From: a bacterium
GTDB lineage: Bacteria; Acidobacteriota; Thermoanaerobaculia; Multivoradales; J023
Direction of reading: 5' to 3'
DNA: 64,000 nt
Assembly: GCA_024226315.1 (NCBI GenBank)
Contig: JAAELT010000170.1
Location: 2,415 to 66,414 of the forward strand
Part shown: positions 1-64,000 of the stretch, in pieces
Position numbering within the stretch: position 1 is the stretch's first letter
Layout: every line of letters starts with the position of its first letter
Position numbers and translations under genes: made by a program
The notes under the pieces: generated by a model
Database searches by the model: none
What the model was told of the DNA's origin: nothing
The model's input: only the letters and a program-made list of their open reading frames with translations

Positions 1-1118
1 CCGGCCTGGCCGACGTCGACCATTCACTGAAGAGCTGGCGGTACCGATCTTCGTAGAGCGCCGGATACGCGCCATGGAAAGCCGTTTCGGCGCCGTCCCT
101 GACCGCCGTTTCGAAACCTTGCGCAAACCCTTCGCGGAAGCTCCACTCGTAGGCGACCTGTGAACCGTAGTCCCAGCCGTCTTCGTGGCCCCGGGCGTAC
201 ACGCGATCACCGACGCTATGGATCAATTCCTCGAGCTGATGGCTGTAGGCACACTTGAAAAGACTTTCGAATCGGGCGCGCTCCGTGGTGCTCAGCTGGT
301 TCCAGAACGCCCTGTCGTGATGGTGGCGCAGCCAGTGATCGAAACCACGGCTCGCATCGGCCCAACCGCTGTCGTAGAGATCGTCGACGTCGTCACAGCG
401 ATAGAGCCTCCAGGCGTCCAGGCTCCCGAAATCGTGAGCGACGACGCTCTCGACCGGATGATCCTTGAACACGTCGACGATCCGTGGCTCGCGGATGGCC
501 GGCAGCGCGCCGGTGAAGGCGGGCACGGCCGCCCGGGGATCGAGCGCCGGCTCCCGGCTCAGATCGCGGAACTGATCGATCACCCGCAGACGCGCGGACC
601 GCCCGGCGACGCGCGCGGCGTCTTCCGTGCCGACCTCTTCGCCGGCCAGGCGAGCACGCGGATCCGACTCGCCCGCGCGTGTGCCCTGGCGGTAGTCCCA
701 GGCGCCAAGCAACGGATCACGCATGGCTGACTGCAGACCTTCGTAGAAGCCTGCCCTGTAGATCTCCCGGCGGCCGGAATGATCGACGCTCTGCCGGGCA
801 GCCCAGGTCGCGGCCACCGCCGCACGCGTCTCGAGCTCGCGATCCGTTTGCGGAGCGTCAGGAGACGCACCAGCGCCATCGTTCGGTTTCGACGGTACGT
901 CGGGAACCTCGATCACGAGCGCCCTTGGCAGCACACCAGCGGCGGGCCTGGACGTCGAGGGGCGGGCGGCCGAGGACACCTCGGCCGAGGAGCGACCGAC
1001 GCTCTTGCGCTCCAGCTCGAGATCGATTTCCTTTCCGTTGCTCGCCGCCATGGCGGCGAGGGAACAGAAACCCAGCGATATTCCAACGATCAATTTTCCG
1101 AAGGTTGTACGATTCATG
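1..1118 (-). CDS. hypothetical secreted protein (3'-partial, continues beyond window start)
   Basis: Manual minus-strand translation from the ATG at 1116-1118 gives MNRTTFGKLIVGISLGFCSLAAMAASNGKE..., which has a signal-peptide-like N-terminus. The frame stays open to position 1 and shows strong GC3 bias. It is absent from the ORF track only because it runs off the window edge. The overlapping plus-strand ORFs 185-730 and 679-1236 have weak GC3 bias. Confidence 0.5.
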
Positions 1119-1380
1119 GCACGACCTCCATTTATTCGGTGTTATCAATCGCGGAGGAAGCCGTTTTGGAAGAACTGGCAGAACGACAGGGAGAATGCCC
1201 GGCTTCCTCCGCACTTTTGGTATAGAGCAAGCTTGATGCCAGCCTGAAAAACCCAGCATTCTCCGAGGATCCAGGCGCATTCGCGCACCGAGGCGACCGC
1301 CCGCAAGGACCCTACCGGCCCCGCTGGAGGACAGGTTCTCCTCCAGGGTCTGCTGCTAGCATGCCGAAAGGAGCTCTCTC

Positions 1381-2376
1381 GTGACCGCCCTCGCCCGAAA
1401 ACGGACCCGCCTCATCCTCACCGCGGCCGTGCTTCTCTCTTCGGTGGCTTGCCGGCCGCCGGAGACGCGACGGGCAGACGGAGGGTGCCCCGACGTACCT
1501 GAGCCGGCGCTCGAGCTGCCGGCGCTCGACCTGGCGAGCCCCGGCGTCTCGCAAGCCAACCTGAGGACCTGGATCGACCTCCTGACCTCACCAGCGCTCG
1601 AAGGCCGGCACGCCGGTGAGCCTGGCGCCTGGGCGGTGGCCGACCTACTGGCCCGGCAACTGGCGGCCTTCGGCCTCGAGCCACCGGCGGAGGGAGCCTG
1701 CCAGGCTTTCCCGTTCTTCGACGGCGAGGACTACAACGTCACGGCGAGCTATCGCTCGGGAACGGTTCTGTCTGATCCGGGCGACGGCCGTCCGCTGATC
1801 CTGGTAAGCGCCCACTACGACGGCCAGGGCAAGCACCCCGCGGGCATGATCTACCCCGGCGCCGACGACAACGCCTCGGGAATCGCCGCGCTGCTCGAGC
1901 TGGCCCGACTGACGGACCCCGGCGACGACTCCCGTGTCGGCTGGGTGTTCACGGCATTCGGCGCCGAAGAAGCCGGCCGCATGGGCTCGCATGCCTACAT
2001 TCGACACCCGCCGCTCGATCTGTCTGGCGTGGCGCTGGCGGTCAATCTCGACATGGTGGGCCGGCCGCTGCCCGGCGAAGCGCCGGACGCGATCGGCTAC
2101 CTGACTTCGACCGACGACACTTCGGCGCTCGTCCGGCGGGCCGCCGAGATCGCCGGTGTCGACGCCAGAGACCTCGACAGCTTCGGTAAGCTCAGGCCGA
2201 TGATCTCCGATGCCGACGTCCTGGCCGAGCGCCTGCCGACAGTGCTGCTGTCGACAGCCCTCCACAAGGACCATCATCAGCTCTCCGACGTGCCCGAGCG
2301 GGTCGAGATCGCCCAGGTCGAGCGCGCCGTCCACCTGGTGCTGGCACTGGCGGATATACTCACCGGCCGCTCATGA
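1381..2376 (+). CDS. M28 family zinc peptidase (aminopeptidase-like) with N-terminal signal/lipobox-like segment
   Basis: It has the motifs HYDGQG and GADDNASGIAALLELAR typical of M28 metallopeptidases. It starts with GTG and begins the first of three consecutive 4-bp start/stop overlaps in this plus-strand run. Confidence 0.8.
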   Translation: MTALARKRTRLILTAAVLLSSVACRPPETRRADGGCPDVPEPALELPALDLASPGVSQANLRTWIDLLTSPALEGRHAGEPGAWAVADLLARQLAAFGLEPPAEGACQAFPFFDGEDYNVTASYRSGTVLSDPGDGRPLILVSAHYDGQGKHPAGMIYPGADDNASGIAALLELARLTDPGDDSRVGWVFTAFGAEEAGRMGSHAYIRHPPLDLSGVALAVNLDMVGRPLPGEAPDAIGYLTSTDDTSALVRRAAEIAGVDARDLDSFGKLRPMISDADVLAERLPTVLLSTALHKDHHQLSDVPERVEIAQVERAVHLVLALADILTGRS

Positions 2377-3998
2377 CGTCGAAGCTGAAAGACCTGTCTC
2401 GCATCTACTTCTACGCCGTGGTGATCACCCCCGGCGCCGTGCTGATGGCCCTCGAGATGGTCTCGAGCCGGATCCTGGCCCCGCACTTCGGCAGCAGCGT
2501 CTATGTGTGGGGCTCGATCATCGGGGTCTTCCTGGCCGCAATGTCGATCGGCTACTTCTGGGGCGGCAAGCTCGCCGACCGGCAGCCCACCCTGGCGGTC
2601 CTGGGCCGCCTGGTGCTCGCCGCGGGCCTGGCGCAGACCCTGGTGCTGCTGGCCGGCGCCAGGATCGTGGCGGCGCTCGGCGACCTCACCGGCGGTTCGC
2701 CCACCGGCACCCTGGTCGCCACCACCCTGTTGTTCGGGCCGCCGACAGCGTTTCTTGCCGCGGTTTCGCCCTATGCCGTGCGATTGGCGACCAGCGATCT
2801 GCAACTGCTGGGCGGCACCGCCGGCCACCTCTACGCGCTGTCTACCGGCGGTAGCCTGGTGGGCACGCTGGGCGCCACCTTCGTGCTCATCCCCTACCTC
2901 GACCTGGAGTCGATCCTGAGGCTGCTGCTGGCGGTGACCGCCGTGACCGCTATCGCCGCGATGCTCTCGAGGCCGCGCCAGGAGCGCCTCAGCCTGGCGC
3001 TGGGCGGCAGCCTGTTGTTGCTGGCGGCGGTGCCTGGAACTATGACGCAAGAAGCCGGGTTGGAGCTCCTTGCCAACCGGATCACGCCCTACCAGAGCCT
3101 ACGCGTCTCCGAGAGCGACGGCGTGCGCTTCCTGCACTCGGACGGCACGATCCATGCGGCGGTGATCATCGACAGCCGCGAGCCCTGGCTGGACTACACC
3201 CGGCAGGCCGGTGCCGCGCTGCTGATCGAGCCCGAGCTCGACAGCTTCCTGGTACTCGGCATGGGCGGCGGCAGCGTCGGCACCTATCTGCAGCAGCGCG
3301 TGCCGGGAATGCGCCTCGACCTGGTCGACATCGATCCGGCGATTCCCGAGCTGGCCCGTGAGCTGATGTTCTTCGAAGAGAACGAGCGCACCGCCGTCCA
3401 CGTCGACGACGGCCGGCGGTTCCTCTCCGGCAAACCGGACGCCCGCTGGGACTACATCTACGTCGACACCTACATCGGCCACTCGATCCCCTTCCACCTC
3501 TCGACCGTCGAGTTCTTCCGCGAGGCGAAGAGGCATCTGAACCCCGGCGGGGTACTGGGCCTCAATCTGATCTCCAACCTGGAGAATCCCTTCGCCCAGG
3601 GGATCGTGCGCAGCATCAGCTCGGTGTTCGACAAGTTCTACGTCTTCGTGGTGCCGGGCGGCAACTACCTGCTGCTGGCCACGGACCGCCCCGAGCCGCC
3701 CGGTCGCGACCGGATGCTCGCCACCGCCCGCAGACTGGATCCGCAACACGACTTCGATCCGTCACTCGAAGAGATGGTCGGGTACCTTCGCGACGTCGAC
3801 TTCGATCTCACCCAGGCATTGCTCCTGACCGACCGGTACGCGCCGGTGAACCACCTGGTCCGCATGGGAGGGTCGGGCGGCCAGGCGCTGCGCTTCGAAG
3901 GCGTCGCTCCCGTCGAAGGCACCGCTCCCGCCTCGCCGGCAGACACGCCGGCCGCCGAGGCCCCGGAGAACGAGCCACCAGGAGAGCCCGGCTCGTGA
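2373..3998 (+). CDS. spermidine synthase-like polyamine aminopropyltransferase fused to N-terminal multi-helix membrane domain
   Basis: The N-terminus is hydrophobic and multi-helical. The C-terminal region has an SpeE-like methyltransferase fold with the motifs LVLGMGGGSVG and DYIYVDTY. It overlaps the upstream gene by 4 bp (ATGA). Confidence 0.75.
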   Translation: MTSKLKDLSRIYFYAVVITPGAVLMALEMVSSRILAPHFGSSVYVWGSIIGVFLAAMSIGYFWGGKLADRQPTLAVLGRLVLAAGLAQTLVLLAGARIVAALGDLTGGSPTGTLVATTLLFGPPTAFLAAVSPYAVRLATSDLQLLGGTAGHLYALSTGGSLVGTLGATFVLIPYLDLESILRLLLAVTAVTAIAAMLSRPRQERLSLALGGSLLLLAAVPGTMTQEAGLELLANRITPYQSLRVSESDGVRFLHSDGTIHAAVIIDSREPWLDYTRQAGAALLIEPELDSFLVLGMGGGSVGTYLQQRVPGMRLDLVDIDPAIPELARELMFFEENERTAVHVDDGRRFLSGKPDARWDYIYVDTYIGHSIPFHLSTVEFFREAKRHLNPGGVLGLNLISNLENPFAQGIVRSISSVFDKFYVFVVPGGNYLLLATDRPEPPGRDRMLATARRLDPQHDFDPSLEEMVGYLRDVDFDLTQALLLTDRYAPVNHLVRMGGSGGQALRFEGVAPVEGTAPASPADTPAAEAPENEPPGEPGS

Positions 3999-5935
3999 GC
4001 GGAATCGACCTCGGCGCGGCCCACGAACCGGTGCAGACCGTCGCCGGCGAGGCGCGGACCTTCGGCGACGTCCTGCGCCTGCGGGTGCATTCGACCCCCG
4101 AGGCGCCGGCCAACTTCGAGAAGCGCGACGGCGCGTGGATCGCCACCACCTGGAACGAGCTCTACGAGCAGACGCGCCGCGTCGCGGCGGGTCTCCTGGA
4201 GCTGGGCCTCGAAGTGGGTGATCGCGTCGCGATCCTCGGCCCCACCCACGCCGCCTGGGGCACCTACGACCTCGGCGCGCAGCTGGCGGGATTGGTGACC
4301 ACCGGCATCTATCCCCACCAGAGCGTCGAGCAAATCCGCTACCTGTTGGAGCACAGCGAGAGCCGCGTGATCTTCGTCGACGGCGAGGAGGAGCTTGCCA
4401 CGGTGATGGAGGCGGCCGACGGCAACGAGCATCTGCGCGCCATCGTCCCCTGGTCGGCCGAGCTCGCCGCGCGCCATGCCGGCGACGAGCGGGTGCTCTC
4501 CCCGGATCACTTCGCGGGCGAGCCGCTCACCGAAGAGGCCGTCGCCGAGCGGCTCACCGGGGTCGATCCGTCCGACACCGCCATCCTGATCTACACCTCC
4601 GGTACCACCGGCCCGCCCAAGGGGGCGATGATCACCCATGCCAACATCCTGAGCCTGCTGCGCAGCGAGCCGGACATCTTTCGCTTCTACCGCGACGACC
4701 TGCTGCTGAGCTTCCTGCCGATGGCCCACGCCACCGAGCGGGTGCTGCTCTTCTACCTGCGGATCAACACCGGGGTGGCGGCGGCCTTCGCGTCGAGCGT
4801 CGGCGCGGTGCTCGCCGAGGTCCGGGAGGTGGGGCCGACCGTCTTCGGTTCGGTGCCGCGGCTGTTCGAGAAGGCCTACGCCAAAATTCTCTCCGAGATC
4901 GAGCGCAAGCCGGCCGTGGTGCGCCGCCTGTTCGCGTGGGCCCGCGACGTGGGCCGCGAGCGGCTGCCCTACGTGCTCGATAGCGCGGAAGTACCGAAAT
5001 GGCTGGCACTCCGGTACGCCATCGCCGATCGGCTGGTTTTCGCCAAAGTCCACGCCGCCTTCGGCGGCCGCGTGCGCGCCTCGATCACCGGCGCGGCACC
5101 GATCTCCTACGACATCCTGGAGTTCTTCTGGGGAGCCGGCATGCCGGTCTACGAGGGCTACGGCATGACCGAGGCCACGGTGCTCACCCACATCACGCGA
5201 GAAGGCAAGGTCAAGCTCGGGACCGTGGGCCGGGCGGTGCCGCCCACCACCTGCCGCATCGCCGAGGACGGCGAGGTGCTGCTGGGCGGACCGTTCGTCT
5301 TCAAGGGCTACTACAAGAACGAGGAGGTGACGCGAGAGACCGTCGTCGACGGCTGGCTCCACTCGGGCGACATCGGTGAGCTCGACGACGAGGGCTATCT
5401 GCGCATCACCGACCGCAAGAAGCACCTGATCATCACCGCCGGCGGCAAGAACGTCGCCCCGGCCAACATCGAGCGCGCGATCAAGACCAAGAGTCCCCTG
5501 ATCTCCCAGGTCCATGCCCACGGTGACCGCCGTAACTACATCTCGGCGCTGATCGCGCCGAGCCCGCTCGAGACATTGGAGTGGGGCGCCGAGCACGGCG
5601 TGCTGAGCGAGGCCGAGGCCGCCGAGCGGCGCGCCGAGCTGGAGCACGATCCCACGGCGCGCTCCGAGGCGCTCGGACACGCCATGGCGAAGGTGGTGGA
5701 AGAGCCGGAGTTCCAGCAGCTGTTCTCGGAGCCCGTGCGCCGGGGCAACGGCGAGCTGGCGCGGGTGGAGCGGGTGCGGCGCTTCTTCGTGCTCGGCCGC
5801 GACCTGAGCCAGGAAGGCGGCGAGATGACGCCGACCATGAAGATGAAGCGCAAGGCGATCGAGGAAAAGTACGCCGACCTCTTCGACCGCGTCTACGACG
5901 ACGACAGCTTCGCGATCGACGCCGGGCGGGAGTGA
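3995..5935 (+). CDS. long-chain fatty-acid--CoA ligase (AMP-dependent synthetase/ligase)
   Basis: It carries the AMP-binding signature IYTSGTTGPPKGAMITH, a YGMTE motif and a C-terminal GEMTPTMKMKRK tail typical of the FadD-like acyl-CoA synthetase family. Confidence 0.85.
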   Translation: MSGIDLGAAHEPVQTVAGEARTFGDVLRLRVHSTPEAPANFEKRDGAWIATTWNELYEQTRRVAAGLLELGLEVGDRVAILGPTHAAWGTYDLGAQLAGLVTTGIYPHQSVEQIRYLLEHSESRVIFVDGEEELATVMEAADGNEHLRAIVPWSAELAARHAGDERVLSPDHFAGEPLTEEAVAERLTGVDPSDTAILIYTSGTTGPPKGAMITHANILSLLRSEPDIFRFYRDDLLLSFLPMAHATERVLLFYLRINTGVAAAFASSVGAVLAEVREVGPTVFGSVPRLFEKAYAKILSEIERKPAVVRRLFAWARDVGRERLPYVLDSAEVPKWLALRYAIADRLVFAKVHAAFGGRVRASITGAAPISYDILEFFWGAGMPVYEGYGMTEATVLTHITREGKVKLGTVGRAVPPTTCRIAEDGEVLLGGPFVFKGYYKNEEVTRETVVDGWLHSGDIGELDDEGYLRITDRKKHLIITAGGKNVAPANIERAIKTKSPLISQVHAHGDRRNYISALIAPSPLETLEWGAEHGVLSEAEAAERRAELEHDPTARSEALGHAMAKVVEEPEFQQLFSEPVRRGNGELARVERVRRFFVLGRDLSQEGGEMTPTMKMKRKAIEEKYADLFDRVYDDDSFAIDAGRE

Positions 5936-5937
5936 CG

Positions 5938-7089
5938 ATGAGAACACGTACCCGTGCTCGTGGATCGTTGTTCTTGGAGGGATTCCTCGTCGCCTTGATG
6001 TTTCTAGCGACAGCCGCGACGTCGGGCGCCGAGCCGGCAACGGTGGAGCTCGAGCTGCTCTCGGTGCACGACATTCCGGGCGGCACCCGGTTCGGGGATA
6101 CCTGCCTCGGCGGGCTGTCTGCGCTCTTCTACGATCACGCGAAGGATCGCTACTTCGCGGTCTCCGACTCGCGCACCAACGCCAGGATCTACACCCTGCG
6201 CATCGAGATCGAAGAGCACCCGGAGGACGGTCCGCGGATCGCCGGCGTCGACTTCGAAACCGTCGTCCGACTCTCGACGCGCGAAGGCGTGCCCTATCCG
6301 GACGGCCGTGTCGACCCGGAGGGCTTTGCGCTGGTCGACGCCGGGACCGCCTTCTTGTCCAGCGAGGGCGTCGCCCGCGACGGCGTGCCGCCCTTCGTCG
6401 ACCTGGTGGAGGTCGATACCGGCTCCTGGCTCTCGACCCTGCCGCTGCCGGCGTCCTACCGCCCCCGTCACGACGGCGACGACCAGGTGTCGGGCGTGCG
6501 CAACAACCTGGGGCTCGAGTCGCTGACCCTCAGCCCGGGCCACCGTTATTTGTTCACCGCCAGCGAGTCGGCGCTGGCCCAGGACGCCGGCGGTCTCGCC
6601 ACGGGAGTGGAGCACTTCGCCCGCGTGCTACGCGTCGACCTGGGATCCGAGGCGCGCCGCTTCGAGGAGGCGCTCTATCCGCTCGTCATGCCGGAGGGCG
6701 ACGTCGTCGTCCACGGGCTGGTGGAGCTGCTGGCGCTCGATGACGACGGCCATCTGCTCGCCATGGAGCGCACCTACGCCCACGACCGGGGGCTGACGGT
6801 CCGGCTCTACGAGGTCCACTTCAGCCAACACCGTGCCGACCCCGACCGTTCGCGCCTATCCCCGGAAGCCGAGAGCCTGCCGGTGCTCGACAAGCGGCCG
6901 CTGCTCGACTTCGGCAAGCTGCCGGTCCTGCTCGACAACCTCGAGGGATTGACGCTCGGCCCGCGCCTGGCCGACGGCAGCGAATCGCTGCTGGTGGTCG
7001 GCGACAATGACAACACCGAGTGCCAGCCGCCCACCAGCCTGGCGCAGATGCGGCCGACGAAGCTCCTGTTGTTCAGGCTGAAGCGCTGA
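5938..7089 (+). CDS. secreted phytase-like esterase domain protein (esterase-like activity of phytase family)
   Basis: The start is at MRTRTRARGSLFLEGFLVALMFLATAATSGA, which looks like a signal peptide. The first 119 codons of track ORF 5581-7089 lie antisense within the upstream gene and are Arg-rich, so I treat them as artefact. Resemblance to PF13449-like proteins is from memory. Confidence 0.55.
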   Translation: MRTRTRARGSLFLEGFLVALMFLATAATSGAEPATVELELLSVHDIPGGTRFGDTCLGGLSALFYDHAKDRYFAVSDSRTNARIYTLRIEIEEHPEDGPRIAGVDFETVVRLSTREGVPYPDGRVDPEGFALVDAGTAFLSSEGVARDGVPPFVDLVEVDTGSWLSTLPLPASYRPRHDGDDQVSGVRNNLGLESLTLSPGHRYLFTASESALAQDAGGLATGVEHFARVLRVDLGSEARRFEEALYPLVMPEGDVVVHGLVELLALDDDGHLLAMERTYAHDRGLTVRLYEVHFSQHRADPDRSRLSPEAESLPVLDKRPLLDFGKLPVLLDNLEGLTLGPRLADGSESLLVVGDNDNTECQPPTSLAQMRPTKLLLFRLKR

Positions 7090-7111
7090 GCCTGGCTCGC
7101 AAGCTCGGCTC

Positions 7112-7200
7112 ACGAGGCTTGGGTGCCACTGGCAGCTTGTCTGCCAGTGTGTTTCATCGTGCAGGCAGACACTGGCGGGCAAGCCGCCAGTGGCACACGA
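7112..7200. terminator. long imperfect inverted repeat / hairpin between convergent genes (candidate bidirectional terminator or REP-like element)
   Basis: The left arm GTGCCACTGGCAGCTTGTCTGCCAGTG is nearly the reverse complement of the right arm CACTGGCGGGCAAGCCGCCAGTGGCAC, with about 27-bp arms and a roughly 22-nt loop. It sits between the stop at 7089 (+) and the stop at 7223 (-). Confidence 0.4.
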
Positions 7201-7222
7201 TTCTCTGACGAGCCGGGGAGCC

Positions 7223-7723
7223 TCAGCTCACCACGACATCATGGTCGAGCATGGCGTCGCCGTCGAAGACGAAGCGGCCGTTGAAGTGCTTGCCCTCGAG
7301 CATCAGCGGCAGCCAGATCTCGTCGTCGGCCCACATCTCCTCGTACGGAATCGCGTCCAGGTCGGTCCACAGCGGGATCGCTTCCTCGGTCTCCCGCGCC
7401 TCACCATGGCAATCGGTGGCGGTGAAGACATAGACGTAGATCGAGTATCCGTCGGCGAACTGGAACAGTAGCTCACCCCGTTGGGAGAGGCCCATCGGGG
7501 TGACCATCAGCTCTTCCTCGACCTCGCGGATCGCGCACTGACGCGGCGTCTCACCTGGGTCCATGCGCCCGCCCGGACCGTTGATCTTGCCGGCGCCGAG
7601 GCCGCGCTTCTTGCGGATCAGCAGGATCTGGCCGTCGCGCACGACGAACAGCAGGGTCGCGCGGTCGACAGGCGTCCACGTCGGCCAGTCGATCGCCGCC
7701 AGGCTGGTGATTCCGGGTTCCAC
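7223..7723 (-). CDS. NUDIX hydrolase (MutT-like)
   Basis: It has the Nudix box [26 protein letters not shown] (GX5EX7REUXEEXGU). It is transcribed divergently from the TIR-STAND gene, with only a 66-bp intergenic region. Confidence 0.85.
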
Positions 7724-7789
7724 GACGCGCTGACGGTATCAGCCCGAGTTTCATTCGGGTAGCTCTCGTCAATGCTATTCTGCCGCTGA

Positions 7790-10705
7790 ATGAGCGCCAT
7801 CTTCATCAGCCACAGCAGCCGCGACAACGAAGTCGCCGCGGAGGTCCGCGACCGCATGGCGGCACAGGGCCACCGCTCGGTTTTCCTCGACTTCGATCCC
7901 GCCGACGGCATCCCCGCGGGCCGCAGCTGGGAGCAGGAGCTCTACGCCCGGCTCAAGGTCTGCCGGGCGATCCTGGTGCTGTGCAGCGAGCACTCGATGG
8001 CCTCGGACTGGTGCTTCGCCGAGATCACCCATGCCAAGTCGATGGGCAAATACGTGATCCCGATCAAGGTGGCGCCCTGCGAGATCCGGTCGCTGCTGAG
8101 CGAGTTCCAGATCCTCGACCTGACCGCCGACCCCGAGGACGCCTACACGCGGCTGTGGCGCGGTCTCGAGATCGCCGGGCTGGATCCGAAGAACATGTTC
8201 GACTGGGACGGCAGCCGGCCGCCCTACCCGGGACTGCTGGCCTTCCAGGAGAAAGACGCGGCGATCTTTTTCGGCCGCGACAGCGAAACCCGCGAGGGGC
8301 TGTCGCTGTTGCGCCGCGTCGAGCGCTTCGGCGGCGCCCGCTGGACGCTGGTGCTGGGCTCCTCGGGCAGCGGCAAGTCGTCGCTGGTACGCGCCGGCCT
8401 GGCGCCGCGGCTGAAGCGGGACCCGGATTCATGGATCGTGACCCGGCCGTTCCGGCCGCTCGAAGAGCCGTTCGTGGAGCTGGCGCGGGTGCTGGCCGAG
8501 GCCTTCCAGCTCGAGCGCGCGCCGCGCGACGAGAGCGAGACCCAGCGCGTGCTCTATCCGCCGACCGGCGTCACCAAGGGCGCGACGCTGAACCAGATGG
8601 CGGACGAGCTGCGCCTCGCCGCCGGACGCCCCGAGGCACGTGTGCTGCTCTTGGTCGACCAGCTCGAGGAAGTGCTCAGGCGCGACACCGGGCCGCAGGC
8701 CCAACGGTTTCTGGGTTTCCTGCGCGCGGCAACCGAGGAGAAGAACAGCCCGGTACGGGTGCTCGCCACTCTGCGCTCGGACTTCCTCGGCGACTTCCAG
8801 GCCCACCAGTCACTGCGCGACCTCGCTTTCGAGACCCTCAACGTCGGCCCGATGTCGGTCGAGGGCTTCGCCGAGGTGATCGAGGGGCCGGCGGAGCTTG
8901 CGGGAATCGAGCTGGGGTCGGGCCTGGTGCAGGCGATGGTCGAGGACACCGAGACCGAGGACGCCCTGCCGCTGCTCGCCTTCACCCTGCGCGAGCTGTG
9001 GGAGGGCTACGGCCAGGACTCCCGGCTGGACGTCGACGAGTACCGCGACAAGCTCGGCGGGCTCCACGGAGCCGTCGCCCTGGCGGCCGAGTCGGTGCAC
9101 GGTTCGCGCAAGCTCTCGGAAAAAGAGGAGACCGATCTGCGGACCGCCTTCCTGGGGATGGTACGCATCAACGAAGACGGACAGTACGTCCGCCGGCAGG
9201 CCGCACGTTCGAGGCTGCCGCGCAGCGTGCAGGATCTCCTGGATCGCTTCGTCGAGGGGCGGCTGCTGGTGGCGCGCGGCGACGAGTACGAGAGCCGGCT
9301 GGAGGTGGCGCACGAGGCGCTGCTGCGCTCCTGGGACCGCCTGGTGGCCTGGCTCGAGGAAGACCGGGCCTTTCTGCTGTGGCGACGGCGCGTCGAGGAA
9401 TCCCGCCGGGAATGGGAGCGCACCGAGAACCACCGGGACGCGCTGCTGCGCGGCCCGGCGCTGAAAGAAGCCGAGGGTTGGATGGGCATGCGCGACGATC
9501 TGCTGACCGGCGAGCAGCGCACCTACCTGCGGGCCAGCCTGGGCGCCGCTCGCCGCCGCCGGCGCCTGATGGTCGCGCTGGTCGCCGTGGCGATGCTGAT
9601 CCTGGCGGCGATCGCCTGCTGGGCCCACCTCCAGCGTTTGCTGGCCGACAAGGTTCGAGCCTTCTCGCACGACGTCACCATCCTCGCCCACGCGCGCAAC
9701 CTCACCGCCGACGACGCGCCGGGGTCACCAGATCGGCGTCGAGACGCAGCTGCCAAGGGCGCCACGATGCTGCTGCAGCTCAACCATCCGGAGCTCTACG
9801 TCCACAGCCTGGATCTCGAGCAGCTGGAGGAGGACGATCGTTTGCTCAGCCAGAGCCCGGACTCAATGCTGGTGGTGACCAGGGCGGCCGACGGAGGCGA
9901 CATCGAGATCCGATGGGCCTACGACGGCCGCCGGTCCGTGCGCCTGCCGCACGATTCCCGGGTCTACGAGGCGGCGGTCGAGGGGCCGCCCACCGGAGGT
10001 CTCGCCGAGATGCGGGCCTTCATCGAGGACGCCAAGCGCCGCCGGCACGCCCTGACAGCGGCCGAAGATGACGTCGTGAGGCTGTGGTCGCTGCCGGACA
10101 TCGAGTCGCTGATCGTCGACATGCTCGATGCCAAACTGCCGGCGGCGGCGCCACGCGACGCCGGGGCGCGCGAGCCGAAGCTGCTGGTCGAGTTCGACGG
10201 CCACCAGAGCGAGGTGACGCACATGGCCTTCAGCCGCGACGGCCGCTACGCCGTGACCACCAGCGGCAGCGAGGTCGCCGTCTGGCACACCGGCTCGGGC
10301 AGCGAACCGCTGATCGTGGCCGGCCACCGGGACGACGTCACCGCCGCCGCCTTCAGCCCGGACAGCCGGCGGCTGGTCACGGCGGACGCCGACGGAGACG
10401 TCTTGATCCGGGACTTGAAGGATCTGTTCGCACCGCCTGTCACCTGCGACGGCAAACGCCCAGACCTCGTCTCCGCCACCTTCAGCCCCGACGGCACCAT
10501 CGTCCTGACGCTGTCGAGCGACGGCCAGGTGTGGAAGTGCTCAGCGGCCGACGGCACCGCCTCGAAAACCGCGAAGGCGGACTGTGAGGAGGCTCTCGAG
10601 ATCGCATTCGTCGACGTCGACGGCAACTCCAGCGTCGCCTGCGCCGACGGCAGCGCCCGCCTGTTCAACGTCGCGGATGGCGACGAAATGCACGTTCTGC
10701 GGTAG
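7790..10705 (+). CDS. TIR domain - NB-ARC/STAND P-loop NTPase - transmembrane helix - WD40 repeat protein (candidate antiphage/immune sensor)
   Basis: Residues 1-140 have TIR motifs (IFISHSSRDNEVA, ILVLCSEHSMASDWCFAEI with the conserved Glu). FFGRDSETREGLSLL followed by LVLGSSGSGKSSLVRAGL gives an NB-ARC-like GRE motif plus Walker A at about aa 190. Residues 592-614 (RRRRRLMVALVAVAMLILAAIACWAHL) form a hydrophobic helix. The C-terminal 170 aa carry WD40-like repeats (HQSEVTHMAFSRDGRYAVTTSGSEVAVWH, GHRDDVTAAAFSPDSRRLVTADADGDVLIRD). Confidence 0.85.
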   Translation: MSAIFISHSSRDNEVAAEVRDRMAAQGHRSVFLDFDPADGIPAGRSWEQELYARLKVCRAILVLCSEHSMASDWCFAEITHAKSMGKYVIPIKVAPCEIRSLLSEFQILDLTADPEDAYTRLWRGLEIAGLDPKNMFDWDGSRPPYPGLLAFQEKDAAIFFGRDSETREGLSLLRRVERFGGARWTLVLGSSGSGKSSLVRAGLAPRLKRDPDSWIVTRPFRPLEEPFVELARVLAEAFQLERAPRDESETQRVLYPPTGVTKGATLNQMADELRLAAGRPEARVLLLVDQLEEVLRRDTGPQAQRFLGFLRAATEEKNSPVRVLATLRSDFLGDFQAHQSLRDLAFETLNVGPMSVEGFAEVIEGPAELAGIELGSGLVQAMVEDTETEDALPLLAFTLRELWEGYGQDSRLDVDEYRDKLGGLHGAVALAAESVHGSRKLSEKEETDLRTAFLGMVRINEDGQYVRRQAARSRLPRSVQDLLDRFVEGRLLVARGDEYESRLEVAHEALLRSWDRLVAWLEEDRAFLLWRRRVEESRREWERTENHRDALLRGPALKEAEGWMGMRDDLLTGEQRTYLRASLGAARRRRRLMVALVAVAMLILAAIACWAHLQRLLADKVRAFSHDVTILAHARNLTADDAPGSPDRRRDAAAKGATMLLQLNHPELYVHSLDLEQLEEDDRLLSQSPDSMLVVTRAADGGDIEIRWAYDGRRSVRLPHDSRVYEAAVEGPPTGGLAEMRAFIEDAKRRRHALTAAEDDVVRLWSLPDIESLIVDMLDAKLPAAAPRDAGAREPKLLVEFDGHQSEVTHMAFSRDGRYAVTTSGSEVAVWHTGSGSEPLIVAGHRDDVTAAAFSPDSRRLVTADADGDVLIRDLKDLFAPPVTCDGKRPDLVSATFSPDGTIVLTLSSDGQVWKCSAADGTASKTAKADCEEALEIAFVDVDGNSSVACADGSARLFNVADGDEMHVLR

Positions 10706-10725
10706 CCCCCGGCCGGTCTCCACAG

Positions 10726-11385
10726 ATGCTCGACAGTCTCGTTCCCGCTCTCGGCTTCGGCTTCATCGCCGGCATCATGCCGGGCCCACTGCAGTCGTTC
10801 CTGCTGCTCCAGACCCTGCGTCACGGGCCACGGGGCGGGGCCTGGATCCTACCCGCGCCGCTACTGAGCGACGGTCCGATCATCGTCGTCTGCCTGGCCG
10901 TGCTGAGCCAGGCTGGATCCGGTCTGCTGCGCGGCCTGGCTCTGTGCGGTGGTTTGTTCCTGATCTATCTGGCATGGGAGAGCTGGCGCGCGCTGCGCGC
11001 CGACGGCGCCCGGCCCGACGCGCGGTCCGCCGACGAGCAGATCTCCGCCACCTCGGCGGGTCACTCTGGCCGGGCGCTGCTGGTCCGCGCGGCGCTGATC
11101 AACGGGCTCGGCCCGGGACCGTGGATCTTCTGGGGTACTGTCATGGGACCGCTCCTGATTCAGCAGTGGCGACTCTCGCCAGGCCGCGGCCTGGCCTTCC
11201 TCGGCGGTTTCTACGGCACCCTGATCGCCCTGCTCGCCCTGCAGCTGGCGCTCTTCACCTTCGCCCGGCGCCTGGGCCCGCGGATCGCCCGCGGCGGCTC
11301 CTGGCTCGGCCGGGCGCTGCTGCTCGTGTTCGCCGCTCTCCTGATCCTCTACGGCCTGGGCGCGATCGACCGCTTCGGGCTCTGA
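10726..11385 (+). CDS. LysE/RhtB family amino-acid exporter
   Basis: The 219-aa product has six hydrophobic segments and LysE-translocator-like N- and C-terminal motifs. Confidence 0.75.
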   Translation: MLDSLVPALGFGFIAGIMPGPLQSFLLLQTLRHGPRGGAWILPAPLLSDGPIIVVCLAVLSQAGSGLLRGLALCGGLFLIYLAWESWRALRADGARPDARSADEQISATSAGHSGRALLVRAALINGLGPGPWIFWGTVMGPLLIQQWRLSPGRGLAFLGGFYGTLIALLALQLALFTFARRLGPRIARGGSWLGRALLLVFAALLILYGLGAIDRFGL

Positions 11386-11402
11386 GCCTCGCCGATCATT
11401 GA

Positions 11403-13409
11403 TCACGGCATCCAGGCGCTGGTGTCCCCGCTTTCGAAACCATCGGCGAAGATCGACCCGTTCAGCTCGATCGACCGGGCGAAGATATCCAGGTCGCCGT
11501 TCACGGTCGCCGGATACACCGCCACGACCTTGTCCCCCGCCACCGCCAGGCCGACAAAATCGCCCAGAAACTGTTCGAAGCCGAAATCCTCGGTGCCGGC
11601 ACTGGTGAACGAGACCGGAGTCAGGCGAACCTCCGTCCAGCTGTCCCCGCGGTCCGAGCTGGTCGCGTAGTAGACGTCGACGAAGCCCGCTTCGACATCA
11701 TCGAGCTGCGGCGTGTTGCGGGTATCGAAGAACATCAAATGCAGGCGACCGTCCGTGTCGACCTCGAGCCAGGGAAAGAACTGGTCGCCTGGAGGACTCG
11801 AGTCGCCGTGAATCACCCGCGGCACCTCCCAGGTATCTCCCTGGTCGCTCGAGCGCGTGAAATAGGTATCGACGTTGGCCTGGCCCTCGACAACCTCGGT
11901 CGTGTCGAAGTAGACGCAATAGAGAACGCCGTCGATCGGATCCACCGCCAGGTAGGTCAGCGCGGCGGCTCGGAAACGGCCGGGGAAACGGGAGCCGTCC
12001 TGGGCGTCCCAGAAGTCCAGCCGCTGGGCGATCGTGATCGGATCACTGACGGTAGCGCCGCCGTCGAGGCTGCGTTGAAGCATCACGCCGTCCTCGAAGT
12101 CCCAATAGGCGATGTAGAGCTCGCCACCCGGGCCGACACGCGGCAGATAGCCGACGCCGAAGTCCAGCGGCAGAATGCCGGACCAGGTAGCGCCGAGGTC
12201 GGCGGAGGCCTGGAGCCCGAGATTGTAGGTGACGTAGAGCCGCGTGGCAGATGGATCGCCCGGAGCCGGTCCGGCCGCCATCCACCCCTTGTCCAGCAGG
12301 TTCTCCTGGTGGACGAACACCACCGGGTCGAAGACGGCTGCACCGGGCGCTTTGCGGGCGACGTAGATGTTGCCCGGTGAGCCGAAGGTGATGGCGCCTG
12401 CCCACATGAAGCCGGTCCGCGGGTCGTAGGCGGTCATCGGATCGGCTTCGTAGCTCGTCACCGGCGCACCTGGTGGACGCAGCAAGAAGTCCGTCCAGGT
12501 CTCGCCACCGTCGAGGCTCACGCCGACGCCCAGACTCCAGGCGCCGACTCCTCCACCGTCACGTAGATCGTTCCAGGCCGCGACGACTTCGGCGCTCGAG
12601 CCGGCGCCCCTCGAACCTCCGTCCGATGCCACCACCGAGGTCTCCGCCGAGTGGCTGGTGCCGCTCCCGGCATCGACGCGGACCCTCGGTCCAACTACGA
12701 TGCCCGCGCTGCCGCGCTCGATCGAATGGGTCGGGCCCCGCGTCATCGCCCGCGGCGGTCCGCCGGATTCCAGAATCGGCCGCAGCGCCACCGGGACGGC
12801 TCCCCCCTGGGCTTCCGCCGCCTCCAGGTGGCGCAGCGCCGCGTCCCGGTCGCCCAGGTAGTGGTAGCCCACGGCCAGCCGAGCGTGCGCGGCACCGTGG
12901 GCCGGATCGAGCGCCAGGACGTCCTGCCATCGATCGATCGCCTCGGTCCGCCGGCCGAGCCGTTCCAGGGTGCGCGCCAGGCCCACCCGGGCCCCGAGAC
13001 CATAGGGATCGAGCCGCAGGGCCTGTCGAAACGACGCCAGGGCCTGCTCGGACCTGCCCAGGGTACGCAACGTCCTTGCCACATGCTCCCAGGCCTCCGG
13101 CAGGTCCGAGGCCGCGTTCACCGCCCGGACGAACTGCTCGAGCGCCGCGATCCGGCGCCCGGAGTCGAGCTCGGCCCGACCCTGTTCCAGCAACACCAGG
13201 GCAAGCCGGCGGTCGCCGTGCACCACCGGTGGCGGCAAAACTTCGCCGCGCGGCAGATCTTCGAGGATTTCCGCCACTCGGGCCGCGCGTGGCTGAGCAG
13301 GACCGAGGACGCCGGTCGGATCCGAGGCCGGCTGCTTCGATCCGGCCGCGAGCGAGCAACCGGCGAGGAGCAACGAGATCACCAGGAGCACGGCGAGCGA
13401 GGGAGACAT
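11403..13409 (-). CDS. lipoprotein with N-terminal TPR repeats and C-terminal BNR/Asp-box (sialidase-like) beta-propeller repeats
   Basis: The start carries the lipobox LLAGCS. The N-terminal third has TPR-like helices. Asp-box SxDxGxTW motifs recur (SLDGGETW, SSDQGDTW, SSDRGDSW). Confidence 0.75.
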   Translation of the reverse strand: MSPSLAVLLVISLLLAGCSLAAGSKQPASDPTGVLGPAQPRAARVAEILEDLPRGEVLPPPVVHGDRRLALVLLEQGRAELDSGRRIAALEQFVRAVNAASDLPEAWEHVARTLRTLGRSEQALASFRQALRLDPYGLGARVGLARTLERLGRRTEAIDRWQDVLALDPAHGAAHARLAVGYHYLGDRDAALRHLEAAEAQGGAVPVALRPILESGGPPRAMTRGPTHSIERGSAGIVVGPRVRVDAGSGTSHSAETSVVASDGGSRGAGSSAEVVAAWNDLRDGGGVGAWSLGVGVSLDGGETWTDFLLRPPGAPVTSYEADPMTAYDPRTGFMWAGAITFGSPGNIYVARKAPGAAVFDPVVFVHQENLLDKGWMAAGPAPGDPSATRLYVTYNLGLQASADLGATWSGILPLDFGVGYLPRVGPGGELYIAYWDFEDGVMLQRSLDGGATVSDPITIAQRLDFWDAQDGSRFPGRFRAAALTYLAVDPIDGVLYCVYFDTTEVVEGQANVDTYFTRSSDQGDTWEVPRVIHGDSSPPGDQFFPWLEVDTDGRLHLMFFDTRNTPQLDDVEAGFVDVYYATSSDRGDSWTEVRLTPVSFTSAGTEDFGFEQFLGDFVGLAVAGDKVVAVYPATVNGDLDIFARSIELNGSIFADGFESGDTSAWMP

Positions 13410-13593
13410 GAATCCGATAATGCTACGAAAGCATGTCTACGTCAACACCCAACCGTCTCGTTCTATGAGCCGTGCCGTCTTCCTGGCTCAGACCTCGAGG
13501 ACGTCGATCTGCCCGATCGCCCACTCGGTCAACGCCTTCAGCTTCGGATCCTCGCTTCTCAGCAGCCGTCGCAGCTCGGGCAGGGCGTCGGGC

Positions 13594-13827
13594 GGCACCA
13601 TCACCCTGCGTCTGGGAAGCGACAACGGCCACCGCTGGGTCGCGGTCGAGGATTCCGGCGACGGCATCTCTCCGGAAGCGCGCGCCCAACTCACGTCGTT
13701 CTTCACCACCAAGGAGAACGGCCGCGGCCTCGGCTTGACGGTGGTCAAGGAGGTCCTGAGCCGTCACGGCTTCGCCTTCTCGCTCGAGAACGCGGAGACC
13801 GGCGGCGCGCGCTTCCGAATCGAGATG
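13594..13827 (+). pseudogene. histidine-kinase HATPase_c fragment (gene remnant lacking HisKA/N-box)
   Basis: The segment GTITLRLGSDNGHRWVAVEDSGDGISPEARAQLTSFFTTKENGRGLGLTVVKEVLSRHGFAFSLENAETGGARFRIEM contains the G1 and G2 boxes and the C-terminal end of a histidine kinase. No HisKA domain or start lies upstream. It is in frame with, but upstream of, the signal peptide of the next gene. Confidence 0.45.
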
Positions 13828-13878
13828 TCACCGCCAAGCTCCGATATGATGGCTGTCCATACCTCGAAGGAGACCTCA

Positions 13879-15030
13879 ATGCGCCGAACCGTCGCGCCGG
13901 TGGCGCGCAAACGTAACACCGCGCCGGAGGCGCGCCGACGAAACATCGTCCTGCCACTTGTCATGGTCGTGGCTCTCGCCGCGCCCGCCGTGGCGCAGCC
14001 CGAAGACTCACCACCGCTGAGCGACGAACCGGTGCTCGACATCGACTTCGAGGAGCTGGTCGAGGTCTCCGAGGTTCTGATCGACGTCCTGGCGACCGAC
14101 GAGGAGGGTCAGGTCATCGAGGGGCTCGGCAAGGACGACTTCATCATCGAGGAGGACGGCCAGCCGGTGGAGTTGACCAGCGTCAGCTACTACACCACCC
14201 GCTACGGCGAAGACGCAGCCGAGGACGAGGTTCCCGCGAGCCGCTACTTCGTCTTCTTCTTCCACAACCAGTGGCAGCTCGGCCACTTCGGCGGCGACCT
14301 GACGCGTCAACAACTGCGGGCCGGCCTGCAGAGTCGGCGCTGGCTGGAGGAGGAGATGCTGCCGTCGGATTGGGTGGCGGTGGTCAGCTTTGGCGGCAAG
14401 CTCAAGCTCCACCAGGACTTCACCCAGGACAGGGAAGCCCTGGAGAAGGCCTTCAAGAGCGCCGCCTCGGGCAGGAAGCCCGCCAGCGACGCGCCCCTCC
14501 GTCGCCGCTCACCGGGCTCGTTCGAGCTCTCTCTGCTCAGCCGTATGCCCAAGGGCCGCGAGCTGCGCGATCGGGTGAACAACGTCTATCAGGCACTCGA
14601 GGTGGTGGCCGAGGCGTGCGGCTACGTCATCGGCCGCAAGAACCTGTTGATGTTCACGATCGGTTTCGGCCGCGAGGTTCGCTTCGGTGACGCCGAGCCG
14701 GATCCCCGCTACTACCCCCAGCTCGAGACGGCGCTCAACGATCACAATGTCGCGGTCTACCCGATCGATACCTCGCCCGCCGGCCGCGGCACGCGGCAGA
14801 CCGACTTCCTGACCCAGCTGGCCGAGGACACCGGCGGCTCGTACTTCGAGGACTTCGTCGGCTTCCTCCACCCGCTGCGCGACGTCAGCGGCGACAGCTA
14901 CGCCTACTACGTGCTCAGCTACCAGAGCGAGCACCCCGCCGGCGAGATCGGCTACCAGCGCATCGAGGTCACGGCGCGCGACGAGAGCGTGCTGGTGCGC
15001 ACGCGCAGGGGGTATCGATACGGGCTCTGA
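13879..15030 (+). CDS. secreted VWFA-related acidobacterial-domain protein (degenerate VWA)
   Basis: It has its own signal peptide (MRRTVAPVARK...IVLPLVMVVALAAPAVAQP). The motif DEEGQVIEGLGKDDFIIEEDGQPVELTSV matches the N-terminal signature of the TIGR03436-like family as I remember it. The rest of the 13408-15030 ORF upstream is the kinase remnant. Confidence 0.5.
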   Translation: MRRTVAPVARKRNTAPEARRRNIVLPLVMVVALAAPAVAQPEDSPPLSDEPVLDIDFEELVEVSEVLIDVLATDEEGQVIEGLGKDDFIIEEDGQPVELTSVSYYTTRYGEDAAEDEVPASRYFVFFFHNQWQLGHFGGDLTRQQLRAGLQSRRWLEEEMLPSDWVAVVSFGGKLKLHQDFTQDREALEKAFKSAASGRKPASDAPLRRRSPGSFELSLLSRMPKGRELRDRVNNVYQALEVVAEACGYVIGRKNLLMFTIGFGREVRFGDAEPDPRYYPQLETALNDHNVAVYPIDTSPAGRGTRQTDFLTQLAEDTGGSYFEDFVGFLHPLRDVSGDSYAYYVLSYQSEHPAGEIGYQRIEVTARDESVLVRTRRGYRYGL

Positions 15031-15042
15031 GGCGCCGACGCC

Positions 15043-16467
15043 TCAATAAGCGTTGTGCCAGATGCCGCTACGCAGGGTCATCCAGATGATCTTGAAGTCG
15101 AGCGACAGCGACCAGTTCTGGATGTAGTACAGGTCGTACTGGATGCGCTTGCGGATCGAGGTGTTGCCGCGCCAGCCGTGGACCTGGGCCCAGCCGGTAA
15201 TGCCTGACTTCACCCGGTGACGCAGCATGTAGTCCGGGATCTTGTGCTTGAACTCGTGCACGAAGGTCGGTCGCTCGGGGCGCGGGCCGACCAGCGACAT
15301 GTCGCCCCTGAGCACGTTCCACAACTGCGGCAGCTCGTCGATCGACCAGGCGCGCAGGAATTCGCCGACGCGGGTACGGCGGGAATCGCCGCGGCGCGCC
15401 CATACCGGACCGGTGGCCGACTCGGCGTCGACCCGCATCGAGCGGAACTTCCAGATCATGAACGACTTGCCGTCCAGTCCCATGCGCTCCTGGCGGTAGA
15501 AGATCGGACCGCGGTCCTCCCACCAGATCAGCAGCGCCAGCACCGGCAGGAAGGGCAGCAAGGCGACGAGCGCCGCCGCCGCGATGGCGAAGTCGATGGC
15601 CCGCTTGGCCAGGCTGCTCCAACCCTGGAGCGGCACCTGCGACAGGTTGATCACCGGCATGCCGTCGAGATCCTCGAGGCTCGACTTCAGGGTGGCATAT
15701 TGCAGGATGTCAGGCACCAGCTTGACTTCGACGCAGGCCCGCCCGACGTCGCTCAGCACCTGCATCATCTTGCGGTACGCCTCGAGCGGCAGGGCGACGT
15801 AGACGTGGTCGATCCGGCGCTCTTCGATGACACGCTCGACGTCCTTGAGGTTGCCGAGAACCGGCACTTCCAAGAAGCGGCGTCCGGTCTTGCCAGGATC
15901 GTCGTCGAGAAAACCCACGACCTCCAGACCGAGCTCACGGTGGGCCTGCAGCTTGTAGGTGATCTCCTTGCCCAGCTTGCCCGCGCCCACCACCAGGATG
16001 CGCTGCAGGTTGTAGCCCTTGACCCGCAACCGCTGGAGGATCTCCCGCGTGATCACGCGCGTGGCCAGCACCAGGAGGAAATCGAGTGCCACGAAGATGC
16101 CGGTGAAGGCACGGCTGTAGGTGAACGGCTCGGTGCCGCCGGCCAGCGTCGGCCGGAACCAGGCCAGCAGCGCTGAGAGCACGAACGTGGCGACCACCGC
16201 CGCCAGCAGGATGGTCAGCGCGTCGTCCACGCGGCTGCGGTCTCGGCGGCTCTGGTAGAGGCCGTGAAAGTAGAAGACGATCGGCCAGATGATCAGCACG
16301 ACGGGCAGCAGGACCAGGTAAAGCCCGATGTCGGGCACGCCCTTGGTCAGCGCCGGCACTTCGAGCTCGAAACGCACGAACCAGGCGAGCAGGAAGGCTG
16401 CCAGAGTGGCGAGCAGATCACCGGCGAGATAGATGGCTACCGTGCTGCGGCGGCGCTTCTGGATCAT
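15043..16467 (-). CDS. polyprenyl glycosylphosphotransferase (undecaprenyl-phosphate sugar transferase, WcaJ/EpsB-like)
   Basis: It has N-terminal TM helices, a Rossmann-like linker and the C-terminal sugar-transferase motifs IWKFRSM and LPQLWNVLRGDMSLVGPRP. It overlaps the upstream glycosyltransferase by 4 bp. Confidence 0.85.
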   Translation of the reverse strand: MIQKRRRSTVAIYLAGDLLATLAAFLLAWFVRFELEVPALTKGVPDIGLYLVLLPVVLIIWPIVFYFHGLYQSRRDRSRVDDALTILLAAVVATFVLSALLAWFRPTLAGGTEPFTYSRAFTGIFVALDFLLVLATRVITREILQRLRVKGYNLQRILVVGAGKLGKEITYKLQAHRELGLEVVGFLDDDPGKTGRRFLEVPVLGNLKDVERVIEERRIDHVYVALPLEAYRKMMQVLSDVGRACVEVKLVPDILQYATLKSSLEDLDGMPVINLSQVPLQGWSSLAKRAIDFAIAAAALVALLPFLPVLALLIWWEDRGPIFYRQERMGLDGKSFMIWKFRSMRVDAESATGPVWARRGDSRRTRVGEFLRAWSIDELPQLWNVLRGDMSLVGPRPERPTFVHEFKHKIPDYMLRHRVKSGITGWAQVHGWRGNTSIRKRIQYDLYYIQNWSLSLDFKIIWMTLRSGIWHNAY

Positions 16468-17675
16468 CGGCTAGAGGTCTCCCGAGAGTTCCGGCCAGGG
16501 GTGGCACCTTCCGAGCCCGGTGATCGGTCCGGCTCCACGAGGTGCTCGGACAGGGTGGAGAGAATTCGCTGGGTGAAGCGCTGAGCAGAGAATGACCGGG
16601 CGCGGTCTTTCAGTTTCAATTTATTGAACCTCATATTCCGAGATTTGTCAATCGCCGCCGCCAGCGCGGTTGTCTCTGCTTCCGCCTCGCCGCCGGGTGG
16701 CAGCTCGTAGAGCACGCCGTGCTGCTCGTTCTCGACGATGTCCAGAATGCCGCCGCGCCCCGCGGCCACCACCGGAGTGCCACAGGCCAGGGCCTCGACC
16801 GACGAGATGCCGAAGTCTTCGACGCCGGGTTGCAGGAACATGCGCGCGCCGCGCAGTTGGCGCCTGAGATCATCGTCGCTCACCCGCCCGAGAAAACGGG
16901 TGTGAGCGCCGGTGAGGCGCTCCAGCCGGCGACGTTCGGGACCGCTGCCGATCAACCGGAGCTCGAGACCGAGCCTCTCGCAAGCGGCGATCGCCAGCTC
17001 GACACGTTTGTAGGGGGCGAGCGCCGTGACCACCAGGCAATAGTCGCCGGTCTCCCCGCCCGCGTCGTCGTCTTCGTCCAGGAAGAAGTCGACGTCCACC
17101 GGCGGCGGCACGACCTCGGCCTCACGGCCGTAGTAGCGGCCGATGCGGCCGGCCACGAAACGCGAGTTGGCGACGAAGCAGTCGACCCGCGGAACCGCGG
17201 CGGCGTCCCACGCCCGCAGCCGGGAGAGCACCAGCTGGCGCAGCCTGGCGACCAGGCCACGGCGGCGGGGGAAGTAGGTGTGCTCCTGATCCCAGGCGTA
17301 GCGCATCGGCGTGTGGCAGTAACACAGGTGGTATGCGTCCGGTGCCGGGATCACGCCTTTGGCCACGCAGTGGCTGGTACTCAGGATCAGATCGTAGGCG
17401 CCGAGGTCGAAGTCCTCGATGGCGCTCGGGAACAGCGGCAGGTAGTGACGGTAGTGGCGCCTGACGCCGGGTGCCCGCTGCAGGTAGCTGGTGTGGATCG
17501 GGTGGCTCTCGAGCGCATCGCTGACGCTGCCCGGCAGGTGAATCAAGGTGTAGATCGGCGCGTCCGGAAACAGCTCGGCGATCGCCTCGAGCACCTTCTC
17601 GCCGCCGCGCATGCCGGTTAGCCAATCATGCACCAGGGCGACACGGCGGTCCGCCAACGACTCGGGTAGAGGCAT
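16464..17675 (-). CDS. glycosyltransferase family 4
   Basis: The real start is MPLPESLADRRVALVHDWLTGMRGGEKVLE (ATG at 17673-17675). The upstream 152 codons of the track ORF are an Arg/Gly-rich artefact overlapping the next gene. The C-terminus has the GT4 EDFGISSVEALACGTPVV motif. Confidence 0.8.
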   Translation of the reverse strand: MPLPESLADRRVALVHDWLTGMRGGEKVLEAIAELFPDAPIYTLIHLPGSVSDALESHPIHTSYLQRAPGVRRHYRHYLPLFPSAIEDFDLGAYDLILSTSHCVAKGVIPAPDAYHLCYCHTPMRYAWDQEHTYFPRRRGLVARLRQLVLSRLRAWDAAAVPRVDCFVANSRFVAGRIGRYYGREAEVVPPPVDVDFFLDEDDDAGGETGDYCLVVTALAPYKRVELAIAACERLGLELRLIGSGPERRRLERLTGAHTRFLGRVSDDDLRRQLRGARMFLQPGVEDFGISSVEALACGTPVVAAGRGGILDIVENEQHGVLYELPPGGEAEAETTALAAAIDKSRNMRFNKLKLKDRARSFSAQRFTQRILSTLSEHLVEPDRSPGSEGATPGRNSRETSSR

Positions 17676-17677
17676 CC

Positions 17678-18889
17678 CTACTTCCCGCCGCCGGGCTCCT
17701 TGCCGGCAAGCGTCTGGTGATAGATGTCGAGCGTCTGCTCGGCGGCCTGGCGCCAGCGGAAGTCCTCGGAGCGACGGCCCCCGAGCTTGCGCAGGGAGCG
17801 GCGGTGATCGGAGTCCGACACACAGCGTACGATCGCCTCGGCCATGCCCTCGAGATCGAGAGGATGTACCAGGTCGGCGTATCCGGCCGCGATCTCCTTC
17901 AGCGCCGAGGTGTTCGAGGTGATCACCGGCACTCTCGACGCCATCGCCTCGACCACCGGCAGCCCGAAACCCTCGTAGAGTGTGGGGTAGAGAAACACCG
18001 CGCAGCCCTGGTAGATCGCTGGCAGCGCCTCCTGGGCGACGTGGCCGAGCAGCACAATGCGGTCTTCGATCCCCAGCTGCCGAGCCCGCTGGCGAATCTT
18101 GAACTCGATCCCGTCCCGGTCGCCGACGCACACCAGCGGGTGCGGGAAATCGTGCAGCTCGAGCGCGCGAGCATAGGCCTTGACGACGTTGTCGAGATTC
18201 TTGTGGGGTTTCGGATTACCGACGAACAGCAGGTACGGCCGCTGCAGCCCGAGATTGCGCATCCACCGTTCGAGATCCTCGCTCGACAGCTGGCGACGGT
18301 AAACGTCCTCGATACCGTTGTATACGACCTCGATCTTCTTGCCGTCCACCTGGAAGTAGCTCTTCAGGTCGGCCTTGGTGTTCTTCGACACGGACAGGAT
18401 CCGGTCGCCGCGTTTGAGGCTGCGCCGGATCATGCGCTCGGCGTAGAGAAAGGCCAGCCGATTGGGCAGGAACTCCGGATAGAGCAAGTGGATGATGTCG
18501 TGGATCGTCACCACCGCGCGGCAAGGCACGATCAACGGCATCACGTAGTGGGTGGCGTGATAGAGGTCGACCCGGAGTCGCAGAAGGTGCTGTGACAGCG
18601 TGAACAGCTCGCGGATGGAGTAGACCGGGGAACGCTGGATGGTGACCCGGAAGTTCTCGGGTAGGTTCTTCAGCGCGTCGCGACCGGCCGGCCCGGTAAT
18701 CAGGAAGTAGCTGTTCTCGCGATCGATCTCGGCCAGCCCGCGGATCAGGTTACGGACATAGGTGCCGATGCCGAAATCGCGGATCTTGCGCGCGTCGATG
18801 GCGATCTTGTACGGCAAGGTGAGCTCGCGCGATGATTGCTGTGGGCAGGAGAGGTTGGGCGGAGACTTCAGTCTATACTCCGGCGTCAT
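17678..18889 (-). CDS. glycosyltransferase family 4 (start codon uncertain, probably downstream of 18889)
   Basis: KIAIDARKIRDFGIGTYVRNL is a typical GT4 N-terminus and YEGFGLPVVEAMASRVPVITS is a GT4 motif. Starting at 18889 would make it overlap the divergent LOG-like gene, so an internal TTG/CTG start near 18815 is likely. Confidence 0.75.
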   Translation of the reverse strand: MTPEYRLKSPPNLSCPQQSSRELTLPYKIAIDARKIRDFGIGTYVRNLIRGLAEIDRENSYFLITGPAGRDALKNLPENFRVTIQRSPVYSIRELFTLSQHLLRLRVDLYHATHYVMPLIVPCRAVVTIHDIIHLLYPEFLPNRLAFLYAERMIRRSLKRGDRILSVSKNTKADLKSYFQVDGKKIEVVYNGIEDVYRRQLSSEDLERWMRNLGLQRPYLLFVGNPKPHKNLDNVVKAYARALELHDFPHPLVCVGDRDGIEFKIRQRARQLGIEDRIVLLGHVAQEALPAIYQGCAVFLYPTLYEGFGLPVVEAMASRVPVITSNTSALKEIAAGYADLVHPLDLEGMAEAIVRCVSDSDHRRSLRKLGGRRSEDFRWRQAAEQTLDIYHQTLAGKEPGGGK

Positions 18890-20027
18890 GCGCGTCGAGA
18901 TCGACTCCCTGGAGGGCTTTCGCCAGAGGACCCACAGTCACGGTCTCGCCGACGCCGTCGTGCAGGGCCTAGATCTGCGAGAGGAGAGCGCGATCTTGTG
19001 CAGCGGACCTTGCGCGGGGGCCGTCTTTCTCGGCTGCGAGCTCGAGGACGCGACCGCTCGCCACGTGCTGGCGACCGGCGGTCTGATCTTCCCTCGCCTG
19101 CCCGACCTGCCCTACAGGACCTATCGTCCCGACCTCTACACCGTCGACGAGCTCATGGCGGGATACCGGCGCGGCGATCCGGCCAGCCATCGCCACTGCC
19201 TGGATCAGCGGATCTACGCGCACTTCGACCACCATCGCCGCCGCCCGGGCCCCGTGCCGGTGCTCGAGGCGCTGGCGCAGCGGCTCCACGACCACGCCAT
19301 CGACGACGCCCTGGACGATCTGCTGCACTGCCGGAACGGTGAAGACCCACGCAGAGTCGTCGCCATCATGGGCGGGCACTCCATGCGCCGCACCGATCCG
19401 GACTATCGCAAGGTCGCCCTCATCGGACAGCGGCTCGCCGCCAGCGACCCGCGGATCCTGATGGCCAGCGGCGGCGGGCCGGGGGCGATGGAAGCCTGCC
19501 TTCTGGGCGCCTGGCTCGCCGACGGTGGCGAAGCCGCGATCGATCGAGCCCTGCGGACGCTCGCGCGCGCCCCCAGCTATGCCGACGACGGCTGGCTCGA
19601 TTCCGCGCTCGAGGTTCGCGACGCTCATCCGAGCTCGAGCGACGCCCTGGGAATCCCGACCTGGTTCTACGGCCACGAGCCGCCGAACCTGTTCGCCACC
19701 CACATCGCCAAGTACTTCTCGAACAGCCTGCGGGAAGACGGGCTGCTGGCGATCGCCAGGTACGGCGTGGTCTTCGCCCCCGGCTCGGCCGGCACCATCC
19801 AGGAGATCTTCCAGGACGCCGCGCAGAACCACTACGGCACCTTCGGGGACGTCAGCCCGATGGTGTTTCTGGGGCGGCAGTACTGGACGGAGGAGAAGCC
19901 CGTCTATCCGCTGCTCGAGGATCTGGCGGCGGGGCGGCAGTACGGCGAGCTGATCGCGATCAGCGACGAGGTGGACGAGGTGGTGGAGCTCATCACCGGG
20001 CATCCGCCGGTGGCGTATCGAGGGTAG
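18888..20027 (+). CDS. LOG-family nucleotide 5'-monophosphate nucleosidase (PpnN/YgdH-like)
   Basis: VVAIMGGHSMRRTDPDYRKVALIGQRLAASDPRILMASGGGPGAMEA and YGVVFAPGSAGTIQEIF match the LOG motifs GGGxGxMxA and PGGxGTxxE. They resemble E. coli PpnN ([34 protein letters not shown]) as recalled from memory. The start at MRVEID (18888) is chosen over 18762 to avoid a divergent overlap. Confidence 0.65.
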   Translation: MRVEIDSLEGFRQRTHSHGLADAVVQGLDLREESAILCSGPCAGAVFLGCELEDATARHVLATGGLIFPRLPDLPYRTYRPDLYTVDELMAGYRRGDPASHRHCLDQRIYAHFDHHRRRPGPVPVLEALAQRLHDHAIDDALDDLLHCRNGEDPRRVVAIMGGHSMRRTDPDYRKVALIGQRLAASDPRILMASGGGPGAMEACLLGAWLADGGEAAIDRALRTLARAPSYADDGWLDSALEVRDAHPSSSDALGIPTWFYGHEPPNLFATHIAKYFSNSLREDGLLAIARYGVVFAPGSAGTIQEIFQDAAQNHYGTFGDVSPMVFLGRQYWTEEKPVYPLLEDLAAGRQYGELIAISDEVDEVVELITGHPPVAYRG

Positions 20028-20038
20028 GCGGGGCGGCC

Positions 20039-23000
20039 ATGCGTTTCTACGCGGACCTCCACATCCATTCGAAGTACTCGCGCGCCACCAGCAAGAACTG
20101 CGATCTGGAGCATCTCGCCCTTTGGGCGCGGCGCAAGGGGATTTCGGTGGTGGCGACCGGCGACTTCACGCATCCGGCCTGGTTCGACGAGATCCGGGAG
20201 AAGCTGGTGCCGGCGGAACCGGGGCTGTTCCGCTTGCGACCCGATCTGGAAAGTGAGATCGACCGGAGGCTGCCAGGCAGCTGCGCCGGGCCGACACGCT
20301 TCATGCTCGAGGTCGAGATCTCGACCATCTACAAGAAGGGCGAGAAGACCCGCAAGGTCCACCACCTGATCTACGCTCCGGACATCGACACCGCGTCGCG
20401 GTTTCGCGATCGGCTGGGGCAGATCGGCAACATCGCTTCGGACGGACGGCCGATCCTGGGGCTCGACTCCCGGCACCTGCTCGAGATCACGCTCGAGAGC
20501 GGGCCGGACGCCTACCTCGTGCCGGCGCACATCTGGACGCCCTGGTTCGCCGTTCTGGGTTCGAAATCGGGCTTCGACACGGTGGAGGACTGCTACGGCG
20601 ACCTCGCCGGCCACATCTTCGCCGTCGAGACCGGCCTGTCGTCGGACCCGCCGATGAACTGGCGCGTCTCGCTCCTCGACCGCTACTCCCTGGTCTCGAG
20701 CTCCGACGCCCACTCGCCACCCATGCTCGGCCGCGAGGCCTGCGTCTTCTCGACCGAGCTCGATTACTTCGCCATGCGTCAGGCGCTCGAGAACGGCGAG
20801 GGCTACGAGGGCACGGTGGAGTTCTTCCCGGAAGAGGGCAAGTACCACATGGACGGCCACCGCGCCTGCCAGGTACGGCTCGAGCCCGAGGAGACCCGTC
20901 GGCACGACGGTCGCTGCCCGGAATGCGGCAAGCCGGTGACCGTGGGCGTGATGCACCGTGTCGAGAGCCTGGCGGACCGGACCGAGCCGATCCGGCCGGA
21001 GAAGGCGGCGCCTTTCCGCAGCCTGGTGCCGCTGCCCGAGATCATGTCGGAGATCTGCGGGGTGGGGCCGAAGTCGAAGACGGTGGGAGCCCGGGTGGCG
21101 TCGCTGGTCGCCCGCCTCGGGCCGGAGCTCGAGATCCTGGAACGCCTGCCCCTGGAGGATCTGGGCCGCCACACGGACCCGGTGCTGACCGAGGCGATCG
21201 ACCGGCTGCGGCGGGGCCACGTGGTCCGCGAGGGCGGCTACGACGGCGAGTACGGCACTATCCGGATGTTCGAGCCCGGCGAGCTGGCGGCGAGGACGGC
21301 TGTGCCGAATCTTTTCGGGGAGATGGTGCCGGCGCCCGCGCCGCCAGCCCCAGAACCCTCACCCCCGTCCCCTCTCCCAGGGGGAGAGGGGGGCTCGGGA
21401 GGTGAGTCCGACAGCTTGGCAGGCAGAGAATCCAGCGCCACGGAGGTTCACCCACAGTTGCCGTTCGATCCCCCGGTGGGAGAACCGGCCTCCGTGCTCG
21501 ACCGGCTCGATCCCGACCAGCGGGCGGCGGCGGAGATCCTGGACGGGCCGCTGTTGATCATCGCCGGGCCGGGGACGGGCAAGACCCGCACCCTGACCCA
21601 CCGCATCGCGCACCTGGTGGGCTCGGGCGTCGCGGCCCCCGAGCAGTGCCTGGCGATCACCTTTACCCGCCGGGCGGCCGAGGAGCTGAGGGAGCGCCTG
21701 GAAGACCTGCTGGGCGCCGTGGACGGGCGGGTACCGGTCCACACCTTCCACAGTCTGGGGCTCCGGATCCTGCGCGCCGAGCGCGCCGAGCTCGGACTCC
21801 ACCGCGGCTTCCGGATCGCCGAGGAGTCCGAGCGCCTGGGCCTGGCCCGTGAGCTCTTCGGCCTCACCGCGAGCCGGGCGGCGAGGCTGCTCACGAGCTT
21901 CTCCCGTGCGCGCCGCGACCGAGCATCAGCCGTGTTGGACGAAACGGTCGCCGCTCAGCTCGCCACCTACGAGACGGCCCTGTGGGCACGCGACCTGGTC
22001 GACTTCGACGACCTGCTGGTGTTGCCCGCGAGGCTCCTCAGCGAACGGGCCGACCTGCGCGACACCTACCGGGAGCACTACCGCTGGATCTCGATCGACG
22101 AGTACCAGGACGTCGACGCTCTCCAGTACCGCCTGGTGCGGCTGCTGGCGCCCGAAGACGCGAACCTGTGCGCTATCGGCGACCCCGACCAGTCGATTTA
22201 CCGTTTTCGCGGCGCCCAGGTTGGTTTCTTCCTGCGCTTCCAGGGCGACTATCCGAGCGGCAGGGTCGTCCACCTGGGGCGCAATTATCGTTCGAGCCGG
22301 GTGATCGTCGGCGCGGCGACCTCGGCCATCGCCCCGGCGAGCCTGGTCGCCGAACGCGAGCTGCGCGCCGTCGACGATCGCGAAGCCGAACCGGTCGTGG
22401 TTCTGGAGGCGGCGAGCGAGCGCGCCGAGGCCGGGCTCGTGGCCCACTCGATCGAGCAGCTCCTGGGCGGAACGTCCTACTACTCGGTCGACAGCGGCCG
22501 GGTTGCAGGCGGCGGATCTGATCTCTCCTTCGACGACTTCGCGGTCCTCTATCGCGCCGACGTCCAGTCCGGCGCCGTCATGGAGGCCCTCGACCATGCC
22601 GGCATCCCTTTTCAAAAACGCTCCCACACCCGGCTCGTTGACCGGCCCGAGGTCCGCACGTTGGTCGACGCCCTGCGCTGCCGTGAGCACACAGGCGCTG
22701 AGTCCTCGGCGGTGCTCGACCGGCTGCGCGCCGAGGCCGAGCGAATCGGCGCCGCGGAGTCGGAAGTCGAGCCCGACGATGAAGAGCCGGAGCTCGATCG
22801 CACCGCGAGTCTCCGGCAGGCGGTCGAGCTGGTCGCCCCTCTGGCCAAGCGCCACGGCGACGACCTCGCCGGCTTCCTGGCCGAGATCGCCCTGGGAGCC
22901 GAGGTCGACACCTGGGACCCGCGCGCCGAGCGGGTGTCGCTGCTGACCCTGCACGCCGCCAAGGGGCTGGAGTTTCCGGTGGTCTTCATCGTCGGCTGCG

Positions 23001-23269
23001 AGGACGGCCTGCTGCCATTACGTTTCGCCGAGGCCGACGATGACGAGATCGAGGAGGAACGCCGCCTGTTCTTCGTCGGCATCACTCGCGCCCGCTCACG
23101 CCTGTTCCTCTCCCACGCCCGCCGCCGCGCCTGGCGCGGCAAGGTCCGCGACCGCCACCCGTCGCCGTTCCTGCGTGACATCGAGAAAACGCTGCTCGAA
23201 CACCGCCGGGCCACCGTGCGCGAGCGGCCGAGGGACCGAGGCCCGAAGCAGCTCCGACTCCTGCCTTGA
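20039..23269 (+). CDS. PHP-domain phosphoesterase fused to UvrD/PcrA-like SF1 DNA helicase
   Basis: The N-terminus MRFYADLHIHSKYSRATS...GDFTHPAW is PHP-like. The helicase Walker A is LLIIAGPGTGKTRTL, motif II is ISIDEYQDVD, and GRNYRSS and LLTLHAAKGLEFPVVFIVG are also present. It lies 11 bp downstream of the LOG-like gene. Confidence 0.8.
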   Translation: MRFYADLHIHSKYSRATSKNCDLEHLALWARRKGISVVATGDFTHPAWFDEIREKLVPAEPGLFRLRPDLESEIDRRLPGSCAGPTRFMLEVEISTIYKKGEKTRKVHHLIYAPDIDTASRFRDRLGQIGNIASDGRPILGLDSRHLLEITLESGPDAYLVPAHIWTPWFAVLGSKSGFDTVEDCYGDLAGHIFAVETGLSSDPPMNWRVSLLDRYSLVSSSDAHSPPMLGREACVFSTELDYFAMRQALENGEGYEGTVEFFPEEGKYHMDGHRACQVRLEPEETRRHDGRCPECGKPVTVGVMHRVESLADRTEPIRPEKAAPFRSLVPLPEIMSEICGVGPKSKTVGARVASLVARLGPELEILERLPLEDLGRHTDPVLTEAIDRLRRGHVVREGGYDGEYGTIRMFEPGELAARTAVPNLFGEMVPAPAPPAPEPSPPSPLPGGEGGSGGESDSLAGRESSATEVHPQLPFDPPVGEPASVLDRLDPDQRAAAEILDGPLLIIAGPGTGKTRTLTHRIAHLVGSGVAAPEQCLAITFTRRAAEELRERLEDLLGAVDGRVPVHTFHSLGLRILRAERAELGLHRGFRIAEESERLGLARELFGLTASRAARLLTSFSRARRDRASAVLDETVAAQLATYETALWARDLVDFDDLLVLPARLLSERADLRDTYREHYRWISIDEYQDVDALQYRLVRLLAPEDANLCAIGDPDQSIYRFRGAQVGFFLRFQGDYPSGRVVHLGRNYRSSRVIVGAATSAIAPASLVAERELRAVDDREAEPVVVLEAASERAEAGLVAHSIEQLLGGTSYYSVDSGRVAGGGSDLSFDDFAVLYRADVQSGAVMEALDHAGIPFQKRSHTRLVDRPEVRTLVDALRCREHTGAESSAVLDRLRAEAERIGAAESEVEPDDEEPELDRTASLRQAVELVAPLAKRHGDDLAGFLAEIALGAEVDTWDPRAERVSLLTLHAAKGLEFPVVFIVGCEDGLLPLRFAEADDDEIEEERRLFFVGITRARSRLFLSHARRRAWRGKVRDRHPSPFLRDIEKTLLEHRRATVRERPRDRGPKQLRLLP

Positions 23270-23336
23270 GCCGCGATCGTGGCGACTCGGTTTTGCGCTT
23301 TGGTCTGTCTCCGGCTACATCCGGTACCATGCTTCC

Positions 23337-23921
23337 ATGCCATCGACGCCGACAGCAGAGGTCACTCGACTGCTCAACGCCTGGAGCAACGGCGACCGAG
23401 GCTCCGCGGAGCAGCTCGCGCCCTTGATCTATGACGAGTTGCATCATCTGGCGGGTCTCTACCTCGCGCGCGAACGAAAAGAGCACACGCTTCAACCGAC
23501 CGCCCTGGTCCACGAGGCCTATCTCCGGTTGGTCGATCTTCGCGAGATCGAGTGGCGCGACCGGGCCCACTTCTTCGCCATCGCCGCGCAGGCGATGAGG
23601 CGGATCCTGGTCGATCATGCTCGCAAACACCGGGCGTCCAAGCGCGGTGGATCGGAACCGAGAATCTCGCTCGATCAGGCCGGCGACCTGGCCACCACCC
23701 GCCAGCCCGACCTGGTGGTGCTCGATGATGCCCTGCAAGGATTGACCGCGATCGATCCACAGAAGGCTTCGATCGTCGAGCTTCGTTTCTTCGGCGGACT
23801 CTCCAACGAAGAGGTTGCCGAGGTGCTGGGCGTCTCCCGGGCGACAGTCGTCCGCCGTTGGCGCATGGCCAAGGCCTGGCTGCACCATGAGCTCAGCCCC
23901 GACGAGGACGATGACTCCTGA
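23337..23921 (+). CDS. ECF-type RNA polymerase sigma factor (Sig-70_X6 / STK-associated ECF group)
   Basis: TEVTRLLNAWSNGDRGSAEQLAPLIYDELHHLAGLYLARERKEHTLQPTALVHEAYLRLV is the hallmark of the TIGR02999-like ECF family as I remember it. The region-4 HTH is LSNEEVAEVLGVSRATVVRRW. It overlaps the downstream kinase by 11 bp. Confidence 0.8.
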   Translation: MPSTPTAEVTRLLNAWSNGDRGSAEQLAPLIYDELHHLAGLYLARERKEHTLQPTALVHEAYLRLVDLREIEWRDRAHFFAIAAQAMRRILVDHARKHRASKRGGSEPRISLDQAGDLATTRQPDLVVLDDALQGLTAIDPQKASIVELRFFGGLSNEEVAEVLGVSRATVVRRWRMAKAWLHHELSPDEDDDS

Positions 23922-26586
23922 ACGCTGGCAACAGGTCGAAGGCCTGGTGGAGGCTGCCTTGGAGCGTGAGCCCACCGCCAGAACATGCTTCCTGGACTCG
24001 GCATGCGACGGCGACGCGGACCTGCGCCACGAAGTCGCCGCGATTCTCGAATCGCTGGACCAGGTCGACGACTTTCTGGAAACCCCGGCAGTGGCTGGCC
24101 TGCGAGCAGCTGTGGCCGAGCTGGCCGCGCCCGGCGGCTCACGGCAGGAGACTCCCCAGCACGATCCGAGCTGGATCGGCCCCTACCGCATCCTTCGCGA
24201 GCTCGGTCATGGCGGGATGGGCAAGGTCTACCTCGCGGAACGAGCGGACGACGAGTATCAGCGTCGGGTCGCGATCAAGCTGATCCGGCCGGGCATGGAC
24301 TCAGGCAGCGTCGCGCGACGCTTTCGTGGCGAGCGCCAGATCCTCGCCAATCTCGACCATCCCAACATCGCCAGGCTGCTCGACGGCGGCACCACCGAGG
24401 ACGGCCGTCCCTATCTGGTCATGGAACACGTCGCGGGAACCCCGGTCGACGAGTACTGTGACCAACATTGTCTGAAGATCCCGCAACGCATCGAGCTCTT
24501 CCGCAAGATCTGCGATGCGGTCAGCTACGCGCACCGCAACCTCGTGGTGCATCGAGACCTCAAGCCCAGCAACATCCTGGTCACCGTCGATGGTGAGCCC
24601 AAACTGCTCGATTTCGGAATCGCCAAGCTGCTCGATCCCGAGGCCTTCGCGATGACCCTCGAGGTCACCCGGACCGGGCAGGAGCCGATGACTCCGCCCT
24701 ACGCCAGCCCGGAGCAGATCCGCGGCGAGGTGATCACAACCGCATCGGACGTCTATTCTCTCGGAGTGCTGCTGTACAAGCTGCTGACCGGGCGCGTGCC
24801 GTTCCGGCTGGACCGGTTGCAACCCCAGGAGATCGAAGACATCCTCTCGCGAGAAGCCCCGGCACCCAGCTCGGCGGTCATGGAATCGCTCGAGGCCCCG
24901 GAAGGGTCGATCGCCTACCTTCGCGGCCTGAGGCCAGAACAACTTCGCCGGAGCCTGGCCGGAGATCTCGACAACATCGTGTTGATGGCCTTGCGCAAGG
25001 AGCCCGCCCGGCGTTACAGTTCGGCCGAGCAATTCGCGGAGGATCTGAGGCGGCATCTCGAAGGGATGCCGGTCAGGGCGCGTCAGCCCTCTCTGCGCTA
25101 TCGCGCGGAAAAGTTCCTGCGACGGCATAGGCTCGGCGTCGCGGCGGCCGCAGTCTTTCTAGCCCTGGCGATGACTTTCGCAGGCATCATCGTCCTCCAA
25201 TCATCGCAAGTCGAAAAGCAACGAGATGACGCGACGGCTGAGCGCGACAAAGCCCGAACCGTGTCCGCCGCTCTGATCGATCTTTTCGGTGTCTTCGAGA
25301 CAAGCGGCGACACGGGCACCTCGTCTGTGACCAGACGTCTTCTAGACGAAGCAGTCAGCAGGATCAATCTACGGCTCAATAACCAGCCCGAGGTTCAAGC
25401 TGCCACCAAAACCGCAGTCGGCCGCGTCTATCACCAGCTTGGATTGTATGACGAGGCAACCGAGACTATCGAGCAGGCATTGGAGACCCAAGTCGATCTC
25501 TTTGGCCCGAACCATCTTGAGGTCGCGAACACGTTGACCGAGCTCGGCAGCCTCTATTCGGCAAAGTCGGAACACTCCAAAGCCGAATCGCACTTGTTGG
25601 AGGCAATACGGATCATTGAGAAACTCGCAGGAGGCGACAGCCCAAAACTCTCAATCAACTACTACCATCTAGCAATCAACTACCGAGACGAGGGGCGCTA
25701 CGACAAGATGCGCTCTGCCATCGAAACGTCCATCGCCTTGGCGCGAAGTCCGCAAGGAACACGTGCCTTTGAATCGATCTCAAGCGCCCACATGATCGAA
25801 CTTGCATACGACTATGGCTTGGTCGGCAGGCACGAGGAAGCCAAACTTCTCTTGCTTAGAGCAAAGGAAGAAATGGAGTCTTCGGGCTTCCAGAACAGCG
25901 CCGAGATGGAGCTCGCTCTCGACGGCCTTGCTAAGTATTACTTCGATACTGGACAGCACGACAGAGCCGCCGAGATCGGCCAGAAGGCGACCGCTCTCGC
26001 ACAAGCCCGCCTCGGCGAATCTCACCCAGACGTAGCCTGGACCTTTAACAGTCTCGGCCTCATCTATTATGAAATGGGAGAGTACGAACAAGCTGAGTCG
26101 GCATTCGATCGCGCCATACATCTCCGAGAGGCCGTATCATTACCTCGGCATGATTTAGCTTACATTCTGGTGAACGCTGCGCATGTCTACCGACGTCAAA
26201 GGCGAGCTGAGAAGGCTCTAGCAGCCTACCGACGGTCGATTGCACTCCTGCAAGAGTCTAGTAGCCCCGACAACCTCATTGCAGCTCAACTCCTTGCAGA
26301 CGCCAACCTGGGAATCGGTATCATTCACCTGGTAGAAGGCCAGGACGAGCTGAGCAAGACGTTCCTGAGGAGTTCGGTCTCAGCAATCAGTCCTCTCACT
26401 GCTTCATCCGATTCGCTGAGATTTCTCCAGACTCACGCAATGGCGCTCCTATATCTCGACGAGATCGAAACCGCACGGCCCATGGTCGAGCGATTGCTCG
26501 ACGCGAATTGGAAGCGTTCCGAGTTCCTCGAGCTCTGTCGCCAACACGGTTTCGTGTCGGATTCCGATCCGGCGGAATCCCCTTGA
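23911..26586 (+). CDS. Ser/Thr protein kinase with transmembrane helix and C-terminal TPR sensor domain
   Basis: The kinase has the Hanks motifs GHGGMGKVYLA, VAIK, HRDLKPSNIL, DFGIAK and SPEQ. A TM helix (LGVAAAAVFLALAMTFAGIIVL) follows, and then TPR-like repeats run to the end. The start is MTPERWQ at 23911. Confidence 0.85.
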   Translation: MTPERWQQVEGLVEAALEREPTARTCFLDSACDGDADLRHEVAAILESLDQVDDFLETPAVAGLRAAVAELAAPGGSRQETPQHDPSWIGPYRILRELGHGGMGKVYLAERADDEYQRRVAIKLIRPGMDSGSVARRFRGERQILANLDHPNIARLLDGGTTEDGRPYLVMEHVAGTPVDEYCDQHCLKIPQRIELFRKICDAVSYAHRNLVVHRDLKPSNILVTVDGEPKLLDFGIAKLLDPEAFAMTLEVTRTGQEPMTPPYASPEQIRGEVITTASDVYSLGVLLYKLLTGRVPFRLDRLQPQEIEDILSREAPAPSSAVMESLEAPEGSIAYLRGLRPEQLRRSLAGDLDNIVLMALRKEPARRYSSAEQFAEDLRRHLEGMPVRARQPSLRYRAEKFLRRHRLGVAAAAVFLALAMTFAGIIVLQSSQVEKQRDDATAERDKARTVSAALIDLFGVFETSGDTGTSSVTRRLLDEAVSRINLRLNNQPEVQAATKTAVGRVYHQLGLYDEATETIEQALETQVDLFGPNHLEVANTLTELGSLYSAKSEHSKAESHLLEAIRIIEKLAGGDSPKLSINYYHLAINYRDEGRYDKMRSAIETSIALARSPQGTRAFESISSAHMIELAYDYGLVGRHEEAKLLLLRAKEEMESSGFQNSAEMELALDGLAKYYFDTGQHDRAAEIGQKATALAQARLGESHPDVAWTFNSLGLIYYEMGEYEQAESAFDRAIHLREAVSLPRHDLAYILVNAAHVYRRQRRAEKALAAYRRSIALLQESSSPDNLIAAQLLADANLGIGIIHLVEGQDELSKTFLRSSVSAISPLTASSDSLRFLQTHAMALLYLDEIETARPMVERLLDANWKRSEFLELCRQHGFVSDSDPAESP

Positions 26587-26600
26587 TCTCCGACCCGGAC

Positions 26601-27629
26601 TCAACCACCGATCCGGAACATCTCGACCTTCTCCGCCGGCACGAACCGCCCGGCGGCGAGCGCCGCGGTGCGCTCCTCGGAATAGCGGTCGGCACGGCGG
26701 GTCCAGATCGCACGGATCCGTTCGAGCAACTCGTCGTCGCTGGCACCGTCGCGTAGCGGCGTCTTGAGATCGTGACCGCCGGCGGCGAAGAGGCAGGTGT
26801 AGAGCTTGCCCTCGGCCGACAGGCGCACCCGAGAGCAATCGCCACAGAACGGCTGGGTCACCGAGGTGATGACGCCGAGCTCGCCACCGCCGTCGCGATA
26901 GCGGTAACGATTCGCCACGTCACCGGGGCGAACCTTGGCAATCGGCTCGAGTGGGAACACCGCATCGACGCGCTCGACGATCTGCTGCGCCGAGACCACT
27001 TTCTCCGGATCCCACTCGTTGACGGTGCCGACGTCCATGTACTCGATGAACCGCACCACGCAGCCCTGCTCGCGGCCGAAGCGGGCTAGGTCGACCACCT
27101 CGTGGTCGTTGACGCCCTGCATCACCACCACGTTGAGCTTCACCGGCGTGAGACCAGCCCGCACCGCCGCTCGGATGCCGGCAAGCACCCGCTCGAGGTC
27201 CAGGTCGAGGCCGTTGATGCGGCCGAAGGTCGCGGCGTCCAGGGAGTGCAGGCTCACCGTCACCCGGCCGAGGCCCGCCCGGCGCAGAGACTCGGCCATC
27301 CGCGGCAACAGGTAGGCGTTGGTGGTGAGCGCCAGATCTTTCAAGCCGTCGATCGCGACCAGCGAGGCGACCAGATGCTCGATCTCAGAACGCAGCAGGG
27401 GCTCGCCGCCGGAAAGGCGGATCTTCTCCACTCCGAGGCCGACGAACAGCCGCGCCAGGCGTGTCACCTCCTCGAAGCTCAGGATCTGCGGCTTGGGCAG
27501 GAACTTGTAGGCGCGGTCCGACGGCATGCAGAACGTACAGCGGAAGTTGCAGCGATCCGTCACCGAGATCCGCAGGTCGGACATCGGCCGGTCGAGAAGA
27601 TCCCTGGGGGGTTCGAGCGTCACGGACAT
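26601..27629 (-). CDS. moaA: GTP 3',8-cyclase MoaA (molybdenum cofactor biosynthesis, radical SAM)
   Basis: The radical-SAM cluster motif is CNFRCTFCMP. The C-terminal second Fe-S motif is CGDCSRVRLSAEGKLYTCLF. The 342-aa length is typical for MoaA. Confidence 0.9.
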   Translation of the reverse strand: MSVTLEPPRDLLDRPMSDLRISVTDRCNFRCTFCMPSDRAYKFLPKPQILSFEEVTRLARLFVGLGVEKIRLSGGEPLLRSEIEHLVASLVAIDGLKDLALTTNAYLLPRMAESLRRAGLGRVTVSLHSLDAATFGRINGLDLDLERVLAGIRAAVRAGLTPVKLNVVVMQGVNDHEVVDLARFGREQGCVVRFIEYMDVGTVNEWDPEKVVSAQQIVERVDAVFPLEPIAKVRPGDVANRYRYRDGGGELGVITSVTQPFCGDCSRVRLSAEGKLYTCLFAAGGHDLKTPLRDGASDDELLERIRAIWTRRADRYSEERTAALAAGRFVPAEKVEMFRIGG

Positions 27630-27756
27630 GGGTCCGACAGCTTATCCCTTCCGGTCGTTCTTGAGAACGTCCATCTTGTCCGCCGAGGCGGACCGGCCAT
27701 CCGTCCGCCGAAATGGACAGCGCGTCCACGGATTCCGGCCGCCGCGCCCAAGGATT

Positions 27757-27785
27757 TGTGCAACCGTCCGACTGTGGGTATACTC
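27757..27785 (+). promoter_or_regulatory. sigma70-like promoter candidate TTGTGC-N17-TATACT upstream of the PBP gene
   Basis: This is a near-consensus -35/-10 pair with 17-bp spacing in a low-GC intergenic stretch, about 50-200 bp upstream of the penicillin-binding protein coding region. Confidence 0.35.
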
Positions 27786-27984
27786 GGCGTCCTTCTGAAG
27801 AATCTACGGTTCTCGCTGAAAAAGCGCGAGCCTGTGAACGAGGACGAAGGCAATTCTTCGCTGGCTGGGTATTCTCTTCCGTCTCGCATTCTGGAGCTCG
27901 CCGCTGATCTGCGGAATCGCTCTCCTGCTCTCGCTACGAGGGCTGCAGGAGGAAGCCATTCTCAGTCAGGCGCAGACGCTGCTG

Positions 27985-29637
27985 GTGAGCGGCCGTGGCG
28001 CCGAGGCCCTGGAACTGCTCGATGACCTGCAGCGGTCCCCCTGGACCGGCAGCCAAGCCCGGGCCGGGATCGAGCTCGCCAGAGCCCTAACCGGCGAGCC
28101 GGACAACACCAGCGACCCGGCGGACGTTCATCCCGTCGACCGGCAGCTGACCCCCGAAGACCGTTTCGACGCATCGGCCTTTCCGGTGCCGCTGATCATC
28201 CGCACCGCCTTCGAGCGCGGCGAGTTCTCGGCCGCCCTGCGACTGACCGAGCTGGCGGAGCGCCTGGGCGTCAAGACCGTACCGATGCTGACCGTGGCGT
28301 CATGGGTCGAGGGCGGCCGGACCGAGCAGGCGCATGCTTTTGCGGGACTCGACCTCCAAGTGCCAAGCAAGGTGGCGCGGCGCCTGGCGCACCACCTCGA
28401 AAGCCCGGAGGAGCAGGGTGGCGTACTGTTGCGAGATCGCTCGGGGCAGCCGATCGGCACCGCCTCCGCGGACGATCTGAAGCTGGCGGGCCACGTACAC
28501 CCTGAGATCGTCCCACGCGCGGTGACCGCGGCCGCCTCCTACCACCGGCCGGCCGGCTCCCTACGGCTCACCCTGGATCTGGAGCTCTCAGAAGCGGCCT
28601 TTCAAGCCTTCGGGCGTTACCGCGGCAGCATCGTGATCGTCGAGCCGCAGACCGGCGAGATCCTGGCGGCGGTGAGTGATCGCCGCACCTGGCGCCAGGG
28701 CGGCACGGCGGCCTTCGAGCAACTGCGCGAGCCAGCTTCGATCGCCAAGCTGATCACCACCACCGCGGCACGTCGAGCGGGCTACGTGCCCGACTCCGAG
28801 CTGCGCCGAATGTATTGCCGCGGCCACGAGAGCTACTCGGGCCAGATGCTCTACTGCCCGGTCATCGTCGGCCGCCTGCGCGGTCTCGACCGGGCCATGG
28901 CGACGTCCTGCAACGTGGCGTTCGCCAACCTCGGGGTGAGGGTCGGGCGCGAGGGCATGCTCGCGGAGTTCCGGCGCTACGGCTTCGACTCGAACGATAC
29001 GCCCTTCGCCGGCGCCAGGATCGTCCAGGCACGCGGCGACGACCGCCAGCTGGCCGATCTCTCGATCGGCCTCGAGGCGACCGAGATCACGCCCCTCCAC
29101 GCCGCCATGCTGGCCGCCACCGTCGCCAACGACGGCGTCATGTCCCAACCGCGCCTGGTGGCGGCCGAAGACGGCCGCCTCGGCCTGCATCCGAGATCGA
29201 TCCCCACGGCTCCCGGCCGGCGGGTGATCGAGCCCGAGTGGGTGCCCGAGCTGCGCCAGGCCATGGAGGCCGTGGTCCAGGGTGGAACCGCGCAGCGCGT
29301 CTGGCCGCCCCAGAGCTTCCCCGTGGCCATGAAGACCGGCACCGCCAGCGACCCGCGCTATGGCTTCCACGTCAACTACATCGGCTACGGCCCGACCACC
29401 AACCCGCGCCTGGCCTTCTGCGTACGCATCACCGACCGGCCGACTTCCAACAAGGTCCGCTACGCCGCGCGCCAGGTCACCTACCAGCTGCTGCGCAACC
29501 TCGGCCGCATCGCTGAACGCCGCGGCTGGACGGACGAGCCGGAGCAATACAGCACCGATCGCCCGTCCACGATCCGGCTTGCACAGCAAACGAGCGGCCG
29601 CGAGCGGGCGACGGGTCGTCCTGTCGCGGCTCGCTGA
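27985..29637 (+). CDS. penicillin-binding protein, transpeptidase domain (PBP2/FtsI-like); true N-terminus probably extends upstream to about 27838
   Basis: The SxxK motif is ASIAKL and the KTG motif is AMKTGTA. The in-frame sequence upstream (27838-27984) encodes a TM anchor, ILRWLGILFRLAFWSSPLICGIALLLSL, but contains no ATG/GTG/TTG, so the start is uncertain. Confidence 0.75.
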   Translation: MSGRGAEALELLDDLQRSPWTGSQARAGIELARALTGEPDNTSDPADVHPVDRQLTPEDRFDASAFPVPLIIRTAFERGEFSAALRLTELAERLGVKTVPMLTVASWVEGGRTEQAHAFAGLDLQVPSKVARRLAHHLESPEEQGGVLLRDRSGQPIGTASADDLKLAGHVHPEIVPRAVTAAASYHRPAGSLRLTLDLELSEAAFQAFGRYRGSIVIVEPQTGEILAAVSDRRTWRQGGTAAFEQLREPASIAKLITTTAARRAGYVPDSELRRMYCRGHESYSGQMLYCPVIVGRLRGLDRAMATSCNVAFANLGVRVGREGMLAEFRRYGFDSNDTPFAGARIVQARGDDRQLADLSIGLEATEITPLHAAMLAATVANDGVMSQPRLVAAEDGRLGLHPRSIPTAPGRRVIEPEWVPELRQAMEAVVQGGTAQRVWPPQSFPVAMKTGTASDPRYGFHVNYIGYGPTTNPRLAFCVRITDRPTSNKVRYAARQVTYQLLRNLGRIAERRGWTDEPEQYSTDRPSTIRLAQQTSGRERATGRPVAAR

Positions 29638-29659
29638 GCCGGCCCGGTTCGCGCAGCCG

Positions 29660-30430
29660 CTACCGCGGCGGCATGCGCAGCGCGCCGTCGATGCGGATGG
29701 TCTCGCCGTTGATGTAGGGGTTGCGAACGATCGACTCCACGAGCTGGCCGTACTCCGCGGGCTTGCCGAGGCGGCGCGGGAAGGGGATTCCGGCGGCCAG
29801 GGCCTCGGTGACGTGCTCGGGCAGGCCTGCCAGCAGCGGCGTGTCGAAGGTGCCGGGAGCGATGGTCACCACGCGGACGCCGTTCTTCATCAGGTCGCGG
29901 GCCGCGGGCAGGGTCATGCCGAGGACGCCGCCCTTGGACGAGGCGTAGGCCACCTGGCCGACCTGGCCCTCGTAGGCGGCCACCGAGGCGGTGTTGATCA
30001 CCACCCCGCGCTCGCCGTCGTCCATCGGCTCGCTGGCACACATGGCCGCCGCCGAGAGGCGTAGGACGTTGAAGGTGCCGATCAGGTTGACCTCGATCAC
30101 CTTGCGAAACTTCTCCAGGTCGTGCGGCGAGCCGTCGCGGCCGACGACCTTGGCCGCCGGGCCGATGCCGGCACAGCTGACGGCGATGCGCAGGGTGCCG
30201 AGTTCGCCCGCCGCGGCCACCGCCGCTGGGACCTGGTCCGCGTCGGCGACGTTGGCCTCGGCGTAGACCACGCCGTCGCCCAGGTCGGCGGCGACCGCCT
30301 CGCCGCGCTCGCGGTTGAGGTCGACGATGACCGCACGGGCGCCGGCCGCGACCAGACGGCGGACGGTGGCCTCGCCGAGGCCGGAAGCGCCGCCCGTGAC
30401 CAGGGCGACCGTATCGGGTTGAATCTTCAT
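29660..30430 (-). CDS. SDR-family 3-hydroxyacyl-CoA dehydrogenase type 2 (HSD17B10-like)
   Basis: The start is [21 protein letters not shown] (ATG at 30428-30430), which carries the TGxxxGxG NAD-binding motif. The active-site motif is YASSKGG. The upstream 79 codons of the track ORF overlap the next gene. Confidence 0.8.
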
Positions 30431-30434
30431 GGTT

Positions 30435-31328
30435 TCAATCCTCGGTGGGAGTGGGTGGATCAGTGGAATAGTCGTAGAAACCCCGGCCGCTCTTGCGGCC
30501 CAGGTCGCCACGTTTGACTCTTCGCTCGAGCGACGGCGCCGGACGATCTTCCGGGTCGCCGGTGCGGTGGAAGCGTTCCATCCGCGCCTCGTAACCGATG
30601 TCGAGGCCGCTGAAATCGCCGAGCTTGAAGGGGCCCATGGGGTGGTTGAGGCCCAACTGGCAGGCACGGTCGATGTCCTCGAAGCTGGCGACGCCCGATT
30701 CGAGCAGGTAGTAGGCCTCGTTGCTGATCGCGCGCAAGATGCGGTTGACCAGGAAACCGGGCAGCTCCCGGTGTAGCGTCACCGGCTGCTTGCCGATCCG
30801 GCGGGCGAGCTCGACGGTGAGCTCGAGGGTCGCATCAGAGGTCTCATCACCCTTGACCACCTCGACCAGCTGCATCACCAGCGGCGGATAGAAGAAGTGC
30901 ATGTTGACCACGCGGTCGGGGCGCCCGGTGAAGGGCGCCAGGTCGGAGTTGCCGAGATAGGAGCTATTGGTGGCGAGCACGGTGCGCTCCGGACACAGCT
31001 CGTCGAGCCGGCGGAACACCTGGCGTTTGACGTCAAGCACCTCGACCACCGCCTCGATCACGAAATCGGCGTCCTCGCAAGCCTCTTCCAGCGAAGTCGT
31101 CGTGCTCAGGCGCTCGAAGGTGGCGTCGACGTCCTCGGCGCTCATCTTGCCCTTCGTCACCCGCCGGTCGAGGTGTTTGCGGTTGCCCGAAACGGCCTTC
31201 TCGAGCTGCTCGGCGCTGACGTCGTGGAGCGCCACCCGGTAGCCGTGCAGCGCCGCGTGGATCGCGATCTGCGCCCCCATCTGTCCGGCGCCGGTGACGC
31301 AGATTCTGCGGATGTCGTCGATCTTCAT
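30435..31328 (-). CDS. 3-hydroxybutyryl-CoA / 3-hydroxyacyl-CoA dehydrogenase
   Basis: The NAD-binding motif is [14 protein letters not shown]. It has the 3HCDH N and C domain signatures, including GFLVNRIL. Confidence 0.85.
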
Positions 31329-31497
31329 CGCCTCTCCTCTCGGTGGTCCTTCGCGCGGGAAAGGCTAGATCGGTTCCAGTCTGGGTGCAACCACCTAAGC
31401 CCCCTGGCATCTCGACTCACTTAGACCATGCTTAAACTGCTCTTAACCTGATCACTCTACGACAAGCCGTATGATGAGGGCTCGGGCAGGACGAGCC

Positions 31498-32655
31498 ATG
31501 CAGATCGCAATCGGACACAGTATCGACCCGCTCATTCCCGCCGCTACCGAAGAGATTGTCGACCAGGTGCGCTCGCGCCTCGACGGAGCTCCCCCCAAGG
31601 GCGGTCTCCTGTTCGCGTGCCGCGACGCCGATCACGAGCAGATCCTGGAGGCAGTGACGTCGGCGTTTCCTGCGATGCCGCTCATCGGCTGTACGACCGA
31701 TGGAGAGCTCTCCTCGGTACTCGACTTCCAGGAGGACTCGATCCTCCTGGTGGTCTTCGCGGGCGACGGACTCGAGGTGAGGGTCGGCCTCGGCCGCGGC
31801 CTTTCGGATTCCGTGGCAGGTGCCGTCCAGGACGCGCTCGGCCAGGCGCAACTCGCCGCAGATCCCGGGCCACAGCTCTGTATCACCATCCCCGAGAGCC
31901 TCACGGCGAGCGGTGCGTCGATCGTCAATGAGCTCGTTGCCCGGCTCGGCCCGGACATTCCGCTCGTCGGCGGTACGGCTGGCGATCAGTGGCACTTCGA
32001 AGAAACTCGTCAGTTCATCGGCCGAGAGGTGTATTCGGACTCCGTACCGGTCCTGCTCCTCTGTGGCGCCGTCCAGGTTGGCGTCGGCGTCGCTTCGGGT
32101 TGGGAGCCGGTGGGTCCCCGAGGTCTGGTGACGCGGGCCGAAGGGCACGTCGTCCACGAAATCTCCGATCAGCCTGCTCTGGAATTCTTCCAGCGATTCC
32201 ACGGTCCCCATGTCGAGCCGAACCCCGAGTATCCGCTCGGCGTGTTCGACGCCGACCGCCGGGAACACTACCTGCGAGCCCCACTGTCCTACGATCGCGC
32301 GAGCGGCAGCGTCGGCTTCGCCGGAGATGTCCCGGTCGGGAGCGAAGTGCAGATCACCGACGCGTCTCGAGACGAGATCCTCACGGCGTGCGAGGATTCG
32401 ATCAAGAAGGCGAGCACCGCTCTGGGAGGCGTCGATCCGGACGGTGTGCTGGTGTTCTCTTGCGCCGCTCGCAAGCAGCTTCTGGGCACGCGGACGGCCG
32501 AGGAAGCCGCGCTCTTGCGGGATCTCGCAACGGGTCTGCCGATGGCCGGGTTCTACACCTACGGCGAGATCGCCCCGATCGGCGGCAGGACGTGCGCGGA
32601 TCTTCACAACGAGACGTTCGTGACCGTGCTGCTCGGAGAAGGCGCGGCCTCTTGA
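31498..32655 (+). CDS. FIST-domain sensory protein
   Basis: The FIST_N and FIST_C pattern is present (LLFACRDADHEQI...PLIGCTTDGE...; C-terminal AGFYTYGEIAP). The stop overlaps the downstream kinase start (TTGA). Confidence 0.7.
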   Translation: MQIAIGHSIDPLIPAATEEIVDQVRSRLDGAPPKGGLLFACRDADHEQILEAVTSAFPAMPLIGCTTDGELSSVLDFQEDSILLVVFAGDGLEVRVGLGRGLSDSVAGAVQDALGQAQLAADPGPQLCITIPESLTASGASIVNELVARLGPDIPLVGGTAGDQWHFEETRQFIGREVYSDSVPVLLLCGAVQVGVGVASGWEPVGPRGLVTRAEGHVVHEISDQPALEFFQRFHGPHVEPNPEYPLGVFDADRREHYLRAPLSYDRASGSVGFAGDVPVGSEVQITDASRDEILTACEDSIKKASTALGGVDPDGVLVFSCAARKQLLGTRTAEEAALLRDLATGLPMAGFYTYGEIAPIGGRTCADLHNETFVTVLLGEGAAS

Positions 32656-33968
32656 ACGAGATCGATCGCCTCCGCAAGGAGGTTCGCATCCTCCACCGGA
32701 AGCTCGAACGGTCCGAGTTCAACCGTACCCGCCTCGAGGTGCACAAGGATCGAAGCGATGCCTTCCACCGTCGCATCATCCAGGCGCTCGAGAAGACCAA
32801 AGACGAGCTCCGCCTGGAGAAGCAGACCGCGGAACGGCTCGCAAGGGCCAAGGACGAGCTCCTGGCCAACGTAAGCCATGACCTCCGAACTCCGATGACC
32901 GGCATCCTGGGGATCGCCGACATGCTCCAACGAGCCCCGATCGGCTCCCAGGAGAGGGAGTGGGTCGGAATCCTCACCTCTTCCGCCAGAGGTCTGCTGA
33001 CCCTGCTTGACGACCTTCTGGACCTGGCGAAGCTGGACGGCGGCGGCTTGCGCCTGGTGAAGGAGCCTTTCGACCCAGCCGAGCTGCTGCGCGGCCAGAC
33101 CGCGCTCGTGAAGTCCGAGGCCGTCGACCGGGGCTTGAGCCTCGAGCTGGTGATTGGCCCGTCGATTCCGAAGCAGGTGATCGGAGACCCTGCAAGGGTC
33201 CGACAAGTGCTGCTCAATCTCTTGTCCAACGCACTCAGGTACACCGAGGTGGGAGGCGTCGAGATCCGTCTCGAACATGAACCCGAGGAACCGCCACGCC
33301 TGCGGGTCGAGGTCCGAGACACCGGAAGGGGCATTCCAGCGGAGCACCTGGAGGAGATCTTCGCTCTCTTCTTCCGGGAACACTCCGAGGCGGCGCGATG
33401 CAACGAAGGGTCGGGGTTGGGGCTCGCGATCAGCCGGCGCCTCGCCCGCGCTCTTGGTGGCGACATCTCGGTCGAGAGCCGGATCGGAACCGGATCCAGA
33501 TTCACCTTCACCTTCGCCGCCCCCGTTTCTCACAGCACCCGCGAGAGGTCCCCCAGCTCCTCGGATTCAGACCTTTCGGGACTTCGGGTGCTTCTGGTCG
33601 AAGACAACCCGATCAATCGGCTCGTCATCGCGGCGCAGCTCAAGTCCTTCGGGGCCACCATCGACGCGGTCGAGGACGGCTACGCCGCGATCGAAACAAC
33701 GTCGAGTACAACCTACGACATGATCTTGATGGACTGCAACCTTCCGGGAATCGACGGCTGTGAGGCCACGCGCCGAATCCGAGCCCGGGAAGCCGAGAAC
33801 GGAGCTCGACACAGGACCCCGATCATCGCGCTCACCGCGAGCGTCCTCGAGAGCGAACGCGCGAAGTGTCTGGATGCCGGCATGGATGGTTTCATTGCTA
33901 AACCTTCGCCGCCGGCCGAGATGCTCGCCGACATTCAGCAGGTCCTCGACCGCGGGCAACACTCCTAA
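32652..33968 (+). CDS. hybrid sensor histidine kinase (coiled coil - HisKA - HATPase_c - REC) without own sensor/TM domain
   Basis: The H-box is LANVSHDLRTPMTGILG. The HATPase_c G1 motif is DTGRGIP and the G2 motif is GSGLGLAISRRLA. The receiver is LRVLLVEDNPINRLV...DMILMDCNLPGIDG...ALTAS. It starts with TTG overlapping the FIST gene stop. Confidence 0.75.
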   Translation: MNEIDRLRKEVRILHRKLERSEFNRTRLEVHKDRSDAFHRRIIQALEKTKDELRLEKQTAERLARAKDELLANVSHDLRTPMTGILGIADMLQRAPIGSQEREWVGILTSSARGLLTLLDDLLDLAKLDGGGLRLVKEPFDPAELLRGQTALVKSEAVDRGLSLELVIGPSIPKQVIGDPARVRQVLLNLLSNALRYTEVGGVEIRLEHEPEEPPRLRVEVRDTGRGIPAEHLEEIFALFFREHSEAARCNEGSGLGLAISRRLARALGGDISVESRIGTGSRFTFTFAAPVSHSTRERSPSSSDSDLSGLRVLLVEDNPINRLVIAAQLKSFGATIDAVEDGYAAIETTSSTTYDMILMDCNLPGIDGCEATRRIRAREAENGARHRTPIIALTASVLESERAKCLDAGMDGFIAKPSPPAEMLADIQQVLDRGQHS

Positions 33969-34066
33969 CGCTTGCCTTGGACCTCGTCTTCGTCGGTGTT
34001 CGACCGAGGTGCCGCCGAACGCAACTGGGCCGAAACACAAGCGCCGGCGGACTCGTAAGGGACAGC

Positions 34067-36535
34067 ATGGAGACCTTCTGGCGGGACGTCCGTTTCAGCG
34101 CCCGTTCCCTGGCCAAGGCGCCCGGGGTGACCGCGGTGGCAGTGTTGTCGCTAGCCCTCGGGATCGGCGCCAACACCACCATCTTCACCCTGATCAACGC
34201 GGTCTTCCTGAATCCGTTGCCGGTCGAGGACGTCTCGCGGCTGGTGGCCGTCTACACCGTCGACGAGAACATGACCGGCCAGCTCGCCGGCCTGGCCAAC
34301 GTCTCACACCCGAACTTCGAGGACTTCCGCGACGACAGCGACGTCTTCAGCGGGCTCGCCGCCTACTCGTTCCCGGTCAACGCCAGCGTCGTCCTCGACC
34401 GGGAGCCGGAGCAGCTCTTCGCCCAGGTGGTCAGCGGCAACTACTTCGAGGTGCTGGGGATCCATCCGGCCGCCGGGCGCTTCTTCTATCCCCGCGAGGA
34501 CGTCACCCCCGGCCTCTATCCGGTGGCCGTGATCGGCCACGGCCTGTGGCAGCGGCGTTTCGCGGCCGACCCCGACGTGGTCGGCCGCAGCCTGAGCTTG
34601 AACGGCTTCGGCTTCACCATTGTCGGCGTGGCCCCCGACGGCTTCACCGGGGTGAACGCGATCGGCGGGCCGGAGATCTGGGTACCGACCATGATGTACC
34701 AGCAGATCCTCCCCGAGCAGTTCCGGCGCTTCTTCGATGACCGCCGGGCGCTGATCATGAGCACGGCCGGCAGGCTTCAGCCGGGGGCCACCCTCGAGCA
34801 GGCCGAGGCCCAGCTCGAGACCATTGCCAAGCGCCTCGAGCAGGAGTACCCGGAGGCCAACAACGGGCGTGGAGTCGGGATCATGCCCCTGGCCCAGGCG
34901 ACGATCTTCCCCGGCATGCGCGGATTCCTGGTGCTCGGCGCGGCGGTGCTGATGGCGGTGGTCGCGATGGTTCTGTTGATCGCCTGCTCGAACGTCGCCA
35001 ACCTACTGATCGCCCGGGCCGGCACCCGGCGCAAGGAGATCGCCGTGCGCCTTTCGATGGGGGCGTCGCGCTGGTCGTTGGTGCGCCAGCTGCTGTCCGA
35101 GAGCGTCCTGCTCGGCCTCGGCGGGGGTGTGCTCGGCCTGGCGGTTGCCTACTGGGGCCGCGACTTCATCTGGTCGTTCCGCCCGATCTTCGTCCCTCAG
35201 GGCATGCTCGACCTGGCTCTCGACGGCCGGGTGCTGGCCTTCACCCTGATCGTCGCCCTGGTGACCGGCGCCCTGTTCGGGCTCGTCCCGGCGCTCCAGG
35301 CGTCGCGCCCCCAGGTCATCGGCGCGCTCAAGGAGGAGACTCGGGGGGCGGCGGGGAACCGCCGCCGGATCACGCTGCGTGGCTTCCTGGTGGTCGCCCA
35401 GGTGGCGCTGTCGTTCGTCGCCCTGGTCGCCGCCGGCCTCTTCCTGCGCGGCCTGGGCGGCGCCTACGACATCGATCCGGGGTTCGAGACCGAGAAGCTG
35501 GCGGTGGTGATCGCGAGCCCCGGCCAGAACGGCTACGACCAGCCCCGGGCCGAGCAGTTCTACCGCGACGTGGTGGAGCGGGTCGGGGCACTGCCGGAGG
35601 TGGAATCGGTGACGCTGGCCGCCAACCTGCCGCTGTTCGGCGGTTTCGCGCGCACCGTGTTCATGGAGGGGCAGGACACCTCGAAGGCCGATCAGGGCCA
35701 GGTCACCCAGTCCAACACCGTCGACCTGGGCTACTTCGAAACCGTCGGCATCCCGATCGTCCGGGGTCGCGGATTCTCGGAGATCGACCGCGAGGAAACG
35801 ACGCCGGTGGCGATCGTCAATCAGTTCATGGCGGACAAATACTGGCCGGGAGAGCAGCCGATCGGCCGGCGTTTCCGCCTCTACGGCGAGGACCACCTCT
35901 TCGAGGTCGTGGGCGTGGCGCGGACCGCCAGATACATCACCCTGGGCGAAGACCCGCAAGCGTGCTTCTATCTGCCACTGTCCCAGAATTACTCCGACGC
36001 CATGACCGTCTACGTGCGCTCCAGTGGCGACGCCGCCCTGGCGCTGGCCGCCGCCGAGCGCGAGATCCACGAGCTCGACCCCGACGTCCCGCGCACCTTC
36101 GCGCTGACCGTCGGCCAGGTGATCGACCAGTCGCTATGGGCATCGAAGCTCGGCGCGGCCCTGCTCGCCGCCCTCGGCGGTCTGGGTCTGGTGCTGGCCG
36201 CGGTCGGGCTCTACGGGGTCATGGCCTACTCGGTCAGCCAGCGCACCCGCGAGATCGGCATCCGCATGGCGATCGGCGCCGCCCAGGCCGACGTGCTGCG
36301 GCTGGTCGTCCGCCAGGCGATGGTGCTGGTCGGAATCGGCATCGGCGTCGGGCTACTCGGCTCGTTCGCGGTCTCACGGGTGGTGGCGAAGCTCCTCTAC
36401 GGGGTCAACCCCACCGACCCGGCCACCTTCCTCGGCGTCCCTCTGCTGCTCGCCGCCGTGGCGCTCCTGGCGAGCCTGCTGCCGGCGCTGCGGGCGAGCC
36501 GGGTCGACCCGGTCCTGGCGCTGCACACGGAGTAG
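34067..36535 (+). CDS. ADOP-family duplicated FtsX-like ABC transporter permease (MacB-like), orphan
   Basis: The N-terminus METFWRDVRFSARSLAKAPGVTAVAVLSLALGIGANTTIF is typical of the TIGR03434 family as I remember it. It has two FtsX modules with large extracytoplasmic domains. No adjacent ABC ATPase is present. Confidence 0.8.
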   Translation: METFWRDVRFSARSLAKAPGVTAVAVLSLALGIGANTTIFTLINAVFLNPLPVEDVSRLVAVYTVDENMTGQLAGLANVSHPNFEDFRDDSDVFSGLAAYSFPVNASVVLDREPEQLFAQVVSGNYFEVLGIHPAAGRFFYPREDVTPGLYPVAVIGHGLWQRRFAADPDVVGRSLSLNGFGFTIVGVAPDGFTGVNAIGGPEIWVPTMMYQQILPEQFRRFFDDRRALIMSTAGRLQPGATLEQAEAQLETIAKRLEQEYPEANNGRGVGIMPLAQATIFPGMRGFLVLGAAVLMAVVAMVLLIACSNVANLLIARAGTRRKEIAVRLSMGASRWSLVRQLLSESVLLGLGGGVLGLAVAYWGRDFIWSFRPIFVPQGMLDLALDGRVLAFTLIVALVTGALFGLVPALQASRPQVIGALKEETRGAAGNRRRITLRGFLVVAQVALSFVALVAAGLFLRGLGGAYDIDPGFETEKLAVVIASPGQNGYDQPRAEQFYRDVVERVGALPEVESVTLAANLPLFGGFARTVFMEGQDTSKADQGQVTQSNTVDLGYFETVGIPIVRGRGFSEIDREETTPVAIVNQFMADKYWPGEQPIGRRFRLYGEDHLFEVVGVARTARYITLGEDPQACFYLPLSQNYSDAMTVYVRSSGDAALALAAAEREIHELDPDVPRTFALTVGQVIDQSLWASKLGAALLAALGGLGLVLAAVGLYGVMAYSVSQRTREIGIRMAIGAAQADVLRLVVRQAMVLVGIGIGVGLLGSFAVSRVVAKLLYGVNPTDPATFLGVPLLLAAVALLASLLPALRASRVDPVLALHTE

Positions 36536-36567
36536 GGCGCAGCGTTCCCCTCTCGTCGTAGACTTCC

Positions 36568-37134
36568 TCACCGAAAGAAGCCGGCCCACCAGGAAAAGTG
36601 GGGAGCAACACGCCGGGGAAAGAAACGAGCCCGATCTCTGACGGCGCGCAACATTCTTCGGACCTCGGCTTCGGGCGTGTTCGACAGTAGAGCCCACTCG
36701 AAGAGCAGGTCGGGCGTCTGCAGTGTCGGCACCCGAGGGCTGACTTTCTCCAGGACTCTGAGTGCCTTCTTGTCGTCCGTGGCGACGCCGCCACCATGAA
36801 CCACAGCGAGGGCGCACGCCGACGCCTCACCGTCGTCGAGATCGATCGCGAAGCGCGCGTATCGGTCCTGTTCCTCCGGAGTAGCGATATCCATGACCGT
36901 GAGGTCGTCCATCTCTTCGAGCGACCTGGGAGACACCCTCTCTCGTTCCACGCTGCCATCGGGATCAGCGACGTGACGGATGCTCAGAACCTCCTCGTCG
37001 GCGACGAGCTTCGAGACCGCGAAGCGATACGGCAGTTGGACCAGGATGTCCCCGGCGCGCTCGGTGGCAAACAGGTTGATCACGCAGCACGCGTCCAACA
37101 GGATCAGCGCGCCTTCGCCGGGCCTGTGACTCAT
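36568..37134 (-). CDS. PIN-like nuclease domain protein (putative toxin partner of upstream HTH-ImmA gene)
   Basis: ILLDACCVINL carries the N-terminal Asp. The acidic residues at ADEEVL, DLDDGEASACALAV and VATDDKKA fit the four-acidic-residue PIN pattern. It lies 19 bp downstream of the HTH-ImmA gene on the same strand. Confidence 0.5.
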   Translation of the reverse strand: MSHRPGEGALILLDACCVINLFATERAGDILVQLPYRFAVSKLVADEEVLSIRHVADPDGSVERERVSPRSLEEMDDLTVMDIATPEEQDRYARFAIDLDDGEASACALAVVHGGGVATDDKKALRVLEKVSPRVPTLQTPDLLFEWALLSNTPEAEVRRMLRAVRDRARFFPRRVAPHFSWWAGFFR

Positions 37135-37153
37135 GAGACGGCAGAGGTCCCGG

Positions 37154-38356
37154 TCACCCTGCCGCGGCGACCAGAGGCGTGCTCAAGTCGACCGCTCCGG
37201 CCGAACCTCCCTCGCCGGAGGATCTCTCGAGCCGTAGGATCGCCTCGCGAGCTCCGATTCGATCGGTGCGGAGGTAGCGGGCGAGTTGCCCCTCGCTCAG
37301 CTCCCCGATCTGCCAAGCCTCCACCGCCAAGCCAACGTAACGGGGAGGTAGCGGATTCTCATCAGCCCGGGTTGGCGCGATACCCAGCAGTTGCTTTGCT
37401 CTCTGTACGCTGAACCTCTCCTGCCGCAGCCGTTCCCAGGTGCCGACGGGAATCAGCCGAAGCTCTTCCAAGCGGCGGATCATGGCCTCGACGGCGACGC
37501 AATAGAAGTGGGCGAGCCGGCAAAGGTCGCCGTGGGTGAGAGGCCGACCGCGTTCGAGCTCCAGGTACCGCCGCCGCAAGCCTGACGCCGGCATGAGAAA
37601 TGCCCTGGCGAAACCCTCGGCAAACCTTTCGGTCGCTGGCATGCGACGGTAGTGATCCTCGAGGGTGATCTCGGAGCGGTAACGGGAGGTCAGAAAATGC
37701 CCGTACTCGTGTCCGAGGCTGTGTCGCCTCCGCTCGGGGGGATGGTTGAGATTGACCGCCATGCAGCCGCCCAGGGTCTCGCTGAAGGCGAACATTCCGG
37801 CCACCCGCGACGGCAGCTCGATCTGGAACACCCGCAATCCGACGTCGCTCTCCAGCGTCTCCCGCAAGTTGAGCAGCGGGCCTTCGCCCAGCCCGAGTCG
37901 GTGCCGCTCGCTGTTCGCCACGTCCTCGGCGACGATCTCGGGGTCTACACCCTGGATCTCGTACTCTGGGGGATAGCGGCGGCGCATGGGCGCTTCGCAG
38001 ATCTCTTCGAGCCGGGAATAGTCTTCACAGAGATGCTGGAAGCTCTCGACGGGTGCCGACATCTCGGACTCACCGAGCGTCGACGGCAGGGACCTCCGGA
38101 GCAGCGCGCCGAAACCCTCCACGGGCGCGCCCCGCTGCAGCAGCTCCGAGACCCTCTGATCGTAGAGACCGGCAAGCTCGATCAGCTCAGCCGGCTTGAG
38201 CCGCCGGTCGCCTTTCTCGATGGCGACCAGGGTCGTCCGCGCAACTTTCAGGTGCTCCGCCACCTGCGTCTGCGTCAGGCCGCGCGACTCGCGGGCTTCT
38301 CGAAGACGGGCACCGAGAGCTCGTGGCTCGATCCCTTTCAACGGATTCTCGCTCAT
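37154..38356 (-). CDS. fused XRE-family HTH transcriptional regulator / ImmA-IrrE family zinc metallopeptidase (COG2856-like)
   Basis: The N-terminal HTH is LGARLREARESRGLTQTQVAEHLKVARTTLVAIEKG. The central zinc-binding motif is HSLGHEYGHFL (HEXXH). GC is slightly lower (about 62%) than the surroundings. Confidence 0.8.
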   Translation of the reverse strand: MSENPLKGIEPRALGARLREARESRGLTQTQVAEHLKVARTTLVAIEKGDRRLKPAELIELAGLYDQRVSELLQRGAPVEGFGALLRRSLPSTLGESEMSAPVESFQHLCEDYSRLEEICEAPMRRRYPPEYEIQGVDPEIVAEDVANSERHRLGLGEGPLLNLRETLESDVGLRVFQIELPSRVAGMFAFSETLGGCMAVNLNHPPERRRHSLGHEYGHFLTSRYRSEITLEDHYRRMPATERFAEGFARAFLMPASGLRRRYLELERGRPLTHGDLCRLAHFYCVAVEAMIRRLEELRLIPVGTWERLRQERFSVQRAKQLLGIAPTRADENPLPPRYVGLAVEAWQIGELSEGQLARYLRTDRIGAREAILRLERSSGEGGSAGAVDLSTPLVAAAG

Positions 38357-38475
38357 CTGTCCAATCCCCGAAGCCGCTGAGCTCTATGGATTCCCGCCCT
38401 CATGATCAGACTCTGACACAGAATCCGACAATGTCAAGTCTCTAATGGGCCAACGAAGAGCGAATGTCAGACATC

Positions 38476-38580
38476 TCAGCGCGTCCCCACGCTGACGGTG
38501 TCGACGACCGCGTTGGTGGCGGTGTCGACCACCGACACCGTGTCCGTTCCGTTGTTGGTGATGTAGGCGAAGGGCTGGGC
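38476..38580 (-). pseudogene. YVTN beta-propeller repeat fragment (gene remnant)
   Basis: The minus-strand translation ends in FAYITNNGTDTVSVVDTATNAVVDTVSVG, one copy of the YVTNxxsxtVSVID propeller repeat. It is preceded only by the noncoding-looking tandem repeats, which have low GC3. Confidence 0.25.
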
Positions 38581-38649
38581 GCCGGCGGTCCCGGCCGCGC
38601 AACCCTGCCTCCTCGGTGCTCTTCGAGGCTTTCGGGCAGAGTCCAGGAC

Positions 38650-38978
38650 AGCAAACGGGCGCTGGGAAACCGAAGAAGAAATCGGCCCTCGCCCCCACAG
38701 CGGTCGTCCGGGCTCTGGTGCGGTGCTCGGGCCTGGAATCGGCCACTGGGAAAACAATGGAAAATTCGACCCCTGCTTCCACAGCGGTCGTCCGGGACCT
38801 GGTGCGGTGCTCGGGCCTGGAATCGGCCACTGGGAAAGCCAGGGAAAAACCCGACCTTGCTTCCACAGTGGACGATCGGGGCTCCGGAGGGGCTCAGAAA
38901 CCCGAAATCGGCCACTGTGGAAGGGAGGGAAAAATCGTCCCTGGCTTTCACAGTCGTCATCCGGGGCACGTCTCGGTG
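38650..38978. repeat. tandem array of about 4 degenerate 83-85 bp repeats, each containing an internal inverted motif (TTCCACAG...CTGTGGAA)
   Basis: The unit 38767-38850 reads TTCCACAGCGGTCGTCCGGGACCTGGTGCGGTGCTCGGGCCTGGAATCGGCCACTGGGAAAGCCAGGGAAAAACCCGACCTTGC. Near-copies lie at 38684-38766 and 38851-38935, with partial copies at both ends. The array is in the intergenic space between the giant ATPase gene stop and the HTH-ImmA gene start. Confidence 0.6.
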
Positions 38979-39073
38979 GCACCAGCCGACCAACACGATC
39001 GCTGGCAGCAGATGTGGAAACAGCTACAGCAGAAGTCCGCAACTGAAGCCTCTGAGAAGATCGACCAGCAGCG

Positions 39074-42000
39074 CTAGCCTCCGCCCTCCTCCGCCGGCCT
39101 CGTCGCCAGGTCCGACATGTCTATCTTGCGCAGCGAGGCCACCAGGTCATTCAGCATGTCGAGGCTCTTCAAGGTGCGGTCGAGCTGCTGGGTGAGGGCA
39201 CGGTCGGCTTTGCCCTCTGCTTTCTTGAGCTTGCGGCCGATACCCTGCACCAGGGGCAGGAGGTTGTCGCCGACGATGCCGGTGAGGTGGGCGAGCACTT
39301 CGTGCACGCCGGAGCCGAGGGTCTGGACGACCTGGGTGCCGCGGGGTGACTCGGCGAGGCCGGTGAGGGTCTGGTCGAGCTTCTCGAGGTAGGGGGTGAG
39401 ATCGGACGTGGCCGGCTGAGGCGCGGGGGAGGGTTCCCCGGCAGGTGCCGCGACGGCGGCGGGGGACGGCTTCGCGGCCACCTCGCAGAGCTTGTCGAGG
39501 CGCTCCAGGAAGGCGTCGAGGCGCTCGCCGATCAATTTCGACGAAGCGTCGTCGCCGGCCGGCTTCGAGACGCTCTTCGCCGCCTTCGCCAGGGACGCGA
39601 GGTTCGATTGCAGCTTCTTCAAGTAAGGATCGAGGGTTGCCTTCAGCGCCGCGGCGGCGGCGTCCTCGCCGCCCGAGTCCTCGCTCGGCTGGCGGGCGAG
39701 CTCGCTCGCCGACTGGATGGACGAGCCGATGTCCTGCAGGCGGTCCGACACCAGGCCGAGCTGGCCGATCAGGCGGATGGCGGGATCGTCCTCGGCGCCG
39801 CCCATGGCCTGGACGCGGGCGAAGCCGCGCTTGATCTCTTCCCAGCGCTGCTGCTCCTCGCCTGAGAGCACGCCGCGCAGCTCGCGCAGCTTCAGGATGT
39901 TGTGCTCGGCGCCGGTGGTCAGAGTCTGGGATTCGCCGGCGTAGTGGTCGTCGATCAGCGCCTCGAGCTCCGCGTCGTTCATCACCGGCACAATTCTTTC
40001 GGCCAGCTTGTTCATGTTGCGATAGCTGCCTTGGAGCTGGAAGCGCGGCTCGGTGCGGTAGGCGTCGTCCTGGGAGGCGGAGTAGATGTATTGCTGGTTG
40101 ACCGCCAGCAAGACCTCCTGCACCCGCAGCAGCTTGCGCAGCACCGACAGCAGCTCCTCGAGCTCGATCGCCGAGTAGTCGTGGGAGAGCTGATCCGGCG
40201 GCATCTCCTCGCCCCGGGCCATGCGCACGAGCTTGAACAGGTCGTCGCCCTCGCGGGTGGTGAGCGGCGCCATCACCGGGTTCGAGGTCAGGGCGTTCTC
40301 GAGGTAGGAGAGGGCGAAGAGCTCGTCCTTGCCTTCGAGGATGTCGCCCAGGTTGTAGGTGTCGGCGCGGTTGGCCAGCATGTCGGGGATCTGAAACTTC
40401 TCCCCCGCCTCGGTGTAGGGGTTGCCCGCCATGCACACGGCGAAGCGCTTGCCGCGCAGGTCGTAGGTGCGCGTGCGGCCTCCCCAGATGCCCTCCATGC
40501 GGCGCTGGGCGTCGCACAGGGAGATGAACTTCTGTAGCAGCTCGGGGTGGGTGTGCTGGATGTCGTCCAGATACAGCAGAACGTTGTTGCCCATTTCGAG
40601 CGCGAAGCTGATCTTCTCGATCTCCTGGCGGGCGGTGGCGTTGGAGGCCTCCTGCGGGTCGATCGAGGTCACCGCGTGCCCCAGGGCCGGCCCGTTGATC
40701 TTGACGAACACCAGCCCGAGCCGGTTGGCGACGTACTCCATGAGCGTGGTCTTGCCGTAGCCCGGTGGCGAGATCAGCAGCAGTAGCCCCATCTGGTCGG
40801 TGCGCTTGTCTTCGCCGAGGGCGCCGAGCTGCTTGGCCAGGTTGTCGCCGATGATCGGCAGGTAGACGTCGCTGATCAGGCGGTTGCGTACGAAGCTGCT
40901 CATCACCTTGGGCTCGTACTCGGTGAGCCGCAGACGCGCCCGCTCGCGCTCGAGCATCTCGTGACGCAGCTCCTGGAACTTCCGGAAACCGGCGACCCGG
41001 CGCTGGCGAAAGGTGGCCAGGCGCGAGAGGAACTCATCGAGGCGCAGCCGCATCTTGCGGCCGGCGACGCGCGGGTGCTGGCCGAGCAGGCCCTCGACCT
41101 CGACCGAGGACAGGGCGCTCGACACGGTCCTTTCGAGACGACGCTCGGTGAGCAACAGTGCCACGGCTTCTTCCAGGCACGGCTCCAGCCGCTGGTGCTC
41201 GTCGCCGGCCTGGTCGAGGAACGCCGCCAACCAGGCGCGGGCCAGGCGGTAACGCTGAGTGAGGTCGTTCTCGAGCTCGCGCAGGTCGTCGTCGAGCTCG
41301 CGGCGGCTGCCTCCGCTTTCGAGCAGTGCCAGGAAGGCGTCGCGCAGCTCCACTGCCTCGGCGCTGGTCACGAAGCTGTGAGGTTTCTTGGCCAGCTCCT
41401 CGAACAAGTAGGCCCCCGCCCGCTGAGCGTCGTCGGGATGGATCTCCAGCTCGTTCTCGGCGAAGAAGGCGGCGATGGCGTCGGCCAGCTCCTGGTGGAA
41501 GCGGATAATCGCCGGGCTGTGGGCGAAGGCGCCTCGCAGGCGGCCGAGACTGCGCGCCCGCCGCTCCCAGAGCAACCGTGAATTGGGCTCCTGATGAAAG
41601 GCCCAGAACAGGCAGGCGAAGGCCCGCGGGCGCGGCGCGAAGCGCAGCAGGTCGGCGGTCGAGTAGAGCCCCACCAGTTGTTCGAGGATCAGCGCCGTGT
41701 CCTGGTCGTGCAGGCCACGCTCGTAGCCCTCGTCGTAGCGCTCGGCCGAGTAGCGGCGGACCAGATCCACCAGGCCGGCCTCGGCCACCACGCCCTCTTG
41801 CAAAGCCGAAAGCGTCAGACCGGCGGTCTCGACCTCAGCGTCGAACAGCATCGACGCCGCCAGGTACTCAGCTCTATAGACCTCTTCGGTCTCGGACACC
41901 AGGAGCTGGTTCCAGTAGTCCCGGGTGGTCTCGAACTCGCCGTCAGCGACGGTCTCGTAGAAGTCGGTGCCGGAGAGATGGAAGGCCATGGCGTCGCCGG

Positions 42001-44686
42001 ACGGCCCGGTGTTGCTGACGGGGACCATGGTCAGGTCGAACGGCTGGGTGTTGACGCTGAACCGGTGACGCCCGAGCTTGATGACGGTGGCGCCCTCCTC
42101 GAAGATGTCCTGGCGGTCGCGCAGGCCGCGGGCGGCGTCTTCGCGGGCGCTCTTGAGCCGGGAATCGAGCTCGTCGGCCTTGACGCTGTCCGAGAGCTCG
42201 CGCAGCTGGCCGGAGATGTCACGCACCTTGGCGACCATGGCGTCGCCGGCGAAGTAGGCGTTGAGCTCGTCGTTCGATGCCAGGCCCGATGCCCGCCGCA
42301 CGATGCCTTCGAGCACCCGCTCGGCCGCTTTCATCAGCCGGCCGACCCGGCGCTGGCGCTCGTCGAGCAGGGTCTGCTTCTTGGAAGTGATCGCCTCGTA
42401 GACGTCTTCGCGCTTGGTGGCGAGCTGCTCGGCGAACTCGTCGAACTCGCCGAAGCGGCTCTCCATGTCCTCGAGCTGCAGCAACAGCTTGGACAGCTGC
42501 TGGTCGCACTTCTCCGGCGTGTCGGCGAGTGCCATGGCGCCGCTGACACTCTGCGAGAAGAGCTTGAACTGGGCGCCGAACTCCGCCACCCCCTCGCTCG
42601 ACAGCAGCTCCTTGCGCCGCGCCTCGAGCAGCGCGCGGCCGCGGTTCAGCCCGCCGAGCACCTCGGAGATGCGCTCCAGGATCACCGTACGCACGGTGGC
42701 GTCGTCGATCTCGAGATCGCCCAGCACCTCGGTGAGCAGCTCGAGCGCGTCGCCGATGGCGGTGAAGCCTTCGGTCAGCGGCTTCGCGTCGGCGGTCTTC
42801 TCCACCTCGTCGATGCCGGCCACCAGCTCGCCGATCCGCCGATGGTAGGGCTCGAGCGCCTCCTCGGTGTCGAGGAAGCTCACCGTCTCGACGCTCAACT
42901 GGTCGAGCTGCTCGACCACCGCGGCCTCGAGCTCGTCGAGGCGTCCGCGGTCGACGTAGCGCTGCTCGCGCAGGCTGATCAGGTGGCCGCGCTGGGTGCG
43001 CAGCTTCGACAGGCCGGCGACGAAGTGGTCGGTGGTGGTCTTGGCCTCGGTGCGCACCTCCCGGAAGAGCTCCTCGAGCTGGGCTTCGCTCTCCGCGACC
43101 GCCTCGCGAGCGCGCTTGCGGATGGCCCGCACCTTCTCGAACTCGTCGACGATCAGCTCGACGGTGGCGCGCACCTCCTTCAGGCTCGGCCCCATGCCAC
43201 CGGCCTCGTCGCCATCGAGCCAGTAGTAGGCGTCGCCCATGCGCACGGCGGCCGCGATCAGGTCCTCGTAGATCTCGGCGCTCGGCTCCTGCTCCTCGAT
43301 CAGCCGGCCGATCGACAACGCGTCTGAGATGCCGCGCACCAGGTCGGCGTTGCCCACCTTCTCCAGGAAGCTGTCGCCGGTCGGCGCCTGGGCGGCGTAC
43401 TCGTCGCTGGTGAACGGGGTCTGCCAGATCTGGATGGCGTGCACCCGGGTGGGCTCGCCTGAGAGCGCGCGGAAGATCGCCAGCTTGCCGTCCTCGAACA
43501 GGCTGAAGCCGTTGCAGTGGATCGGGCTCGCCACTTCCTTGCGGATCATGTTGTAGGACAGCAGGATGGTGCGCCCCGCGACGCGCTCGTGGAAGACGTA
43601 GAGCACGTCCTCGCCGTTGGGCGAGCGCACCACGCGCATGAACTCCATCTCCGCGACGTCGCCCTCGAAAGACTTGGTCTCGCCACTCTGCAGGTAGTAG
43701 CCGCCGGGGAAGATCAGGCCGTGGTCCTCGGGCAGCAGCAGGCAAGCCTGGCCGATGGCGTCGAGGCGCGTGACCTTGTGGTTGCGGGTGTTGAACACCA
43801 GGTAGCGCCAGGTGGTCTCGTTGTAGGGCAGGATCTTCAGCAAGATCAGCGGCCCGACCCTGGCGTAGTGGATCTCGCCGTCGTCGAGGCTCTGGTCCGG
43901 CTCGTCCACCGGCTCGCGGTAGATGCCCAGGCCATCCTCGGTGTTGTCCTCGACCTTGACGGTGAGATCGCCGCCCACGGTCTCGACGAATACTTCGTCG
44001 AGCACCGAGACGTGGGGGTGGCGCCCGAGAACGAAGTCCTCGCGGGAGGTCGCGGTCCACTCGAAATCGTGCGACGGCGGGAAGACGTGATCGCGCTCGC
44101 CACGGTTGTCGATGTAGGTCGCCACGCCGTCCGGGGCGATCGCCCAGCGGAAGACCTTGATGTCGCCTACCGTCCTGCCGGTCTGGAAGACCGCCAGCAG
44201 CTTGTCGTCGATTCGGCGCAGCTGCAGCAGGCGGGTTTCCTTGTAGTACTTGTAGAGCTCCTTGAAGTCGCGGACGAACTCTTCGTCGCTCAGGAAGTTG
44301 TCCGGCGAGTCTTCGGGTATCGGCTCGAAGGAGAAACCGGAGTTGGTCTCAGTGAACAAGTGGAGGCTGAGCACGTCCTCCACGCGGGTCTCGGTCTTGA
44401 GGCCGATGAAGACGTTGTAGCCGAACAGCAGCTTCTCGCCCGGCTCTCCATCAGAGTGGCGGCCGACGTCGCGGATGTCACGCGGTACGCAGTTGTTGTC
44501 GGTGCGAATGCGCTGGTTGCCGAGCACCGTGGTCTCGGTACCGCCGAACACCTCCAGCCGCCGGGTGTTGAGCCCGTTCGCCGCTTCGGACAGGCCCCGG
44601 GCGTGCTGCTGGAGACGGTCGCGGAGCAGCTCGTAGGTACCGCGTTCGAGGGTGGCCTCGGCGGTCGATTCCGGCTCGTCGCTCAT
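39074..44686 (-). CDS. giant (1870 aa) multidomain protein: beta-rich N-terminal region, long helical/coiled-coil middle, MoxR/AAA_5-like ATPase near the C-terminus
   Basis: This is a continuous ORF with good GC3 bias. The Walker A LLLLISPPGYGKTTLMEY lies at about aa 1300, Walker B/sensor motifs are VLLYLDDIQHTHPELL, and an AAA_5-like AVCMAGNPYTEAGEKFQIPDMLANRADTY is present. The start codon is 6 nt after the flotillin stop. Confidence 0.8.
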   Translation of the reverse strand: MSDEPESTAEATLERGTYELLRDRLQQHARGLSEAANGLNTRRLEVFGGTETTVLGNQRIRTDNNCVPRDIRDVGRHSDGEPGEKLLFGYNVFIGLKTETRVEDVLSLHLFTETNSGFSFEPIPEDSPDNFLSDEEFVRDFKELYKYYKETRLLQLRRIDDKLLAVFQTGRTVGDIKVFRWAIAPDGVATYIDNRGERDHVFPPSHDFEWTATSREDFVLGRHPHVSVLDEVFVETVGGDLTVKVEDNTEDGLGIYREPVDEPDQSLDDGEIHYARVGPLILLKILPYNETTWRYLVFNTRNHKVTRLDAIGQACLLLPEDHGLIFPGGYYLQSGETKSFEGDVAEMEFMRVVRSPNGEDVLYVFHERVAGRTILLSYNMIRKEVASPIHCNGFSLFEDGKLAIFRALSGEPTRVHAIQIWQTPFTSDEYAAQAPTGDSFLEKVGNADLVRGISDALSIGRLIEEQEPSAEIYEDLIAAAVRMGDAYYWLDGDEAGGMGPSLKEVRATVELIVDEFEKVRAIRKRAREAVAESEAQLEELFREVRTEAKTTTDHFVAGLSKLRTQRGHLISLREQRYVDRGRLDELEAAVVEQLDQLSVETVSFLDTEEALEPYHRRIGELVAGIDEVEKTADAKPLTEGFTAIGDALELLTEVLGDLEIDDATVRTVILERISEVLGGLNRGRALLEARRKELLSSEGVAEFGAQFKLFSQSVSGAMALADTPEKCDQQLSKLLLQLEDMESRFGEFDEFAEQLATKREDVYEAITSKKQTLLDERQRRVGRLMKAAERVLEGIVRRASGLASNDELNAYFAGDAMVAKVRDISGQLRELSDSVKADELDSRLKSAREDAARGLRDRQDIFEEGATVIKLGRHRFSVNTQPFDLTMVPVSNTGPSGDAMAFHLSGTDFYETVADGEFETTRDYWNQLLVSETEEVYRAEYLAASMLFDAEVETAGLTLSALQEGVVAEAGLVDLVRRYSAERYDEGYERGLHDQDTALILEQLVGLYSTADLLRFAPRPRAFACLFWAFHQEPNSRLLWERRARSLGRLRGAFAHSPAIIRFHQELADAIAAFFAENELEIHPDDAQRAGAYLFEELAKKPHSFVTSAEAVELRDAFLALLESGGSRRELDDDLRELENDLTQRYRLARAWLAAFLDQAGDEHQRLEPCLEEAVALLLTERRLERTVSSALSSVEVEGLLGQHPRVAGRKMRLRLDEFLSRLATFRQRRVAGFRKFQELRHEMLERERARLRLTEYEPKVMSSFVRNRLISDVYLPIIGDNLAKQLGALGEDKRTDQMGLLLLISPPGYGKTTLMEYVANRLGLVFVKINGPALGHAVTSIDPQEASNATARQEIEKISFALEMGNNVLLYLDDIQHTHPELLQKFISLCDAQRRMEGIWGGRTRTYDLRGKRFAVCMAGNPYTEAGEKFQIPDMLANRADTYNLGDILEGKDELFALSYLENALTSNPVMAPLTTREGDDLFKLVRMARGEEMPPDQLSHDYSAIELEELLSVLRKLLRVQEVLLAVNQQYIYSASQDDAYRTEPRFQLQGSYRNMNKLAERIVPVMNDAELEALIDDHYAGESQTLTTGAEHNILKLRELRGVLSGEEQQRWEEIKRGFARVQAMGGAEDDPAIRLIGQLGLVSDRLQDIGSSIQSASELARQPSEDSGGEDAAAAALKATLDPYLKKLQSNLASLAKAAKSVSKPAGDDASSKLIGERLDAFLERLDKLCEVAAKPSPAAVAAPAGEPSPAPQPATSDLTPYLEKLDQTLTGLAESPRGTQVVQTLGSGVHEVLAHLTGIVGDNLLPLVQGIGRKLKKAEGKADRALTQQLDRTLKSLDMLNDLVASLRKIDMSDLATRPAEEGGG

Positions 44687-44692
44687 CGCCGG

Positions 44693-46681
44693 TTAGCTGT
44701 CGTCGCTGTCGGTGGTGTCGAGTCCCGCCTCCTCGGCGGCTTCGAGCAACTGGCGCAGCTTCGACGAGCGGTCGCCCGGTGCCTGCTGAAGCAGCCGCCC
44801 GAACAGGCCCGCCAGGCTCAGGTTGCGGACGTCATCCGAGGACACGGCGGGGCGCGAGAGCACGTCCTTCAGGTCGGCAGCGAAACTCTTGTCGCCTTCC
44901 AGGTAGTCCTTGAGCAGCTTCTGGCTGGTCTCGCTCTTGTCGACGAAGGCGTCGACCGCCTTGCCCATGCCCACCGCCTGCACCAGGCGGTCGAAGAACA
45001 CCGTGTCGCCACCGACGATGTCGATGTCGGCCTGCTTGAGCCCCTCGGCGATCACCCCGGCCTGGGCCTCGGCGATGTGGCGCCGGGTGTCGATGCCCGC
45101 CAGCTCGATCTCCTTCTGTGCCTGGAGGCGCAGCCGGTACTCCTCGTGGTCGCGGCTCGAGGCGTCCAGTGCCTTCATCGACTCGGCCTTCTCGGCCAGA
45201 CCCGAGGCCTCGCCGAGCAGCTTCTCGCGGATCGCCTCACCTTCGGCCAGTCCCTTCTTGCGCAGCACCTCCGCCTCGGCGGTGCCCATCTTCTCGGTCG
45301 CCGTGGCGTCGGCCTCCTTGACCCGCACGTTGGCCATGCCGAGCTTCTCGACGGCGTCGGCGTCGCGCTCCTTGACCTGGACCTCGGCCAGACCCGCAGC
45401 CGCCTGCTCCGCCTTGATGCCGTCGGCCATGCGGATCTTCGCCTGGGCTCGCTTGTCGGTCGCCGCCAGATGGGCCTCGGCCAGAGTCAGCTCTTCACGG
45501 CCCTTGTGCTTCGCGGCCGTCTCGGCGGCCTCCGCGGCCTTGATGTCTTTGACCAGCAATTCCTGGGCCTCGGCCTCGGCGGTGATGATTGTCGCTTCCT
45601 TGGTGCGTTTGGCGTCCTCGACGATGCGCACTCTCTTGATCGCTTCTTCCTCCTCGGCGACGGTCTTCTCCACCGCCACGCGCTCGCGGATCACGACGGC
45701 GATCTCGCGCTTCTCGTGCTCGACCTCTTTGTCCTTGGCGATGGTCTGGAGTTGGGTCTCGCGATCGCGGCTGATCACCTCGATCAGGCGATCCTTCTCC
45801 ACCCGCTCGTTCTCCACCGCCACCACGCGCTCGCGGTTCTTCTGTGCCACCTCGACCTGGCGGTGGCGGTTCTCGTCCTGGACGCCGATCTCCTCTTCGG
45901 CCTTGATGCGGGCGCTCTCGGCCTTGAGCTTCTCCTCGGCCTGCACCTTGAGGGTCTCGGCCTGCTCGCGGGCCCTGACCGTGGCGATCTCGCGCAATTG
46001 CTTGGACTCGGCGTCGGCCTGCTGGCGCTCGAGCTCGTAGATCGCCTCGGCCGCCTCGACGTCCTGCTTCTTGATCAGCTTCTTCTCGTTGTTCTGGAAC
46101 TCGTTGGTCTTGACGTGCTCGATGACGGTCAGGTCGGTGATCTTGCGGATGCCCTGGGCGTCGAGGATGTTGAGCTCGTCGAGCGAGGAGACCGGCGTCT
46201 GCTCCAGGTAGTCGATGGCGCAATCCTCGAGCGAGTAGCCGTTCAGATCGGTGCCGATGACCTCGATGATGCGGTCGCGCAGGTCCTCGCGCTGGGTGTA
46301 CAGATCGACGAAGTCGAGCTGCTTGCCGGCGGTCTTGAGCGCTTCTGAGAACTTGGCGCTGAACAGCTCCTCGAGCGTCTTCTGGTCCGATGCCCGGGTG
46401 CAACCGATCGCCTGGGCCACCTTGATGACGTCTTCCTCGGTCTTGTTGACCCGCACGAAGAAGGTGATCTTGATGTCGGCACGGATGTTGTCGCGGCAGA
46501 TCAAGCCATCGGCACCGCTGCGATCGATCTCGATGGTCTTGACCGTCATGTCCATCAGCTCGGCCTTGTGGATCACCGGGATCACCAGACCGCCGGTGAA
46601 GCTCACCTGCACCTTGCCGGACGCCACGTTGCTGACGATGAGGGCCTTGCCCTGTTCGACCTTGACGATTCCTAAAGCCAT
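44693..46681 (-). CDS. flotillin (SPFH/band-7 family, YqiK/FloT-like)
   Basis: The N-terminal SPFH domain is MALGIVKVEQGKALIVSNV...IEIDRSGADGLICRDNIRADIKITFFVRV. It is followed by a long EA-rich coiled-coil (flotillin) region. The 662-aa length is typical. Confidence 0.85.
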   Translation of the reverse strand: MALGIVKVEQGKALIVSNVASGKVQVSFTGGLVIPVIHKAELMDMTVKTIEIDRSGADGLICRDNIRADIKITFFVRVNKTEEDVIKVAQAIGCTRASDQKTLEELFSAKFSEALKTAGKQLDFVDLYTQREDLRDRIIEVIGTDLNGYSLEDCAIDYLEQTPVSSLDELNILDAQGIRKITDLTVIEHVKTNEFQNNEKKLIKKQDVEAAEAIYELERQQADAESKQLREIATVRAREQAETLKVQAEEKLKAESARIKAEEEIGVQDENRHRQVEVAQKNRERVVAVENERVEKDRLIEVISRDRETQLQTIAKDKEVEHEKREIAVVIRERVAVEKTVAEEEEAIKRVRIVEDAKRTKEATIITAEAEAQELLVKDIKAAEAAETAAKHKGREELTLAEAHLAATDKRAQAKIRMADGIKAEQAAAGLAEVQVKERDADAVEKLGMANVRVKEADATATEKMGTAEAEVLRKKGLAEGEAIREKLLGEASGLAEKAESMKALDASSRDHEEYRLRLQAQKEIELAGIDTRRHIAEAQAGVIAEGLKQADIDIVGGDTVFFDRLVQAVGMGKAVDAFVDKSETSQKLLKDYLEGDKSFAADLKDVLSRPAVSSDDVRNLSLAGLFGRLLQQAPGDRSSKLRQLLEAAEEAGLDTTDSDDS

Positions 46682-46740
46682 TGACGCCTCCTCACTCGAA
46701 AGTCCGTCCGCGTTCTAGCGGGCGGGTTGCATAGTTCTCA

Positions 46741-47517
46741 TCACGTGTTCGAATCTGTTTCCTCGGCAAGCTCCGCCAGACCTTCGTCCACTTGCGTGAC
46801 GTGGAACACCTCGTTCGCCGCGTCGTAGTGGCAGACCAGGGCCTTGGAGCCGCGCTTCAGCTCGTTCGCCTCGGTGCAGCGGGCCTGGATCAGGATTGCC
46901 GCGCCCTTGTCCACGACCTCCGCCTGGCCGAACCTCTCGTCGATCCGCAGGGTGGTGACCGTGCAGATCCGCCCCACCAGATCCTGGCGCCCGGTCACCG
47001 GCGCCAGCCGGAAGACCTGTTTGAGCGGTCTGAGCGCCACGGCGGTCGTCGCCAGCGACAGCACCACGGCACAGGCGCCGACCAGGGCGACGGCCAAGGC
47101 GCCCTGCACGATGCCTGCGGCGAGTTTCACCCCGCCCATGGAGAAGGCCCAGGAGAAGAAGACCAGCACGCTGCCGATGACGGTGAACGGCACGCCGGCC
47201 AGCCCCAGGCAACCCTGGTGCTCGCCGATCGCTTCGCCGGCGCCCTCCCCAGCACCGTCTGCCAGGGACACGTCCGCCAGGCCGTCGGCCGCGCCCGACA
47301 GGGCTTCGGCCGCACCCTCCGCCAGGCCCTCGGCCGCGCCTTCGACACCGGCCACCGCCCCCTCGGCCAGGGCGTCCGCGGATTCGAACAGCCCGTCCAG
47401 GATCCCCAGATCCATGACTCCGAGAATCACCGTCAGCCAGTAGAAGATCACCAGGATCAGCAGGACACTGAAGACCGTGGTCGGCATGGTGAATGCCGCT
47501 TCGAAGAAACCGCTCAT
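46741..47517 (-). CDS. NfeD/YqiJ-like membrane protein (flotillin partner)
   Basis: It has N-terminal TM helices, an Ala/Gly/Glu-rich linker and a C-terminal OB-fold-like segment (GRICTVTTLRIDERFGQAEV...ALVCHYDAANEVFHV). Its position immediately upstream of the flotillin gene matches the yqiJ-yqiK arrangement. Confidence 0.65.
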   Translation of the reverse strand: MSGFFEAAFTMPTTVFSVLLILVIFYWLTVILGVMDLGILDGLFESADALAEGAVAGVEGAAEGLAEGAAEALSGAADGLADVSLADGAGEGAGEAIGEHQGCLGLAGVPFTVIGSVLVFFSWAFSMGGVKLAAGIVQGALAVALVGACAVVLSLATTAVALRPLKQVFRLAPVTGRQDLVGRICTVTTLRIDERFGQAEVVDKGAAILIQARCTEANELKRGSKALVCHYDAANEVFHVTQVDEGLAELAEETDSNT

Positions 47518-47612
47518 GACACAACCTCGGCGCGGGCGAACGACTGAGACATGTCTCGAAGTACGACCCGGCGCGAGGCGTTATTCATCAGGCTCTCCTC
47601 GTCTTTGCCCGC

Positions 47613-49928
47613 TCAGTAACCCCAGGACGGCCACAAGGCCTCGGTGCCGGTGATCTTGCCGAGGCCTTCGGTGTACAGCCGGACCGTCTCGACCAGGCCG
47701 GGCGAGATGAGATGCCGCCCATGCGTACCTACCCGGAACAGGTGCTTCCAGGTCTCGCGGGTACCGAGTTGAAGCTTGCGGCCGCGAACCTCGCGCGACA
47801 GGCGCGTCAGGCGCAGCTGCAATGCGATCGTGCCGCAGGTGGTGAAGTAGGAGCCCGCCGGCAGGGACTCGAGCCAGGCCACGAGCTCCTCGCGGCTGGA
47901 GCACGCTTGCACCCGCTCGCGCAATCCAGGTCCCGGTCCCTTGGCGGCGCTGCCGATCGCCAGCGGCCGCAGGTCGACGAAGCCGTTGTTGGCAATCACC
48001 CAATCGCGCGCCACCTCGAAGGGCAGACCGTGCTCTTCCGCCAGGCTCCGCCACGCGCGGTGTACGTCGCCCGTGGCGGCGATCCCTGTTTCCAATGGTG
48101 CCACATAGGGTCCGACCAGCATCCGGTCGTCACCGCCCACCGGGTCGCGATAGATGATCGGGATGCCGAGCGAGGTGACGGTCTGGAGGTAGCGGCCGAT
48201 GCGGGTGGCGAGGCGCGCCAGGAACCGCTCGCGGCCCGGCTGCCGCCGGCCCTGATGACGCGGGTCGTATCCCAGGAAACGCCCCGCCGACTCCATCGAG
48301 TCGATCTCGCAGAGCTGGCCGAAGAGCGACGCCAGCCGGACGGCGTCCAGGCCCTCGAGATCCTCGAAGCACGGGATGCGGGTATGGCTCCAGAAGAAGT
48401 CGTCGAGGTCGGAGAGCCCCTGGACCAGATCGTCCTCGGAGATGTCCGCGAACTTCTCGCCCAGCTCCAGCAGGCGCAGCACCAGCAGCAGCAGCCCCAA
48501 CTCGTGCATGCGCGCCTGGTGGGTGGCCGATCCCAGCGCCTGGTAGGCCTGCACGGCGAACACGCCGTGATGGGCGCGGATCAACTGCGGGTAGCTGTCG
48601 AGCAGCTTGAGGGCGAAATGCGAGTTCTCGGTCTGGGTGTAGTAGGAGAACTTGTCCTGAAACCAGTCTCGGCGGCGTTCGGGGCCGAACACGGCGTGGC
48701 GGACCAGGACCATCGCCAGCTCCTCGGGAATCGCCACCTTCATGACGTGGTAGAGGGCGACGCAGTTGCCGACCGAGAAGATGCCGTTTTCCCCCGAACG
48801 GATCGCGGCGTCGACGATCAGCTCCTTGCCGCCGCCGAACTGGAGGGGCTCGCCGGCGAGCGGCTCGCGGGCGAGGGACTCGCCATCTCCTTCCGAAGCG
48901 GCCAGGGGCAGACTGTGGCTCGGATAGAGCAGGATGTGCGCGCTCTCGAGATCGCCTGCAGGGACCGGCGGCGACTCCGCGGTCGCGAAGCGCGCCGCGA
49001 GTGCCCTGTTCACGGCCCGATCGAGCGGCACCCGCTCGCGCAGCTCGACGGCGTCGATACCGATAGCCGCGGCGGCCTCGAGCACGTCGAAACCGTGGTC
49101 GAGATAGAGCTGAGTGAGCTCCTCGGCGAAGTATTTCTTGTCGACCAGCTTGTTGCCGAGCGCGCTGTGGGCGAACCCGAGACGGATCTCGGGCTTACCG
49201 CCGTCGACCCTGTACATACCGCCGACGGCGGTGGTGTGAGCAATCACCACGTGGCGAGCGTGACGCTGTTGGATGACAGCCAGCCCGCCGATGAAAGTCC
49301 TCAGATAGCTCTTCTTGACCCGCTGCTGCGCGGCATGGTCAATACCGCGTTCGGTGAGCAGCCGATCGATGGCACCGAGAGTGTAGGTGGCGACCGAGGG
49401 CAGCGGGATGGCGACCAGCACCGCGTGCAGGAGATCGGTGTCGAGGTCCTCCACGAAGCGCTGGAACGGACACTCCTGGGCCGCGAAATACTCGCCAAGC
49501 GCTCTCTCCAGGTCGGCTTTGGACCCCGACTCGACTCGTTCCGAATCGAGGCGCTGCTCGAGGTCGCGCGGGACCTGGAGCTGCAGCAGGGCGAACTTGA
49601 GGTCGATCCGGCCGTCGAGCCGGTAGTGGCGCCGGGGCTCGATCTTCTCGATCTCGACCTCGTCACCCAGGGCAAGGTAGAGGCGGCGGGCGAACTGCGA
49701 GACGTCCTTGTCCGCCATGCCGGTGGCGTAGATTTCGCCACGCAGCGGCGGCTGCCGAAGGGTCTTCGACATCAGGATCATGCGGCACAGCTCGAGCACC
49801 GAGGCGCCGCCGACCGCGCCCGTGCCGCCGAACACGACGAAGCGGATCGGCTCCTTGCCGCCGCCCGGCAGCAGGCGGTTGGCGAGCAGATGCTCCAGGG
49901 ATTCGAATTCGTGGTAGAGGGTCCGCAT
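47613..49928 (-). CDS. hypothetical 771-aa protein with N-terminal Rossmann-type GxTGxxG motif
   Basis: It begins IRFVVFGGTGAVGGASVLEL, a dinucleotide-binding-like motif. I recognise no other domain. It has good GC3 bias and is co-directional with the NfeD/flotillin/giant-ATPase genes, 95 bp upstream of NfeD. Confidence 0.55.
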   Translation of the reverse strand: MRTLYHEFESLEHLLANRLLPGGGKEPIRFVVFGGTGAVGGASVLELCRMILMSKTLRQPPLRGEIYATGMADKDVSQFARRLYLALGDEVEIEKIEPRRHYRLDGRIDLKFALLQLQVPRDLEQRLDSERVESGSKADLERALGEYFAAQECPFQRFVEDLDTDLLHAVLVAIPLPSVATYTLGAIDRLLTERGIDHAAQQRVKKSYLRTFIGGLAVIQQRHARHVVIAHTTAVGGMYRVDGGKPEIRLGFAHSALGNKLVDKKYFAEELTQLYLDHGFDVLEAAAAIGIDAVELRERVPLDRAVNRALAARFATAESPPVPAGDLESAHILLYPSHSLPLAASEGDGESLAREPLAGEPLQFGGGKELIVDAAIRSGENGIFSVGNCVALYHVMKVAIPEELAMVLVRHAVFGPERRRDWFQDKFSYYTQTENSHFALKLLDSYPQLIRAHHGVFAVQAYQALGSATHQARMHELGLLLLVLRLLELGEKFADISEDDLVQGLSDLDDFFWSHTRIPCFEDLEGLDAVRLASLFGQLCEIDSMESAGRFLGYDPRHQGRRQPGRERFLARLATRIGRYLQTVTSLGIPIIYRDPVGGDDRMLVGPYVAPLETGIAATGDVHRAWRSLAEEHGLPFEVARDWVIANNGFVDLRPLAIGSAAKGPGPGLRERVQACSSREELVAWLESLPAGSYFTTCGTIALQLRLTRLSREVRGRKLQLGTRETWKHLFRVGTHGRHLISPGLVETVRLYTEGLGKITGTEALWPSWGY

Positions 49929-50073
49929 GATGATGGCGGGGGTCGTGATTCAAGGGTAGAGCATCTTCGAGGGCGGAACATCATAGTGTATCTCCAGACC
50001 GGGTGTCCGGCTCGTTACAATCTGTGACAGCCCAGACAAAATTGGGAGACGACGGCCCGCTAGGGTCCCCGGC

Positions 50074-52005
50074 ATGAAGAACCTCATTGCAAGAGCGGCT
50101 CTCACGGCCGCATGTCTGTTTTTCCCCATGCTCGCCGCCGCCCACGGCGGTGGCGAGCACGGCGACGGCAAGATCGTCGTCAATTCCGTGCATCCCGGTA
50201 GTCCGGCCGAGGCGGCCGGACTCGAGGCCGACGACCTGTTCGTGCGACTCGATGGGCAGGAGATCGCAACCAACGAGGATCTGAGGCGGGTCATGGCGGC
50301 CCACCGGCCCGGCGACACGGTGCCCCTCACCGTCGAGCGGAAGGGCGAAACGATCGAGCTGGCCCTGACGTTCGGGGAGCGTCCCGAAGGAGGCGTCTCG
50401 ATCGGCGTGTCGCTCGCCATCATGAGCGCTAACGTCCCCGACCTGGCTCCGGGCGAGGGGTTGACCCGGGACGAGTGTCTCACGTGGGTAGACGAGACCT
50501 ACCAGATCGATCCCATGATTCGTGACCTGGGACTCGAGCTGTCAGACGATGCCGGAACGCTCCACGCCTGCCTGAAGGACAACGTGCAGGCAATGCCCTC
50601 GCCGATGCCGACCGGGTGGTGCGACAATGCATTCAAGATCCACTGCTCGGGTCTCGACCTGCTCACCGAGATAGGCGAGACGCTGGTGGAGCGGTGCGGA
50701 AAGCTACTCGGCCAGCCGCTCGGCTCGTGCGCCGCCCAGAAGGTGTTCGACAGCTACTCCCGGGACGGCGAGGCGAGCGACGAGGCAGCCTGTCGCGCCG
50801 CCCGTGATTCCTGCTCCGAGGCCACCTGGACGCAGTTCGGCGGCCCCGGGCAGGACTTCAGGGCCCCGGCCCGCGACCTGGCCGAGAGCTGGCCCGAGGC
50901 CGGGCCCGCGAAGCTGTGGAGCCGCGACCTGGGCGACGGGTACTCGGCGATCCTCTACCGGGACGGCCGTCTCTATACGATGCACCGCGCCGATGACGGC
51001 ACCGGTGAGCGCGAGTCGGTGATCTGTCTCGACGCCGGGAGCGGCGAGACGGTCTGGGAAGAGCGTTACGAGGCGAGCTACGAGGGGCTCCGAGGATACG
51101 GGATCGGACCGCGCTCGACGCCGGTGATCGCCGGTGACCTCCTCTTCGCCGTCGGCGTGACCGGCAAGATGCACGCGCTCGAAGCCAAAGGCGGGACGGT
51201 TCTCTGGAGTCGGGAACTGTGGGGCGAGGAATTCGGGGGCAACCGCCCGGGGCACGGCTACTCCTCGAGCCCGGTGGCCTGGGAAGACACAGTAATCGTG
51301 TCCGTCGGCGGCAAGAACGCCAGCCTGGTGGCCTTCGAACAGAAGACCGGCAAGGTACGGTGGCGAGCTCACTCCTTCAAGAACAGCTACTCCTCCCCGC
51401 GCATCGCACGGATCGCCGGCCAGCCACAGCTGCTGGCGTTCATGGGCGACGAGCTGATCGGCGTCGACCCGGATACCGGCGCGCTGCTGTGGCGCTACCC
51501 GCACAGCAACCAGTGGCACCAGAACATCGCCATGCCGCTGGCCAATGGCGGGGTCGACGGAGACATGATCTTCATCTCCTCACCCCAGGCCGGCGCCAAA
51601 GGGCTACGGTTGTCCCGCGACGACGAGACGATCCGAGTCGAGGAAGCGTGGCATACGCGCCGGATCCAGCTGTACCACGGTTCGGCGGTGTCGAGCGGCG
51701 ATTGGGTCTACGGCTCCACCGGGGTCACGGCGCCGGCTTTCATGGCCGCCGTCAACGTCCGGACCGGTGAGATCGGCTGGCGCCAGCGCGGCTTTGCCAA
51801 GGCCAATGTCGTTCTGGCAGACGGCAAGCTCGTCATCCTCGACGAGGAGGGCGTCCTCTACCTCGCCACCGCGACGCCCGAAGCGCTGGTCGTGCACGCC
51901 AGGACCCAACTGCTGGACCGGGTGGCCTGGACGGCGCCGACGATCGTCGGCCAGACCCTGTACGTGCGGGACCGAAACCAGATCCTGGCCGTCGACCTCG
52001 GGTAA
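50074..52005 (+). CDS. secreted PDZ domain / PQQ-like beta-propeller repeat protein
   Basis: It has a signal peptide (MKNLIARAALTAACLFFPMLAAA), a PDZ-like region (VVNSVHPGSPAEAAGLEADDLFVRLDGQEIAT) and C-terminal PQQ/BamB-like repeats (LWSRDLGDGYSA, TVLWSRELWGEEF, ALLWRYPHSNQW). Confidence 0.75.
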   Translation: MKNLIARAALTAACLFFPMLAAAHGGGEHGDGKIVVNSVHPGSPAEAAGLEADDLFVRLDGQEIATNEDLRRVMAAHRPGDTVPLTVERKGETIELALTFGERPEGGVSIGVSLAIMSANVPDLAPGEGLTRDECLTWVDETYQIDPMIRDLGLELSDDAGTLHACLKDNVQAMPSPMPTGWCDNAFKIHCSGLDLLTEIGETLVERCGKLLGQPLGSCAAQKVFDSYSRDGEASDEAACRAARDSCSEATWTQFGGPGQDFRAPARDLAESWPEAGPAKLWSRDLGDGYSAILYRDGRLYTMHRADDGTGERESVICLDAGSGETVWEERYEASYEGLRGYGIGPRSTPVIAGDLLFAVGVTGKMHALEAKGGTVLWSRELWGEEFGGNRPGHGYSSSPVAWEDTVIVSVGGKNASLVAFEQKTGKVRWRAHSFKNSYSSPRIARIAGQPQLLAFMGDELIGVDPDTGALLWRYPHSNQWHQNIAMPLANGGVDGDMIFISSPQAGAKGLRLSRDDETIRVEEAWHTRRIQLYHGSAVSSGDWVYGSTGVTAPAFMAAVNVRTGEIGWRQRGFAKANVVLADGKLVILDEEGVLYLATATPEALVVHARTQLLDRVAWTAPTIVGQTLYVRDRNQILAVDLG

Positions 52006-52024
52006 CGCTAACCTTGAACGCTCG

Positions 52025-52723
52025 ATGAGCGGCAAGAAGCGGTACCGGCTCCTGATGATCGACGACGACGCGGCACTGGGCGGCCTGCTAGTCGAGTACT
52101 TCGAACGTTTCGGCCACCAGCTGACCACGGCGACCACGGCGGCCGAGGGGCGTCACCTGCTGCGCCGGGAGCCGCCCGACCTGCTCATCCTCGACGTCAT
52201 GCTGCCCGACGCCGACGGCATGGAGCTGTGCCGGGCGATTCGCTCGGACAGCGACATCCCGATCCTGATGTTGACCGCCAGGGGGGACCTGCCCGACCGA
52301 GTCCTGGGTCTGGAGCTCGGCGCCGACGACTACGTGCCCAAGCCGTTCGAGCCCCGTGAGCTTGTCGCCCGGGTGGAGACCTTGATGCGCCGATCGGGCG
52401 AAGCCTCCTCCCGTGGATTGTCCGCCGGCGCCCTCGTGCTCGAGATCGAGACCCGCCGCGTCACCCTGGGCGAGCGCGAGATCGAGCTGACATCGACGGA
52501 GTTCGAGCTGCTGCGCATTCTCATGGACAGCCGCGGGCGGGTGCTCACTCGGGAGGCGCTGCTGCTGAAGTTGCGGGGAATCGACTGCGACGTCTACGAC
52601 CGGTCCGTGGATATGCTGATCAGCCGTCTGCGCAAGAAACTCGCGGACGATTCCCGCTCGCCTCGATTCATCAAGACGATCTGGGGCACCGGCTACCAGT
52701 TCGTGGGAGCCTCCGATGGCTGA
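52025..52723 (+). CDS. OmpR-family response regulator
   Basis: The REC domain is YRLLMIDDDAALG...DLLILDVMLPDADGMELC. The C-terminal winged helix is LTSTEFELLRILMDSRGRVLTRE...WGTGYQF. Confidence 0.85.
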   Translation: MSGKKRYRLLMIDDDAALGGLLVEYFERFGHQLTTATTAAEGRHLLRREPPDLLILDVMLPDADGMELCRAIRSDSDIPILMLTARGDLPDRVLGLELGADDYVPKPFEPRELVARVETLMRRSGEASSRGLSAGALVLEIETRRVTLGEREIELTSTEFELLRILMDSRGRVLTREALLLKLRGIDCDVYDRSVDMLISRLRKKLADDSRSPRFIKTIWGTGYQFVGASDG

Positions 52724-53999
52724 ACGCGGTAGCGTTCGAAGACCGAGCGTCCTCTCGCGCTTCCGGCTGGCCAGCATCGCCGTCATCGTCGGAGTCGGCC
52801 TGGTCGGAGTCGTCTTCTACAGTATGGTCAACAGCTATTTCCTGGGCACGATCATCAGCCGCACCCTGGGCCCCTACACGGATCATCTCGCCGAATACGG
52901 ATTCACCAGCCCCGACCCGGAGATCTGGCGGCGGATGGCGGCGAGGCATCAGGTCACAATCCTGGTGGAGCCCGCTCATGGCGAGCCCACCGCCTTCGAC
53001 GACCTGGGCGAGCCGCTGCCCGTGACCACTCCGGCGCTCGGGGGTCCGATCCAGGCCGTTCGTACCGGTGAGGACGGGACCCGGGTCACCTTCTACTGGA
53101 ACCTGCTGTTTTTTCGCGAGAGCCACCTCCCCTTGCTGGGCGGCCTGGTGCTCATGGTGGTCGCGGTGGTCGGCTCCGCCCTGTGGTTTCTGCAACGACA
53201 GCTGAAACCGCTGATGAAGCTTCACGACGGCGTCGACGCTCTCACGCGAGGGGACTTCGAGGTTCGGGTACCGGTAGTGCGTGACGACGAGATCGGCCGC
53301 GTCGCCGAGGCCTTCAACGTAATGGCGGGCCGGGTCGGCGAGATGATCGACGACCGTGAACGGCTGCTCGCCGACGTCAGCCACGAGCTCCGCTCCCCGA
53401 TCACCCGCATGAAGGTCGCCCTCGAGCTCATGCCAGAGGGCGACAAGCGGGACGCCCTGGCCCGAGATCTGAAGGAGATGGAGAACTTGATCGCCGTGCT
53501 CTTGGAGCGCGAGGCGCTGCGCTCCCGGGCCGGCCGGCTCGACCGCGAGGAAGTCGCGCTGGACGCCCTGGCCGGCGAGGTGGCCGTGGCCTTTGCCGAG
53601 GAGGGGCCAGGCGTCGAGCTCGTTTCCGACAAGGCGGTGAGGATCCACGCAGACCCCGCCATGCTCAAGCTGCTGATCCAGAACCTGGTCGACAACGCGG
53701 TCAAGTTCTCGCGCCCCGACAGCCAGCCGGTAGCGATCACACTGGAGTCCGAAGAGGACCGTGTCGTCCTGCGAGTGGCCGACGACGGCATCGGCATCCC
53801 GGCCGGCAGCGAGGAACGCCTCCTCGAGCCCTTCGTCAAGCTCGACCCGGCCCGCGGCCACGCCGCCGGCTACGGTCTCGGCCTCAACCTCTGCCAGCGC
53901 ATCGTCCAGCTGCACGGCGGCACCATCCGGCTTCTCCCCCGCGAGCCCCGTGGCACAGAGGCGATCGTAACGCTCAACCGCCGACAGCGGGCGGCCTGA
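52716..53999 (+). CDS. sensor histidine kinase (TM - periplasmic - TM - HAMP - HisKA - HATPase_c)
   Basis: The H-box is LLADVSHELRSPITRM, the N-box is LIQNLVDNAVKFS, G1 is DDGIGIP and G2 is GYGLGLNLCQRIV. It overlaps the RR gene by 8 bp. Confidence 0.85.
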   Translation: MAERGSVRRPSVLSRFRLASIAVIVGVGLVGVVFYSMVNSYFLGTIISRTLGPYTDHLAEYGFTSPDPEIWRRMAARHQVTILVEPAHGEPTAFDDLGEPLPVTTPALGGPIQAVRTGEDGTRVTFYWNLLFFRESHLPLLGGLVLMVVAVVGSALWFLQRQLKPLMKLHDGVDALTRGDFEVRVPVVRDDEIGRVAEAFNVMAGRVGEMIDDRERLLADVSHELRSPITRMKVALELMPEGDKRDALARDLKEMENLIAVLLEREALRSRAGRLDREEVALDALAGEVAVAFAEEGPGVELVSDKAVRIHADPAMLKLLIQNLVDNAVKFSRPDSQPVAITLESEEDRVVLRVADDGIGIPAGSEERLLEPFVKLDPARGHAAGYGLGLNLCQRIVQLHGGTIRLLPREPRGTEAIVTLNRRQRAA

Positions 54000-54106
54000 T
54001 GGCCGAGGACGGAGCGCACGCGATCGAGGACGAGCAGGCGGTGTGGGCAGGAGCGAGCTCTAGCACCGCCCGCAGGCCATCAGGACGCCCGCGGCCCGAA
54101 CCTCTA

Positions 54107-55357
54107 CTAAGCCATCACGGTCGGCACCAGCCTGCCGGCGTCCTCCGCCGTCAGGCTGTCGCGCGCCGCCTCGGCGGGCGCGTGCTCCGCCAGGTGGGCC
54201 CGCACCGCGGGTGCGATGCAGGCGGCGATGCGGCGCGCGGTGCGCTCGGCGTCCGCGCGCGGTCTGACCACACGGGTCGTACGATCGATCTCGCAGAGCA
54301 GGTCCTTGCGCACCTCGATACCGAGGCAGCTCAGGCGCTCGCTGCCGAAACGGAAGCCGCGCAGCAGGTCGTCGCGGCAAGCTTCCGCGAATCGCGCGAT
54401 CTCGCCGTAGGCGCGCCGGGCCTCGGCGAACAGCTCCCGTGAATCGCGCGGCGCCGAGCGGTAGCGGTGCAGGTAGCCGCGCAGGCGCTCGGCGGCGGGC
54501 GAGCGCCGGATGACGTCGAGCAGCAGTTGCCAGACGCGCTGATACCCGGGTAGGTCGCGGGTGTGCGGGAACGCCCGCGTGAACTCGCGCCGCAGGTAGC
54601 CGAAGTACAGCCACACCTGGGCACGGATCTCGACCGAGCCCTCGGGCATGATGTAGGGGTAGTTCAGCGCCGTGTGCCAGCCGTCGCTCTCGAGCGCGGC
54701 CAGCGCCCGGTAGGTCAGGAGCTGCTGGCAAGTGGCCTCACACAGCTCCGGCGGAAAGAGCGGATCGAAGATGTAGGGTGGCATCGTCGACTGTAGCTGA
54801 TACTCGAGAGAACGCGTCACCAGGCTGACCTCCGGCCGCCGTGTGCCGCTCTGGTTGTGCGGGTCGTAACTGTGGATCGCGATCGTGACGCGCGGCCTCG
54901 AGAAATATTGTGTGAAGGCCAACGCGGCGCCGTCGTAGTAGCGGGCCAGGATCTCGTGGCGGGCGTCCTCGTCGAACAGATGCTCGAGCGGCGGGAACAG
55001 CGCGTGCCGGCGCAGGTACTCCTCGCCCACCGACGACGTCCCCGGGAACCGCCCGAAGTCCATCACCACGCGGGCCAGGTTGAGCCGCAGGTAGCTGCCG
55101 GTCCCGATCTCACGCGCCAGGTGGCGGGCCACCAGGTTGGCACCCCAATCCCGTTCGCGCAGATGGGCGGTCTCGATCTCGGGGCGCGCCAGCACCTCCT
55201 CGGTGCGCTCACCGAACAGATGCCGTGGGAACTTGTCGCCATCGTGGATGGTGAACACCAGAGCACCGTCCCCGGCGGTGGCGGGCCGGCCGTTGCCGCC
55301 GACCGGCACGTTTTCCATCAGCTCCAGGTGTTCGGTGATTTCAGGCTTGGGATGCAC
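54107..55357 (-). CDS. hypothetical protein, N-formylglutamate amidohydrolase (FGase)-like family
   Basis: ALVFTIHDGDKFP and VTIAIHSYDP resemble FGase motifs, from memory only. I chose the GTG start at 55355-55357, preceded by a GAGGAG SD, over the upstream ATG at 55441. Confidence 0.4.
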   Translation of the reverse strand: MHPKPEITEHLELMENVPVGGNGRPATAGDGALVFTIHDGDKFPRHLFGERTEEVLARPEIETAHLRERDWGANLVARHLAREIGTGSYLRLNLARVVMDFGRFPGTSSVGEEYLRRHALFPPLEHLFDEDARHEILARYYDGAALAFTQYFSRPRVTIAIHSYDPHNQSGTRRPEVSLVTRSLEYQLQSTMPPYIFDPLFPPELCEATCQQLLTYRALAALESDGWHTALNYPYIMPEGSVEIRAQVWLYFGYLRREFTRAFPHTRDLPGYQRVWQLLLDVIRRSPAAERLRGYLHRYRSAPRDSRELFAEARRAYGEIARFAEACRDDLLRGFRFGSERLSCLGIEVRKDLLCEIDRTTRVVRPRADAERTARRIAACIAPAVRAHLAEHAPAEAARDSLTAEDAGRLVPTVMA

Positions 55358-55578
55358 TCGAATCTCCTCACGCTCGGGCGACAGCTGCACGACGATCGGG
55401 CCGCGACACACACTCCGTGCCGCTGACCGCGCGGGCCGCACCCTTCTCTCGGTCTGGAGGCACCGCCGGCCGCCGCTGCGCTACGCCGGCAAGGCGTGGC
55501 GGGAGCTCGGTCGCGGGCACCTCGGGAGTCGAGATTCTACCCGCAGTCGTCCACCGAAGGAAGACCGCGACCACGGCC

Positions 55579-56418
55579 TTAATCCTTTTTTTTAGGCGCC
55601 GTGTTCGCTGGCAGAGACGTCTCCACGGTCTCCTGCTCGAACATCTGCCCGTCCTCGAGCCGGATGGCCGTCAGCCGATTGCCCCAGACGCAGCCGCTGT
55701 CGAGGCCGATCACTCCCGGCTCGATGCGGGAGCCCATCGCCGCCCAGTGTCCGAAGACCACCGTGACGCCCGCGCTGCGGCGGCCCGGTATCTGAAACCA
55801 GGGCAGACAGCCCGTCGGCGCCAGATGCGGAGGCCCCTTGAACTTGCACGGTTCGCCCTCGGTGGTGCAGGTTCGCAGGCCCGCCATGGCCGACAGCGCC
55901 TGCCGGGGCGCGTACCAGCGGTCGCCCGGCGGGATCTCGAGCGAGCGGTCGATCAACGGTCGCCGGCTCTCCGGATCGCGCAGACAGGGCTCGATCTCGC
56001 GCGCCAGACGCTCGGCCTCGCCAGGCGTCCAGTGGGGCAGAAGGCCGGCGTGGACGAGCAGCACGTCACCGCGACGATGCACCAGCTGGCGGCTCGCCAA
56101 CCAGGAGACCAGATCGTCGCGGTCCGGCGCCGCCATCACCTCGTCGAGGGTGTCCTTCTTACGCTTGCGCGCATGACCGTCAGCGAATGCCAGCAGGTGC
56201 AGGTCGTGGTTGCCCAGCACCACCCGCATGCGCTCACCGAGCCGCTCGTCGAGCTCCTTCGCCCAGCGCAAAACCGCCAGCGAGCGCGGCCCCCGGTTGA
56301 CCAGGTCGCCCACCAGCCACAGCCGATCCCGATCGAGGTCGAAACCCAGGCGCGGCCACAGCGCCCGCAGGGTATCGAAACACCCGTGGATGTCGCCGAT
56401 GACATAGGTTGCCCCCAT
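55579..56418 (-). CDS. apaH: symmetrical bis(5'-nucleosyl)-tetraphosphatase ApaH
   Basis: MGATYVIGDIHGCFDTLRAL...LVGDLVNRGPRS...VLGNHD are the calcineurin-like PPP motifs typical of ApaH. The C-terminal lysine run is encoded by an A8 homopolymer. Confidence 0.75.
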   Translation of the reverse strand: MGATYVIGDIHGCFDTLRALWPRLGFDLDRDRLWLVGDLVNRGPRSLAVLRWAKELDERLGERMRVVLGNHDLHLLAFADGHARKRKKDTLDEVMAAPDRDDLVSWLASRQLVHRRGDVLLVHAGLLPHWTPGEAERLAREIEPCLRDPESRRPLIDRSLEIPPGDRWYAPRQALSAMAGLRTCTTEGEPCKFKGPPHLAPTGCLPWFQIPGRRSAGVTVVFGHWAAMGSRIEPGVIGLDSGCVWGNRLTAIRLEDGQMFEQETVETSLPANTAPKKKD

Positions 56419-56444
56419 GCGGGTACCGTACACTACATCGTGAG

Positions 56445-56741
56445 ATGACCGACCCCGAGACAGAGGAGCTCGAGGAGCTCGAGCCGATCGAGCTCGAGAT
56501 CACCGACGTCCTCGACCTCCACCCCTTTCCCCCCCGCGACGTCAAGGAGCTGGTGCTCGAGTACCTCGACCTGGCCTACGAGAAGGGCCTGCGCGAGCTG
56601 CGCATCATCCACGGCAAAGGCACCGGCACGCAGCGCCGGATGGTGCGGGCGATCCTGGAGCGCGACCCGCGCGTGGTCGAGTACGGCGATCCGCCCGGTC
56701 AGTCGGGAGGCTGGGGCGCGACCTGGGTCACTTTGGAATGA
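56445..56741 (+). CDS. Smr domain protein
   Basis: The C-terminus has LRELRIIHGKGTGTQRRMVRAILE, the Smr motif. The N-terminus is acidic. The start is MTDPETEE. Confidence 0.6.
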   Translation: MTDPETEELEELEPIELEITDVLDLHPFPPRDVKELVLEYLDLAYEKGLRELRIIHGKGTGTQRRMVRAILERDPRVVEYGDPPGQSGGWGATWVTLE

Positions 56742-57774
56742 TCGCCGAGGCCACGATCGCCTCGCACTCGGCCCGCGCCGCGCGAGCGGATTTCGCCAGG
56801 GTCAACTGGCCGCGGGCGCGCAGCAGGTTGTGGCTGCCGAGCTCGGGATAACGCTTCCGATCCTCGCGAAAGTAGGTGTTGCGCACCGCGTCGGCACAGA
56901 ACCGGGCCGCGAGCTCGAGGCAGATGCGCTCGATGCCGGGAACCAGGGAGCGCATCTCCGCCTCCTCGAGGGGCGGCCCCGCGGCCAACCAGGCGCGGGC
57001 ACTGGCGGCGAACAGCTCGACGTCGAAGACGCAGCTGTCGGGATCGTCCTCTCCCGCCGGGTTGCACCAGCTCCGCCAGGCATCGCCCATCTCGCAATCG
57101 ATGGTCATCATGCCGAGAGTATCGAGATCGATCAGGCACCGCGCCGGCTCGCCGGGGTCGCCGAAGCGCACGTTCGAGACCTTGAGGTCGCCGTGGCTGA
57201 ACCGGACGTGACGCAGCAGCTCGCCGCCCCACTCGGACCAGCGCCGTAGGATCTCGGCACCCAACTCGCCGGCCTCGGCCGCCAGGGGATGCCCCGGCGC
57301 CTCGGTGCGCGCGGCGTGAAGCTCGGCCATGTGGAACGTGGTGTCGTGGATGTTGCGCCGCGGCGCCTGAAGGTCGTAGCCCCAACCGTCGAGCGCGGCG
57401 TGGAAGCGCCCCACCAGCGTCCCGGCCTCGGCCGCCTGCTCGGCATCCTCGAGACGATGCAGGGTCCTGCCCGGGATGTGGGTCATCAGACGCCAGCAGC
57501 CCGCTTTCGTCACCTGCCAGAGCTCGCCATTGGTGGCCCGGATCAACCTCGGCGTGGTCAGTTCCACCTCTTCCAGGCGGGCGGTCAGCGCCTCCATGTC
57601 GAGATGGATCGACGGGTCGAAGATCGGGTTCACCCACTGCAGGATCGCCCACACCGGGTCGCCGACGATCCAGGTACGGTTGATCAACCCGCTATCCGGA
57701 TGAGTCCGCACCGGATCCTCGCTGTCCCAGCGTAGTAACGCGGCCTGGGCGTTTGCCGTGTAGGTGTCGTCCAT
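56728..57774 (-). CDS. aminoglycoside/choline-kinase-like phosphotransferase family protein (APH fold)
   Basis: The catalytic loop is VRFSHGDLKVSNVRF and the LIDLDTLG motif is present. Confidence 0.7.
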   Translation of the reverse strand: MDDTYTANAQAALLRWDSEDPVRTHPDSGLINRTWIVGDPVWAILQWVNPIFDPSIHLDMEALTARLEEVELTTPRLIRATNGELWQVTKAGCWRLMTHIPGRTLHRLEDAEQAAEAGTLVGRFHAALDGWGYDLQAPRRNIHDTTFHMAELHAARTEAPGHPLAAEAGELGAEILRRWSEWGGELLRHVRFSHGDLKVSNVRFGDPGEPARCLIDLDTLGMMTIDCEMGDAWRSWCNPAGEDDPDSCVFDVELFAASARAWLAAGPPLEEAEMRSLVPGIERICLELAARFCADAVRNTYFREDRKRYPELGSHNLLRARGQLTLAKSARAARAECEAIVASAIIPK

Positions 57775-57859
57775 CGTGCCGGAGTCTACTCAATCCCGGC
57801 GGCACAGAATTCAGGTCTCGAAACGATGCTGGGCAGACCTGGCGCTAGACTCAGCAACG

Positions 57860-58813
57860 ATGGAAGGATGGATCCGACCGGCGGCCGAGGCATGGCGACA
57901 GCTCTTCGACGGCGAGCTCGAAAGCCACCCCGTGGCCGACGACAGCCCTGAGCTCGAAACGCTCTCCGTCCGGCGGCCGGACTACCGGCCCGAGCGCGGC
58001 AACTGGCCCAGAATCATCCACCACGGCGCCCCGAGCCGGCACGTGCTGGTCCTGATTCACGGCTTGAAGGACTCGCCCGGCTATCTGGAGGCGATCGCCC
58101 TGCGATTCGCGGCCCACGGAGCCAACGTCGCGCTGCCGCTGCTGCAGGCACACGGCCGCCGCGATCCAGTGCGGGCCATGAGGGCCGTCGACTGGCGCGC
58201 GTGGCGGGCGACGGGCGACCGCGCCGTCGAGATCGCCGCGATGCTGGGAGAAGAGGTCTCGATCGGCGGCCTTTCGACCGGCGGCGCCCTGGCTCTGGAC
58301 AAGTGCCTGCACGAGCCCTCGGCGATCGCCGGCAAGCTGTTCCTGTTCTCGGCCGCCCTCGCCTTGCGGCGCCACCAGAGGCTGGTGCTCTCTACCGGCG
58401 CCGTCACGCGCTGGCTGGACGCCCGGTTGGCGCGGCGCGGCGACGGCATCGGCGGCGACCCCTACAAGTACTCGCGCGACTTCTTCGTCGGCGCCCGGCA
58501 GGTCTACCTGCTCACCAGGGACTTGCGACGGCGAGCCGGCTTCGAATCAGCCGGCCAGCATCGAGACCGGGTGTTCGTTGCCCATTCGGTGGTTGATCGC
58601 ACGATCAGCATTAGTGCGGTCGAGGGCCTTGTCCGGCAGGACGATCCCGGCCAGCACCACATCATTCCCGCGGCGTTGGACGTGGCTCACGCCGAGCTGG
58701 TGCTGGCCGAGCCGATGACCCATCAGGCGCGGCCCGGCGAGCCACCGCCGCCGCGCGCCAACCCGGAGTTCGACGCCATGATGATCAAGGCACTGGCCTT
58801 CCTCGACCGCTGA
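57860..58813 (+). CDS. alpha/beta hydrolase
   Basis: VLVLIHGLKDSPG is followed by the nucleophile elbow GGLSTGGALA (GxSxG). I chose the start at MEGWIRP because the upstream ATG at 57764 would overlap the divergent APH gene start. Confidence 0.6.
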   Translation: MEGWIRPAAEAWRQLFDGELESHPVADDSPELETLSVRRPDYRPERGNWPRIIHHGAPSRHVLVLIHGLKDSPGYLEAIALRFAAHGANVALPLLQAHGRRDPVRAMRAVDWRAWRATGDRAVEIAAMLGEEVSIGGLSTGGALALDKCLHEPSAIAGKLFLFSAALALRRHQRLVLSTGAVTRWLDARLARRGDGIGGDPYKYSRDFFVGARQVYLLTRDLRRRAGFESAGQHRDRVFVAHSVVDRTISISAVEGLVRQDDPGQHHIIPAALDVAHAELVLAEPMTHQARPGEPPPPRANPEFDAMMIKALAFLDR

Positions 58814-58826
58814 GCGGTCACTCAGG

Positions 58827-59822
58827 TCACTCCACCGCGCGGATCCGCTCCACGAGGTCGCCGTAGAGCGCGGCGTGCTTCACGTAGAGAGGCTCGACCG
58901 CCCGCTGGAACGACTCGACGTCATCGATCTCGTTGATCTCCGAGCCCGCCTCGCGCACCGCCGCCAGCGCCTCTTCCACGTAGTCGCGCCAGAACCCGCG
59001 CTGCGCCGCCGAAGACTCGCGCGCCGCCCGCCGCAACGCCGCCCGCTCCTCCTCCGACAATCGCTGCCACACCCCGCGGTGGATCATCAGCAGATCGGGA
59101 ATCGTCGAATGGCGATCGTAGGAGTAGTACTTCGCGACCTCGAAGTGGCGTTCCGAGCGATAGCTCGGCACGTTGTTCTCCGCGCCGTCGATGGCGCCGG
59201 TGTAGAGGTTGGTGTAGACCTCCTTGAATCCCAACGATACCGGCGAGCCGCCCAGCGCCTCGACCATCTCGCGCATGATCTCGGACTTCTGCACGCGGAT
59301 CTTGAGCCCCGCGAGATCTTCCAGGCTCCGCACCGGGCGCTGGCGGTTGTAGAACGACCGCGCCCCGGCGTCGTACCACGCCAGCCCCACCAGGCCGTTC
59401 GCCTCCAGCGAGCCCAGCAGCTCCTCGCCGATCTCGCCGTCGAGCACCCGCCACATGTGCTCCGGGTCGCGGAACAGGTACGGCAGCGTCAGAACCCCGA
59501 TCGTGCGCGAGAACTCCGCCAGCGGCGCCACTGACGTGCAGGCCATCTGGATGCCGCCAAATCCCAGCTTCTCGAGCGTCTCCTTCTCGTTGCCCAGCAC
59601 GCCGCCGAGTTGCAGATCGAGCGCCAGCCGCTCACCCAGTAGCGGATCCTCCCCCACCCGACGCTCGAAGTCGCGTAGGCCCTGGGCGGTGGGGTAGCCC
59701 TCGACGTGGACGTTGGAGAGGATCAGCCTCTCCTTGCCCGGCACCGAGTCTCCGCTGCAGCCGAAGAGGAGGAGCAACGCGGCGGCAGCTTGAAACCAAC
59801 GGAAGCGTCTCGAGTCGATCAT
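58827..59822 (-). CDS. dctP: TRAP transporter substrate-binding protein DctP
   Basis: It has a lipoprotein signal (LLLFGCSG) and the DctP-family fold with motifs LKIRVQKSEIMREMVEALG. Confidence 0.8.
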   Translation of the reverse strand: MIDSRRFRWFQAAAALLLLFGCSGDSVPGKERLILSNVHVEGYPTAQGLRDFERRVGEDPLLGERLALDLQLGGVLGNEKETLEKLGFGGIQMACTSVAPLAEFSRTIGVLTLPYLFRDPEHMWRVLDGEIGEELLGSLEANGLVGLAWYDAGARSFYNRQRPVRSLEDLAGLKIRVQKSEIMREMVEALGGSPVSLGFKEVYTNLYTGAIDGAENNVPSYRSERHFEVAKYYSYDRHSTIPDLLMIHRGVWQRLSEEERAALRRAARESSAAQRGFWRDYVEEALAAVREAGSEINEIDDVESFQRAVEPLYVKHAALYGDLVERIRAVE

Positions 59823-59840
59823 GGCTACGCATTTGTATCA

Positions 59841-61139
59841 TCAACGCGGCGCCACCCAACCCGGCAGCCACAGCGACAACTCCGGCACGAAGGTGACGAT
59901 CAGCAGGATCACCACCATCGCCAGGTAGAACGGCAGCAAGGCGCGGGTAGCCTTTTCGATCGAGATGCCGCCGATGGCGCAGCCGACGAACAGCGTGCTG
60001 CCCACCGGCGGGGTGCAGAGGCCAATCGCGAGATTGAGCAACAGGATGATGCCGAAGTGCACCGGGTCGACGCCCAGCTGGCCCATGACCGGCAGCAGAA
60101 TCGGCGTGGTGATGACGATCAGCGGCGCCATGTCCATGAAGGTGCCGAGGGCCAGCAGCATGAGGTTGATCAGCAGCATCAGCAGCACGCGGCTGGCAGA
60201 CAGCGACAGCAGCCAGTCGGTGAGCTGGGCGGGCACGTGGAGGTAGGTCATCACCTCGCCGAACGCCGCCGCCGTGGCGATCAGGATCAGCACCATGCCC
60301 GAGGTCTTCGACGCCCGGATCAAAAGCGGCCCGTAGCCGCGCCACCTCAGCGAGCGGTACCAGAAGGTCGACACCAGGGCCGCCCACACCACCGCCACCA
60401 CCGCCGCCTGGTGCGCCGGCACCCAGCCCAGCGCGATCGGCACGATGATGATCAGCGGCGTGACCAGCGCCGGCACCGCGCCGAGGACGATCCGCGACGC
60501 CTGCGCGAACGGCACCGCCTTCTCGGCCGGGTAGCCGCGCCGACGCGCCGTGGCCCAGGCCAGCGCCATCAGCACCGTGCCGATCAGCAGGCCCGGCAGG
60601 TAGCCCGCCAGGAACAGCGCCTGGATCGACACCGTGCCGCCGGCCGCCAGCGAGTAGATGATGGCGTTGTGCGACGGCGGAATGATGATGCCCTGGGTCG
60701 AGGAGGTGACGGTGACCGCCACCGAGAAGTCCCGGTGGTAGCCCTTGCGCACCATGGTGGGGATCAGCAGCGAGCCGATCGACGAGGTGTCGGCGACGCT
60801 CGAGCCGGAGATGCCGCCGAAGAACATCGAGGCGACGATGTTGACCATCGCCAGCCCGCCGCGGATCATGCCGACGAAGACGCCCGCCGCGTCGATCAGC
60901 CGGCGCGCCATGCCGCCACCCGACATGATCTCGCCGCACAAGATGAAGAATGGGATCGCCATCAGCGTGGTGGACGACATCTGCACCGAGATCTTCTGCA
61001 CCACTACCATGGGCGGCAGGCCGGCGGCGAAAAAGTAGGCGAAGGCCGACAGTCCGAGGCAGAACGCCACCGGCACCCGCAGGGCGAGCAGCACGGCGAA
61101 GAGGCCGAAGACCAGGAGCAACAGCGAGCCGTCAGTCAT
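59841..61139 (-). CDS. dctM: TRAP transporter large permease DctM
   Basis: The 432-aa polytopic membrane protein has the DctM-like N-terminus LLLLVFGLFAVLLALRVPVAF. It overlaps dctQ by 8 bp. Confidence 0.85.
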   Translation of the reverse strand: MTDGSLLLLVFGLFAVLLALRVPVAFCLGLSAFAYFFAAGLPPMVVVQKISVQMSSTTLMAIPFFILCGEIMSGGGMARRLIDAAGVFVGMIRGGLAMVNIVASMFFGGISGSSVADTSSIGSLLIPTMVRKGYHRDFSVAVTVTSSTQGIIIPPSHNAIIYSLAAGGTVSIQALFLAGYLPGLLIGTVLMALAWATARRRGYPAEKAVPFAQASRIVLGAVPALVTPLIIIVPIALGWVPAHQAAVVAVVWAALVSTFWYRSLRWRGYGPLLIRASKTSGMVLILIATAAAFGEVMTYLHVPAQLTDWLLSLSASRVLLMLLINLMLLALGTFMDMAPLIVITTPILLPVMGQLGVDPVHFGIILLLNLAIGLCTPPVGSTLFVGCAIGGISIEKATRALLPFYLAMVVILLIVTFVPELSLWLPGWVAPR

Positions 61140-61650
61140 CGTCGGGGCCGTCGCGCGTTGGCGCCCCTTCGGGGCGGCCCGAATCGGCCACGGTCTCGGC
61201 CGGGCCGTGGATCAGCTCACAGGCACCGAAGACGACCATCAACAGGCCGCAGAAGGCCGCCGGGAAGTATTGCACCGATGCGCTCATGCCGGTCGCCGGC
61301 AAGGTGTTGGTGACGCTCAGGGCGAGCTTTGCGCCATAGAACGACAGCAGGGCGCCGAAGATCGCCACCAGCAGTGCGGCCAACCTGCCGAGCACACTTC
61401 GTAGGCGAGGCGGCGCGAGACGGGTGAGGATCTCGACCCCCAGATGAGTCCGGTGATGGATGCCGTAGACCGCGCCCAGGAGCGCGAACCAGATCAGCAG
61501 CACGCCCTGGATCTCCGAGCCGGAGGCCCAGGAGATCTCGAACAGCGCCCAGGCCACGGTCTCGCCAGCGGCCAGCACGACGAGCAGCGCCAGGATCGCC
61601 GCGAGCACGGTCCCCACGGCCCTGGCCAGTTGGGTACAGAAAGTTCGCAT
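61132..61650 (-). CDS. dctQ: TRAP transporter small permease DctQ
   Basis: The start is MRTFCTQLARAVGTVLAAILALLVV (ATG at 61648-61650). The product has four TM helices. The upstream 327 codons of the track ORF are an antisense artefact. Confidence 0.7.
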   Translation of the reverse strand: MRTFCTQLARAVGTVLAAILALLVVLAAGETVAWALFEISWASGSEIQGVLLIWFALLGAVYGIHHRTHLGVEILTRLAPPRLRSVLGRLAALLVAIFGALLSFYGAKLALSVTNTLPATGMSASVQYFPAAFCGLLMVVFGACELIHGPAETVADSGRPEGAPTRDGPDDD

Positions 61651-61665
61651 GAAGGCCGGTATTCT

Positions 61666-62898
61666 ATGCCCACGATGCAGCGTGAATCGTCTGACCGAAG
61701 CTTCCCCGACGCCGTCGTCGACGCCTTCCACCAGCGCTTCGGCCGCCGGCCGGAGGTGGTGGTGCGCGCTCCGGGCCGGGTAATCCTGCTGGGCGCCCAC
61801 GTCGACTACAGCGAAGGCTGGGTGATCACCGGGGCGATCGATCGCGCCGTGTGGCTGGCCGCGGCGCCCGCGACGGGCTCCGAGACCCGCATCCACGCCC
61901 TCGATCTCGACGCCAACGCGGCCCTCGATCTCAATCGCCTGCCGCCCCCCCTCGTTGACCGTGACGATTCCCGCGCCTCCTGGGTCGACTATCCGGCCGG
62001 CGTCGCCTGGGCGCTCGCCGCCGCCGGCCACCGGCCGCGGGCGATGGACGTCGTCTATGGCGGCGACGTGCCGATCGGCGCCGGCGTCAGCTCGTCGGCG
62101 GCTGTGGAGATGGCCTTCCTGCTGGCCTGGGAGATCTTCGCCCAACATGAAGGGAGCGCCGGATTCGGCCTCGACGGCGCCGCTCGTGCCCGGATCGGGA
62201 TGAGCTGCGAGAACGACTACCTGGGCGTGATGTCGGGCATCATGGACCAGTTCACGAGCCTCCACGGCGCTGCCGGCAAGCTGATCTTTCTCGACTGCCG
62301 CAGTCTCGAGCACGAGCTCCTGCCGCTGCCCGAGTCGGCGAGCGTGCTGGTCGCCGATTCCGGCGTGCGGCGGCGTCTGACCGACTTCGGCTACAACGAC
62401 CGCCGGGGGGAATGCCGCGAGGCCGTCGTCTTGCTGCTGTCGCGACTGGACGGGATCGAGACCCTGCGCGACGTCTCCCTGGAGGATTTCGAGCTCCACT
62501 CCCACATCTTGCCGATGACCCTGCGCCGCCGCGCGCGGCACGCCATCGAGGAGTGCCTCAGGGTCCACGAGGGTGCCGCCGCACTCGAGCGCGGCGACCT
62601 CGCCGCCTTCGGCCGGCTGATCCGACAATCGCACCTGAGCTCACGCGACCTCTACGAAGTCTCCATCCCCGAGATCGACGTGCTCGCCGCCGCCGCCTGG
62701 GCGGCCCCCGGCTGCCACGGCGCCCGTCTGGTCGGCGGCGGCTTCGGCGGTTGCGTCATGGCACTGGTGGAGACGGAGGCGGCCGAGGACGTGCGAGCGA
62801 GGATGATCGACACCTTCGCTCGGGAGTTCGGCAAAGAGCCGGAGGTCGTCGCCTGCTCGATCGCCGACGGCGCGGGTATTGAACCGATTCAGGACTGA
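61666..62898 (+). CDS. galK: galactokinase (GHMP kinase)
   Basis: APGRVILLGAHVDYSEGWV and PIGAGVSSSAAVEMAF are GHMP kinase motifs. The C-terminus has GARLVGGGFGGCVMALV. Confidence 0.85.
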   Translation: MPTMQRESSDRSFPDAVVDAFHQRFGRRPEVVVRAPGRVILLGAHVDYSEGWVITGAIDRAVWLAAAPATGSETRIHALDLDANAALDLNRLPPPLVDRDDSRASWVDYPAGVAWALAAAGHRPRAMDVVYGGDVPIGAGVSSSAAVEMAFLLAWEIFAQHEGSAGFGLDGAARARIGMSCENDYLGVMSGIMDQFTSLHGAAGKLIFLDCRSLEHELLPLPESASVLVADSGVRRRLTDFGYNDRRGECREAVVLLLSRLDGIETLRDVSLEDFELHSHILPMTLRRRARHAIEECLRVHEGAAALERGDLAAFGRLIRQSHLSSRDLYEVSIPEIDVLAAAAWAAPGCHGARLVGGGFGGCVMALVETEAAEDVRARMIDTFAREFGKEPEVVACSIADGAGIEPIQD

Positions 62899-62906
62899 GA
62901 CCGCGG

Positions 62907-63353
62907 TCACTCTGGGCCTGGCGTAGCCAACGATCTCGTCAATTCACCCACCGCCCAAGAGACAACGGCCCCCGCCAATATCAACGCCTCTCGATATTCT
63001 TCGTCTTCGATCGGCTCATAGGCACCAGGATAACGAGTTGCCACAGCGTAGTCTGTCAGAATAACCGCTGCTTGTACCTTCTCCGGTATCGGAAGGGCAC
63101 GAGGCATCAGCTCCAAGAGCCGAGTGAGGCTGTGGGTCCGTGGGAACGGCACAGATCTGCTGATCAGAACTGCCTTGAGTGCCTTTTCCGCCGCTTGCTG
63201 AGCATGGAAGCAAAGGTCTTCGAGCAGGACACCGACCTCGGGCGGCGTGCCTGCGAGGGCCAAGTCACTCTGTGCGCGTCGTATCCAGTCCTCCGGGCTG
63301 CCGGCGGGAGGATCACGCCGCATAGACCTCTCTTCCTTCCTCGAGGATGGCAC
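62907..63353 (-). CDS. HEPN domain protein (putative toxin of MNT-HEPN pair)
   Basis: HEPN signatures CFHAQQAAEKALKAVL and PRTHSL...VATRYPG are present. It overlaps the upstream nucleotidyltransferase gene by 41 bp. Confidence 0.75.
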   Translation of the reverse strand: MPSSRKEERSMRRDPPAGSPEDWIRRAQSDLALAGTPPEVGVLLEDLCFHAQQAAEKALKAVLISRSVPFPRTHSLTRLLELMPRALPIPEKVQAAVILTDYAVATRYPGAYEPIEDEEYREALILAGAVVSWAVGELTRSLATPGPE

Positions 63354-63630
63354 GGTAGATCAGACCGAGGTTGTCCCGGTGCTTCTCAAGATCGGCCGGC
63401 GTCGCCACGAGAATGTCGAAAGCAATGCCAGCGTTCCGGATCGTCCGGTACAGCTCCTGGGCCGTTCTGCGGCGGTGGACCCCCTCGGGCATGACGACCA
63501 GCAGATCGAGATCGCTCGACGGGCCGGCCTCGCCGCGTGCGGCGGATCCGAAGAGGAGGATCCGCAGAGGATGAACCGCTTCGACGATCTGCCGAACCAG
63601 GCCGTTGATGGCTTTGTGCTGGACTCTCAT
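63313..63630 (-). CDS. nucleotidyltransferase (MNT/MntA-like antitoxin)
   Basis: ILLFGSAARGEAGPSSDLDLLVV matches the GSx9-13DxD minimal nucleotidyltransferase motif. Confidence 0.8.
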   Translation of the reverse strand: MRVQHKAINGLVRQIVEAVHPLRILLFGSAARGEAGPSSDLDLLVVMPEGVHRRRTAQELYRTIRNAGIAFDILVATPADLEKHRDNLGLIYRAILEEGREVYAA

Positions 63631-63954
63631 CGTCGCGTCTCTCTCGTTCGAGGATTCTATCCGAACAGCCGCTCCGCCTTCATAATCAGGCAGGTAGGTC
63701 GAACTGCCACGAGCGCCTGCAGGTTCGAGGGGACACTCGGGTCCCTCCTCAGAAGTCCGGAAGGGCCTTCTTCACCCAGCTGTGGCAGGCGCGCTCGTAC
63801 TCGGCGCGCAGCTCGTCCGATGCCGTCAGCGAGCGCACCTCCGTCTCGATCTTCTTGTTCCTAACCCGGCATAGCCGGAACCAAACAGGTCGAAGTGCCT
63901 CCGTCGGATAGGATGTGGGTTGGGGCCATATCCCGGCCTTGGAGGAGGCTGTCA

Positions 63955-64000
63955 TGGTGGAGCGGCTGACGGAACGGTATGCCAGCAAGATCCGTGGCGA
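63955..64000 (+). CDS. 5'-partial CDS of unknown function (continues beyond window end)
   Basis: The ATG at 63955 (MVERLTERYASKIRG...) is preceded by a strong GGAGGAGG Shine-Dalgarno 5 bp upstream. Confidence 0.3.

Follow-up and report, generated by a model that had tools for sequence, protein, structure and literature searches.

To our knowledge, the characterized STAND/NLR receptors of bacteria, plants and animals all sense in the compartment that also holds their ATPase switch, and extracellular sensing is usually assigned to a separate class of receptor, such as Toll-like receptors and receptor kinases. The closest described systems to the protein analyzed here are the TIR-nSTAND1 proteins, whose NTPase clade was defined, and placed among conflict systems, by Kaur, Iyer, Burroughs and Aravind in 2021 (PMC8195603). 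They share with our protein the order of effector, NTPase and variable C-terminal sensor (WD40, FGE-sulfatase or TPR) and are mostly encoded by stand-alone genes; the published description makes no mention of the membrane helix and presumes that they sense nucleic acids or proteins of invaders (PMC8195603). In the literature searched, no experimentally characterized TIR-nSTAND1 member was found, and transmembrane STANDs are named only in passing, in two papers. A first-pass annotation of this DNA had not recognized the topology of the gene product from characterized systems; this stands insofar as no characterized member was found, and is qualified by those passing mentions.

Plant TIR-NLRs such as RPP1 (PDB 7dfv/7crc) have the same order of TIR, STAND and repeat sensor and the WCxxE catalytic-glutamate motif, and the RPP1 fold match covers both the TIR and the NTPase parts of our protein at an identity of about 13-14%. 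Their NTPase, however, is of the NB-ARC type and their sensor is an LRR, and they are soluble and cytosolic, with sensor and switch in one compartment. Apaf-1, the best whole-chain fold match (Foldseek), also joins a STAND NTPase to a WD40 propeller sensor, but it carries a CARD adaptor rather than an enzymatic TIR domain, has two propellers, is soluble and is autoinhibited through contacts of the propellers with the NTPase. Contacts of that type would be impossible in the protein described here, as a membrane is predicted to lie between the two domains. The bacterial Avs1-5 and bNACHT proteins are likewise single polypeptides of effector, STAND switch and sensor that are activated by oligomerization, and EfAvs5 is a fold match; they nevertheless belong to other STAND clades, and their characterized sensors recognize phage proteins inside the cytoplasm.

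Toll-like receptors share single-pass topology, an extracellular repeat sensor, a cytoplasmic TIR domain and ligand-induced association, but their LRR sensor is N-terminal (the opposite polarity), they have no NTPase switch and their TIR domain is generally considered to be a scaffold and not a NADase. Apart from the TIR fold, this likeness is convergent and not homologous. A precedent for the topology itself is provided by the single-pass Ser/Thr receptor kinases of Planctomycetota with predicted periplasmic WD40/TPR arrays, in which an enzyme that uses nucleotides lies in the cytoplasm and is joined by one transmembrane helix to an array of repeats at the extracytoplasmic C terminus (PMC11032199). 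The output of these kinases is phosphorylation, however, and they have no TIR-coupled STAND switch. The propeller of our protein resembles that of the kinase PkwA.

Results

Domain architecture

The gene lies at positions 7790..10705 (+ strand) of the window, that is, the whole 64-kb stretch of DNA that was analyzed, and is complete, encoding a TIR-nSTAND1-TM-propeller protein of 971 amino acids. Homologs align with it end to end, sharing the same start and C terminus, and the start codon is backed by an N terminus, MSAIFISHSS, that is invariant in the homolog alignment. A database sequence search returned more than 3,160 homologs at E ≤ 1e-10, so the architecture of this open reading frame is no chance feature.

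The TIR domain (aa 4-122; 7799..8155, +) matches Pfam TIR_2 at E 4.6e-20 over profile positions 1-121 of 122, and also ThsB_TIR at E 1e-5. Its best PDB sequence match is Cat1, and a Foldseek search with a model of residues 1-590 matched TIR structures at target TM-scores of 0.74-0.79 (ranks 42 and 44). In the motif SDWCFAEI, Glu78 (codon 8021..8023, +) is the putative catalytic glutamate; it aligns with the corresponding glutamate of Cat1 (SDWCWDEL) and of SNC1 and AT1G72930 (WCLNEL/WCLDEL), and is invariant in a 50-sequence alignment of relatives. On these sequence grounds the domain is a putative NADase that may cleave NAD+.

The nSTAND1 NTPase module (aa 145-549; 8222..9436, +), composed of nucleotide-binding, helical and winged-helix domains, matches PF20703 at E 3.4e-95, scoring 320.3 bits where the gathering cut-off is 27.1 and spanning positions 1-378 of the 379 in the profile. 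Its motifs are intact and, across 73 sequences, invariant at G190, S192, G193, G195, K196, S197 and S198 of the Walker A motif GSSGSGKSS (aa 190-198; 8357..8383, +), at D290, Q291 and E294 of the Walker B region LLLVDQLEE (aa 286-294; 8645..8671, +), at P367 of the GxP motif (EGPA) and at His508 of the winged helix (VAHEAL). Fold matches of the 1-590 model (Foldseek) include Orc1/Cdc6, RPP1, EfAvs5 and Apaf-1. In Pfam, nSTAND1 and AAA_16 account for the NTPase region; NB-ARC (PF00931) and NACHT (PF05729) are absent among the best 25 matches, down to E 0.002. The nSTAND1 NTPase family as a whole comprises about 10,000 clusters of 50% identity at E ≤ 1e-30.

The beta-propeller sensor (aa ~685-970; 9842..10699, +) is predicted to be extracytoplasmic. 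Pfam WD40-type matches extend over aa ~797-969 (WD40 E 9e-16) and detect about four repeats; in the AlphaFold model, however, DSSP assigns 24 strands between residues 685 and 970, and the propeller, of six or seven blades, is therefore complete rather than limited to those repeats. By Foldseek it resembles PkwA, WDR5 and G-beta (target TM-scores 0.57-0.65). As Pfam detects just aa 797-969 of it and relatives mostly measure 1,300-1,450 aa, a truncated or degenerate propeller was suspected; this is rejected on three grounds, namely ten short-form homologs with the same C terminus, the confidently modeled beta-domain and the Foldseek superpositions on whole propellers. No other globular part varies as much within the close subfamily as the propeller, whose identity is 46%, compared with 67-80% for switch and effector (80% for the TIR domain), a divergence of the kind seen in receptors.

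The profile searches that the first-pass annotation had proposed thus recovered TIR_2, STAND and WD40, with strong matches for TIR and STAND. Its observation is confirmed, and, apart from the corrections given here, its interpretation is supported wherever sequence analysis could check it. Its TIR domain with an intact catalytic-glutamate motif and its WD40 propeller were borne out; of its NB-ARC-like STAND NTPase, the STAND assignment holds and the NB-ARC likeness does not.

The hydrophobic helix

Between switch and sensor, an RRRRR stretch (aa 588-592; 9551..9565, +), the positively charged and predicted cytoplasmic flank, is followed by a predicted transmembrane span, LMVALVAVAMLILAAIACWAHL (aa 593-614; 9566..9631, +), identified by hydropathy and family comparison and made up of 22 uncharged, mostly aliphatic residues. 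It is the sole stretch of the protein whose Kyte-Doolittle value passes 1.6 (maximum 2.79), and its insertion free energy comes to about -3.7 kcal/mol (an additive value on the scale of Hessa et al., 2005). In the AlphaFold model (whole-model pLDDT 89.9), DSSP assigns one continuous helix of 67 residues (aa 574-640; 9509..9709, +; pLDDT ~80) that joins the cytoplasmic and C-terminal halves of the protein. The hydrophobic segment lies mid-way along this helix, between two well-folded halves and not in a helical bundle.

The same features recur in relatives. Across a set of 111 proteins, the length of the uncharged core stays within 19-25 residues (mean 21.4, SD 1.4), and the N-side flank averages 6.1 K+R as against 3.0 on the C side, with the excess on the N side in 107 of the 111. 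The flanks of our own protein carry six K+R and no D+E on the N side, and three K+R and two D+E on the C side. In the close subfamily the span is just 35% identical in sequence although its hydrophobicity is conserved, as expected for a lipid-facing span. These observations, together with the model, support the view that aa 593-614 behave like a true membrane span. Its predicted orientation, N terminus in and C terminus out, agrees with the cytoplasmic location of the substrates ATP and NAD+, the lack of an N-terminal signal peptide and the positive-inside rule.

The first-pass annotation had placed a 23-residue hydrophobic helix at 592-614, one residue too early, and had read it as a membrane anchor. 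Span length, composition, charge asymmetry and structural context all fit that reading with the N terminus inside, and the AlphaFold check that it had suggested for this segment returned the uninterrupted helix described above. Its description of the helix as unusual is contradicted by the family, as a helix is present in 110 of the 120 closest homologs and in 120 of 144 diverse representatives (83%), 20-114 residues after the NTPase module. The novelty consequently belongs to the whole clade and not to this gene. Relatives without the helix carry WD40, TPR, FGE or GAF-HD C termini. Exported-type domains were expected to be confined to proteins with the helix. WD40 and FGE sensors, however, occur both with and without it, and many post-helix regions are without a Pfam match; since those two sensor types are found in both kinds of protein, the type of sensor offers no independent support for an exported location.

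Genomic setting

The gene is chromosomal. Its GC content (0.698) and in-frame GC3 (0.903) both fall inside the range of the flanking genes, and examination of the neighborhood in related Acidobacteriota MAGs, a check suggested at the outset, found its synteny conserved across relatives that are 54-75% identical. The initial view of a resident gene with the GC and codon usage of its host is thereby upheld, and the gene is a typical, resident member of the TIR-nSTAND1 family. We note that synteny across such distances is atypical for fast-turnover defense genes and counts against an immune reading.

Neither a defense island nor a mobile element was found in the window or in five related loci, where the neighbors are housekeeping genes, and defense-island context is absent from the window and loci L001-L010 alike. 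Distant family members adjoin the trp operon, aspS and uvrA. PADLOC-DB v2 profiles gave matches only at the level of the TIR domain (ThsB, Aga-TIR) and one weak AAA match; no model in that database, including those for Avs and bNACHT, matched the whole protein or its NTPase. There is no second copy in the window; two paralogs occur in a single MAG, and a phage sequence search returned just two weak partial matches. A promoter and terminator scan found no terminator ahead of lysE, which begins 20 bp beyond the gene. The family spans many phyla and occurs in Rhizobium, Sinorhizobium, Mycobacterium and cyanobacteria that can be cultivated; one Rhizobium relative of the same layout lies on a conjugative plasmid, where its neighbors are a further TIR protein, a CHAT protein and an IS element.

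The adjacent gene (7223..7723, - strand) encodes a MutT/MTH1-like NUDIX hydrolase (Pfam NUDIX). Orthologs of it, 75-82% identical, stand directly beside the TIR-STAND gene in four of six related loci, upstream in two and downstream in two. It is conceivable that the two genes form a module in which the hydrolase degrades ADP-ribose-type TIR products, buffering leaky activity or ending the signal, and the adjacency on either side of the gene and a weak match to the PADLOC candidate PDC-S07 would agree with this. We nevertheless regard such a module as improbable. Two closer relatives (L002 and L004) and all distant relatives examined have no NUDIX gene within 8 kb, and the best matches of the hydrolase, below family cut-offs, are MutT-type 8-oxo-dGTPases. 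Across the whole family no conserved partner gene was found, the NUDIX adjacency being specific to a lineage, and because the nearby phytase-like gene is syntenic too, simple lineage synteny explains it.

Discussion

The reading that we favor, and consider probable if only just, is that the gene encodes a predicted single-pass membrane receptor of the TIR-nSTAND1 clade, N terminus in and C terminus out, in which a ligand drives activation of a TIR NADase. Both the TIR domain and the ATPase switch would be cytoplasmic, helix 593-614 would span the inner membrane, and the propeller would face the periplasm or the exterior, where it could bind a component of a phage or competitor or some other envelope-associated molecule. 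With the membrane between sensor and nucleotide-binding domain, the sensor could not clamp the latter as it does in Apaf-1. A ligand would most likely activate the receptors by clustering them laterally within the membrane, or else activation would come from a shift of the long helix (aa 574-640). ATP-dependent oligomerization of the STAND modules could then gather the TIR domains, and the assembled active sites (Glu78) may cleave NAD+, resulting in growth arrest, death or a nucleotide signal. We know of no characterized precedent for signal transfer through a single helix to a STAND switch. The neighbors are housekeeping genes and PADLOC recognizes the TIR domain alone. What the computation shows is the domain composition, the intact motifs, the features of the helix with their conservation, and the diversification of the sensor; insertion into the membrane and its orientation, ligand, clustering, NADase activity and immune outcome are inferred.

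The same topology could also serve a resident receptor for envelope or environmental signals, its propeller binding an endogenous or environmental ligand and its TIR domain producing a nucleotide signal or scaffolding without killing. The housekeeping chromosomal context free of nearby defense genes, the composition shared with the neighbors, the phytase-like and NUDIX synteny across relatives 57-75% identical and the position of distant members beside the trp operon, aspS and uvrA all point in this direction, and analogous kinase-TM-WD40 proteins are regarded as signaling receptors. So far as is known, however, the studied TIR-STAND fusions with an intact catalytic glutamate are immune or cell-death effectors, as established for plant TNLs, Avs and bNACHT proteins. 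Divergence of the sensor far outpaces that of the effector, paralogs occur within one genome, the Rhizobium plasmid copy sits amid TIR and CHAT genes, and nSTAND1 is assigned to conflict systems by Kaur et al. (PMC8195603). We judge this alternative to be unlikely, though by no means negligible.

A more radical alternative would deny the membrane span altogether. The hydrophobic segment could be a buried or oligomerization helix, and the protein a soluble, cytoplasmic TIR-STAND-WD40 sensor resembling Apaf-1, which is indeed the best match of the whole-chain model; relatives with WD40, TPR, FGE or GAF-HD C termini and no helix indicate that soluble forms of the family are viable. The run of 22 consecutive uncharged, mostly aliphatic residues speaks against this, as do the tight range of its length in relatives (19-25 residues), their strong positive-inside asymmetry and its location inside an uninterrupted 67-residue helix rather than a helical bundle. 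Furthermore, a packed helix would be expected to conserve specific residues, and here hydrophobicity is kept while sequence is not, which makes the soluble arrangement very improbable.

Returning to the membrane receptor, its implications extend to the clade, as thousands of database proteins share the TIR-nSTAND1-TM-propeller layout. These may constitute a very large uncharacterized class of immune receptors that join a Toll-like topology to an NLR-like ATPase switch and monitor the periplasm or the cell surface; their activation would come from clustering in the membrane and not from the release of an intramolecular sensor clamp. We offer this generalization tentatively, as a serious possibility that falls somewhat short of being probable; if it is true, such receptors could detect components of a phage or competitor before or during penetration of the envelope.

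In summary, should the predicted topology hold, the clade would merge Toll-like and NLR-like designs in one polypeptide. Two questions then arise: how a single transmembrane helix could relay a signal to a STAND switch, and whether NLR-like receptors may sense periplasmic threats before a phage genome is expressed. Both are directly testable, since the family is abundant in many phyla, including cultivable Rhizobium, Sinorhizobium, Mycobacterium and cyanobacteria.

Domain architecture of the TIR-STAND protein

The TIR-STAND gene occupies positions 7790..10705 (+) as an ORF of 971 amino acids with an in-frame GC3 of 0.90. Ten close homologues all carry its N-terminus, MSAIFISHSS, unchanged, which makes the start secure; since they also share its C-terminal end point, the gene is neither truncated nor mis-called. 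The first-pass annotation had placed a TIR domain, a STAND NTPase, a hydrophobic helix with RRRRR and a WD40 region in this one gene, and ORF, Pfam and Kyte-Doolittle analyses agreed almost to the residue: TIR_2 spans aa 4-122 (E 4.6e-20), nSTAND1 (PF20703) aa 145-549 and WD40-type matches aa ~797-969, and RRRRR (aa 588-592) directly precedes the sole strongly hydrophobic stretch, LMVALVAVAMLILAAIACWAHL (aa 593-614; Kyte-Doolittle peak 2.79).

Glu78 of the TIR domain (SDWCFAEI) is unchanged across 50 relatives. Its aligned counterpart in the CRISPR-associated TIR protein Cat1 (E 2.4e-5) is the Glu of SDWCWDEL, and in the plant TIRs SNC1 and AT1G72930 that of WCLNEL/WCLDEL; in NAD-cleaving TIR domains this position holds the catalytic glutamate. 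The NTPase carries Walker A (GSSGSGKSS), Walker B (LLLVDQLEE), GxP (EGPA) and winged-helix histidine (VAHEAL) motifs, and the key residues of all four are invariant in a 73-sequence alignment. Its earlier description as NB-ARC-like did not hold; NB-ARC and NACHT identities were rejected in favor of nSTAND1, which matches over its whole profile (E 3.4e-95). This STAND clade was named by Kaur et al. (2021; PMC8195603), who described fusions with effectors, TIR among them, at the N-terminus and with FGE-sulfatase and repeat sensors at the C-terminus. An AlphaFold model of aa 1-590 (pLDDT 87.9, pTM 0.75) had Orc1/Cdc6, RPP1, EfAvs5 and Apaf-1 as its top PDB matches, the plant TNL RPP1 aligning over TIR and NTPase alike; no solved structure is close, since identity was 11-17% throughout.

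The sensor is a complete propeller with six or seven blades, because DSSP on the AlphaFold model assigned 24 β-strands, along with two short helical insertions, to aa 685-970, and Foldseek superposed this region on whole WD40 propellers such as those of PkwA (5yzv), WDR5 and G-beta (target TM-scores 0.57-0.65). Of the globular parts, the sensor varies most (46% identity in the close subfamily). Two cysteines in the last blades, Cys932 (codon 10583-10585) and Cys951 (codon 10640-10642), are invariant in 11/11 short-form homologues; their conservation would be compatible with a disulfide formed in an oxidising periplasm.

A predicted membrane span common in the clade

Four lines of evidence indicate that the aa 593-614 helix is a true membrane span, predicted to have its N-terminus inside. 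The segment consists of 22 uncharged, mostly aliphatic residues in a row, with an additive insertion free energy of about -3.7 kcal/mol (Hessa 2005 scale). Among 111 proteins, the uncharged core measures 19-25 residues (mean 21.4, SD 1.4), and the 15 residues on its N-side hold on average 6.1 K+R versus 3.0 on the C-side, with the N-side count being the higher in 107/111. Within the close subfamily, identity falls to 35% in the helix, against 80% in the TIR domain and 67-71% in the NTPase modules, and hydrophobicity rather than individual residues is retained, as would be expected of a lipid-facing helix and not of a packed one. In the full-length AlphaFold model (pLDDT 89.9), the segment lies mid-way in one uninterrupted helix (aa 574-640) joining two confidently folded halves. 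The orientation also follows from the needs of the STAND module for ATP and of the TIR domain for NAD+, both of which are cytoplasmic. Full-length Apaf-1 is the best whole-chain fold match (Foldseek); a soluble, Apaf-1-like protein is nevertheless unlikely beside these indications of a membrane span.

The membrane-helix layout had been called unusual, which is not the case within the clade. At E<=1e-10, more than 3,160 homologues match the full-length protein. Of the best 120, 110 carry an R/K-rich stretch and hydrophobic helix at the same position, irrespective of a WD40, FGE-sulfatase or TPR C-terminus. The other ten, soluble WD40 forms and a GAF-HD form among them, truly have no helix (maximum Kyte-Doolittle <=1.41). 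Sensor type gives no independent check on the topology, since WD40 and FGE sensors accompany the helix in some relatives and are found without it in others, and many regions beyond the helix lack a Pfam match. Used alone, the NTPase module retrieved 42,354 cluster representatives (50% identity) at E<=0.001; at E<=1e-30 the number was 9,955. Of the 144 nearest representatives that extend 80 residues or more beyond this module, 120 (83%) have the helix 20-114 residues after it, nearly all with an N-terminal TIR domain. The gene is an ordinary member of its family.

Genomic context and relatives

The gene's GC and GC3 match those of its neighbors, in line with the host-like GC and codon usage stated in the first-pass annotation. 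These neighbors include acyl-CoA ligase, phytase-like and TPR/BNR protein genes, with glycosyltransferases, UvrD, MoaA, a penicillin-binding protein and MacB farther off. No tRNA gene lies in the window, nor did Pfam and PADLOC scans of it detect an integrase, transposase or known defence gene; the PADLOC match to the TIR-STAND protein itself is limited to the TIR domain. The lysE gene (LysE-family exporter; 10726-11385, +) starts 20 bp past the TIR-STAND stop codon, and the two may be co-transcribed, because no terminator-like site separates them and they also adjoin in L006, the locus of a 75%-identical relative. A MutT/MTH1-like NUDIX hydrolase gene (7223-7723, -) is divergent, 66 bp upstream. 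It directly adjoins the TIR-STAND gene in 4/6 related loci, namely the window, L006 (2821-3321), L001 (~7640-8116) and L003 (10907-11437). In two of these it lies upstream in divergent orientation, in the other two downstream in convergent orientation. Its 75-82% identity exceeds that of the TIR-STAND gene. Loci L002 and L004 lack it, as do distant relatives.

The closest homologues (54-75% identity) occur in Acidobacteriota MAGs with synteny partly kept. A single such MAG, isolate OFTM223, holds two paralogues; L002 (JAJCXO010000228.1) and L004 (JAJCXO010000164.1) encode short-form TIR-nSTAND1-TM-propeller proteins 57% and 54% identical to the query, the latter adjoining genes for an ECF sigma factor and two Ser/Thr kinases. 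In distant members, the gene stands alone beside the trp operon, aspS or uvrA, and the family also extends to large plasmids of cultivable bacteria. QIO48709.1 of R. leguminosarum pRL31b3 (1,473 aa) shares the layout (TIR with SKWCFAEF, nSTAND1, KAKTRR plus helix, long C-terminus) and adjoins another TIR protein, a CHAT protein and an IS110 element. This conflict-type cluster on a conjugative megaplasmid (CP050083.1, 29016-44995) comprises two large TIR-domain proteins, one of them TIR-nSTAND1-TM, a CHAT-domain protein and an IS110 transposase, and tblastn located three nSTAND1 places in the pRL31b3 record. Phage records gave only two weak partial matches to the family.

Elsewhere in the window, a four-gene cluster (39074-49928, -) encodes a protein of 1,870 aa that combines DUF3686 (E 4e-211), DUF7902 and an AAA domain, and after it three proteins (662, 258 and 771 aa) that had no Pfam match; none of the four had a PADLOC match. 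A second propeller protein (50074-52005, +; PDZ domain and PQQ_2/BamB-like β-propeller) is unrelated in sequence to the TIR-STAND protein. The mechanically called 540-aa ORF at 13408-15030 (+) opens with an HATPase_c fragment (aa 61-140), after which come a hydrophobic segment and then an unrelated region; the call probably joins the last part of a histidine-kinase gene to the next gene, so that the start is likely mis-assigned.

Discussion

Transmembrane STANDs have been noted before, without analysis or test, in the literature searched. In a 2025 preprint, the sensors fused to Pepco-associated proteases include "transmembrane STAND ATPases", and in a DGR study, one DGR target was predicted to have its NACHT and C-type-lectin domains in the periplasm. 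Kaur et al. (2020; 2021, PMC8195603) did not mention a membrane helix in nSTAND1 proteins, and a 2026 prokaryotic STAND census gives nSTAND clades and WD40 or FGE sensors but does not discuss membranes (PMC13581612). In particular, we found no description in that literature of how prevalent the single-pass layout is among TIR-nSTAND1 proteins.

A single-pass receptor is the best-supported model. The main rival retains this architecture and assigns it to non-immune signaling, for which the housekeeping gene context and the stable synteny speak. A functional partnership with the NUDIX hydrolase is possible, but the association is lineage-restricted. The topology of the single-pass receptor has a precedent among Ser/Thr kinases that likewise span the membrane once and have WD40/TPR arrays predicted to be periplasmic (PMC11032199). 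Ligand binding by the extracytoplasmic propeller could cluster receptors or shift the long helix, upon which the STAND module would exchange nucleotide and oligomerise at the inner membrane face, and the clustered TIR domains would form active sites and consume NAD+. Because the membrane would lie between the sensor and the nucleotide-binding domain, the sensor would be unable to autoinhibit that domain by direct contact, and in this respect the protein would differ from every characterised STAND protein.

Follow-up and report, generated by a model that had tools for sequence, protein, structure and literature searches.

An abbreviated YqiJ-flotillin-AAA+ operon of the phage-shock-associated type in an acidobacterial genome

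Genes at the locus

The window, the whole 64-kb stretch of acidobacterial DNA analysed here, carries four consecutive genes on its minus strand (Table 1), encoding in reading order a putative SDR-fold protein, a small YqiJ-like membrane protein, a flotillin-like protein and a giant ATPase. A first-pass annotation made from the DNA letters had proposed these four open reading frames, and they hold up as real genes at the listed coordinates: GC content at third codon positions (GC3) was 0.87-0.92 in each of the four frames, and the start codons match the N-termini of homologues. An equally long mirror ORF on the plus strand (47712-50027) was rejected, as its GC1 of 0.86 and GC3 of 0.71 are the pattern of a GC-rich shadow ORF, and the minus-strand reading is therefore taken as the real one.

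Table 1. Genes of the minus-strand cluster and domains of the giant ATPase
Feature	Position in window	Strand	Basis
Giant ATPase, 1870 aa	39074-44686	-	ORF list
AAA+ module of the giant ATPase, ~aa 1293-1470	40277-40810	-	Pfam AAA, 31.9 bits
Long helical/coiled-coil region of the giant ATPase, aa 446-860	42107-43351	-	AlphaFold model helices
DUF3686 region of the giant ATPase, aa 32-488	43223-44593	-	Pfam, E 4e-211; predicted beta-propeller
SPFH/flotillin-like protein, YqiK type, 662 aa	44693-46681	-	ORF list
YqiJ/YuaF (NfeD2)-like membrane protein, 258 aa	46741-47517	-	ORF list
Putative SDR-fold protein, 771 aa	47613-49928	-	ORF list

The gaps between the genes are 95 nt from the 771-aa gene to the YqiJ-like gene, 59 nt from there to the flotillin gene, and 6 nt from the flotillin stop to the start of the giant gene (TAA CCGGCG ATG), the last exactly as described previously. 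A promoter and terminator scan of positions 38000-50200 gave counts no higher than those in shuffled sequences and did not inform transcript structure, and the window yielded no Rfam or tRNA matches. Pfam (full-length), NCBIfam and PADLOC scans returned no family for the flotillin-like, YqiJ-like and 771-aa proteins, and PDB sequence searches with the same three proteins gave no matches.

Family and architecture of the giant ATPase

The first-pass annotation could not place the giant protein in a characterised family. By its Pfam matches it is assignable to the family that combines DUF3686 (E 4e-211), DUF7902 (E 9e-29) and AAA (aa 1302-1425), the last of which also upholds the AAA+ assignment made earlier. 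The polypeptide runs from an N-terminal helix through a beta-propeller (DUF3686), a long coiled coil with DUF7902, a small beta domain, a helical domain and a single AAA+ module to an Ala/Pro-rich C-terminal tail, which the conservation profile along the protein marks as poorly conserved. In an AlphaFold model spanning aa 1-1200, residues 53-422 have all-beta secondary structure, and Foldseek searches with this model returned WD40 and other beta-propellers. The coiled-coil region of the model consists of helices 20-58 residues long, with DUF7902 at aa 609-693 within it. The predicted propeller is likely a domain for binding clients or partners. DUF3686 is carried by 744 representative proteins, and among 150 of these that were listed its start falls inside the N-terminal ~50 residues in most, and in nearly all of the full-length ones (1550-2036 aa). 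A literature search on DUF3686 found no paper. Matches to IFT-A and clathrin hinted at a protocoatomer-like arrangement of beta-propeller and alpha-solenoid; this was rejected, as the TM-scores were ~0.1 and the helical part is a long coiled coil rather than a solenoid. No protease domain, transmembrane (TM) helix or MIT domain was found in the giant.

The AAA+ module scores 31.9 bits against PF00004, above the gathering score, and its best PDB sequence matches are p97/Cdc48/NSF (E 4e-7). It is ~80% identical over 79 homologues. Its Walker A motif (GYGKTT, 1309-1314) is invariant in homologues, the Walker B motif (LLYLDD, 1370-1375) has DD in place of DE, and N1422 and R1440 are invariant columns of the homologue alignment, with putative sensor-1 and arginine-finger roles in this region suggested by the sequence pattern. 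The pore-loop-1 position reads GHAV and has no aromatic residue, resembling p97 D1. Given this loop and the DD of Walker B, processive threading by the module is not assured.

The flotillin-like protein and its membrane partner

The identity of the third gene product as a flotillin was confirmed. A full-length Pfam scan gave no family, and Band_7/SPFH (PF01145) emerged at aa 7-152, with an E-value of 3e-13, only from a scan limited to the N-terminal 221 aa. BLASTP aligned the protein with Escherichia coli YqiK (E 4e-27, 27% identity) over aa 12-390, an alignment that extends into an E/A/K/R-rich region, consistent with a layout in which the SPFH domain leads into a long, charged coiled coil. 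Identity to giant-linked SPFH homologues across phyla is 47-68%, as against 27% to the stand-alone YqiK of E. coli, which suggests that the giant-linked SPFH proteins form a subfamily co-evolving with the ATPase.

A membrane anchor, which the earlier annotation would have taken for granted in a flotillin, is missing here: the protein has no hydrophobic segment and thus no N-terminal TM or hairpin anchor. Its ATG is preceded by a GAGGAGG ribosome-binding site, and an in-frame stop lies 12 codons upstream. Homologues from other phyla possess an N-terminal TM helix, which the flotillins of five related acidobacterial loci (L089-L093), like that of the window, do not have; judged from these sequences, the helix has been lost in this acidobacterial clade. 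A frameshift or assembly error was rejected as the cause because five independent assemblies show the same start and ribosome-binding site. Membrane association of this flotillin would therefore depend on an interaction with the YqiJ-like protein, which we infer. Such a naturally anchor-less variant could help to tell apart what YqiJ, as anchor, and the flotillin TM helix each contribute.

The 258-aa YqiJ-like protein, encoded directly upstream of the flotillin, has hydrophobic segments at residues 4-42, 101-130 and 128-165 and a soluble C-terminal part. The Pfam NfeD and YqiJ models matched neither this protein nor 24 homologues scanned, and profile-profile comparison with E. coli YqiJ was required to place it: hhalign aligned the family profile with YqiJ at 94% probability (E 1e-7, 129 columns). 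Together with the three hydrophobic segments and the position of the gene, this supports the earlier description as an NfeD/YqiJ-like membrane protein. The profile match to the NfeD domain of YuaF (2k14) is weak (E 0.37), and an OB fold is thus weakly supported.

Conservation of the three-gene module

In 73 genomes with enough sequence upstream of the giant gene, a flotillin gene accompanied it in all 73 (adjacent in 72), and a YqiJ-like gene was present in 72. These loci belong to Acidobacteriota, Myxococcota, Actinomycetota and Gammaproteobacteria. Among plasmid-collection records the linkage of the trio was also found in Deinococcus, with the giant gene only in Hymenobacter. Junctions within the trio are usually very short or overlapping, many by 4 nt. 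The YqiJ-like, SPFH and giant genes are therefore a conserved, widespread operon unit, and the tie between the flotillin/NfeD pair and the giant protein proposed from the window alone turned out to be near-invariant.

In 15 gammaproteobacterial loci, DUF2170 or PspA is encoded upstream (most have both) and/or a rhomboid protease or PLD at another, mostly downstream, position in the locus, and on plasmid pQBR103 PspA and polyamine-type PSP genes join the trio in a single run. PspA is missing from most trio loci, and the invariant partner of the giant is the SPFH protein. A tblastn search with representatives of DUF2170, PspA, rhomboid and PLD found none of them in the 64-kb window, so that the link of this locus to the phage-shock (PSP) response is drawn by homology to other genomes.

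Relation to described operons

The same protein architecture and operon have been described by comparative genomics as a partner of PspA in phage-shock membrane stress, including an "abbreviated" form without PspA that is widely distributed (Ravi et al. 2024, mSystems, PMC11237479). The operon in the window is a new member of this described type. Because it lacks PspA, DUF2170 and PLD, it fits only the abbreviated form of the PSP-associated CesT/Tir(DUF2170)-PspA-YqiJ-flotillin-AAA+(-PLD) operon. It further differs in its flotillin, which is without the TM segment that the paper gives for this architecture, and in the putative SDR-fold gene found upstream in the clade of the window. The first-pass annotation had suggested a machine associated with membrane microdomains, to which it assigned no function. 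A membrane-associated machine remains a fair reading, given the linkage across phyla and the co-transcription of the Pseudomonas aeruginosa orthologues, but the operon type was already in the literature (PMC11237479) and is therefore not an unrecognised system.

The "biofilm-associated cluster" of P. aeruginosa, bacABCDEF (PA3732-PA3727), is a version of the trio operon. By synteny and primer mapping, bacC, bacD and bacE would correspond to the YqiJ-like, SPFH and giant genes, the reading of BacE as a DUF3686 protein being our own and not that of the papers; in Pseudomonas-family loci the PA14 RT-PCR primers land within the SPFH and giant genes, and the family motif (T/P)xNNCI can be read from their sequence. 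Unlike the window operon, the bac operon opens with DUF2170 (BacA) and PspA (BacB), and it includes a sixth gene. It is expressed as a single transcript with a predicted sigma-54 promoter, and the downstream BAC proteins build up when bacA is mutated (PMC10948618). PA3731 (BacB) accumulates in sessile cells according to an earlier study as cited in PMC10948618, and PA3728-PA3732 are up-regulated upon phage infection (PMC12041424). The published phenotypes in P. aeruginosa are those of bacA and bacB rather than of the ATPase, and PA3729 is named in the eLife 2022 Arc paper only as immunoprecipitation background.

The E. coli yqiJ-yqiK and Bacillus subtilis yuaF-floT pairs (SPFH2/NfeD2 pairs, Hinderhofer et al. 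2009, PMC2636767) have the NfeD2-type gene directly upstream of the SPFH gene, as in the window; in E. coli, however, no giant ATPase follows yqiK. YqiK also carries a TM region at its N-terminus, unlike the window protein, and the two align over the SPFH-containing portion described above only.

Possible role as a membrane-stress machine

We regard it as somewhat probable that the three-gene operon is a PspA-less, abbreviated phage-shock-associated flotillin/YqiJ/AAA+ system that acts as an ATP-driven membrane-stress machine. In such a system, the three-TM YqiJ-like protein would anchor and nucleate an oligomeric SPFH/flotillin assembly at the cytoplasmic face of the inner membrane, and, with the flotillin's own TM helix lost, may be the sole anchor in this clade. 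The SPFH assembly would recruit the giant ATPase, which could oligomerise via its putatively classical-type AAA+ module, while the propeller and coiled-coil arm might engage the SPFH polymer, a PspA/ESCRT-III-like polymer where one is present, or clients held in the microdomain. ATP would then be spent to remodel, disassemble or extract the polymer or clients under envelope stress. The operon bears on how bacteria build flotillin/SPFH assemblies, turn them over and link them to membrane repair, and the near-absence of the ATPase without its own flotillin (73/73 loci, several phyla) makes energy-dependent control of SPFH microdomains testable.

By analogy, the trio may be one more case of the recurrent partnership between SPFH scaffolds and AAA+ machines known from HflK/C-FtsH, with an ATPase that here has no protease domain. 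Further SPFH-AAA+ pairings are the prohibitin-m-AAA protease and the SLP2-PARL-YME1L "SPY" complex of mitochondria. The rhomboid protease gene in several gammaproteobacterial trio operons parallels PARL of the latter. In HflK/C-FtsH an SPFH scaffold acts with a classical-clade AAA+ machine at the membrane (PMC13220708), as the trio may do, but the giant lacks the protease domain and TM helix and has a beta-propeller and coiled coil instead. A parallel can also be drawn with Vps4-ESCRT-III and PspA-associated AAA+ proteins, in which an AAA+ ATPase is genetically coupled to a membrane-remodelling polymer, PspA being a member of the ESCRT-III superfamily; the giant, however, is without an MIT domain, and most trio loci are without PspA. 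A narrower proposal, which we offer tentatively and consider doubtful, is that the giant is a dedicated ATP-driven remodeller of flotillin-type SPFH cages, acting in their assembly or disassembly, that docks through its propeller and coiled coil, with a peripheral, anchor-less variant tethered only via YqiJ in this clade. If this were true, the giant would be a bacterial counterpart of Vps4 for ESCRT-III or of NSF for SNAREs.

Alternative readings and the 771-aa neighbour

The trio could instead serve anti-phage defence of the abortive-infection type, with flotillin and YqiJ as sensors of phage-caused membrane perturbation and the giant, joined in some genomes by PLD, as effector. Large multidomain ATPases and PLD nucleases are frequent in defence systems, the distribution of the trio across phyla is patchy, a few megaplasmids carry it, and a TIR-STAND-WD40 gene lies ~30 kb away in the window. 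We nevertheless hold a defence function to be quite improbable. The induction of PA3728-PA3732 by phage (PMC12041424) would suit it, but phage induction also defines the Psp membrane-stress response. None of the four proteins had a significant match in PADLOC-DB 2.0 (only IetA, E 0.004, over 29 P-loop residues of the giant), the domain occurs in 0/50,697 phage and 13/72,556 plasmid records, and a literature search turned up no validated SPFH-AAA defence system. The acidobacterial neighbours are mostly housekeeping genes, with some toxin-antitoxin-like genes by L091 and L093 and no defence-island pattern. A DNA repair ATPase with an incidental flotillin neighbour is the reading invited by the databases, where "DNA repair ATPase" is the NCBI name, more than 7000 matches of the giant carry this label or "AAA family ATPase", and the Pfam text reads "ATPase involved in DNA repair". 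The weak RuvB matches that would favour it are sub-threshold, scoring ~21 bits where the cut-offs are 27 and 282-299, and are confined to the P-loop. A nuclease or DNA-binding domain was not detected in the giant, its operon linkage to two membrane-associated proteins is near-invariant, and it is also linked to PspA in some loci. Coiled-coil resemblance to SMC-type proteins is the most probable origin of the name. With the database name as its basis, this reading is extremely improbable and was rejected; nothing in this analysis supports the label, and the assignment given here corrects it.

The remaining alternative concerns the extent of the system. The earlier annotation had treated all four genes as one unit, and in the clade of the window the system might truly comprise four genes, the SDR-fold enzyme serving as an accessory (e.g., in lipid or small-molecule modification) to the anchor-less flotillin. 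The 771-aa protein is a putative SDR-fold, dehydrogenase-like enzyme with large insertions and a C-terminal extension of ~350 aa, of a family mainly restricted to this clade; it has 418 homologues. The 771-YqiJ-SPFH-giant block is shared by the window, L089, L090, L091 and L092, where the outer genes on both sides differ, and the flotillins of these 771-linked loci are all TM-less. One genome of the same clade, however, has a 771 homologue ~50-70 kb from its trio, and the flotillin there is TM-less too, while another homologue, 62% identical, has no trio within 10 kb. Intergenic gaps around the gene are 73-355 nt, as against the tight SPFH-giant junction. Since the family adjoins the trio in 5/9 loci examined and the gene is absent at all 80 other genome loci that carry the trio, it does not belong to the core of the operon. 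A four-gene system is accordingly unlikely even within this clade, and the 771-aa gene is probably an independent one that has become a stable neighbour of the YqiJ-SPFH-giant operon in one acidobacterial clade. Homologues located away from the trio are 62%, 61%, 53% and 33% identical to it, and the recurrent partners of the family elsewhere are its upstream genes, MoxR-like AAA, VWA_CoxE and FGase.

Conserved linkage of the trio

The genes for the YqiJ-like protein, the SPFH/flotillin and the giant ATPase form a conserved module, as seen from their linkage across genomes. The giant protein was aligned with 13 homologues, and 80 of its loci were fetched from a species-level genome collection, spanning Acidobacteriota, Myxococcota, many Actinomycetota, and Gammaproteobacteria. 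Linkage was counted in 73 loci, those whose sequence extends 3.2 kb or more beyond the giant gene on its upstream side; the other seven are cut by contig ends. A flotillin gene was found in all 73 (directly upstream and on the same strand in 72) and a YqiJ-like gene in 72; the gap between the SPFH and giant genes was mostly 150 nt or less, with many junctions being 4-nt overlaps. All-against-all clustering of every ORF in the giant loci gave no further cross-phylum family, and a plasmid search found trios also in Deinococcus and on pQBR103. A dedicated flotillin/YqiJ pair is obligately linked, in genetic terms, to an AAA+ ATPase of probable classical type with a predicted beta-propeller and coiled coil. 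The first-pass annotation had proposed a four-gene cluster that also included the 771-aa gene; its observation was correct and its interpretation right in part, since the trio is linked across phyla and the 771-aa gene occurs in none of the 80 fetched loci.

All four minus-strand ORFs were recovered at positions identical to those first reported. Codon-position GC was used to tell genes from the long shadow ORFs that are frequent in high-GC DNA (window GC ~0.67); all four frames had GC3 of 0.87-0.92 and low GC2. A 771-aa plus-strand mirror ORF (47712-50027) was rejected as a gene, its codon-position GC pattern being shifted like that of other overlapping ORFs. The proposed starts agree with the N-termini of hundreds to thousands of homologues per protein. 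Six nucleotides separate the flotillin stop from the giant ATG, and the other two junctions measure 59 and 95 nt.

Coordinates of genes, domains and other features in the window (aa, residues of the giant protein)
Feature	Position	Strand	Detail
Giant ATPase ORF	39074-44686	-	1870 aa
Flotillin ORF	44693-46681	-	662 aa
YqiJ-like ORF	46741-47517	-	258 aa
Putative SDR-fold ORF	47613-49928	-	771 aa
DUF3686 in giant	aa 32-488		Pfam E 4e-211
DUF7902 in giant	aa 609-693		Pfam
AAA in giant	aa 1302-1425		Pfam, score over gathering cut-off
Walker B in giant	40562-40579		LLYLDD, aa 1370-1375
FGase gene	54107-55441	-
TIR-nSTAND1-WD40 gene	7790-10705	+	971 aa
HTH_XRE-Peptidase_M78 gene	37154-38356	-	400 aa
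84-nt tandem repeat	38680-38990		intergenic
UvrD-like helicase gene	20039-23269	+
Ser/Thr protein kinase-TPR gene	23815-26586	+

The giant ATPase

The first-pass annotation could not assign the giant protein to a characterised family from sequence alone; Pfam places it through DUF3686, DUF7902 and AAA. DUF3686 has 744 representatives at 50% clustering and is almost always N-terminal among the full-length proteins listed (about 1550-2036 aa); a literature search for the domain found no paper mentioning it. In the AlphaFold model, which covers aa 1-1200 (pLDDT 78), an N-terminal helix leads into an all-beta region (aa 53-422); very long helices span aa 446-860, and after them come a small beta domain and a helical domain. 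Foldseek matched the beta region, with modest scores, to WD40 and other beta-propellers, including RBBP4, Ski8, LRRK2 WD40, prolyl oligopeptidase and TolB. The AAA+ module, nearest in sequence to p97/Cdc48/NSF (E 4e-7), is the best-conserved part (~80% identity, 79 homologues). GYGKTT, N1422 and R1440 are invariant in the family alignment, and Walker B reads hhhhDD family-wide with both Asp invariant, whereas classical AAA+ ATPases usually have DE. An aromatic residue is absent at the pore-loop-1 position, and the last ~250 residues form an Ala/Pro-rich, poorly conserved tail.

The flotillin and YqiJ-like proteins

By sequence, the 662-aa protein is an SPFH/flotillin protein: Band_7 was matched at E 3e-13 when the N-terminal part was scanned without the long coiled-coil region, and its alignment with E. 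coli YqiK covers 395 residues at 27% identity (E 4e-27). Across phyla, the flotillins encoded beside a giant gene share 47-68% identity with the window protein; no ATPase gene follows the stand-alone yqiK of E. coli. The 258-aa protein has three hydrophobic segments. Neither it nor 23 homologues matched the Pfam NfeD or YqiJ models; its family profile aligned with E. coli YqiJ (hhalign probability 94%, E 1e-7) and weakly with the NfeD domain of B. subtilis YuaF (solved structure 2k14, E 0.37).

In every flotillin from other phyla, a hydrophobic N-terminal helix of ~25 residues precedes the motif R-x-Y-R-K-V-E-Q-G. The window protein instead begins MALGIVKVEQG, with GAGGAGG immediately 5' of the start and an in-frame stop 12 codons upstream, and no hydrophobic segment was found anywhere in it. 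The clade start, shared with comparison loci L089-L093 from other genomes, is MA(L/F)GI(V/L)KVEQG (L093: MINKIGIVKVEQG). Its recurrence in these five other assemblies excludes an assembly error. The giant-linked flotillin of another Acidobacteriota MAG (L012) retains the N-terminal TM helix.

Relation to known operons

The window locus very probably belongs to the flotillin/YqiJ/AAA+ operon type already described by Ravi et al. 2024 (PMC11237479), whose parts include CesT/Tir (DUF2170/YjfI)-PspA, a 3TM YqiJ/YuaF protein and sometimes a PLD hydrolase; 'abbreviated' operons lacking PspA are widely distributed and may act with PspA encoded elsewhere (PMC11237479). Fifteen gammaproteobacterial loci carried at least one of DUF2170, PspA, rhomboid and PLD, reproducing that operon, with DUF2170 and PspA upstream in most and rhomboid and/or PLD in several, mostly downstream. 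On pQBR103, a P. fluorescens SBW25 plasmid (NC_009444.1, 85-98 kb), one same-strand run includes the trio, in the order PspA, rhomboid, DUF2491, DUF350, DUF1190, glutathionylspermidine-synthase-like, YqiJ-like, SPFH and 'DNA repair ATPase'; the run brings together two kinds of PspA neighbourhood, polyamine-type and flotillin-type, that Ravi et al. treat separately (PMC11237479). No PspA was found in the 64-kb window. Existence and architecture of the operon type are thus already in the literature, and the window adds an anchor-less flotillin variant.

In P. aeruginosa the operon is bacABCDEF (PA3732-PA3727), with all junctions linked by RT-PCR and a sigma-54 promoter proposed; Bac proteins build up in a bacA mutant, and the system affects biofilm, rhamnolipids and virulence (PMC10948618). 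Phage infection induces PA3728-PA3732 (PMC12041424), and PA3728 is listed as "ATPase". The bac papers do not state the identity of BacE, and their RT-PCR primers were mapped onto Pseudomonas-family loci. Primers from the bacD side map to the SPFH gene (0-2 mismatches), the one from the bacE side encodes PKNNCI, corresponding to the giant-family motif TENNCIAR at ~aa 70, and the amplicon length is consistent with this placement. From the mapping we infer, with good support, that the SPFH and giant genes of the window are orthologues of bacD and bacE.

The 771-aa neighbour

The 771-aa protein, a putative SDR-fold enzyme, matched nothing in Pfam, NCBIfam, PADLOC or PDB sequences. Its family has 418 matches; the named relatives are nearly all from Acidobacteriota (Thermoanaerobaculia, Holophagales), and a few distant ones belong to Bacteroidota. 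GGTGAVGG is invariant, as is the Tyr of Y393-x3-K397, whose Lys is kept in 90% or more of the sequences; no known fold was recognised in the last ~350 residues. The neighbourhood survey covered nine loci of the family. The gene precedes the trio in the window and in L089-L092, and homologues lie away from a trio in L086 (62% identity), L087 (61%), L084 (53%) and L081 (33%). Given this survey and its absence from the fetched giant loci, the 771-aa gene is a frequent clade-specific neighbour, not a core component.

Upstream of the homologue in L086, L087 and L092, genes for a MoxR-like AAA and a VWA_CoxE protein recur, followed by a ~430-aa gene that is unannotated in L086 and L092, and by FGase and GHMP kinase in L087. 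An FGase gene also precedes the homologue in L090, and the window has one. The MoxR-like AAA, VWA_CoxE and FGase genes may be real functional partners of the 771-aa gene.

Proposed mechanism and alternatives

PspA recurrently joins the flotillin/YqiJ/AAA+ pairing, and the homologous operon answers stress and phage. The YqiJ-like protein would anchor the SPFH assembly, and would be its sole anchor in the window's clade; the assembly would recruit the giant ATPase, which would spend ATP either to remodel the polymers of SPFH/PspA or to act on clients that these polymers confine. We hold such membrane-stress remodelling to be about evenly balanced between right and wrong; the DD of Walker B, the non-aromatic pore loop and the lack of PspA in the window are caveats to it. 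HflK/C-FtsH is the established case of an SPFH scaffold acting with an AAA+ machine, and prohibitin-m-AAA and SLP2-PARL-YME1L are others; the rhomboid gene in several trio operons parallels PARL. The trio is a good starting point for work on the energy-dependent control of flotillin assemblies in bacteria.

A role of the trio in anti-phage defence is weakly supported, as PADLOC gave no match, no phages and few plasmids carry the domain, and the context is chromosomal and largely housekeeping. Only a database name speaks for reading the giant as a DNA repair ATPase. A true four-gene system, with the 771-aa gene tied functionally to the trio in this clade, would be consistent with their adjacency in five loci, where the 771-aa homologues are 63-83% identical and the outer flanks differ; however, L087 and L093 come from one genome in which the homologue lies ~50-70 kb from the trio, and we regard such a system as improbable.

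Other features of the window

Directly downstream of the giant stop lies an 84-nt tandem repeat (TRF: 38695-38868, 2.1 copies, 89% match) with a degenerate third copy near 38926-38956; its 36-nt core occurs exactly twice in the window. The region has no Rfam match, and 38384-39073 holds no codon-biased ORF. Past this ~700 nt of non-coding repeat DNA, the next same-strand gene encodes an HTH_XRE-Peptidase_M78 fusion (ImmA/IrrE-like), which is not kept beside the trio in other genomes. The TIR-nSTAND1-WD40 protein, a STAND NTPase of immune/conflict type, is encoded ~30 kb from the trio. The UvrD-like helicase has a ~490-aa N-terminal extension without a Pfam match, and the nearby kinase-TPR fusion sits in a lower-GC stretch (0.61).
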